Below are positions 1 to 32,000 of a DNA stretch of 32,000 nucleotides, one piece after another; position 1 is the stretch's first letter, and each line of letters begins with the position of its first letter. The notes under the pieces were generated by a model. The model saw nothing but the letters and a program-made list of their open reading frames with translations. It was not told the origin of the DNA and made no database searches. The translations under genes and the position numbers were made by a program. This DNA is from Delftia acidovorans NBRC 14950. Its GTDB lineage: Bacteria; Pseudomonadota; Gammaproteobacteria; Burkholderiales; Burkholderiaceae_C. The DNA is taken from positions 90,001 through 122,000 of the forward strand of contig NZ_BCZP01000008.1 in assembly GCF_001598795.1 (NCBI RefSeq), given 5' to 3'.

Positions 1-2693
1 AGGCGCTGCTGGCGCTGGACATCGAGGCCGCAGACGCGCCGGACAGCCGCCTGGACGCGCTGGAGCAGCTGGACCAACTGGACCAACTGGAGCCTCAGGA
101 AGCCAGCCATGGCACGGACGCCGTGCTCGACGCCGGTGCCCAGGCGCAGACACCGTCGGTGGCGCCCCTGGCCTACTCCATGCGCCCCCTGGTCAACGAT
201 GCGCGCCACGAAGCCGAGCTGCAGCGCCGCATCGACGAGGCCATCGCCCATGCCGTGGCCGTGGGCAGCGACCTGGACGATGACATCGATGCGCTGGACG
301 AGGTCGATCCCGACCTGTTCCCCATCTTCGAGGAAGAGGCCATCGAGCTGCTGCCCCGCCTGGGCGCCGCGCTGCGCCGCTGGCATGGCCGGCCCTCGCT
401 GGACGAGGCGCGCCACGAAACCCTGCGCGCCCTGCACACGCTCAAGGGCAGTGCCCGGCTGGCGGGCGCCATGCGCCTGGGCGAGATGGCCCACCGCCTT
501 GAATCTGCCGTGGAGCGGGTCGATGGCGAATCTCCGACCGCCGAGCAGATCGAGCCCTTGCTGGGCAGCTTCGACGCGCTGCAGGCCGGCTTCGACGTGC
601 TGCGCGTGGCCGGTGAGCAGGCGCAGGAAGCGCCGCTGGACCTGGGCGATGAAATCTCCCACGACGAGCCCGCAGCGGCTGCGGCCTCCGACGCATCGGC
701 AGCGGCTGGATCACCGGCGGCCGCGGCCCCTGTGCCAGCGCCTGTCACTGCGCCGCTGCGCGCCGGTGCCCAGCAGACGGTGCGCGTGCGCGCCCAGCTG
801 CTGGACCGCCTGATCAGCCAGGCTGGCGAGGTGCTGATTGCGCGCTCGCGTGTCGATGCGCGCCTGGCCCAGGCCCGTGGCTCGCTGGACGAGCTGGCCG
901 GCAACCTGGAGCGCCTGCGCATGCAGCTGCGCGACATCGAGGTCCAGGCCGAGAGCCAGATGCAGTCGCGCCTGGCCCTGTCCAAGGACTCGGCCGTGGG
1001 CTTCGACCCGCTGGAGTTCGACCGCTTCACGCGCGTGCAGGAACTCACCCGCATGATGGCCGAGTCGGTCAACGACGTGGCCACCGTGCAGCGCAACCTG
1101 CAGCGCGACATGGCCGGCGCCGAGGACGACCTGGTCGCCCAGGGCCGCCAGGCCCGCGAGTTGCAGCGCGACCTGCTGCGCACGCGCATGGTGGAGTTCG
1201 ACTCCCTGGCCGAGCGCCTGTACGCCGTGGTCCGCCAGACCTCCAAGGAGATGGGCAAGCAGGTGCGGCTGAACATCCTGGGTGGCACCATTGAAATGGA
1301 CCGGGGCATGCTGGACCGCATGATGCCGGCCTTCGAGCACTTGCTGCGCAACTGCGTGGCCCACGGCATCGAGTCGCCCGAGCAGCGTGCCGCCGCAGGC
1401 AAGCCCGCCATGGGCACCATTGAAATCATCCTGAGCCAGGAGCGCAACGACGTGGCGCTGTCGGTGGAGGACGATGGCGCCGGCCTGAACCTGCAGCGCA
1501 TCCGCGACAAGGCCGTGGCCCAGGGCCTGTGGCCCGAGGACCAGACGCTGACGGAGCAGGACGCCGGCCGCCTGATCTTCGAGCCCGGCTTCACCACGGC
1601 CACCGAGGTGACCGGCGTGGCCGGGCGCGGCATCGGCATGGACGTGGTGCGCTCCGAAGTCAACGCGCTGGGCGGCCGCATCGAAACCCACAGCGAGGCG
1701 GGCCGGGGCAGTGCCTTCCGCCTCGTGCTGCCGCTGACGACCGCCGTCACCCAGGTGGTCATGCTGCGCGCGGGCCAGTTGCTGGTCGGCGTGCCCGCCA
1801 GCCTGGTGGAAATCGTGCGCCGCGCGCCGCTGGAGCTGCTGCAGCAGGCCTATGCCAGCCACAGCTTCGAAGACGGCAGCGAGACCCTGCCTTTCTACTG
1901 GGCCGGCGCGCTGTGGCAGTCCTCGCTGCGCAGCGAGGAAACCGTGGGCCGCACCCGGCCCGTGGTCATCCTGCGCAGCGCGGCGCAGCGCATCGCGCTG
2001 CACGTGGACGAAGTGCTGGGCAACCAGGAAGTGGTGATCAAGAACCTCGGCCCCCAGCTGGCCCGCCTGCCCGGCCTGACCGGCATGTCGGTGCTGGCCT
2101 CGGGCGCCGTGGTGCAGATCTACAACCCCGTGGCGCTGGCCAACGTCTATGGCGACGAGGTGCGCGCCCGGACCGAAGAGGCCGAGCGCGCCGCAGGCCA
2201 GGGCGACGGCGAAGCCGTGCTGGCCAGCGCAGGGCCGGCCTCGGTGCCGCTGGTGCTGGTGGTGGACGACTCCATCACCGTGCGCCGCGTCACCCAGCGC
2301 CTGCTGCAGCGCGAAGGCTACCGCGTGGCCCTGGCGGCCGACGGCCTGCAGGCCATGGAACGCCTGGCCGAGGAGCGCCCCACCCTGGTGCTGTCCGACA
2401 TCGAGATGCCGCGCATGGACGGCTTCGACCTGCTGCGCAACATCCGCGCCGACGAGGCCCTGCGCGACCTGCCCGTGGTCATGATCACCTCGCGCATCGC
2501 CCAGAAGCACCGCGAGATGGCGCGCCAGCTGGGAGCCAACCACTACCTGGGCAAGCCCTACTCGGACGAGGAACTGCTGGGCCTGATCCAGCACTACTCC
2601 CTGCAGGGCGGCAGCATCAGCGGCGGCCCGCTGGCGCCGCAGTCGCTGCAGGCGCAGCAGGTGGACAACGAGCCCCTGGGCGAAGGGGCCTGA
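1..2693 (+). CDS. CheA-family hybrid histidine kinase with C-terminal receiver (ChpA/PilL-like); 5' end lies outside the window
   Basis: Frame 3 is open from nt 3, with no stop upstream of the listed Met at 123, so the gene enters from the left. Motifs seen: Hpt (LRALHTLKGSARLAG), N-box (LLRNCVAHGIE), G-boxes (DDGAGL, GRGIGMDVV), a CheW-like segment, and REC (LVVDDSITVRRV, DIEMPRMDG, GKPY). The ChpA/PilL label rests on domain order and on the neighbouring yqgE-ruvX-pyrR-pyrB, as in Pseudomonas. Confidence 0.9.
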   Translation, partial: ALLALDIEAADAPDSRLDALEQLDQLDQLEPQEASHGTDAVLDAGAQAQTPSVAPLAYSMRPLVNDARHEAELQRRIDEAIAHAVAVGSDLDDDIDALDEVDPDLFPIFEEEAIELLPRLGAALRRWHGRPSLDEARHETLRALHTLKGSARLAGAMRLGEMAHRLESAVERVDGESPTAEQIEPLLGSFDALQAGFDVLRVAGEQAQEAPLDLGDEISHDEPAAAAASDASAAAGSPAAAAPVPAPVTAPLRAGAQQTVRVRAQLLDRLISQAGEVLIARSRVDARLAQARGSLDELAGNLERLRMQLRDIEVQAESQMQSRLALSKDSAVGFDPLEFDRFTRVQELTRMMAESVNDVATVQRNLQRDMAGAEDDLVAQGRQARELQRDLLRTRMVEFDSLAERLYAVVRQTSKEMGKQVRLNILGGTIEMDRGMLDRMMPAFEHLLRNCVAHGIESPEQRAAAGKPAMGTIEIILSQERNDVALSVEDDGAGLNLQRIRDKAVAQGLWPEDQTLTEQDAGRLIFEPGFTTATEVTGVAGRGIGMDVVRSEVNALGGRIETHSEAGRGSAFRLVLPLTTAVTQVVMLRAGQLLVGVPASLVEIVRRAPLELLQQAYASHSFEDGSETLPFYWAGALWQSSLRSEETVGRTRPVVILRSAAQRIALHVDEVLGNQEVVIKNLGPQLARLPGLTGMSVLASGAVVQIYNPVALANVYGDEVRARTEEAERAAGQGDGEAVLASAGPASVPLVLVVDDSITVRRVTQRLLQREGYRVALAADGLQAMERLAEERPTLVLSDIEMPRMDGFDLLRNIRADEALRDLPVVMITSRIAQKHREMARQLGANHYLGKPYSDEELLGLIQHYSLQGGSISGGPLAPQSLQAQQVDNEPLGEGA

Positions 2694-2710
2694 AGGCTGG
2701 TGGCCTGAAC

Positions 2711-2741
2711 AAAAAAGAGCAGCATCCGCTGCTCTTTTTTT
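2711..2741. terminator. Bidirectional rho-independent terminator between the convergent kinase and photolyase genes
   Basis: AAAAAA (2711-2716), stem GAGCAGC (2717-2723), loop ATCC, stem GCTGCTC (2728-2734), then seven T (2735-2741). The A-run on one side and T-run on the other fit termination in both directions. Confidence 0.8.
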
Positions 2742-2756
2742 ATTCCAGCAGGTTTT

Positions 2757-4238
2757 TCAGCTGGCCTGCTTGACCACGCCGTAGCGGGCCAGCGTGCGCT
2801 CGCGCGCGGCTGCGTGGTCCACCACGGGATGGGGGTAGTCCGTGCCCAGCACCACGCCGGCCTCGGCCAGCTCCAGCGGCCGGGCCTGCCAGGGCGCGTG
2901 GCGCAGCGCGGCGGGCAGGCGGGCCAGTTCGGGCACGTAGCGCTCGATGAAGCGCGCATCGGCATCGAACTTCTGGCTTTGCGTGATGGGGTTGAAGATG
3001 CGGAACCAGGGCTGGGCATCGCAGCCCGTGGAGGCCGCCCACTGCCAGCCGCCGTTGTTGGCCGCCAGGTCGAAGTCGTTGAGCTGGCGCGCAAACCAGG
3101 CCTCGCCCCGGCGCCAGTCTATGCCCAGATCCTTGACCAGAAAGCTGGCCGCCACCATGCGCAGCCGGTTGTGCATATAGCCCGTGGTGTTGAGCTGGCG
3201 CATGGCGGCATCGACCAGCGGATAGCCGGTGCGGCCCTCGCACCAGGCGGCATACAGCGCATCGGCCTCGGGGCCGGTATCCCACACGATGGCGTCGTAG
3301 GCGGGCTTGAAGCTGGCGTGCACCACGTGCGGATGGTGGGCCAGGATCTGGAAATAGAAGTCGCGCCAGATCAGCTCGGACAGCCAGGTGGCGGCGCCCT
3401 CGGCATCATGGGGCTGGCTCTGCGTCTGCTCCCAGGCCAGCCTTGCCAGGCGGCGGATGGAGACCGTGCCGAAGCGCAGGTGCACGCTCAGGTAGCTGGG
3501 GCCCTTGACGGCGGGAAAGTCTCGCGCCTGCTTGTAGCGCGGCAGGCGCGGCAGAAAGTCGGCCAGCAGTTCCTCGGCGCCGGCGCAGCCCGTGGGCAGG
3601 CGCAGGCCGTCCAGCGTGCCGGCCTCAAAGCCCAGGTCGGCTGCGGTGGGCACGGGGCGGCGTTCGCCTTCGGGGCGCGGGGCCAGGCGCTCGGGCAGGT
3701 CGCGCTCGCTGGGATAGGCGGACAGGAAGAAGGGTGTGATCTGGCGCAGCCAGGCGTTCTTGTACGGGGTGAACACCGAGAACGGCGCGCCGGCCTGGGT
3801 CAGCACCTCGTCGCGCGCAAAGACCATGTGGTCCTTGAAACTGTGCAGGGCCACGCCCTCGGCGGCCAGGGCCTGGCGCACGCGGGCGTCGCGGGCCAGG
3901 GCGTCGGGCTCGTCGTCCCAGTTGCAGAACACGGCCTGGGCGCCGAGCTGCCGGGCCAGGTCCGGGATCTGCTCAGCGGGCCGGCCACGGCGCACGATGA
4001 GGCCGGTGTCGGCGCGGCCCGAGGCCTCGCGCAGCGCATCGTCCAGCCCGCTCAGGCTCTGGCAGATGAACTCCACGCGCCGGTCTGCACGGGGCAGGGG
4101 GGCGAGGATGTCGTCGTCGAAGATGAACACGCAATGCACCTGCCTGCACTGGCGCAGCGCGTGGTAGAGGGCGGCGTGGTCGGCCAGGCGCAGGTCGCGC
4201 CGCAGCCAGACCAAGCCCACAGGGTAAGAAGGTGGCAT
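2757..4238 (-). CDS. phrB: Deoxyribodipyrimidine photolyase (class I CPD photolyase)
   Basis: Internal Met of ORF 2757..4532, with CAT at 4236-4238. N-terminus MPPSYPVGLVWLRRDLRLADHAAL, plus TGYPLVDAAMRQL, WISELIWRDFY-like and NNGGWQW motifs typical of photolyases. The 98 codons upstream run through the neighbouring yqgE start and are rejected. Confidence 0.92.
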   Translation of the reverse strand: MPPSYPVGLVWLRRDLRLADHAALYHALRQCRQVHCVFIFDDDILAPLPRADRRVEFICQSLSGLDDALREASGRADTGLIVRRGRPAEQIPDLARQLGAQAVFCNWDDEPDALARDARVRQALAAEGVALHSFKDHMVFARDEVLTQAGAPFSVFTPYKNAWLRQITPFFLSAYPSERDLPERLAPRPEGERRPVPTAADLGFEAGTLDGLRLPTGCAGAEELLADFLPRLPRYKQARDFPAVKGPSYLSVHLRFGTVSIRRLARLAWEQTQSQPHDAEGAATWLSELIWRDFYFQILAHHPHVVHASFKPAYDAIVWDTGPEADALYAAWCEGRTGYPLVDAAMRQLNTTGYMHNRLRMVAASFLVKDLGIDWRRGEAWFARQLNDFDLAANNGGWQWAASTGCDAQPWFRIFNPITQSQKFDADARFIERYVPELARLPAALRHAPWQARPLELAEAGVVLGTDYPHPVVDHAAARERTLARYGVVKQAS

Positions 4239-4262
4239 GGATCGCCGGTAAAATCCGTGGTT

Positions 4263-4862
4263 ATGTCTGCTGAAACTGCGCCTATCAATCTGACGCACCA
4301 CTTCCTGATTGCCATGCCTGGCCTGGAAGACGAAGCGTTCTCGCGCAGTGTGATCTACCTGTGCGAACACAGCGAGCGCGGTGCGCTCGGTCTGATTATC
4401 AACAAGCCCTCGCAGCTTACGCTGGAAGGCTTGCTGGAAAAGGTGGATCTGGCCCTGGGCCGCGAGGACCTTCGCGGCAACCGTGTCTTCAACGGCGGAC
4501 CCGTGCAGACCGATCGCGGCTTTGTGCTGCACGACCCCATGGTCATCGAAGGCGCGCCCGACGACGAGTCCGCCTACGCCTCGACCATGACCATTCCCGG
4601 CGGCTTGGAGATGACCACCTCCAAGGACGTGCTCGAAGCCCTGTCCGACGGCGCAGGCCCCAAGCGCCTGCTGGTCACCCTGGGCTACGCGTCCTGGGGC
4701 GAGGGACAGCTGGAGTCGGAGCTGGCCGAAAACGCCTGGCTCACGGTGGGTGCCGACGCCAACGTCATCTTCGACACCCCGGTCGACGACCGCTATGACC
4801 GCGCCCTGGGCCTGCTGGGCCTGCAGCGCTGGATGATCTCGCCCGAAGCGGGGCGTGCATGA
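4263..4862 (+). CDS. yqgE: YqgE/AlgH family protein (UPF0301)
   Basis: ATG at 4263, in frame with the tail of ORF 2814..4862. N-terminus MSAETAPINLTHHFLIAMPGLEDEAFSRSVIYLCEHSERGALGLIINKP is the family hallmark. The upstream 483 codons are antisense to the photolyase gene. Confidence 0.9.
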   Translation: MSAETAPINLTHHFLIAMPGLEDEAFSRSVIYLCEHSERGALGLIINKPSQLTLEGLLEKVDLALGREDLRGNRVFNGGPVQTDRGFVLHDPMVIEGAPDDESAYASTMTIPGGLEMTTSKDVLEALSDGAGPKRLLVTLGYASWGEGQLESELAENAWLTVGADANVIFDTPVDDRYDRALGLLGLQRWMISPEAGRA

Positions 4863-5317
4863 GCCTGCCCGCTCCCGAGTCCCAGGCAGCAGCGGCAGCC
4901 GGCACGGCCGTGCCGCCCACCGTTCCCTCCCATTTCCAGAGTTTCGTGGCCTTCGATTTCGGGGCCAAGCGCACGGGCTGTGCCGTGGGCACGCGCATGC
5001 TGCGCTCGGCCAACCCGCTGCCCACCATCCGCGCCGAGGCTGGCGAGGCCCGCCTGGCCCAGGCCGGCGAGCGCATCAAGGAGTGGCAGCCCGATGCGCT
5101 GGTCATCGGCGTTCCCTACCACCCCGACGGCAATGCGCACGAGAACACGGCGCGGGCGAAGAAATTCGGCCGCCAGCTCAAGAGCCGCTTCGGCCTGCCT
5201 GTCTATGAGGTGGACGAGCGCTACAGCACCACCGAGGCCCTGGCCGGTGGCGCAAGGGATGCCGATGCGGCCTCGGCCTGCATCATTCTTGAACAGTTTT
5301 TGAGGAGTCTTCCATGA
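4859..5317 (+). CDS. ruvX: Holliday junction resolvase-like protein RuvX (YqgF)
   Basis: FDFGAKRTGCAVG RNase-H-like N-terminal motif and DERYSTTEA near the C-terminus. The start ATG overlaps the yqgE stop (ATGA at 4859-4862). An in-frame GTG at 4946 would give a more typical short N-terminus. Confidence 0.88.
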   Translation: MSLPAPESQAAAAAGTAVPPTVPSHFQSFVAFDFGAKRTGCAVGTRMLRSANPLPTIRAEAGEARLAQAGERIKEWQPDALVIGVPYHPDGNAHENTARAKKFGRQLKSRFGLPVYEVDERYSTTEALAGGARDADAASACIILEQFLRSLP

Positions 5318-5832
5318 GTGAATCCATTGCGGGAGCCGGCAGCCTGGTGCTGGACGCCGAGGCCCTGTACCGCGAACTGCTGCGCGGCGTGCGCAGCCTC
5401 ATGGGGCCTGAAACCCGCCTGGCCGGCATCACCTCGGGCGGCGCCTGGCTGGTGGAGCGGCTGCACAAGGACCTGAACCTGCCCGGCAACCCCAGCGTGC
5501 TGTCCTCGGCCCTGCACCGCGACGACTTCGCGCAGCGCGGCATGGCCACCAGCGCCCAGACGCAGATCGACTTTGACGTCAACGGCGCCGACATCCTGGT
5601 GCTGGACGACGTGCTCTACACCGGCCGCACCGTGCGCGCCGTGCTCAACGAACTCTATGACTACGGCCGCCCGGCCTGCGTGCGCCTGGCGGTGCTGGTG
5701 GACCGGGGCGGGCGCGAGTTGCCCTTCCAGGCCGACTTTGCCGCCGCGCGCATCGCGCTGCCGGCCGACCGCCTGCTGTCGCTGGCGCGCGATGACGCCG
5801 GCGTCTTCCAATTCCGCATCCAAGAGGCCTGA
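5314..5832 (+). CDS. pyrR: Pyrimidine operon regulator / uracil phosphoribosyltransferase PyrR
   Basis: PRPP-binding motif [20 protein letters not shown] overlap with the ruvX stop. Lies immediately upstream of pyrB. Confidence 0.9.
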
Positions 5833-5834
5833 CC

Positions 5835-6797
5835 GTGCTGTACAAGCGCAATCCCCAGCTCAACAAGAACGGCGAACTGATCCACCTGCTGTCCACCGAA
5901 GGACTGTCCAAGGACATCCTCACCCACATCCTGGACACGGCGGCCAACTTCGTCAGCGTCAATGACCGCGAGGTCAAGAAGGTGCCGCTGCTGCGCGGCA
6001 AGAGCGTGTTCAACCTGTTCTTCGAGAACAGCACGCGCACGCGCACCACGTTCGAGATCGCGGCCAAGCGCCTGTCGGCCGACGTGTTCAACCTGGACAT
6101 CGCGCGCAGCTCGGCCAGCAAGGGCGAATCGCTGCTGGACACCATCGCCAACCTCTCGGCCATGGCCGCCGACATCTTCGTCGTGCGCCACAGCGAGTCG
6201 GGTGCGCCCTACCTCATCGCCCAGCATGTGGCGCCCCATGTCCACGTGGTCAATGCCGGCGACGGCCGCCACGCCCACCCCACGCAGGGGCTGCTGGACA
6301 TGTACACCATCCGCCACTACAAGAAGGACTTCGCCAACCTGCGCGTGGCCATCGTGGGCGATGTGCTGCACTCGCGCGTGGCGCGCTCCGACATCCATGC
6401 GCTGACCACGCTGGGCGCGGCCGAAGTGCGCGTCGTCGGCCCGCGCACCTTGGTGCCGCCGGACCTGGCGCAGATGGGCGTGCGCGTCTTCCACACGCTG
6501 GAAGAGGGCATCCGGGACTGCGACGTGATCATCATGCTGCGCCTGCAGAACGAGCGCATGAGCGGCGCCCTGCTGCCGTCCAGCCAGGAATACTTCAAGA
6601 GCTTCGGCCTCACGGCCGAGAAGCTGCGCCTGGCCAAGCCGGACGCCATCGTCATGCACCCGGGCCCCATCAACCGCGGCGTGGAGATCGACTCCGAAGT
6701 GGTCGATGGCCCGCAGGCCGTGATCCTGTCGCAGGTCTCGTTCGGCATCGCCGTGCGCATGGCCGTCATGTCGATAGTGGCCGGCAACGAGGCTTGA
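5835..6797 (+). CDS. pyrB: Aspartate carbamoyltransferase catalytic chain
   Basis: GTG start 2 nt after the pyrR stop. [13 protein letters not shown] carbamoyl-phosphate motif and HPGPINRG motif. Confidence 0.95.
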
Positions 6798-6820
6798 AAT
6801 GAAGCACCCCCTGAGCGACT

Positions 6821-6863
6821 GCGTCGCTTCCCCCTCTCTCGCTACGCGGGAGGGGGACGACGC
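6821..6863. repeat. REP-like interrupted GC hairpin in the pyrB-pyrC' spacer
   Basis: GCGTCG (6821-6826) ctt CCCCCTC (6830-6836), a 13-nt loop, then GAGGGGG (6850-6856) a CGACGC (6858-6863). I cannot test repetitiveness elsewhere in the genome from one window. Confidence 0.4.
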
Positions 6864-6929
6864 CCTCGCTGCAGGGCGGCCTTTGCTCGGCGTCCCTGAG
6901 ATGGGCCATGCTTTTTCCATGCCCGGTGT

Positions 6930-6954
6930 CCTGGACTGAGTCCAGGCGCTTTTT
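6930..6954 (+). terminator. Terminator or attenuator-like hairpin between pyrB and pyrC'
   Basis: CCTGGACT g AGTCCAGG (6930-6946), followed by CGC and TTTTT (6950-6954). Confidence 0.5.
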
Positions 6955-7026
6955 GTGAATGCAAATGTTTTTGATCGCCGCAGGCCGCAGCCCATGCGCC
7001 GCCTGCGGTCTACGGGGTAGCAAACC

Positions 7027-8322
7027 ATGAAGATACTCATCCGCAACGGCCGAGTGATGGACCCGGCACGGGGCCTGGACCAGCAGGCCGACGTGGCCAT
7101 CGATGGCGGCAAGGTGCTGGCCATCGGCAAGGCGCCCGAGGGATTTGCCGCAGAACGCGAGATCGATGCCGCCGGCTGCTGGGTGCTGCCGGGCCTGGTC
7201 GATCTGGCCGTGCGCCTGCGCGAGCCCGGCCACGAGCACGAAGGCATGCTGCAGTCTGAGATGGCTGCATCGGTGGCCGGTGGCGTGACCAGCCTGGTCT
7301 GCCCGCCCGACACCGACCCCGTTCTCGACGAGCAGGGCCTGGTGGAGATGCTCAAGTTCCGCGCCGAGAAGCTGCACCAGTCGCGCCTGTTCCCACTGGG
7401 CGCGCTGACGCTGGGTCTCAAGGGCGAAGTGCTGACCGAGATGGCCGAGCTGACCGAGTCCGGCTGCATCGGCTTCAGCCAGGCCGAAGTGCCCATGACC
7501 AGCACCCAGACCCTGCAGCGCGCGCTGGCGTATGCGGCCACCTACGGCTACACCGTGTGGCTGCGCCCGCAGGAGCTGTACCTGGGCAAGGGCGTGGCCG
7601 CCAGCGGCCCGCTGGCCACGCGCATGGGCCTGTCCGGCGTGCCCGTGGCGGCCGAGACGATTGCCCTGCACACCATCTTCGAGCTGATGCGCGGCACCCA
7701 GGCGCGCGTGCACCTGTGCCGCCTGTCCAGCGCCGCAGGCGTGGAACTGGTGCGCCGTGCCAAGGCCGAAGGCCTGCAGGTCACGGCCGACGTGTCCATC
7801 AACTCGCTGCACCTGACCGATACCGATATCGGCTACTTCGACAGCAGCGCGCGCGTCACGCCGCCGCTGCGCCAGCAGCGCGACCGCGATGCGCTGTCTG
7901 CCGCGCTGGCCGATGGCACCATCGACGCCCTGGTCTCCGACCACACGCCCGTCGATGAAGACGCCAAGGTCCTGCCCTTTGCCGAGGCCGAGCCCGGCGC
8001 CACGGGCGTGGAGCTGCTGCTGTCGCTGGCCGTCAAGTGGTCGCAGGAAAGCGGTGTGCCCCTGAACCGCGCACTGGCCGCCATCACGGCATCGCCCGTG
8101 CAGGTGCTGGGATCGGCGCTGGGCGAGCTGCAGGAGCAACTGGGCCGTCTGGCCGAGGGCGGCGTGGCCGACCTGTGCATCGTCGATCCGCAGGCGGCCT
8201 GGACCGTGAAGCCCCAGGAACTGGCCAGCCAGGGCAAGAGCACGCCCTTCGGCGGCTACGAGCTGCCGGCCCGCGTGCGCTGCACGCTGGTCGATGGCCG
8301 CGTGGCATTCGAACGCCGCTGA
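7027..8322 (+). CDS. Dihydroorotase-like protein, probably non-catalytic (PyrC')
   Basis: Amidohydrolase fold (MKILIRNGRVMDP, VLPGLVDL), but the canonical D-x-H-x-H zinc-ligand motif reads DLAVRLREPG (7201-7230). Position after pyrR-pyrB matches Pseudomonas pyrC'. Confidence 0.85.
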   Translation: MKILIRNGRVMDPARGLDQQADVAIDGGKVLAIGKAPEGFAAEREIDAAGCWVLPGLVDLAVRLREPGHEHEGMLQSEMAASVAGGVTSLVCPPDTDPVLDEQGLVEMLKFRAEKLHQSRLFPLGALTLGLKGEVLTEMAELTESGCIGFSQAEVPMTSTQTLQRALAYAATYGYTVWLRPQELYLGKGVAASGPLATRMGLSGVPVAAETIALHTIFELMRGTQARVHLCRLSSAAGVELVRRAKAEGLQVTADVSINSLHLTDTDIGYFDSSARVTPPLRQQRDRDALSAALADGTIDALVSDHTPVDEDAKVLPFAEAEPGATGVELLLSLAVKWSQESGVPLNRALAAITASPVQVLGSALGELQEQLGRLAEGGVADLCIVDPQAAWTVKPQELASQGKSTPFGGYELPARVRCTLVDGRVAFERR

Positions 8323-8324
8323 AC

Positions 8325-9074
8325 ATGAGCCGTCTGCGCAGGGGAGGGCGCGCCACGCTGCGCGCAGCGCGCCTGTTCGGCCATGTGTGCAAGGGGCTGT
8401 GGATCGTGGCCCTGCGCTTTCCGCAGCTGCCCGAGGCGCGCCAGCACGCCCATGTGCAGGCCTGGGCCCTGCAGTTGCTGGCCCATGCGGGCGTGCGCCT
8501 GGAGATCCAGGGCGAGCCGCCGCGCCAGGGCCCCATGCTCATGGTCAGCAACCATATTTCCTGGCTCGACATTCCCGTGCTGCATGCGGCGCGGCACTGC
8601 CGCTTCATCTCCAAGTCCGACGTCAAGGGCTGGCCGCTGATCGGCACGCTGGCCACGGCGGCGGGCACGCTGTACATCGAGCGCACCTCGCGCCGCGATG
8701 CCCGGCGCATGGTGCAGAGCATGGAGGAATCCCTGCAGCGCCGCGAGATCCTGGCCATCTTCCCCGAAGGCACGACGGGCGACGGCCGCAAGCTGCTGCC
8801 CTTTCATGCCAACCTGCTGCAGGCGGCCGTGCAGATCGATGCGCCCGTGCTGCCCGTGGGCCTGCGCTTCATCGACGGCGCCACCGGCCAGATCAGCCAC
8901 GCGCCCAGCTACGAGGGCGATGAAACCCTGCTGGGCTCCATCTGGCGCACGCTGTGCGCCGACGACCTGGTGGCCGTCGTCCACTATGGCCAGCCGCAGA
9001 CGGCCGAAGGCCGCGACCGCCGCGTCTGGTCGCAGGACCTGCATGCCGAGGTGGACCGGCTGCGCCAGGCCTGA
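8325..9074 (+). CDS. Lysophospholipid (1-acyl-sn-glycerol-3-phosphate) acyltransferase family protein
   Basis: Internal ATG at 8325 of ORF 8037..9074, 2 nt after the pyrC' stop. H(X)4D motif NHISWLD and FPEGTTGDG motif. Confidence 0.85.
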   Translation: MSRLRRGGRATLRAARLFGHVCKGLWIVALRFPQLPEARQHAHVQAWALQLLAHAGVRLEIQGEPPRQGPMLMVSNHISWLDIPVLHAARHCRFISKSDVKGWPLIGTLATAAGTLYIERTSRRDARRMVQSMEESLQRREILAIFPEGTTGDGRKLLPFHANLLQAAVQIDAPVLPVGLRFIDGATGQISHAPSYEGDETLLGSIWRTLCADDLVAVVHYGQPQTAEGRDRRVWSQDLHAEVDRLRQA

Positions 9075-9088
9075 ACGCTGCCAGCGAC

Positions 9089-9565
9089 ATGACTGACACT
9101 CTCACGCTCCGGCCCTCGCGGCCTGATGACCTTCCCGCCCTGAACGCCGTTCTCTGGGCCACCTACGACAGCACCTGGAAGCCCCAGCTGACGGCGGACA
9201 AGCATGCGCAGTTCTGCGCCTCCGGCAAGACCGCGCAGTACGTGCAGTCGCGCGGCCACCTTTTCCGGGTGGCCGAGTGCGATGGCGTGGTCGCCGGCTT
9301 CGTGGACTGGGTGGATGACTTCATCGGCGCCCTGCATGTGCTGCCGGCCTGGCAGGGGCGCGGCGTGGGCCGTGCGCTGCTGGCCCATGCCGAGCAGGCT
9401 TTGCGCGCCGCCGGCCACGCCCAGGTGCGCCTGGAGACCGACAGCTTCAACACCCAGGCCCTGGGCTTTTACACGGCGCAGGGCTACGCCACGCTGGACA
9501 CCTATCCCGACGAGGAATGGGACTGCGGCCTGACCACGGTGCTCATGGGCAAGCCGCTGGCCTGA
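9089..9565 (+). CDS. GNAT family N-acetyltransferase
   Basis: Internal ATG at 9089 of ORF 8954..9565. Acetyl-CoA binding motif LHVLPAWQGRGVGRALL. Size is 158 aa. Confidence 0.8.
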   Translation: MTDTLTLRPSRPDDLPALNAVLWATYDSTWKPQLTADKHAQFCASGKTAQYVQSRGHLFRVAECDGVVAGFVDWVDDFIGALHVLPAWQGRGVGRALLAHAEQALRAAGHAQVRLETDSFNTQALGFYTAQGYATLDTYPDEEWDCGLTTVLMGKPLA

Positions 9566-9577
9566 AAGGCCGGCCCC

Positions 9578-9964
9578 TCAGTTGCTGTAGGGCTGTCGCT
9601 CCAGCACCAGGTTGGCGAAGTCCTCCACCAGGTCGGCACCCAGTTCCTCGATGGCGTCGTCTTCCTCGTCGAAGGCCCAGAGCACGCGGATGTCCGTGCC
9701 CTTGCTGCCTGCATGGTCGAGCAGCTCGAACAGCGAGCGCAGCCCCATGGTCGATGCGCTGTTGATGTACTGCAGCTTCACCTCGGCCACGAAGCGTGCG
9801 GGCTGGCTGGCCTCTAAGTACTGGCCCAGCATGGCCAGCAGGGGGGTGAAGAAGGGCAGCGGGTTTTCTGGATAGCACTCGCCTTCGATGCGCAAAAGCT
9901 GCTCGGCCGGCGAGAAGACCACTTCGGGCGTGACGGAAGTGCGTTCGGATTTCAGTGCTTGCAT
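9578..9964 (-). CDS. DUF1987 / SiaC-like regulatory phosphoprotein
   Basis: 128 aa. The pattern TPEVVFSP..LLRIEGECYPENPLPFFTPLL...LQYINSASTMGL matches my recollection of the DUF1987/SiaC family. Last gene of a three-gene minus-strand operon. Confidence 0.7.
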   Translation of the reverse strand: MQALKSERTSVTPEVVFSPAEQLLRIEGECYPENPLPFFTPLLAMLGQYLEASQPARFVAEVKLQYINSASTMGLRSLFELLDHAGSKGTDIRVLWAFDEEDDAIEELGADLVEDFANLVLERQPYSN

Positions 9965-10001
9965 GGCGGCGTCATTCGGATTCGGGAAGGGGTCCCGGCG
10001 C

Positions 10002-10634
10002 TCAGATCAGCGCCTTGACGTGGAACACGGCATGGGGCGCGGTATCTGCGGCGTCCTCTCCCGTGGCGATGTGGTACTGCAGCGGTGCCGAGGCGTCGCG
10101 CGCAATGGTCAGCCAGCCCAGGCCCGCGCCGCGGCTGATGTCATCGCTGGCGCTGTGGTCGGTGTTGTGCAGCTGGGCCTTGTAGGCGGCCTTGATTTCG
10201 GGGTGGCTCATGGCGCGCACGGCATCCAGCTTGGCGGCCAGGCGCGGCACATGTTCGCGGCGCACGGCGTTGCTGCAGGCAATCCAGAAGCGCGCCTGCG
10301 CCTGATCGGCCCCCGCGTCCGGGGCGCCGGCCGGTGCATCGATGCGGCCCACGCCGATGGCGCCCTGTGCCACGGGTTCGCCGAGTGCCTGGCTGGCTCC
10401 GGCGTCAGAGGCAGGCAGCGGCGCCGCGTAGTGCAGCACGTTCTGCGCCATTTCGATGAAGGTGGAAAACAGCTTGCGTTTGGCGCTGCTCGATCCGTCC
10501 TCGCTGGCCAGCCGGCACTTGAGCGTGTCGGCCGCCGCCTGGATCACATTGGGGTTGAAGGTGCCCGCGTAGTACAGCAGCAGGCCGTTGTGCTCGGCCT
10601 GGGCGCGCAGGTGCGCGAATTCGGACGGGCTCAT
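10002..10634 (-). CDS. SiaB-like (RsbW-type) protein kinase
   Basis: Internal ATG at 10634 of ORF 10002..11393; this start overlaps the upstream gene's stop (ATGA, 10631-10634). The pattern LLLYYAGTFNPNVIQ...KLFSTFIEMAQNVLHYA...GLGWLTIAR resembles SiaB-family kinases. Assignment is from memory of the family, not a search. Confidence 0.6.
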   Translation of the reverse strand: MSPSEFAHLRAQAEHNGLLLYYAGTFNPNVIQAAADTLKCRLASEDGSSSAKRKLFSTFIEMAQNVLHYAAPLPASDAGASQALGEPVAQGAIGVGRIDAPAGAPDAGADQAQARFWIACSNAVRREHVPRLAAKLDAVRAMSHPEIKAAYKAQLHNTDHSASDDISRGAGLGWLTIARDASAPLQYHIATGEDAADTAPHAVFHVKALI

Positions 10635-12010
10635 GGCTGCAGGGCCTGGTTGCGCCACACCAGCAGCGAGACATCGTCGCGCCGGCGCTGCGTGCCCTGC
10701 CACTGGGCAAAGGCCTGCCGGAATTCGGCGCAGGCCTGGGCGGCGGGGCGGTCGTGCTGCTCGTGCAGGAAGCGCGCCAGGCGCTTTCTGCCGTGGGCGA
10801 TCTGGCGCGGGCCGCCCAATTGGTCGATGACGCCATCGGTGGCCACCATCAGCAGCGAGCCGGGCGCGACCTCCAGCTCCTGCGTGCTCCAGGCCGCGTC
10901 GTCGGGCGTGGTCGCATAGCCTATGCCCAGCTTGTCGCCGGCATGGATCTGCACCTGGGCCGCCTCCTGCACGCCGGGCGGCGCCACCAGCAGGTCCAGC
11001 CGGGCCGAGGCAAAGCGCAGTTGCGTGCCGCAGGGCGACTGCAGGAACAGCGCGGCGTCCAGGCCGTCGCTGGAGGCTTTTTCGGCGGGCAGGCCATCGG
11101 CGGGCGCTGCCGGTGCGCCCCAGGCGGGCTGGACGTCGCGGCTGCGCTGCTGCAGCACGCGCTTGATGTAGCGGTTCATCTGGCCCAGCAGGGCGCCGGG
11201 GTCGATGGCGGCGCCGGTGCCGGTGCCGATACCTGCAGGCGCCACGGCCTGTTCGAGAAAGGACAGTGCAATCAGCGTCATGAAGGCGCCCGGCACGCCG
11301 TGGCCCGTGCAGTCGAACATGCAGCCCAGCAGGCCCTGCGGTGTGGCGCGGAAGAAGTACGCATCGCCGCCCACCACGTCGCGCGGCTCCCACAGCAGGC
11401 CGTGGTCGGCCAGCTGGCTGGCGAGCACGCGGTCGGATTCGAGCAGGTGCGAGCGCTGGATCAGGCTGGCGTAGTCGATGCTGGCCATGAGCTGGCGCGT
11501 CTTGTCGGCCTCGATGTCGGACATGGCGGCCATCAGCGCGTGGCCCGTGCCTATGCCTGCGTAGCGGCCTTCCTCCACGGTGATGAAGCCGTCCTTGAGC
11601 ACGCGGCTGCCGCTGGCCAGCGCCTGCTGCACCAGCTGGTCGATGGGCAGGCCGGCCGCCACCACCATGGGCGCGGTGTCGGTGAATACCAGGCAGCTGC
11701 GGCGGCCGAACACGTCGCGCGCAAAGGGCCGCGCGTACTGCTCCATGAAGCGCTGGCGGTTGATCAGGCCCAGCGGCCGGTCATCGGCCACCACGGCCAG
11801 GGTTTCGAGCATGGGCTGCTCGCTGAACAGCCGGTGCACATCCTCGTTGCTGGCCTCGGGGGGGATCGGTGCCGTGGGCTGGCTGAGCTGGCCTGCACGG
11901 GCCACAAGGCGCGGCGCGGCGGGCGCCGGGGCCAGCGCGGGAACGGGTGCAGGGTCAGGTAGCTGATCCGCTGCAGGGTGCTGCGTGGAGGAGGGGTCCA
12001 GAGCAAACAT
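10631..12010 (-). CDS. Cytoplasmic PP2C/SpoIIE-type protein phosphatase with N-terminal CBS-pair-like domain (SiaA-like role)
   Basis: PP2C motifs VVGGDAYFF, MFDCTGHGVPGAFMT and MVATDGVIDQLGG. The N-terminal half has two CBS-like repeats (LETLAVVADDRPLGLINRQRF; DGFITVEEGRYAGIGTGHALM) after a Pro/Ala-rich head. No hydrophobic TM segment seen. I prefer the ATG at 12010 over the GTG at 12031. Confidence 0.8.
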   Translation of the reverse strand: MFALDPSSTQHPAADQLPDPAPVPALAPAPAAPRLVARAGQLSQPTAPIPPEASNEDVHRLFSEQPMLETLAVVADDRPLGLINRQRFMEQYARPFARDVFGRRSCLVFTDTAPMVVAAGLPIDQLVQQALASGSRVLKDGFITVEEGRYAGIGTGHALMAAMSDIEADKTRQLMASIDYASLIQRSHLLESDRVLASQLADHGLLWEPRDVVGGDAYFFRATPQGLLGCMFDCTGHGVPGAFMTLIALSFLEQAVAPAGIGTGTGAAIDPGALLGQMNRYIKRVLQQRSRDVQPAWGAPAAPADGLPAEKASSDGLDAALFLQSPCGTQLRFASARLDLLVAPPGVQEAAQVQIHAGDKLGIGYATTPDDAAWSTQELEVAPGSLLMVATDGVIDQLGGPRQIAHGRKRLARFLHEQHDRPAAQACAEFRQAFAQWQGTQRRRDDVSLLVWRNQALQP

Positions 12011-12026
12011 GGGGTGGCCTTGAATT

Positions 12027-12041
12027 GTCACAAGATGTGAC
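12027..12041. promoter_or_regulatory. Perfect inverted repeat GTCACA-aga-TGTGAC just upstream of the phosphatase gene
   Basis: GTCACA at 12027-12032, spacer AGA, TGTGAC at 12036-12041. Lies 17-31 nt upstream of the ATG at 12010. Function unknown. Confidence 0.3.
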
Positions 12042-12107
12042 TGATTCTGGGTTCCACCCGTGACCGTCGAATGACAAAGCCCGGACGGCGCGGCGGACGC
12101 CGCTGGT

Positions 12108-13205
12108 TCAGGCTGCAGCGGACTGCGGGGCGCCCTGTGTTTCTCGCGGGAAGGCGACCACGTGATTCATGTCGAGCCGGATTCCCACCCACTCGCCCAC
12201 GGCATGGTCGTGGTGGCTGGGCACATGGGCCATCACGCTGTGGCCGCTGGCCAGCTCCAGCGTGTAGAGGAACTCCGAGCCGCGAAACGCCTTGCGCAGG
12301 ATGCGTGCCTGCACGGGCGAGGCATCGTCGTGCACCACATCGTCGGCGCGCAGCAGTACATCGCATTCGCCGCCCGGAAACTGCGCAGGCAGCGGGCAGG
12401 TGGCCGGATCGACCAGATCGCCCAGCGCCGTGCGCGCCACCACGCCACCGGCCCCGGAAGGCGCCAGCGTGGCCGGCACGAAGACGCCGTGGCCGATGAA
12501 GTCCGCCACGAAGCGCGTGGCAGGGCGGTGGTACAGCGAATAGGCGTCATCCCACTGCTGCAGCTGCCCCTGGTAGACCACGCCGATCATGTCGCCGATG
12601 GCAAAGGCCTCCAGCTGGTCGTGCGTGACGAACAGGGCCGTGGCGCCTGCAGCCTTGAGGATGCCGCGCACCTCATGCGCCAGGCGCTCGCGCAGGTCCA
12701 CGTCGAGGTTGGAGAAGGGCTCGTCCAGCAGCATCAGCTGCGGGCTGGGCGCCAGCGCGCGGGCCAGCGCCACGCGCTGCTGCTGGCCGCCCGACAGCTC
12801 ATGCGGAAACCTCCCTGCACTGCCGGCCAGGCCCACCAGCTCCAGCACCTCGGCCACGCGCTCGGCCTGGCGCGCCTTGGGCAGATGGTGGATGCCGAAG
12901 GCCACGTTGCGGCCCACGTTCAGATGGGGGAACAGCGCATAGTCCTGGAACACCATGCCGATGCGCCGCTGCTCGGGAGGGAGCGAGAAATCCGCGCTGC
13001 CCACGAGCTGGCCGTCGATGCGGATCTCGCCGCCGCTCACGGGCTCCAGGCCCGCCACGGCACGCAGCAGCGTGGTCTTGCCGCAGCCCGAGGGGCCGAT
13101 GAGCACGCCGATGTCGCCAGCGGCCAGATTCAGCGTGACGCCCTGCACGGCAGGCCTGTCGCGGCCCGGGTAGCGCACCTCGAGTTGGGAGACGGTCAAA
13201 AACAT
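12108..13205 (-). CDS. ABC transporter ATP-binding protein, FbpC/PotA/CysA-type
   Basis: Internal ATG at 13205 of ORF 12108..13322. Walker A GPSGCGKTT, signature LSGGQQQRVALARAL, Walker B LMLLDEPFSNLD, and a C-terminal TOBE-like extension. Confidence 0.9.
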   Translation of the reverse strand: MFLTVSQLEVRYPGRDRPAVQGVTLNLAAGDIGVLIGPSGCGKTTLLRAVAGLEPVSGGEIRIDGQLVGSADFSLPPEQRRIGMVFQDYALFPHLNVGRNVAFGIHHLPKARQAERVAEVLELVGLAGSAGRFPHELSGGQQQRVALARALAPSPQLMLLDEPFSNLDVDLRERLAHEVRGILKAAGATALFVTHDQLEAFAIGDMIGVVYQGQLQQWDDAYSLYHRPATRFVADFIGHGVFVPATLAPSGAGGVVARTALGDLVDPATCPLPAQFPGGECDVLLRADDVVHDDASPVQARILRKAFRGSEFLYTLELASGHSVMAHVPSHHDHAVGEWVGIRLDMNHVVAFPRETQGAPQSAAA

Positions 13206-13224
13206 GCGGCGATTGTAGAACCGC

Positions 13225-13249
13225 GCAAATGAATAGAATTCGCATTTGC
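13225..13249. promoter_or_regulatory. AT-rich inverted repeat in the divergent ABC promoter region (possible Fur-type or other operator)
   Basis: GCAAATG (13225-13231) and CATTTGC (13243-13249) flank AATAGAATTCG. This is the only AT-rich patch in the 212-nt spacer between the ATPase and permease genes. Confidence 0.35.
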
Positions 13250-13417
13250 ATTGGCGGGCCAGGGGCATGCCCGGAGCCCGCCGACTCCAGCAGCCTGCAG
13301 GCACGTCCGGTCTCGGCGGCACATCGGCCCACAGGCCGGTGGCAGCCGCGGATCCCGGCCCGTTCCATAGCCCGGCAGCCAGATCCTCCCCCTCATCCTC
13401 TAGCCGAGACCTCCGCT

Positions 13418-15064
13418 TTGCGCCGTCTGTCGTCCGTACTCCGCTCCCTTCCCCTGCTCCTGCTGGCCCTGGTGCTGATGCTGCCCGTGCTGGCCGTGCT
13501 CGGCTCCTGGCTGCCCGTGGGGCAGGGCGATGCCCTGGCCGGCTCCATCCTGCGCGAGATGGCGGCCACCGTGCTGCCCGGCTACCTGTGGACCACGGTC
13601 TGGCTGGGCCTGCTGGTGGCGTTGGGCGCGGCCATCGTGGGCACGGGCACGGCGGCGGCCGTGACGCTGTTCGACTTCCGGGGCCGGCGCCAGCTCGAAT
13701 GGCTGCTGCTGCTGCCGCTGGCCATGCCGGCCTATGTCACGGCCTATGCCTATACCGACTTCCTGCAGTTCAGCGGCCCGCTGCAGACCTGGCTGCGCGA
13801 CACCTATGGCCTGGAAGGCCGGCTCCTGCCCGAGGTGCGCAGCCTGGGCGGCGCGGTCTGGGTCTTCATCTTCTCGCTCTACCCGTATGTCTACCTGCTG
13901 GCGCGCACCGCGCTGGGCGAGCGCGCCGCGCACCTGATGGAGGCCGCGCGCCTGATGGGCGCGCCGCTGTCGCGGCGCATCTGGTCGGTGGCGCTGCCGC
14001 TGGCGCGCCCGGCCGTGGCCGCTGGCGTGGCCCTGGTGGTGATGGAGACGCTGGCCGACTTCGGCGTGGTCAGCTACTTCGGCATACAGACCTTCACCAC
14101 GGGCATCTACAAGGCCTGGCTGTCCATGGACAACCGCATTGCCGCCGCGCAGCTGGCGACCTTTTTGCTGGTGCTGGTGGTGCTGCTGCTGCAGCTGGAG
14201 CTGCGCGCCCAGCGGCGCATGCGCTTCGTCACCGGCAGCACGGGCCGCGCCAGCTCGGCCGAGGCGCAGCCGCTGCGCCTGCGCGGCTGGCGCTGCGCGC
14301 TGGCCTGGCTGGTGTGCCTGCTGCCCGTGCTCATGGGCTTTGTGGCGCCCGTGTTCTTCATGCTGCGCCCGCTGGCGGCCGACTGGTCGGTGCTGCCCTG
14401 GGACCGCTTCCTCGATTGGGCGCTCAACAGCGTGCGCCTGGGCACCATCACCTCGGTGCTGGCCGTGATCATCGCCGTGGCCCTGGCATTTGCCGTGCGC
14501 CGCCACAAGGAGTCGGCCGTCACGCGCGGCGTGGTGCAACTGGCCAGCCTGGGCTATGCGGTGCCGGGCGCCGTCGTCGTCGTCGGCCTGCTGCTGCCCG
14601 TGGGCTGGGTGCAGCAGGTGCGGCCCGAATGGGGCGTTGCCGGCCTGGTCACGGCCACCGCCGTGGGCATTGTCTGGGCCTACCTGGTGCGCTTTTGCGC
14701 CGTGGCCCTGCAGTCCATGCAAAGCGGCTATGCGCGCATCGCGCCCAGCCTGGACGACTCGGCCCGCATGCTGGGCACGGGCGCCTGGGGCATGCTGTCG
14801 CGCGTGCACTGGCCGCTGCTCAGGCGCTCCACGGCGGCGGCGGCGCTGCTGGTCTTCGTCGATGTGATGAAGGAGCTGCCCGCCACCATGGTGCTGCGCC
14901 CCTTCAACAGCGACACCCTGGCCGTCGTGGCCTACCAGCTCGCGCGCGACGAACGCCTGGGCGAGGCCGCCCTGCCGTCGCTGGCCCTGGTGCTGGTGGG
15001 CCTGATCCCCGTGATCATGCTCAGCCGCACGCTGCGCGCCGAGCGCCCGGGCACTGCCCGCTGA
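13418..15064 (+). CDS. ABC transporter permease with duplicated transmembrane domain (FbpB/iron(III)-type)
   Basis: About 548 aa and very hydrophobic, with two BPD-type permease halves (EAARLMGAPLSRRIWSVALPLARPA and DSARMLGTGAWGMLSRVHWPLLRRS EAA-loops). The start is uncertain. I propose the in-frame TTG at 13418, just before the first TM helix. The listed ATG at 13229 lies inside the operator-like AT-rich patch. Confidence 0.82.
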   Translation: MRRLSSVLRSLPLLLLALVLMLPVLAVLGSWLPVGQGDALAGSILREMAATVLPGYLWTTVWLGLLVALGAAIVGTGTAAAVTLFDFRGRRQLEWLLLLPLAMPAYVTAYAYTDFLQFSGPLQTWLRDTYGLEGRLLPEVRSLGGAVWVFIFSLYPYVYLLARTALGERAAHLMEAARLMGAPLSRRIWSVALPLARPAVAAGVALVVMETLADFGVVSYFGIQTFTTGIYKAWLSMDNRIAAAQLATFLLVLVVLLLQLELRAQRRMRFVTGSTGRASSAEAQPLRLRGWRCALAWLVCLLPVLMGFVAPVFFMLRPLAADWSVLPWDRFLDWALNSVRLGTITSVLAVIIAVALAFAVRRHKESAVTRGVVQLASLGYAVPGAVVVVGLLLPVGWVQQVRPEWGVAGLVTATAVGIVWAYLVRFCAVALQSMQSGYARIAPSLDDSARMLGTGAWGMLSRVHWPLLRRSTAAAALLVFVDVMKELPATMVLRPFNSDTLAVVAYQLARDERLGEAALPSLALVLVGLIPVIMLSRTLRAERPGTAR

Positions 15065-15121
15065 GCCTGCGCTGCCGGGTGCTGCAAAGCGCGGCCTGGC
15101 AAAGCCGGCTACGCTCGCGCC

Positions 15122-16030
15122 ATGCACGCCAGAGTCCTGCGCTATCTCGACGAAGTGGTCCGCCGCGGTTCCATCCGCAAGGCGGCCGAACATCTGCACG
15201 TGGCCCCCACGGCCGTCAACCGCCAGATCCTCGACCTGGAGGCCGAGCTGGGCACGCCCCTGTTCGAGCGCATCCACAAGCGCCTGCGCCTCACCCCGAC
15301 GGGCGAGATGGTGCTGGCCCATGTGCGCGCCACGCTGCGCGAGCATGCTGCGCTGCGCGAGCGCATTGCCGAACTGCAGGGCGCGCGCAGCGGCGAGATC
15401 ACCGTGGCCGCGACCACGGGGCTGGCCGGCTCGCTGCTGCCCTCGCTGGTGCATGAATTCCGCCAGCGCCACCCGGGCATCGTGGTGCGCATCATCGACC
15501 TGCCCCTGAGCGACATCGCGGCCGCCGTGGAAGGCGGCGACGCCGACCTGGGCCTGGCCTACGACCTGTCCGAACGCCCCGCGCTGCGCGCGCTGGCCAC
15601 CAGCGAATGGCAGATCGGCGCCATCGTGCCGCCGCGGCATGCGCTGGCGCGCCAATCGTCGGTGCTGCTTAGCGAGTGCATAGGCCATCCGCTCATCCTG
15701 CCCGCGCCGCCGCTGTCCATCCGCAGCCTGCTGGACGAAGCCTTTGCGCGCAACGCCATCGAGGTCACGCCCGTGGCCGAGTCCACCTCCATGGCGCTGA
15801 TCCAGCGCCTGGTCATGCTGGGCGAGGGCATTGCCCTGCTCAACCCGCTGGACGTGATGGAAGAGCGCAGCCGCAATGCCCTGGTCTTCGTGCCTTTGCG
15901 CGATGCGCATCTGCGGCGGCAGACGCTGGTGCTGACCGGCCGGGCCAGGGGGCAGTTGAGCGCGGCGGGGGAGCTGATGGCCCAGTCCATCGGCCAGGCG
16001 CTGGCAAGGCTGTTTGCCGGGGGGCGGTAA
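15122..16030 (+). CDS. LysR family transcriptional regulator
   Basis: N-terminal wHTH (LRYLDEVVRRGSIRKAAEHLHVAPTAVNRQILDLEAELGTPLFER) followed by a LysR substrate-binding domain. Confidence 0.92.
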   Translation: MHARVLRYLDEVVRRGSIRKAAEHLHVAPTAVNRQILDLEAELGTPLFERIHKRLRLTPTGEMVLAHVRATLREHAALRERIAELQGARSGEITVAATTGLAGSLLPSLVHEFRQRHPGIVVRIIDLPLSDIAAAVEGGDADLGLAYDLSERPALRALATSEWQIGAIVPPRHALARQSSVLLSECIGHPLILPAPPLSIRSLLDEAFARNAIEVTPVAESTSMALIQRLVMLGEGIALLNPLDVMEERSRNALVFVPLRDAHLRRQTLVLTGRARGQLSAAGELMAQSIGQALARLFAGGR

Positions 16031-16041
16031 GTCTTCGGCAC

Positions 16042-16060
16042 TGTCCACTTTTTGTGGACA
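16042..16060. promoter_or_regulatory. Perfect 7-bp inverted repeat TGTCCAC-ttttt-GTGGACA between the LysR and deaminase genes
   Basis: Arms at 16042-16048 and 16054-16060. Could be the LysR-type operator or a weak terminator hairpin after the regulator gene. Confidence 0.35.
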
Positions 16061-16141
16061 CATCGGGCGGAATTCAGCGCTATCGGCAATGGCTTGTCCT
16101 TCCTAGACTGGCGGCTTTTCCATTTCGAAGAAGAGAACGCC

Positions 16142-17527
16142 ATGACCTTGATCGCACTGAACGCCGATGTACTCGTCACCATGGATGCGCAGCGCCGCGA
16201 GATCCGCGACGGCGCCCTGGTGGCCGACGGCCCGGCCGTGCAATGGGTGGGCACCACGGCCGATCTGCCGCCGCAGTACCGCCGCATGGTGGACGACGGC
16301 ACTGCCCAGGTGCTGGACATGCGCGGCCGCGTGGTCATGCCGGGCCTGGTCAACACGCACCACCACATGTACCAGAGCCTCACGCGCGCCGTGCCGGCCG
16401 CGCAGGATGCGGAGCTGTTCTCGTGGCTGACCAACCTGTACATGCTGTGGTCGCACCTCACGCCGGAGATGATCCACGTCTCCACCCAGACCGCCATGGC
16501 CGAGCTGATGCTGTCGGGCTGCACCACCACCAGCGACCACCTGTACCTGTATCCGAATGGCGCTCGGCTGGATGACTCCATCGCCGCGGCGCAGCAGATG
16601 GGCATGCGCTTTCATGCGGCGCGCGGCTCCATGAGCCTGGGCCGCAGCAAGGGCGGCCTGCCGCCTGACGCGGTGGTGGAGGAGGAGGAAGCCATCCTGC
16701 GCGACAGCCTGCGCCTGATCCAGCAGTACCACGACAGCGCACGCCACTCCATGCTGCGCGTGGTGCTGGCGCCGTGCTCGCCGTTCTCGGTGACGCGCGA
16801 GCTGATGCGCGAGTCCGCCGTGCTGGCGCGTGCGCACGGCGTGTCGCTGCACACCCACCTGGCCGAGAACGACAACGACGTCGCCTTCTCGCGCGAGAAA
16901 TTCGGCCTCACTCCCGCGCAGTACGCAGAAAGCCTGGGCTGGGTCGGCCCCGATGTCTGGCATGCCCACTGCGTCAAGCTCGATGCCGAGGGCATTGCGC
17001 TGTTCGCGCGCACGGGCACGGGCGTGGCGCATTGCCCGTGCTCCAACATGCGCCTGGCCTCGGGCATCGCACCCGTGCGCACCATGCGCGATGCGGGCGT
17101 GCCGGTGGGCCTGGGCGTGGACGGCAGCGCCTCCAACGACGGCGCCCACATGCTGGGCGAGGCGCGTCAGGCCCTGCTGCTGCAGCGCGTGGGCCACGGC
17201 CCTGCCGCCATGGGCGCGCGCGAGGCGCTGGAGATCGCCACGCTGGGCGGCGCGCGCGTGCTGGGGCGCGACGACATCGGCGCGCTGGCGCCGGGCATGT
17301 CGGCCGACTTCGTGGCCTTCGACATGTCGGGCGTGGGTTACGCGGGCGCAGGCCATGACCCCGTGGCCGCGCTGGTGTTCTGCACGCCCACCGACGTGTC
17401 CACCAGCGTCATCAACGGCCGCGTCGTGGTCCGCGACGGCCACCTGCTCACGGCCGACCTGCCGCGCGTGCTGACACGCCACCGCGAACTGGCCCGCACG
17501 CTGTTCGAGCGCGCAGCGGGCCACTGA
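16142..17527 (+). CDS. 8-oxoguanine deaminase (amidohydrolase superfamily)
   Basis: Internal ATG at 16142 of ORF 16052..17527. Motifs GLVNTHHHMYQSLTRA, RGSMSLG..GGLPP, LAPCSPFSV, LHTHLAEN, HCPCSNMRLASGI and GLGVDGSASND match what I recall of the Pseudomonas 8-oxoguanine deaminase family. Confidence 0.8.
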   Translation: MTLIALNADVLVTMDAQRREIRDGALVADGPAVQWVGTTADLPPQYRRMVDDGTAQVLDMRGRVVMPGLVNTHHHMYQSLTRAVPAAQDAELFSWLTNLYMLWSHLTPEMIHVSTQTAMAELMLSGCTTTSDHLYLYPNGARLDDSIAAAQQMGMRFHAARGSMSLGRSKGGLPPDAVVEEEEAILRDSLRLIQQYHDSARHSMLRVVLAPCSPFSVTRELMRESAVLARAHGVSLHTHLAENDNDVAFSREKFGLTPAQYAESLGWVGPDVWHAHCVKLDAEGIALFARTGTGVAHCPCSNMRLASGIAPVRTMRDAGVPVGLGVDGSASNDGAHMLGEARQALLLQRVGHGPAAMGAREALEIATLGGARVLGRDDIGALAPGMSADFVAFDMSGVGYAGAGHDPVAALVFCTPTDVSTSVINGRVVVRDGHLLTADLPRVLTRHRELARTLFERAAGH

Positions 17528-17543
17528 CATATCCCTGCAGCGC

Positions 17544-17583
17544 GGCAGGCCGGCACCCAGGCCATCGCGGGTGCCGACCTGCC
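17544..17583 (+). terminator. Long GC hairpin after the deaminase gene (terminator or processing site; no T-run)
   Basis: GGCAGG c CGGCACCC, a 10-nt loop, then GGGTGCCG a CCTGCC. Confidence 0.4.
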
Positions 17584-17733
17584 GCCCTGCGCCATTTCCC
17601 CGAAGCATCTCCAGGAGGCTCGAAGACCCGGACAGCACTTTCAGGACCCCCACCCTTTTCCGGCACCACTGCCCCGACATACATACAAGCGCCTCTGAAG
17701 AGGCCGACGGCCAGGACACAAGGAGACAAGACA

Positions 17734-19050
17734 ATGGAACAACTGCTTTACAAGGTGGAAGACCGTCCGCCAATGCTCATCACCACGGTGCTTCTGTCGC
17801 TGCAGCACCTGCTGGCGGCGCTGGGCGGCATCATCGCCGTGCCCCTGGTCTTCGGCGGGGCGCTCAAGCTGCCGGCCGACCAGATCGTGGCGCTGGTGAA
17901 TGCAGCGCTGCTGGGCTCGGGCGTGGTCACCATCGTCCAGTGCAGGGGGGTGGGGCCCGTGGGCATACGGCTGCCCTGCGTCATGGGCACAAGCTTCGCC
18001 TTCGTGGGCGCGGGCATCAGCGTGGGGCTGGAGCATGGCGTGGCCGGCATCCTGGGCTCCTCGCTGGTAGGGTCGCTGGTGATGATCGTGGGCAGCTACT
18101 TCATGCCCGTGATCCGCCGCTTCTTTCCGCACACCGTGACCAGCGTGGTCGTGACCATGATCGGCCTGTCGCTGACCCCCGTCGCCGTGGACTGGGCTGC
18201 GGGCGGCATGGGCCGCAGCGACTACGGCGCGATCGGCCACCTGGCCATCGCCGGCTTCGTGCTGGTGCTGGTGATCGGCTTCGTGCAGTGGGGCAGGGGC
18301 ATCGTCTCTGCCTCGGCCGTGGTGCTGGGCATCGCCTGCGGCTATGTGCTGTGCCTGGCGCTGGGCCTTATCGACTTCACCCAGGTGAGCGAGGCCGCGG
18401 TCTTCGCCATCCCGCAACCGCTGACCTTCGGCATGACGTTCCCGGTGGCCGGCATCGTCGCCATGTCCATCGCCTTTCTGGTGACCATCGTCGAGACCAC
18501 GGGCACCTTCATGGCCCTGGGCGCGGCCACGCAGACGCGCATCGACGGCAAGCGCCTGTCCAGCGGCATGCTGTGCGATGGCGTGGGCTCGGCCTTCGCC
18601 GCCGTGATGTCCAGCCCTCCGCTGTCCACCTTCGCCCAGAACGTGGGCGTAGTCTCGCTGACCGGCGTGGCCAGCCGCCACGTGGTCATGCTGACGGGCG
18701 TCATGCTGCTGCTGGCCGGACTCTTTCCCGTGCTGGGCGCACTGGTGGTGACGATTCCGCAGCCCGTGCTCGGCGGCGCGGGGCTGATGATGTTTGCCAT
18801 GATCATTTCTGCCGGCATCCGCATGCTCAGCGGCGCCGAGCACTCGCGGCGCGCCAGCCTGATCATCGCGGTCTCGCTGGGCTGCGGCCTGGCGGTCACG
18901 GTGCGCCCGGACCTGCTGTCCCGCATGCCTGCCTTCGTGCGCGAAGTCTTCGGCTCGGGCATAACCGTCGGCGCCCTGGTCGCGGTGGGGCTGAACCTGC
19001 TGCTGCCCGGCCGCGAGGTCGATGCCCATCCCGAGGAAGCCGTGGCCTGA
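17734..19050 (+). CDS. Nucleobase:cation symporter-2 (xanthine/uracil/purine permease) family transporter
   Basis: 438 aa, polytopic. N-terminus VEDRPPMLITTVLLSLQHLLAALGGIIAVPLVFGG and FAQNVGVVSLTGVASR are typical NCS2 motifs. Confidence 0.9.
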   Translation: MEQLLYKVEDRPPMLITTVLLSLQHLLAALGGIIAVPLVFGGALKLPADQIVALVNAALLGSGVVTIVQCRGVGPVGIRLPCVMGTSFAFVGAGISVGLEHGVAGILGSSLVGSLVMIVGSYFMPVIRRFFPHTVTSVVVTMIGLSLTPVAVDWAAGGMGRSDYGAIGHLAIAGFVLVLVIGFVQWGRGIVSASAVVLGIACGYVLCLALGLIDFTQVSEAAVFAIPQPLTFGMTFPVAGIVAMSIAFLVTIVETTGTFMALGAATQTRIDGKRLSSGMLCDGVGSAFAAVMSSPPLSTFAQNVGVVSLTGVASRHVVMLTGVMLLLAGLFPVLGALVVTIPQPVLGGAGLMMFAMIISAGIRMLSGAEHSRRASLIIAVSLGCGLAVTVRPDLLSRMPAFVREVFGSGITVGALVAVGLNLLLPGREVDAHPEEAVA

Positions 19051-19081
19051 TGCGCATTTTCATGGGCCTACACTGCGGCCC

Positions 19082-19450
19082 ATGAACACCACCGCACCCC
19101 GCACCGACATCACCATCTACCACAACAACCGCTGCAGCAACTCGCGCGGCGCGCTGGCCCTGCTGCGCGACAACGGCGTGGAGCCGACCATCGTCGACTA
19201 CATCGCCCAGCCCCTGGACGCTGAGCAACTGCAGGCCCTGGTCCGGCGGCTGGGCGTGCCCGTGCGCGAGCTGCTGCGCAGCAAGGAAGCCGTCTACACC
19301 GAGCTGGGCCTGGGCGATGCATCCGTCAGCGATGCGCAGCTCATCGCCGCCGTGGCCGAGCACCCCGTGCTGCTCAACCGCCCCATCGTCGTCACGCCCA
19401 AGGGCGCGGCGCTGTGCCGTCCGCCGGAGAAGGTGCTGGCGCTGATCTGA
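19082..19450 (+). CDS. ArsC/Spx-family arsenate reductase-like protein (YfgD-like)
   Basis: Internal ATG at 19082 of ORF 19022..19450. ITIYHNNRCSNSRGAL active-site region and LLNRPIVV near the C-terminus. Confidence 0.85.
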   Translation: MNTTAPRTDITIYHNNRCSNSRGALALLRDNGVEPTIVDYIAQPLDAEQLQALVRRLGVPVRELLRSKEAVYTELGLGDASVSDAQLIAAVAEHPVLLNRPIVVTPKGAALCRPPEKVLALI

Positions 19451-19545
19451 GATGCACGGCGAGGGTTCTAAGCCTCGCCTAAGTCTGCCCCTTCAGACTT
19501 CTCCCCAACGCAGCAAGGAACGCTGCTTTTGAGGAAAGGTCTGCG

Positions 19546-21108
19546 ATGAACAAGATTCTGTCCACTCCCCGCCGTCTGGTGCTGGCCCTGGTGGCCGCAG
19601 GTGCCATCGGCGCCCTGGGCGCCACGGGCGCCGGTCTGGTTGGTGTGGTGCATGGCGATGCGCGTGCCGCCACGTCGCTGTTTGCGCCTGCAGCACAGCC
19701 TGCTTCTACCGCTTCTCCAGCTTCCCCCGCCGCCGCCGTGGCGGCGCCCAACTTTGCCGACATCACGGCGCGCAACGGCGCGGCCGTGGTCAACATCAGC
19801 GTGGTCGGCAGCTCGCGTGCCATGGGCGAGGATGGCGACGAGGCCGCTGCACGGCAAGGCCAGGGCCAAGGTCAGGGCCTGCAGGGCATGGACCCCAACG
19901 ATCCGTTCTTTGAATTCTTCCGCCGCTTCGGCGTGCCCGGCATGCCGGGCATGGGCCAGGGCCAGCCCCAGCGCGATGTGCCCACGCGCGGCGAAGGCTC
20001 GGGCTTCATCGTCTCCAGCGACGGCCTGATCCTGACCAACGCCCACGTGGTGCGCGGCGCCAAGGAAGTCACTGTCAAGCTCACCGACCGGCGCGAGTTC
20101 AGCGCCAAGGTGCTGGGCGCCGATCCCAAGACCGACGTGGCCGTGCTGCGCATCGAGGCGAAGAACCTGCCCACCGTATCGCTGGGCAAGACGGCCGACC
20201 TGCGCGTGGGCGACTGGGTGCTGGCCATCGGCTCGCCCTTCGGCTTCGAGAGCAGCGTGACGGCCGGTGTGGTCAGCGCCAAGGGCCGCACCCTGCCTGA
20301 CGACTCCTTCGTGCCCTTCCTGCAGACCGACGTGGCCATCAACCCCGGCAACTCGGGCGGCCCGCTGTTCAATGCGCGCGGCGAGGTGGTGGGCATCAAC
20401 AGCCAGATCTACTCGCGCTCGGGCGGCTACCAGGGCGTGTCCTTCGCCATTCCCATCGAGGTGGCCACGCGCGTGCAGCAGCAGATCGTGGCCACGGGCA
20501 AGGTGCAGCATGCGCGGCTGGGCGTGGCCGTGCAGGAGGTGAACCAGGCCTTTGCCGATTCCTTCAAGCTCGACCGTCCCGAAGGCGCCCTGGTGTCCAG
20601 CGTGGACAAGAGCGGCCCCGCCGCCAAGGCGGGCCTGGAGCCCGGCGACGTGGTGCGCAAGATCGATGGCCAGCCCATCGTGGGATCGGGCGATCTGCCG
20701 GCCTTTGTGGGCCAGGCGCTGCCGGGCCAGAAGGTCACGCTGGAGATATGGCGCAACGGCGAGGCCCGCACGCTCAGCGCCGTGCTGGGCGATGCCAGCG
20801 ACAAGGCCGCCAAGGTGGCCAAGGACAAGCCCGACGCCGGCAAGGGCAAGCTGGGCCTGGCCCTGCGCCCGCTGCAGCCCGAGGAAAAGCAGCAGATCGG
20901 CGTGAAGGACGGCCTGGTTGTGGCCGACGCCGCAGGCCCGGCGGCCGAGGCCGGCATCACGCAGGGCGATGTGCTGCTGTCCATCAATGGCACGCCTGCC
21001 GGTGATATCGAGGCCGTGCGTGCCGCCATGGCCAAGGCCGGCAAGACCGTGGCCGTGCTGATCTGGCGCGATGGCAACAGGATCTTTGTCCCCGTACGTC
21101 TCGGGTAA
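19546..21108 (+). CDS. Periplasmic serine endoprotease DegP/DegQ/MucD family (two PDZ domains)
   Basis: Signal-like N-terminus. Catalytic triad contexts TNAHVV, DVAVLRI and GNSGGPLFN, followed by two PDZ-like segments. Confidence 0.92.
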   Translation: MNKILSTPRRLVLALVAAGAIGALGATGAGLVGVVHGDARAATSLFAPAAQPASTASPASPAAAVAAPNFADITARNGAAVVNISVVGSSRAMGEDGDEAAARQGQGQGQGLQGMDPNDPFFEFFRRFGVPGMPGMGQGQPQRDVPTRGEGSGFIVSSDGLILTNAHVVRGAKEVTVKLTDRREFSAKVLGADPKTDVAVLRIEAKNLPTVSLGKTADLRVGDWVLAIGSPFGFESSVTAGVVSAKGRTLPDDSFVPFLQTDVAINPGNSGGPLFNARGEVVGINSQIYSRSGGYQGVSFAIPIEVATRVQQQIVATGKVQHARLGVAVQEVNQAFADSFKLDRPEGALVSSVDKSGPAAKAGLEPGDVVRKIDGQPIVGSGDLPAFVGQALPGQKVTLEIWRNGEARTLSAVLGDASDKAAKVAKDKPDAGKGKLGLALRPLQPEEKQQIGVKDGLVVADAAGPAAEAGITQGDVLLSINGTPAGDIEAVRAAMAKAGKTVAVLIWRDGNRIFVPVRLG

Positions 21109-21159
21109 GTGAAAGGAGGTAAGGGACCAGAAGCATCCACACACTTGATTGATCGCACG

Positions 21160-21192
21160 GCCCCGGCGTGAATGCGCCGGGGCTATCGCTTT
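21160..21192 (+). terminator. Rho-independent terminator after the protease gene
   Basis: GCCCCGGCG (21160-21168), loop TGAATG, CGCCGGGGC (21175-21183), then TATCGCTTT. Confidence 0.75.
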
Positions 21193-21416
21193 GGGAAAAC
21201 CCAGAGAAAAATGCCAGCGGTCCAAGGATCGGTATGCCAATGTGATGGTTGTATCGTGTGAAATAACGCCCGTTTGCGTTAGTAATGTTTCTTTTTGTGA
21301 CGGATTGATGTAAGGGAAACCGCTTAGACTGCCGGCCCATCGAGGCGTGCGCTGACCGTCTTGATTCACGGAATACGGCCCCTGGGGGCGCAACGCATCA
21401 CAGGAAAGGCACGGCT

Positions 21417-22934
21417 TTGAATCAGGACTACAGCTTGCAGGTGGCGGGTTTGGGCGCATCGTTCGGTGCGCGCGTCATCCTGGCTGAGGTGGACTTCGCA
21501 CTGCCCGCCCGGGGCGTCACCGTTCTGCTGGGGCCTTCGGGATCGGGCAAATCCACCCTGCTGCGCACGCTGGCCGATCTCAATGCCGCCAATCCGCGTT
21601 TTCGCCGCTGGGGCAGCACGCGCTACGCGGGCCAGCCATGGAGCAGCGGCATGCAGGCGCCGCGCCTGGTGCAGCAGCAGGCCAGGCTGATGATGGCCAG
21701 CACCTTCGATGCCATCGTGGAGCTGGCGCGCCCCCGTCTCAAGCTGGTGCCGCATGAGCTGCGCGACTGGTGCCGCTCCCAGGTGCAGGCCTTTGGCTTC
21801 CCCGAGCTGGGATTGATGCTGGACCAGCCCGCGCTGGAGCTGTCTGCCGTGCAGCAGCGGGCCGTGGCCATCCTGCGCGAGGCGCTGGCCGAGCCGGCGC
21901 TGCTGATGGTGGACGAGCCCACGGCCGAGCTGGAGGGCTACGAGGCCTTCGTGCTGCTGGAACTGCTGCGCCAGGTGGGTCAGCGCACCGCCGTGCTGAT
22001 GAGCACGCACCACCAGCAGCACGCACAGGCCGTGGCGCAGGACATGCTGCTGCTGGCCGGCGGCCGCATCGCCGAGGCGCAATCCATGGAAGCCTTTCTG
22101 CGTGCACCGCTGTCGCTGGCGGGCCAGCAGTTCTTGCGCACCGGCAGCTGTGCCGTGGCCTCTCCCGATGCGCGGGCCGAAGACCTGGAGGAGGGCGTGC
22201 CCCTGCCTCCTCCGCTGCCTGCAGCGGCCGTGGCCGCGATCTCCGAGTTTCTGTCGGATGCAGTGGCCGCCGAGCCTGCGTCCGAGCCCATGCCTGCACC
22301 TGAGCCTGTGCCCGTGCCCGTGCCTGCATCCATGCCTGCGCCGGTACCCGCACCCGCACCGACACCCACTGCCGCTGCCGCTGCCCGGCCGCGCGCCGTC
22401 AATCCCGCCGTGCTGGTGGACTGGCAGCCGCTGGCCGCCGACCCGCAGGCCGTGCCCGCCAGCCGCGGCCCCAACGGTTTTGCCTGGCTGGTGCCGGGCC
22501 GGCTGGCCGGTGCGCCGCAGCCCGGCGTGGTGCAGTCCATGGACTTTGACCTGAAGGCCCTGCGCGGCTGCGGCGTCACCGTGCTGATCACGCTGACCGA
22601 AAACGACCTGCCACAAGAGCCGCTGCAGCAGCACGGCCTGCGCAACCTGCACCTGCCGGTGCGCGACCACGAATCACCCACGGTGGCCCAGATCCAGATG
22701 CTGCTGGCGCGCATGTCGGCCATGCTGCGCGCGGGCGAGGTGCTGGCCGTGCACTGCCTGGCCGGCCTGGGCCGCACGGGCACGGTGCTGGCCGCATGGC
22801 TGGTGCGCGAGGGCCTCACCGCCGACGAGGCGCTGCGCCGCGTGCGCCTCATCGACGCCCAGTACGTGCAGTCCCAGGCCCAGGAGGACCTGCTCTACGC
22901 GTACGAAGTGGCACTGCTGCTGAAGATGGGCTGA
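21417..22934 (+). CDS. Fusion protein: soluble ABC-type ATPase domain, Pro/Ala-rich linker, dual-specificity/PTP-type protein phosphatase domain
   Basis: TTG start with AGGAAAGG (21402-21409) 7 nt upstream. Walker A GPSGSGKST (21531-21557), degenerate signature LSAVQQRAV, Walker B LLMVDEPT, H-loop STHH. Linker PMPAPEPVPVPVPASMPAPVPAPAPTP. C-terminal C(X)5R P-loop VHCLAGLGRTG (HCLAGLGRT at 22752-22778). Confidence 0.8.
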   Translation: MNQDYSLQVAGLGASFGARVILAEVDFALPARGVTVLLGPSGSGKSTLLRTLADLNAANPRFRRWGSTRYAGQPWSSGMQAPRLVQQQARLMMASTFDAIVELARPRLKLVPHELRDWCRSQVQAFGFPELGLMLDQPALELSAVQQRAVAILREALAEPALLMVDEPTAELEGYEAFVLLELLRQVGQRTAVLMSTHHQQHAQAVAQDMLLLAGGRIAEAQSMEAFLRAPLSLAGQQFLRTGSCAVASPDARAEDLEEGVPLPPPLPAAAVAAISEFLSDAVAAEPASEPMPAPEPVPVPVPASMPAPVPAPAPTPTAAAAARPRAVNPAVLVDWQPLAADPQAVPASRGPNGFAWLVPGRLAGAPQPGVVQSMDFDLKALRGCGVTVLITLTENDLPQEPLQQHGLRNLHLPVRDHESPTVAQIQMLLARMSAMLRAGEVLAVHCLAGLGRTGTVLAAWLVREGLTADEALRRVRLIDAQYVQSQAQEDLLYAYEVALLLKMG

Positions 22935-22970
22935 CCGATCACATCCATTCACAAAAAAAGGAAAGCTGCA

Positions 22971-23375
22971 ATGAGCCTGGATAACGTTTTGAGCGAGGTG
23001 GCCGGGTCCGTGCCCGAGTGCCTGGCCATCGGCTACGTGGATGCCGCCTCCGGCATGCTGCTGGCCATCCGCACGGTGGACTCGCATCCGCGCGAAGTCA
23101 TCGACCTGGTGGCCGCCGCCACGGCCGACCTGTTCAACGGCCCCAATGTCTCGATGATCGAGAGCCTGTTCAAGAAGTCGCGCGGCCTCAAGGACGACGG
23201 CCACCACTACTTCCAGGAGCTCATCGTCAACAGCGACAACCTCATCCACGTCTTCCTGCGCGGCAAGCTCATGCCCGACTACGTGGCCGTCTTCGTTTGC
23301 CGGCGCACGGCCAACCTGGGCATGGCGCTGACCAAGGCCCGGATGGCCATGCCTAAGATTGAAGCGGCGGTGTAG
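22971..23375 (+). CDS. Roadblock/LC7 (MglB-like) domain protein
   Basis: 134 aa, 36 nt after the fusion gene, with AGGAAAG upstream. The pattern LSEVAGSVPECLAIGYVDAASGMLLA...VIDLVAAATADLF...QELIVNSDNLIHVFLR...YVAVFVCRRTANLGMA fits the alpha-beta-beta-alpha-beta layout of Roadblock/LC7. Assignment is by eye only. Confidence 0.6.
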   Translation: MSLDNVLSEVAGSVPECLAIGYVDAASGMLLAIRTVDSHPREVIDLVAAATADLFNGPNVSMIESLFKKSRGLKDDGHHYFQELIVNSDNLIHVFLRGKLMPDYVAVFVCRRTANLGMALTKARMAMPKIEAAV

Positions 23376-23435
23376 CCGCCGCTCACCCCCTGAGTCGCCA
23401 ACTGAGCCAGCCTTCCAGGGAGCTATTCTTCAACC

Positions 23436-24110
23436 ATGCGCTTACTGCTTGTTGAAGATGACGCCATGATCGGCGAGGCCGTGCAGACCCTGCTGCGCGG
23501 CGAGGGCCATGCGGTGGACTGGGTCCGTGACGGCCTGCAGGCCGATGCGGCCCTGTGCCCCGGCCCGGGTGGCGGCCATGGCTATGACATGGTGCTGCTG
23601 GACCTGGGCCTGCCGGGGCAGGATGGCCTGCAGGTGCTGCGCCGCCTGCGCGGGCGCCGCGACCGCACGCCGGTGCTGGTGGCCACGGCGCGCGATGCCG
23701 TGCGCGACCGCATTGCCGGGCTGGATGCGGGGGCCGATGACTACGTGGTCAAACCCTATGACCTGGACGAGCTGCTCGCGCGCCTGCGCGCGTTGGCGCG
23801 GCGTGCCTCTGGCGGGTCCGACCCGCTGTACGAGCGCGAGGGCGTGCGGCTCAATCCCGCCACGCGCGAGGCCAGCGTCGATGGGCGCGACGTGGTGCTC
23901 TCGGGCCGCGAATGGGCGGTGCTGGAGACGCTGCTGGCACGCCCGGGCAGCACGCTGTCGCGCCAGCAGATCGAGGACAAGCTCTACGGCTGGGGCGACG
24001 AGGTCAGCAGCAATGCCATCGAGGTCTACATCCACGGCCTGCGCAAGAAGCTGGGCGCGGGGCTGATCCTCAATGTGCGCGGTGTGGGCTACATGGTGCC
24101 CAAGCCATGA
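23436..24110 (+). CDS. OmpR/PhoB-family response regulator (QseB/TctD-like)
   Basis: REC motifs LLLVEDD, VLLDLGLPGQDG and VVKPYD. C-terminal winged-helix region AIEVYIHGLRKKLG...RGVGYMV. Confidence 0.92.
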   Translation: MRLLLVEDDAMIGEAVQTLLRGEGHAVDWVRDGLQADAALCPGPGGGHGYDMVLLDLGLPGQDGLQVLRRLRGRRDRTPVLVATARDAVRDRIAGLDAGADDYVVKPYDLDELLARLRALARRASGGSDPLYEREGVRLNPATREASVDGRDVVLSGREWAVLETLLARPGSTLSRQQIEDKLYGWGDEVSSNAIEVYIHGLRKKLGAGLILNVRGVGYMVPKP

Positions 24111-25570
24111 AGGCGCCGGCTTCCTCCCTTGTTTCCTCCCTTATCGCCCGGGCGCGCAGCCGCCTGCCCGGTGCACTGGGCACGCGGCTGCTCCTGTTCC
24201 TGGGCGCGGCCATCGTGCTCACGGCGCTGCTGCAGGGCCTGCTGGCCTACCGCAATGCGCTGCTGCAGACCGACACCCTGTTCGACTACCAGATGCAGCA
24301 GACCGCCTTTGCGCTGCGCGCCGGCCTGCCGGTGGATGCGCGCGGCAGGCCCCAGGGCACGCCGCCGGAGGACGAGAACCACGAATTCATCGTCCAGGTC
24401 TGGACCAACGAAGGCCTGCGCATTTTTGAATCCGCCCTGGGCGCCGCGCTGCCGCAGATGGCCGTGCTGGGCTTTGCCGATGTGCCCGCGCGCGGCACCG
24501 TATACCGCGTGTTCTCGCTGCAGACGCGCTCGCAGGTGATCCAGGTGGCGCAGGACATGCGCGTGCGCCGCACCCTGGCGCGCGATGCCGCCTGGCAAAG
24601 CCTGCTGCCCATCGCCTTGCTGGCGCCCGTGCTGGCGCTGGCCGTGTGGTGGGTGGTGCGCAGTTCGCTGGCGCCCGTGCAGCGCGTGCGCCGCGAGCTG
24701 GCCACGCGCCGCCCGCAGGACCTGGCCCCCGTGCCTGCCGAGGGCCTGCCCGACGAGGTGCGGCCCCTGGTGGCCGAGCTCAACGCGCTGCTGCAGCGCG
24801 TGGGCCAGGCCTTCGAGGCGCAGCAGCACTTCGTGGCCGACGCCGCGCACGAGCTGCGCTCTCCGCTGGCCGCGCTCAAGCTGCAACTGGTGGCCTTGCA
24901 GCGCGCGCCCGATGCGGCCGCGCATGACGAGGCCGTGCAGCGTCTTTCGGCCGGCATAGACCGGGCCACACGGCTCGTCGAACAATTGTTGACATTGGCG
25001 CGGCAGGAAGCCCAAGGCACGGTACAAGGCACGGCACAAGGCGTGCAAGGCATGCAGGGGCAGCACGACGCTGCCGCGGCCGCACCTGCCGACGTGGACC
25101 TGCGCGAAGTGGTGGAGCAGGCCCTGGCAGACCAGGCCGTGGCCGCCCAGCAGCACGGCCTGGACATGGGCCTGAGCGAGTCCCCGCAACTGCGGCAGTC
25201 CTTTGCCGTGGCGGGCGACGCACAGTCCTTGCAGATGCTGGTGCGCAACCTGCTGGACAACGCCGTCAAGTACGTTCCGCAAGGCGGCCGCGTCGATGTC
25301 GGCTGGCGCAGCGATGCCCAGGGCCGCGCGCTGGTGGTCGAGGACTCGGGCCCCGGCATTGCCGAAAGCGAGCGCGAACTGGTGCTGCGGCGCTTTGTGC
25401 GTGGACCTTCAGCGGCTTCTGCGGGCCAGCAGGCGCAGGGCAGCGGCCTGGGCCTGGCCATTGTGCAGACCATTGCCGAGCGCCACGGTGCTCGCCTGCT
25501 GCTGGACCGCTCGCCCACGCTGGGCGGCCTGCGCGTGCAGGTGATGTGGCCGCCCGTGTCGGGCCGCTGA
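24107..25570 (+). CDS. Sensor histidine kinase (QseC-type, two TM segments)
   Basis: The start ATG overlaps the regulator's stop (ATGA at 24107-24110). H-box FVADAAHELRSPLAAL, N-box LLDNAVKY, G-boxes VEDSGPGI and GSGLGLAIV. Confidence 0.9.
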   Translation: MKAPASSLVSSLIARARSRLPGALGTRLLLFLGAAIVLTALLQGLLAYRNALLQTDTLFDYQMQQTAFALRAGLPVDARGRPQGTPPEDENHEFIVQVWTNEGLRIFESALGAALPQMAVLGFADVPARGTVYRVFSLQTRSQVIQVAQDMRVRRTLARDAAWQSLLPIALLAPVLALAVWWVVRSSLAPVQRVRRELATRRPQDLAPVPAEGLPDEVRPLVAELNALLQRVGQAFEAQQHFVADAAHELRSPLAALKLQLVALQRAPDAAAHDEAVQRLSAGIDRATRLVEQLLTLARQEAQGTVQGTAQGVQGMQGQHDAAAAAPADVDLREVVEQALADQAVAAQQHGLDMGLSESPQLRQSFAVAGDAQSLQMLVRNLLDNAVKYVPQGGRVDVGWRSDAQGRALVVEDSGPGIAESERELVLRRFVRGPSAASAGQQAQGSGLGLAIVQTIAERHGARLLLDRSPTLGGLRVQVMWPPVSGR

Positions 25571-25611
25571 CAGCGGCCGTGGCGCGCAGACGTATCAGCA
25601 TGTAGCGCGCG

Positions 25612-25630
25612 GCGGGAATGCTTCCCGCTT
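25612..25630 (+). terminator. Weak terminator-like hairpin after the kinase gene
   Basis: GCGGGAA tgc TTCCCGC followed only by TT. A second perfect palindrome, GGCCGCTG a CAGCGGCC (25562-25578), spans the kinase stop codon. Confidence 0.35.
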
Positions 25631-25739
25631 GCGTCCGGCCGGGTCACAATCCCCAAATTGGTGCCGGCCCGCCTGCCTTCCCATTCCCTCATCAGGCGCG
25701 CGGGCAGTCTGCATCCGTAGTTATTTCGAGAGGTATTTC

Positions 25740-26771
25740 ATGGAGTCCCTTGTCCAGCGCCTGTCCCAGTCCGTGACCCAGGCGCATTCGTTGGAAGAGT
25801 TGACGCGGCCCCTGCTGCAAATGCTCGAAGAGAGCACGCATCTGGAGTCCACCTATCTCACCACCATCAACGAAGAACAGGGCCAGCAGCGCGTGCTCTA
25901 CGCACGTAACGCGAGCGAGATGCAGATTCCCGAGGGCCTGGTCGTTCCTTGGGGCGACACGCTGTGCAAGCGCGCCCTGGACGAGGGCCGCATGTACACG
26001 CCCGATGTGGGCGACTGCTGGGGAGACTCCGAGGCCGCGCGTGAACTGGGCATACGCACCTACGCCAGCGCGCCCGTGCGTTTTTCGGATGGCCAGCTCT
26101 ATGGCACGCTGTGCGCGGCCAGCAAATCCTCGCAGGCCCTGAGCAGCGAGGCCGAAGGCATGCTGCGCCTGTTCGCCAACCTGATTGCCGAGCGCGTGGA
26201 GCGCGAGCAGCTCATCGCCAGCCTGAACCGGACCAACCGGGAGCTGGCGGCGCTGGCCTTGCTGGACCCGCTGACCGGCCTGCCCAACCGGCGCTGCCTC
26301 ACCGACGAGCTGGGCCGGCTCATTGCACGCTGCGCCCGCAGCCAGGAATGCGTGGTGGTGGGCTTCATCGACCTGGACCGCTTCAAGAACGTCAACGACG
26401 AGTACGGCCACGAGGCCGGCGACGCGCTGCTGCGTGCCATGGGCGAACGCCTGTCCGCCCACCTGCGCAGCGCCGACATGCTGGCTCGCTTTGGCGGGGA
26501 CGAGTTCGTCTTCATCGGCGTGGGGCCCTTGTTCGGCAGCGAGGCCGATGCCGTGGCGCGTGAACTGCAGCAGCGCCTGTCGGATGCCTCGGCCTTCCAG
26601 GTCGATCTGCCCGATGGCAAGACGCTGGACTACGGCGGCGCCAGCGTGGGCGTGGTCTGCCTGCGGCCGGACTCCATTGACGCCGACGACGCGCTGCAAA
26701 AGGCCGATGCGGCCATGTACCGCGTCAAGATGGCGCGCAGCCGCGAAGCCAGGGGCAACGCGCTGCATTGA
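25740..26771 (+). CDS. GAF-GGDEF diguanylate cyclase
   Basis: Internal ATG at 25740 of ORF 25629..26771. N-terminal GAF-like domain, then LDPLTGLPNRR. Intact active site GGDEF (26493-26507) and I-site RSAD (26466-26477) five residues upstream. Confidence 0.9.
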   Translation: MESLVQRLSQSVTQAHSLEELTRPLLQMLEESTHLESTYLTTINEEQGQQRVLYARNASEMQIPEGLVVPWGDTLCKRALDEGRMYTPDVGDCWGDSEAARELGIRTYASAPVRFSDGQLYGTLCAASKSSQALSSEAEGMLRLFANLIAERVEREQLIASLNRTNRELAALALLDPLTGLPNRRCLTDELGRLIARCARSQECVVVGFIDLDRFKNVNDEYGHEAGDALLRAMGERLSAHLRSADMLARFGGDEFVFIGVGPLFGSEADAVARELQQRLSDASAFQVDLPDGKTLDYGGASVGVVCLRPDSIDADDALQKADAAMYRVKMARSREARGNALH

Positions 26772-26866
26772 GCCAGCCGCAGGCCTGGCCCGGCGGCCAA
26801 GACCTGTTGCTGCCTTGCTCCGGCCTGTCTCGCTGCTTCTCGCGCGCGCTCTTTTTTCTTTCCGTC

Positions 26867-28474
26867 TCAACCTGCTGCCAGCATGGGCTGCCTGCGCTGC
26901 AGCTCCACGGCGGCATGCTGATGGCCGCTTGCCGCCTCCAGCTTGAAGGCGCCCACCGTGCGCACCAGGTCGCCGGCCTGGCCGCGCAGGCTGGAGGCGG
27001 CGGCGGCCATCTCCTCCACCAGTGCCGAGTTCTGCTGGGTGGCCTGGTCCATCTGCGTGACCGCCTGGCCGATCTGCGCCACGCCCGAGCTTTGCTCGGA
27101 ACTGGCGGCGCTGATCTCGCCCATCAGATCCGTTACGCGGCGTATGGCGTCCACCACCTCGGCCATGGTCGTGCCGGCCTGGTCGGCCAGCGCGCTGCCG
27201 TTGTGCACGCGGCTGGCGCTGTCGGTGATCAGTTGCTTGATCTGCTTGGCGGCCTCGGCACTGCGGCTGGCCAGGCCGCGCACCTCGGTGGCCACCACCG
27301 CAAAGCCCCGGCCCTGTTCGCCCGCACGCGCGGCTTCCACGGCCGCGTTCAGCGCGAGGATATTGGTCTGGAAGGCAATGCCGTCGATCACATTGATGAT
27401 GTCGGCGATCTGCCGGCTGGAATCACTGATGCCGCGCATGGTGTCCACCACCTGCCGAACGACCTCGCCGCCCTGCTCGGCCACGGTGGAGGCACCCAGC
27501 GCCAGCTGGTTGGCCATCTGCGCGTTGTCGGCGTTCTGGCGCACGGTGGAGCTGAGCTGCTCCATGGAGGCGGCCGTCTGCTGCAGGGCGCTGGCCTGGC
27601 TTTCGGTGCGCGAGGACAGGTCCTGGTTGGCCTGCGCGATCTGCCCGCTGGCCGCTGCCACGCTGACCGATCCCTGGTGCACCTGGCGTACCACGCCGCG
27701 CAGCCCCTCCTGCATGGTCTGCAGCGCGCGCAGCAGCATGGACACCTCGTCCTTGCCGCGCACATCGATGTGCCGTGTCAGGTCGCCCGCCGCCACGGCA
27801 TCGGCCGTATGGATGGCCAGGCGCAGCGACCGCGCCATGTTGCGGATGATGGACCAGCCCAGCAGCACCCCGAGCAGCACGCCCGCGATGATGGAGCCCA
27901 CGGCCACGGCAAAGATCATCTGGTACAGCGACTGCGCGGCCTCGTACTCCTCCTTGGCGATGCGGGTCTGCAGGGCGGTCAGCTGCACGATCACATCACG
28001 CAGCGGCGCGTACAGCGCCTCGTCCTTGTCGATCAGCAGTTGCCGGGCCAGCGCCAGGTCCCCGGACTGCAGCGCCTGCTGGGCCGGCTTCAGAAAGCCC
28101 TGCAGGAACAGCGCGCGCACGGCCTCGAAGCGGTCGGCCAGCTGCGCCTCTTGCTCCGTCATCCGGGTCTGGCGGAACGAGGTCCAGAACTTGTTCACGT
28201 CGTTGATGTTGGTCTGTATCTCCTGCTGCTTTTGCTGCGTGTACTCGGGCAGGTGCACGGCAATGGCGCCCGAGACCGCATTGCGGTTGCGCAGTAGCAG
28301 GCGCTGCACTTCCAGCAGATCGCCCAGTGCGACCAGGCGCTCTTCATAGACCACCTTGAATCGGCGGTTGGACTCGCTGATTCCATATAGCCCAAAAGCG
28401 CCGATCACGATCATGAGCAGTGAGAGAAAACCAATCAAGGCGGTTAGGCGAGTCGATAACTTGAAATTATTCAT
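26867..28474 (-). CDS. Methyl-accepting chemotaxis protein (4HB-type sensor, HAMP, MA domain)
   Basis: N-terminal TM and four-helix-bundle-like region, HAMP, and the conserved hairpin [31 protein letters not shown]. Confidence 0.93.
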
Positions 28475-28567
28475 ACTGCGTCCTTTGCATGCATTGCGGA
28501 TGGTTGGTGGGTACTTGCGTTGTCAGGCCGCCCCGTGATGACTCGCATCTCTCACAACGGAATCGGT

Positions 28568-28587
28568 AATGAAAATGAGATTTCATT
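28568..28587. promoter_or_regulatory. Inverted repeat AATGAAA-n6-TTTCATT upstream of the MCP gene
   Basis: Arms at 28568-28574 and 28581-28587, about 95-115 nt upstream of the MCP start codon. Confidence 0.3.
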
Positions 28588-28690
28588 AACGGGAAATGCC
28601 CGGTCTGCACAAATGCTCACAGGCATCCGGAAACGGCGATGCTGGCTTGCTGATGGCCAGCGTGGCCAATGGCGATCCATGTTGTATTGG

Positions 28691-28712
28691 TTTGTAAACT
28701 ATTTGTTACAAA
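28691..28712. promoter_or_regulatory. Inverted repeat TTTGTAA-n8-TTACAAA in the MCP/DUF2939 divergent region
   Basis: Arms at 28691-28697 and 28706-28712, with AAACTAT occurring twice inside and beside it. Sits in an AT-rich patch within GC-rich DNA. Confidence 0.3.
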
Positions 28713-28794
28713 CTATAGTATGAATCGAATGGGCCAGGCAATACCAGTTTTTCAGGCATTGGCCTTGGCCTGATAGGGGTTCTCTGCGCATTGC

Positions 28795-28813
28795 TTCGCT
28801 ATTGTTTCGCTAT
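28795..28813. promoter_or_regulatory. Direct repeat TTCGCTAT x2 with 11-nt periodicity
   Basis: Copies at 28795-28802 and 28806-28813, about 140 nt upstream of the DUF2939 gene. One-helical-turn spacing is typical of winged-helix regulator sites. Confidence 0.25.
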
Positions 28814-28950
28814 GAAAAATACAGGCGGCAACGGCCCTGGCAGTGGCTGCGGCGCCGAACGGCCCGCCTAGAATCCGCCTTTATGCGCTGTGCATGCGCG
28901 TTCATCCGCGCTTGCGCGAGGCCCCTGGCCTGCCTTCACGAAAGAGATCC

Positions 28951-29484
28951 ATGAAACCCAAAACCCTTGCCCGCGCGCTGGCCGCCCTCTGCGTGGCTGC
29001 GGCCGGACTGCTCTACGCATCGCCCTACATCGCCCTGCACCAGATCGGCAAGGCCGTGGAGCGCCGCGATGCCCAGGCCCTGTCCGGCTACGTGGACTTT
29101 CCCGCGCTGCGCGAAAGCATCAAGGGCCAGATGATGGCCAGGCTGCAATCCCAGATGGGCGGCTCGGGCGACAGCGCCTCCAACCCCCTGGCCGGCTTTG
29201 GCCAGCAACTGGCCCAGGGCCTGGTCAGCCAGTTCACCGAGGCGCTGGTCTCGCCCGACGGCGTCATGCTCATGCTGGAAAAAGGCAAGCCCGGCAAACC
29301 CACGGACGTGGCCGCCGCAGGCGTGGGCGTGGACACCCAGGGCGGGCCGCCGCGCAAGGACTACTCAGTGGAGTACCAGGGTTGGTCCAAGGTCTTCGTG
29401 CACCCGCGCGGCGAGCCGGGCGGCTTCATCTTCCGGCGAGAAGGCCTGATGGGATGGCGGCTGGTGGCCGTGAAGATGGATTGA
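28951..29484 (+). CDS. DUF2939 family protein (signal/anchor N-terminus)
   Basis: Internal ATG at 28951 of ORF 28843..29484. MKPKTLARALAALCVAAAGLLYASPYIALHQIGKAVERRDAQALSGYVDFPALRESIKGQ matches my recollection of DUF2939. Confidence 0.7.
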   Translation: MKPKTLARALAALCVAAAGLLYASPYIALHQIGKAVERRDAQALSGYVDFPALRESIKGQMMARLQSQMGGSGDSASNPLAGFGQQLAQGLVSQFTEALVSPDGVMLMLEKGKPGKPTDVAAAGVGVDTQGGPPRKDYSVEYQGWSKVFVHPRGEPGGFIFRREGLMGWRLVAVKMD

Positions 29485-29517
29485 GGGGCGCGGGCAGGCC
29501 GCCTGCACCCCGGTCCC

Positions 29518-29742
29518 TCAGCCTTGATGCAGCACCTTCATCACATGGCGCTTGCCCAGCCGCAGCGCGCGGGCATCGGCCTCTGGCTGCGTATCGCAGG
29601 GCTGGTCATCGGTGATGGCCTCCAGGGCCTTGCCGCTGGCCACCTCCAGCAAGGTGGCGCGCGGCAGCCAGGCGCCTGGCGAGGCATCGCTGGGAAGTGA
29701 TGCGGGCGTGATCCGCACGCCCATGTAGAAAAGGCTGTCCAT
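29518..29742 (-). CDS. Hypothetical small protein (74 aa)
   Basis: Starts 21 nt downstream of the GST stop on the same strand. Roughly 80 percent G/C at third codon positions by my count, consistent with real coding in this genome. No family recognised. Confidence 0.4.
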   Translation of the reverse strand: MDSLFYMGVRITPASLPSDASPGAWLPRATLLEVASGKALEAITDDQPCDTQPEADARALRLGKRHVMKVLHQG

Positions 29743-29763
29743 GGCCTGGCGTATCCGTTCGGA

Positions 29764-30387
29764 TCAGCCTGCCAGGGGCGGGCGGGGCAGGGCCAGCCAC
29801 TGCTGGACGGCGGGGTGCTGCCACTGCCGGCGCGCATAGGCGGCCAGCGGCGCGGGCACGGCATCGCCGTTGAGCACCAGGCGGTTGAGCATCAGCGCCA
29901 GGTCCACATCGGCAATCGACCATGGGCCGGCAATGTGGTCATCTTCCGCGCGGATGAAGGCACCGGCCACCGAGAACAGCTTGCGCGCCGCGGCCTGGCC
30001 CGCATCCGACAGCGGCGTGGGCGTGGGGCGGTAGAACACCACTTCGGTGCTGCGCTCCGAGCGCAGTGCCATCAGATCGCTGCGCAGCCAGGCCTGGACC
30101 TGGCGCACACGGGCGCGCGCCTGCGCATCCTGGGGGTAGAGCGGGGCGCCGCCAAAGCGCTCTTGCAGATACTCGGAAATCGCCGACGACTCCGACAGGC
30201 TGAAGTCGCCATCCACCAGCGTGGGAACGCGCGCAGTGAGCGATGCAGCCACATAGTCCGCCCCGATGTTCTGTCCCGCCGAAAGGTCCAGCGTGCGCAG
30301 CTCGAAGTCAATCCCCTTGACCTTCAGCGCAACGAACACGGACATGGCATAGGGAGAGGCGAATTGCGAATCGGCGTAAAGCAGCAT
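29764..30387 (-). CDS. Glutathione S-transferase family protein (YfcF-like)
   Basis: Internal ATG at 30387 of ORF 29764..30558. MLLYADSQFASPYAMSVFVALKVKGIDFELRTLDL...RVPTLVDGDFSLSESSAISEYL is a thioredoxin-like GST N-domain. Confidence 0.88.
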   Translation of the reverse strand: MLLYADSQFASPYAMSVFVALKVKGIDFELRTLDLSAGQNIGADYVAASLTARVPTLVDGDFSLSESSAISEYLQERFGGAPLYPQDAQARARVRQVQAWLRSDLMALRSERSTEVVFYRPTPTPLSDAGQAAARKLFSVAGAFIRAEDDHIAGPWSIADVDLALMLNRLVLNGDAVPAPLAAYARRQWQHPAVQQWLALPRPPLAG

Positions 30388-30569
30388 GAGGGCCTTTCGG
30401 GAGACTGCATCAGTGATTGGGGCACTGATGGTAGCCGAGTGCCCGGGTCTATGGCTCAGTAGGCAGTCTGTCCCCTTGTGACTCCGGTTGTCCAAGCCAG
30501 CTTCGCCGACTGTCCCACGCCATGAGCTTTGACAGTTGACGTGTACTGCACATGGCAAGGCAGCATCGG

Positions 30570-31623
30570 TCGGAAGGCTAGGAAAACTCTTAAACTTACG
30601 ATAGCTTATTTACATGGATTTAATTGATCTATAGAATTTGCGCATAACACATTGGGGTTCGCCCCTCAAAACCATCAGTAGCCATGCGCTGACTCCAGCT
30701 GCGCCGTTCCGCTCTCTGCGGATAGTCATGCCAGAAAAAAGCCGCCTATCCTGGGATTTGGATTTTGGTGAATTTGATTCTCTGGCTCTCAACTTTTTTA
30801 ATCCGGATTTTCAGGGTCAGATTGCTTGGCCCATTTTCCCTCTTGAAGGCTGATGGGCTCATGCTTGCAGTTCATTTAAATAAGAATTTTCTTTTATTTC
30901 TGTGGGCTGATAGGCAATATTTCCGTGATTGTTAATATTTCTTGGAGGATATTATGAAAGGTTTGCTTGCTTTTTTCTTTACATTATTGATTGCGATTTT
31001 TCCCGGTGCCGTCCTTGCAAATGAAGAGGTCGTGCAGGTGAAAATATCCACCAATTTCAAAGGTGAGGTGGTGAAAAGAAGTGCCGTCGTAGGTTTGGGA
31101 GAATCGATAAAGCTCACATCCAGTCAAGGAGGAATGATTGTCGCCATAGAATATGTAATAAGAACTATTCAAGTGAATGGTCTTAAAAATTACAGCATAT
31201 CTGCGACTTTATATTCGGGTGTGGAGAGCGCTGAAGCCTGGTTGTCCAGGCGTGATGTTTTTGCGGTTGTTGAAAAATCAGTTCCTGCCTTTTTCAAATT
31301 GGATGATTCATCTGACGAGATGCAGGTCGAGGTGACCATCGCCGATATCCGTGAAGAAGAGGAATATTTGAAAAATATGCCTAGAAAAATTTGCGATTTG
31401 AGCTTGGAAAGTCCTAAGCTCCTGAAGTCTCAGACTGCATCAGGAACTTATGGCTGTTGTGATATCCGCTGCCAATCAGTTAATGGAACTTGTTGTGGCG
31501 CAATTATGTGCTGTCTCAGGGATCCAGATAGCTATCCTGCGTGGCAGCATGATATTGCTAATGATTGCTGCTGTTATCCACCTCAGTATTAAGCAAAGAT
31601 AGTTTGAAAAAATCATCCACTAT
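30570..31623. other. AT-rich compositional island (probable horizontally acquired DNA)
   Basis: Hand counts of single 60-nt lines: 19/60 G+C at 30601-30660 and 24/60 at 30961-31020, against 47/60 at 29761-29820 in the adjacent GST gene. Bounded on the right by an IS481-type transposase remnant. Confidence 0.7.
30954..31592 (+). CDS. Secreted protein of unknown family with a very Cys-rich C-terminal tail
   Basis: ATG at 30954 with GGAGGA (30944-30949) upstream. Signal peptide MKGLLAFFFTLLIAIFPGAVLA/NEE. A 640-nt open frame in AT-rich DNA is unlikely by chance. The last 47 residues hold 10 Cys: CC-x3-C-x6-CC-x4-CC-x17-CCC. Confidence 0.7.
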   Translation: MKGLLAFFFTLLIAIFPGAVLANEEVVQVKISTNFKGEVVKRSAVVGLGESIKLTSSQGGMIVAIEYVIRTIQVNGLKNYSISATLYSGVESAEAWLSRRDVFAVVEKSVPAFFKLDDSSDEMQVEVTIADIREEEEYLKNMPRKICDLSLESPKLLKSQTASGTYGCCDIRCQSVNGTCCGAIMCCLRDPDSYPAWQHDIANDCCCYPPQY

Positions 31624-32000
31624 CTAGTTGCAAACCGTCAAGAGGTTATTTGCAAATTTGAACCTGGACATCGAAGCGATGTGAACGATACCGCTGTGCG
31701 ACCTGTGCCTGTGGTAGTAGTGCTGACAGCTCGCCAGGGCATTGGCTCGCTCGGCTGAGTTCTGATACGTCCACCCATAGGCCCACTCGCGCAGCGCCGA
31801 TTGGATGAACCGCTCGGCCTTGCCATTGGTTACGGCCGATACGGCTTGGTGAACTTGTGCGGCGCACCCAAGGCTATACAGGCCGCAGGAAAATCCTTGG
31901 ACCAGAAAGCTGCGCCGTTGTCAATTAGCAATCGTTTGAGGAGCACTCCCAGTTGCGCCTAGTGCGCCACCGTGCTGTGCAGGAACGCGATGGTTTCGTG
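31624..32000 (-). pseudogene. IS481-family transposase gene remnant (3' part; continues beyond the window)
   Basis: My minus-strand translation gives ...LLIDNGAAFWSKDFPAACIALGAPHKFTKPYRP then, one frame over, TNGKAERFIQSALREWAYGWTYQNSAERANAL...HYYHRHRSHSG...NNLLTVCN*. This is the DDE C-terminal signature of IS481-type integrases. It is broken by an in-frame TAG (31959-31961) and a frameshift near 31830-31832. Confidence 0.75.

Follow-up and report, generated by a model that had tools for sequence, protein, structure and literature searches.

What could be the function of a bacterial protein that joins a soluble ABC-type nucleotide-binding domain to a Cys-based phosphatase, and what is the role of the small gene that follows it on the same strand? 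This question is raised by a locus of Delftia acidovorans NBRC 14950, for which a preliminary description made from the DNA sequence had suggested an ATP-gated phosphatase switch, controlled by a Roadblock/LC7-like partner and possibly wired to an adjacent two-component system. We followed up this suggestion in the window, i.e. the whole stretch of 32,000 nucleotides that was analyzed, and among the homologs of both genes. The two open reading frames were recovered at their described positions with products of 505 and 134 aa, and every motif quoted for the longer protein (Walker A, Q-loop, LSAVQ, Walker B, STHH and the phosphatase P-loop) could be located, as could the small gene's own ribosome-binding site and the 36-nt gap that precedes the gene. 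The features of the locus are as follows:

21402..21409, + strand: Shine-Dalgarno-like AGGAAAGG, read directly from the sequence, with 7 nt between its end and the TTG of the fusion gene
21417..22934, + strand: fusion gene, 505 aa, TTG start; ABC nucleotide-binding domain, Pro/Ala linker and Cys-based dual-specificity/PTP phosphatase
21417..22151, + strand: ABC-type nucleotide-binding domain (aa 1-245)
21531..21557, + strand: Walker A GPSGSGKST (aa 39-47)
21675..21677, + strand: Q-loop glutamine Q87
21840..21854, + strand: degenerate signature LSAVQ in place of LSGGQ (aa 142-146)
21900..21923, + strand: Walker B LLMVDEPT including the catalytic Glu (aa 162-169)
22002..22013, + strand: H-loop STHH (aa 196-199)
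22155..22466, + strand: low-complexity Pro/Ala-rich linker (aa about 247-350), partly made of short DNA repeats
22470..22907, + strand: DUSP23/VHZ-like Cys phosphatase domain (aa 352-497)
22665..22667, + strand: putative general-acid Asp D417
22749..22781, + strand: phosphatase P-loop VHCLAGLGRTG (aa 445-455; catalytic Cys447 and Arg453)
22959..22965, + strand: Shine-Dalgarno-like AGGAAAG, 5 nt from its end to the ATG of the small gene
22971..23375, + strand: small gene, 134 aa, ATG start; protein of predicted Roadblock/LC7 fold from an unnamed, extremely conserved family
23436..24110, + strand: OmpR-type response regulator (Pfam Response_reg and Trans_reg_C)
24107..25570, + strand: QseC/PmrB-like sensor histidine kinase

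The 36-nt spacer, which contains the AGGAAAG element, shows no terminator-like site, and the 300-nt leader has neither an Rfam match nor a sigma-70 consensus. In databases the two proteins carry the labels 'ABC transporter', 'putative toxin' and 'hypothetical protein', all of which are misleading.

A conserved gene pair

Searches initiated with the small gene yielded 80 genome loci, in 71 of which a complete fusion gene lies beside it on the same strand, preceding the small gene in 56 cases and following it in 15; contig ends truncate most of the nine other loci. A reciprocal metagenomic search from the fusion, built on a 10-sequence alignment, showed that the small gene adjoins essentially every fusion with enough flanking sequence, and did not find it beside unrelated stand-alone PTPs and ABC domains. 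Measured from aligned end to aligned end, the two genes are separated by short spacers with medians of about 45-78 nt, and no third conserved gene is found near the pair in the 80 loci. The pair is present in many Proteobacteria (Beta- and Gamma-) and in Myxococcota. Delftia, Comamonas, Acidovorax, Stenotrophomonas and Xanthomonadales are among its carriers, and Ralstonia has a variant. The co-occurrence search that had been proposed as a check thus revealed a strict pair of neighbors across several bacterial classes.

The fusion itself has homologs in 428 clusters (50% identity, E<=1e-30), with both domains covered in the best 150 listed, and a protein 100% identical to the 505-aa product is annotated in complete Delftia acidovorans genomes. 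An origin of the fusion as a frameshift or assembly artefact is ruled out by these hundreds of diverged clusters together with the identical annotated protein. Among 150 representatives, none has the small protein naturally fused to the ABC-phosphatase. Phage matches were not recovered for the pair, its plasmid matches are restricted to megaplasmids or chromids, and its chromosomal context is stable within lineages; we regard the pair as chromosomal and vertically inherited.

In Delftia the upstream neighbors encode an amidohydrolase, a xanthine/uracil permease, an ArsC-family protein and a DegP-like protease, while downstream there are the OmpR-type regulator, the HAMP/HisKA/HATPase kinase, a GAF-GGDEF protein and an MCP. 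In the kinase the HATPase_c and HisKA domains score above their Pfam cut-offs and HAMP and 2CSK_N below. The regulator stands beside the pair in 19 and the kinase in 18 of the 80 loci, all from Delftia, Comamonas or close Comamonadaceae, and in two of the loci (L003 and L038) about 1.7 kb separate the pair from the regulator. Because pairs from outside Delftia, Comamonas and their close relatives do not have the OmpR/QseC-type genes beside them, wiring of the pair to the two-component system is unsupported, and this system is a local neighbor rather than a conserved component. Nor was a GTPase cluster found among the neighbors of the pair in the 80 loci.

The ABC-type nucleotide-binding domain

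Pfam ABC_tran covers residues 23-170 of the N-terminal domain (E 4e-14; 53.8 bits, cut-off 25; positions 2-137 of the 137 in the profile), and the nearest relatives of the domain are PstB and the nucleotide-binding domains (NBDs) of amino-acid importers. The PstB equivalog model of NCBIfam (TIGR00972) aligns with residues 8-240 over model positions 3-243 of 248 (E 5.9e-27), and the PDB matches are the NBDs 4u00, 9k3x and LolD, i.e. of the importer NBD type. A count of residue conservation over 112 diverse members of the fusion family showed that: 1) in Walker A, G39, G44 and K45 are each found in 111 members and S46 in 109. 2) The Q-loop glutamine Q87 is kept in 108. 3) The Walker B residues D166 and E167 are present in all 112. 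4) The H-loop histidine H198 occurs in 106 (95%). 5) The domain terminates in a conserved F-x-R-T-G-S-C motif, with a nearly invariant G243 and with C245 in 89 of the 112 sequences. Thus, Walker A, Q-loop, Walker B with the catalytic Glu and H-loop are kept in 95-100% of the family. LSGGQ, the C-motif needed for a complete ATP sandwich of the dimer, is lost in all 112 members; of the signature region only L142, Q/R147 and R148 are conserved, and the Ser-Gly-Gly sites are occupied by P/S, L/P/R and G/A/V, respectively. We take the domain to be ATP-binding and probably ATP-hydrolyzing.

The affinity to PstB raises the alternative that the fusion, e.g. as a PstB paralog, is the orphaned ATP-binding subunit of an ABC transporter whose genes lie elsewhere, with the phosphatase regulating transport or phosphate signaling. 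PstB is indeed the best NCBIfam model, the importer type of the domain agrees with such a role, and in one Delftia annotation the protein is called 'Phosphate import ATP-binding protein PstB 2'; further, PstB signals to PhoR via PhoU, a signal relay through an ABC domain of the same type, and Delftia has a histidine kinase and regulator next door. However, the domain reaches only 94.6 bits where the PstB equivalog threshold is 343.2, the signature motif required for the ATP sandwich of transporters is absent family-wide, pstSCA and phoU are absent, and the two-component neighbors are not conserved with the pair. The preliminary description had noted that no gene for a permease or binding protein accompanies the fusion. 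This holds, as the window has no cognate gene of either kind, and none is conserved in the 80 loci either; the sole constant partner is instead a soluble protein of predicted Roadblock fold. Moreover, some members of the fusion family bear a single N-terminal transmembrane anchor of their own, which hints at a controlled site of action. We consider a transporter subunit improbable.

ABC ATPases also form the basis of anti-phage defense systems, and a role of the pair in the manner of AriA, GajA or PtuA could be envisaged from weak PADLOC matches of the fusion to the ATPases mad3 (2.6e-15) and mad8 and to AriA, the last limited to the P-loop. These matches reflect generic ABC or P-loop similarity, however, and PADLOC finds nothing for the small protein; a nuclease or other typical effector is absent, the stable chromosomal contexts are devoid of defense-island neighbors, and the sequence conservation is very high. 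A defense function is very improbable.

The linker and the phosphatase domain

The two domains are connected by a linker composed of 27% Ala and 24% Pro, in agreement with the earlier account of a Pro/Ala-rich segment, although its length is nearer 100 residues than the roughly 60 given there. Tandem repeats with periods of 6 and 30 occupy positions 22272-22385 of the linker DNA; across the family the linker ranges from 13 to 180 aa (median 45), and among Delftia strains the fusion protein varies from 495 to 507 aa in 2-aa steps.

The C-terminal domain retrieves the Pfam families PF22785 (1.2e-21, 77.6 against 27 bits) and PF22784 (8.6e-21, 75.0 against 27 bits) as well as DSPc (PF00782; 3.4e-11, 43.5 against 33.5 bits), and in the PDB it matches 25xa_A (7e-24), DUSP23 (2img, 1e-16) and SsoPTP. 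In the P-loop, C447 is present in 112/112 members and R453 in 109/112 (97%), and G450, T454 and G455 are invariant. D417, which lies in a P-[IV]-x-D-x-x-x-P motif and is an Asp in 110/112 (98%), aligns with the D of the 'lplpD' motif in 25xa and in DUSP23-type PTPs. The HCx5R(S/T) arrangement, here H446-C447-x5-R453-T454, and D417 are thus kept in 97-100% of the family, and the domain is predicted to be a catalytically competent, DUSP23-like phosphatase. Small Cys-based dual-specificity phosphatases such as DUSP23/VHZ and SsoPTP share with it the HCxxGxxR(T) P-loop, the general-acid Asp and a similar size, and the sequence matches to the solved structures 25xa, 2img and 2i6i are significant; in contrast to these stand-alone enzymes, the Delftia domain shares its polypeptide with an ABC ATPase, to which the linker tethers it. 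Taken together, the profile and PDB matches and the motif conservation bear out the claim of a soluble ABC nucleotide-binding domain joined to a Cys phosphatase with intact catalytic residues.

The best Pfam match, PF22785 (Tc-R-P), is described as 'Polymorphic toxin system, DSP-PTPase phosphatase', the NCBI name of the protein is 'phosphatase domain-containing putative toxin', and toxin-immunity cassettes have a similar layout, with the enzymatic domain at the C-terminus and a small gene behind it. In a toxin-immunity or toxin-antitoxin pair the phosphatase would be the toxin and the small protein its immunity factor. Yet neither secretion nor trafficking domains are detected by Pfam, an ABC domain occupies the N-terminus, and in 15 loci the small gene comes first. 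Phage matches are absent, those to plasmids concern only megaplasmids or chromids, and the pair is chromosomal and vertically inherited. Between Beta- and Gammaproteobacteria and Myxococcota the identity of the small protein is 67-100%, which makes it a conserved neighbor unlike the variable, fast-evolving immunity proteins; it also has the predicted fold of an NTPase partner. A toxin function is very improbable.

The small protein

The 134-aa protein has 3440 homologs. Sequence profiles do not relate it to Roadblock/LC7 proteins: it has no match in Pfam and NCBIfam at E<=0.1, including the Robl_LC7 profile (PF03259), a PDB profile search gave only chance-level matches, and hhalign against a genuine Robl_LC7 protein from Ralstonia gave a probability of 0.2%. 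An AF2 model (pLDDT 79, pTM 0.74; below 60 pLDDT in residues 41-60) has the topology a-b-b-a-b-b-b-a, with the elements H3-13, E17-24, E29-35, H40-70, E83-87, E91-97, E104-111 and H116-133, the last being a long C-terminal helix as in MglB. The alpha-beta(2)-alpha-beta(3) sandwich of the Roadblock/LC7 fold is present in this predicted model of moderate confidence, and all 50 listed Foldseek matches in the PDB are Roadblock/LC7, MglB, MglC or LAMTOR proteins (E about 2e-6, probability 1.00, TM 0.6-0.7), the best being the Streptomyces Roadblock/LC7 protein 3kye, with LAMTOR2 among the top. The earlier assignment thus stands for the predicted fold and fails for sequence profiles, and with moderate confidence, from one predicted model, we assign the protein to the Roadblock/LC7 fold.

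Six loci (L004, L063, L068, L078, L089 and L099) contain two copies of the small gene, which hints that the protein works as a dimer, perhaps as a heterodimer of paralogs. A Ruegeria homolog (36% identity) sits among four dynamin-family GTPase genes, and the Ralstonia variant adjoins a canonical Robl_LC7 protein; these neighbors hint at a broader role of the family as an NTPase partner.

Median identities are 74% for the small protein, 61% for the phosphatase and 42% for the ABC domain, and in 68 of 68 loci the small protein exceeds both fusion domains in conservation; since it is about 70% identical between classes, it must be under unusually tight constraint. In an alignment of 30 sequences 57 of its 134 positions are invariant, including C17, H39, H79, Y80, H93, Y104 and C110. 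In the Ralstonia variant (L081) a stand-alone PTP without an ABC domain is found next to the small gene, and at another locus (L069) the PTP is joined to a degenerate ABC-like domain. As these variants lack a working ABC domain, ATP control may be dispensable for the core function.

Together with the occurrence of distant homologs beside other NTPases in Ruegeria, the extreme conservation, the invariant positions and the retention of a PTP neighbor at loci with an absent or degenerate ABC domain would all suit a reversal of control. The Roadblock-fold protein would then be the effector, binding a universal target or ligand via its invariant Cys and His residues, and the ABC-phosphatase its dedicated ATP-dependent modifier, which dephosphorylates it or loads and unloads it. 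Against this, no conserved kinase gene is found nearby in the 80 loci, and known Roadblock proteins such as MglB and LAMTOR are platforms or regulators, not substrates. Such a reversal appears rather unlikely.

A candidate ATPase-phosphatase switch

The transporter-subunit, toxin-immunity and phage-defense readings fit the evidence poorly. We propose instead, at a probability of roughly 45%, that the pair is a self-contained, vertically conserved cytoplasmic ATPase-phosphatase signaling switch with a Roadblock partner. Its mechanism might be the following: 1) The Roadblock protein, as a homodimer or, where two paralogs exist, as a heterodimer, would bind the ABC domain. 2) The family-wide loss of LSGGQ with retention of Walker A, Walker B and H-loop suggests that nucleotide turnover may proceed without the usual head-to-tail ABC sandwich and could depend on a partner, for which the Roadblock protein is the obvious candidate. 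3) Whether the tethered phosphatase reaches its substrate, or in which place, would be set by the ATP- or ADP-bound state of the complex, with the Pro/Ala linker acting as a flexible tether. The specific version in which a Roadblock dimer is the GAP-, GEF- or platform-like nucleotide-cycle partner of a signature-less ABC-type ATPase, so that the ATP state of the complex gates the phosphatase in a widespread, two-component-independent switch, is possible but doubtful.

Elsewhere the Roadblock/LC7 fold serves as a dimeric platform for P-loop NTPases, as in MglB-MglA, CvnB-CvnD and Ragulator-Rag, and such proteins partner small GTPases in processes as different as bacterial polarity (MglB) and mTOR signaling (Ragulator). 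The MglA-MglB system of Myxococcus xanthus and Thermus thermophilus likewise has a small Roadblock/LC7-fold gene beside a P-loop NTPase gene, and the small protein resembles MglB in the C-terminal helix of its model and counts MglB and MglC among its best Foldseek matches. However, MglA is a Ras-like GTPase whereas the Delftia NTPase is an ABC-type ATPase carrying its own phosphatase output domain, and similarity to Robl_LC7 is not detectable at the sequence level. In MglA/MglB the Roadblock protein is the less conserved partner; because the opposite holds here (74% against 42% identity for the ATPase), the small protein may be a central player or a client instead of an accessory regulator. 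The actinobacterial conservons (sensor kinase-like CvnA, Roadblock CvnB, DUF742 protein CvnC and GTPase CvnD) show the same pairing of Roadblock protein and NTPase, there is a sensor kinase gene nearby in Delftia too, and the best structural match, 3kye, is from Streptomyces. In contrast to the conservons, the pair lacks the GTPase and the DUF742 protein, the Delftia kinase is an ordinary HisKA enzyme with its own response regulator that is not conserved with the pair, and the distribution is in Proteobacteria and Myxococcota rather than Actinomycetota. In Ragulator the Roadblock dimers of LAMTOR2/3 and related subunits form a platform for the Rag GTPases, and the parallel extends to the heterodimers hinted at by the loci with two small-gene paralogs; but this system is eukaryotic, the Rag GTPases carry Roadblock domains of their own and their NTPase part has no homology to that of the pair.

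A full-text literature search found no published description of the ABC-phosphatase plus Roadblock architecture, and the preliminary description knew of no characterized module with an ABC-type ATPase-phosphatase in the position of the GTPase. If the pair indeed works as a switch, it would extend the Roadblock principle from small GTPases to another division of P-loop NTPases and represent a new kind of output in bacterial signaling, in which an ATPase carries a tethered Cys phosphatase. It would also constitute a widespread, previously unrecognized switch of Beta- and Gammaproteobacteria and Myxococcota, in a pair that occurs in many environmental and opportunistic bacteria, and the conservation of the 134-aa protein alone makes its characterization worthwhile.

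The gene pair and its neighbourhood

Both open reading frames recognized in the preliminary description of this Delftia acidovorans window are present at their coordinates, and an annotated Delftia protein matches the fusion with 100% identity. The pair is laid out as follows:

21417..22934, + strand, fusion gene, TTG start preceded by AGGAAAGG, 505 aa
between the two genes, spacer of 36 nt containing AGGAAAG
22971..23375, + strand, small gene, 134-aa ORF

No terminator-like site was found between the fusion gene and the small gene. The pair is preceded by genes for an amidohydrolase, a xanthine/uracil permease, an ArsC-family protein and a DegP-like protease, and is followed by those for an OmpR-type regulator, a HAMP/HisKA/HATPase kinase, a GAF-GGDEF protein and an MCP; these neighbours bear out the claim that the fusion gene has no transporter partner nearby. 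Farther downstream in the window, which contains no tRNA gene, the G+C content falls from about 0.70 to values of 0.48-0.58 over 28001-32000; this stretch also holds ORFs without a Pfam match and is possibly foreign or rich in intergenic DNA. Two recognizable genes lie in this stretch:

28843-29484, DUF2939 gene
29764-30558, - strand, GST gene

Domain architecture of the fusion protein

In Pfam searches residues 23-170 matched ABC_tran and residues 352-497 matched three DSP-PTPase families, each with a score exceeding the cut-off of the family. In the PDB, the sequence matches of the ABC domain are importer-type nucleotide-binding domains, and those of the phosphatase domain are small Cys phosphatases that stand alone, namely 25xa, DUSP23 and SsoPTP. 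The NCBIfam PstB model aligns with the first 240 residues from end to end, at a score far below its equivalog cut-off, and a role for the fusion as a transporter subunit or PstB paralogue fits poorly. An alignment of the query with 111 diverse representatives of 400-600 aa (112 sequences) gave the following counts for catalytic positions.

Conservation of catalytic residues in the fusion family
Walker A G39, G44, K45: 111 of 112
Q-loop Q87: 108 of 112
Walker B D166-E167: 112 of 112
H-loop H198: 106 of 112
Phosphatase D417: 110 of 112
Phosphatase C447: 112 of 112
Phosphatase R453: 109 of 112

Thus the joining of an ABC nucleotide-binding domain to a Cys phosphatase in a single protein is upheld by profiles, PDB sequence matches and conserved residues alike, and because of this conservation both enzymatic halves look functional. 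The degenerate signature motif LSAVQ was likewise read correctly: LSGGQ is gone throughout the same 112 sequences, in which the residues L142, Q/R147 and R148 alone persist, and hence the degeneration is a family trait rather than a local mutation.

The linker between the two domains is of low complexity (Ala 27%, Pro 24%) and measures about 100 aa in the Delftia fusion and 13-180 aa over the family. Its coding sequence consists in part of short tandem repeats with periods of 6 and 30 (window 22272-22385), and the alleles of Delftia strains encode proteins of 495, 497, 499, 501, 503, 505 and 507 aa; hence linker length appears to shift in 6-bp steps from strain to strain.

The small protein has a predicted Roadblock/LC7 fold

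The small protein matches no Pfam or NCBIfam model. One UniRef entry already names it 'Roadblock/LC7 domain-containing protein'. It has 3440 homologues, and in a 30-sequence alignment drawn from several genera 57 of its 134 positions are invariant, including C17, H39, H79, H93 and C110. An AlphaFold model built on this alignment (pLDDT 79, pTM 0.74) displays a helix, two strands, a helix, three strands and a long C-terminal helix. In a Foldseek comparison against PDB the 50 matches listed all belong to the Roadblock/LC7 superfamily (E about 2e-6, probability 1.00, TM 0.6-0.7), among them a Streptomyces Roadblock protein, MglC, MglB, LAMTOR2 and Asgard Roadblock proteins. Judged by the predicted fold, the original Roadblock/LC7 assignment is therefore correct; it did not stand as membership of the Pfam family by sequence. 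From the predicted strand order, C17 at the start of strand 1 and C110 at the end of strand 5 are expected to lie side by side, and could form a metal or redox site.

Conservation of the pair

A scan seeded with the small gene and restricted to one genome per species returned 80 loci, from Comamonadaceae, Gallionellaceae, Nitrosomonadales, Methylobacillus, Derxia, Stenotrophomonas, other Xanthomonadales, Alcanivorax and Myxococcota. In 71 of these a complete ABC-phosphatase fusion adjoins the small gene on the same strand, with the fusion first in 56 and the small gene first in 15, and a median gap of about 45-78 nt between their aligned ends; the other loci are for the most part truncated where the contig stops. 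A reverse scan of metagenomes, seeded with the fusion, found the small gene adjacent to every fusion with enough flanking DNA, and adjacent to none of the unrelated stand-alone phosphatases and ABC domains matched by the same patterns. The two genes are thus neighbours elsewhere, as the co-occurrence check had asked, and their retention in both gene orders and recovery from either gene are strong evidence that the pair is a functional unit. Clustering of all ORFs of the 80 loci revealed no third gene conserved across lineages. One locus, L002, lies on a contig (NZ_DATMST010000172.1) labelled as a Sphingopyxis sp. MAG; its small protein and the matched parts of its fusion and regulator are 100% identical at the protein level to those of the Delftia window, and this contig is probably Delftia DNA mis-binned into that MAG.

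These proteins are labelled 'ABC transporter', 'putative toxin', 'atypical dual specificity phosphatase' or 'hypothetical protein' in the databases. A toxin-immunity pair, the idea behind NCBI's name, fits poorly, as the conservation of the pair, the reversed gene order at some loci and the lack of phage matches all argue against it; phage defence is also a poor fit.

The proposal that the pair is wired to the adjacent two-component system fared differently. Only 18-19 loci have the regulator and kinase after the pair, and all of these belong to Delftia, Comamonas and close relatives. At L003 and L038, which are among these loci, the pair and the regulator lie about 1.7 kb apart, and Comamonas suwonensis EJ-4 has two diverged copies of the pair (L012 and L024), one of them without the system 3' of it. 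Hence this association is local synteny and not a conserved feature.

Variant loci and architectures

At six loci two copies of the small gene, mostly in tandem, accompany one fusion gene:

L004 (Delftia sp. PS-11), 3648-4229 and 6001-6405, one on each side of the fusion gene
L063, 5490-5894 and 5995-6399
L068, 5496-5906 and 5992-6396
L078, 5427-5834 and 5959-6396
L089, 5400-5795 and 5927-6319
L099, 613-1014 and 1066-1434

Such duplication fits with Roadblock proteins working as homo- or heterodimers, and hints at heterodimers here. Longer members of the fusion family are of two kinds: 1) the first (representatives P0247, P0248, P0251 and P0269) has an extra N-terminal transmembrane helix and a long Pro/Ala/Glu-rich spacer, which suggests that these homologues act at the inner face of the membrane. 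2) In the second (P0298, P0300, P0309 and P0322) some 300 N-terminal residues form a conserved domain that weakly matches DUF4388 (PATAN-like; E 0.0096, below the cut-off), and an additional ABC-like domain, which is degenerate, lies between the active ABC domain and the phosphatase.

Three further loci depart from the standard arrangement:

L069 (Myxococcales MAG), 3906-5642, - strand, 578-aa protein with a degenerate ABC-like domain and an intact phosphatase
L069, 5950-6405, + strand, small gene, divergent from the former
L081 (Ralstonia solanacearum YC45 megaplasmid CP011998), 5345-7769, variant cluster of five genes
L082 (Ruegeria sp. SCSIO 43209 plasmid NZ_CP065362), 1901-12399, Roadblock-like/dynamin cluster

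In the Myxococcales ABC-like domain Walker A is lost (CDERYCRR where GPxGxGKST is expected), and Walker B reads DD rather than DE. The Ralstonia cluster opens with the gene for a stand-alone DSP phosphatase that lacks an ABC domain; then come, in this order, those for a homologue of the small protein (63% identity), a canonical Robl_LC7 protein (1.2e-17), a protein of 188 aa that matches HTH weakly and one of 126 aa that matches Robl_LC7 weakly. Together these variants show that the link between phosphatase and small protein can outlast a working ATPase. In the Ruegeria cluster four genes for GTPases of the dynamin family and two hypothetical ones (137 and 287 aa) lie around a 36%-identical small-protein homologue, and a gene for a protein kinase follows downstream; the cluster shows that more distant relatives of the small protein keep company with GTPases, and it is different from the pair and apparently undescribed.

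A proposed Roadblock-partnered switch

In all 68 diverged loci no component is as conserved as the small protein; its median identity is 74%, that of the phosphatase 61% and that of the ABC domain 42%. The main rival reading keeps the same parts and reverses their logic: this hyper-conserved small protein would be an effector or client, and the ABC-phosphatase would modify it. The best-supported reading is that the pair is a self-contained switch, in which the ABC-type ATPase would control the tethered Cys phosphatase, working together with the Roadblock-fold partner. The family-wide loss of the signature motif, with the hydrolytic residues kept, suggests that the nucleotide cycle of this switch would proceed otherwise than through the usual ABC dimer sandwich, and would need a partner. 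A full-text literature search, incomplete for subscription journals, found no paper on the combined fusion and small-protein architecture, in keeping with the earlier statement that it has no known characterised example. We rate the pair as a putative Roadblock-partnered NTPase module in which an ABC ATPase with its fused phosphatase replaces the GTPase.
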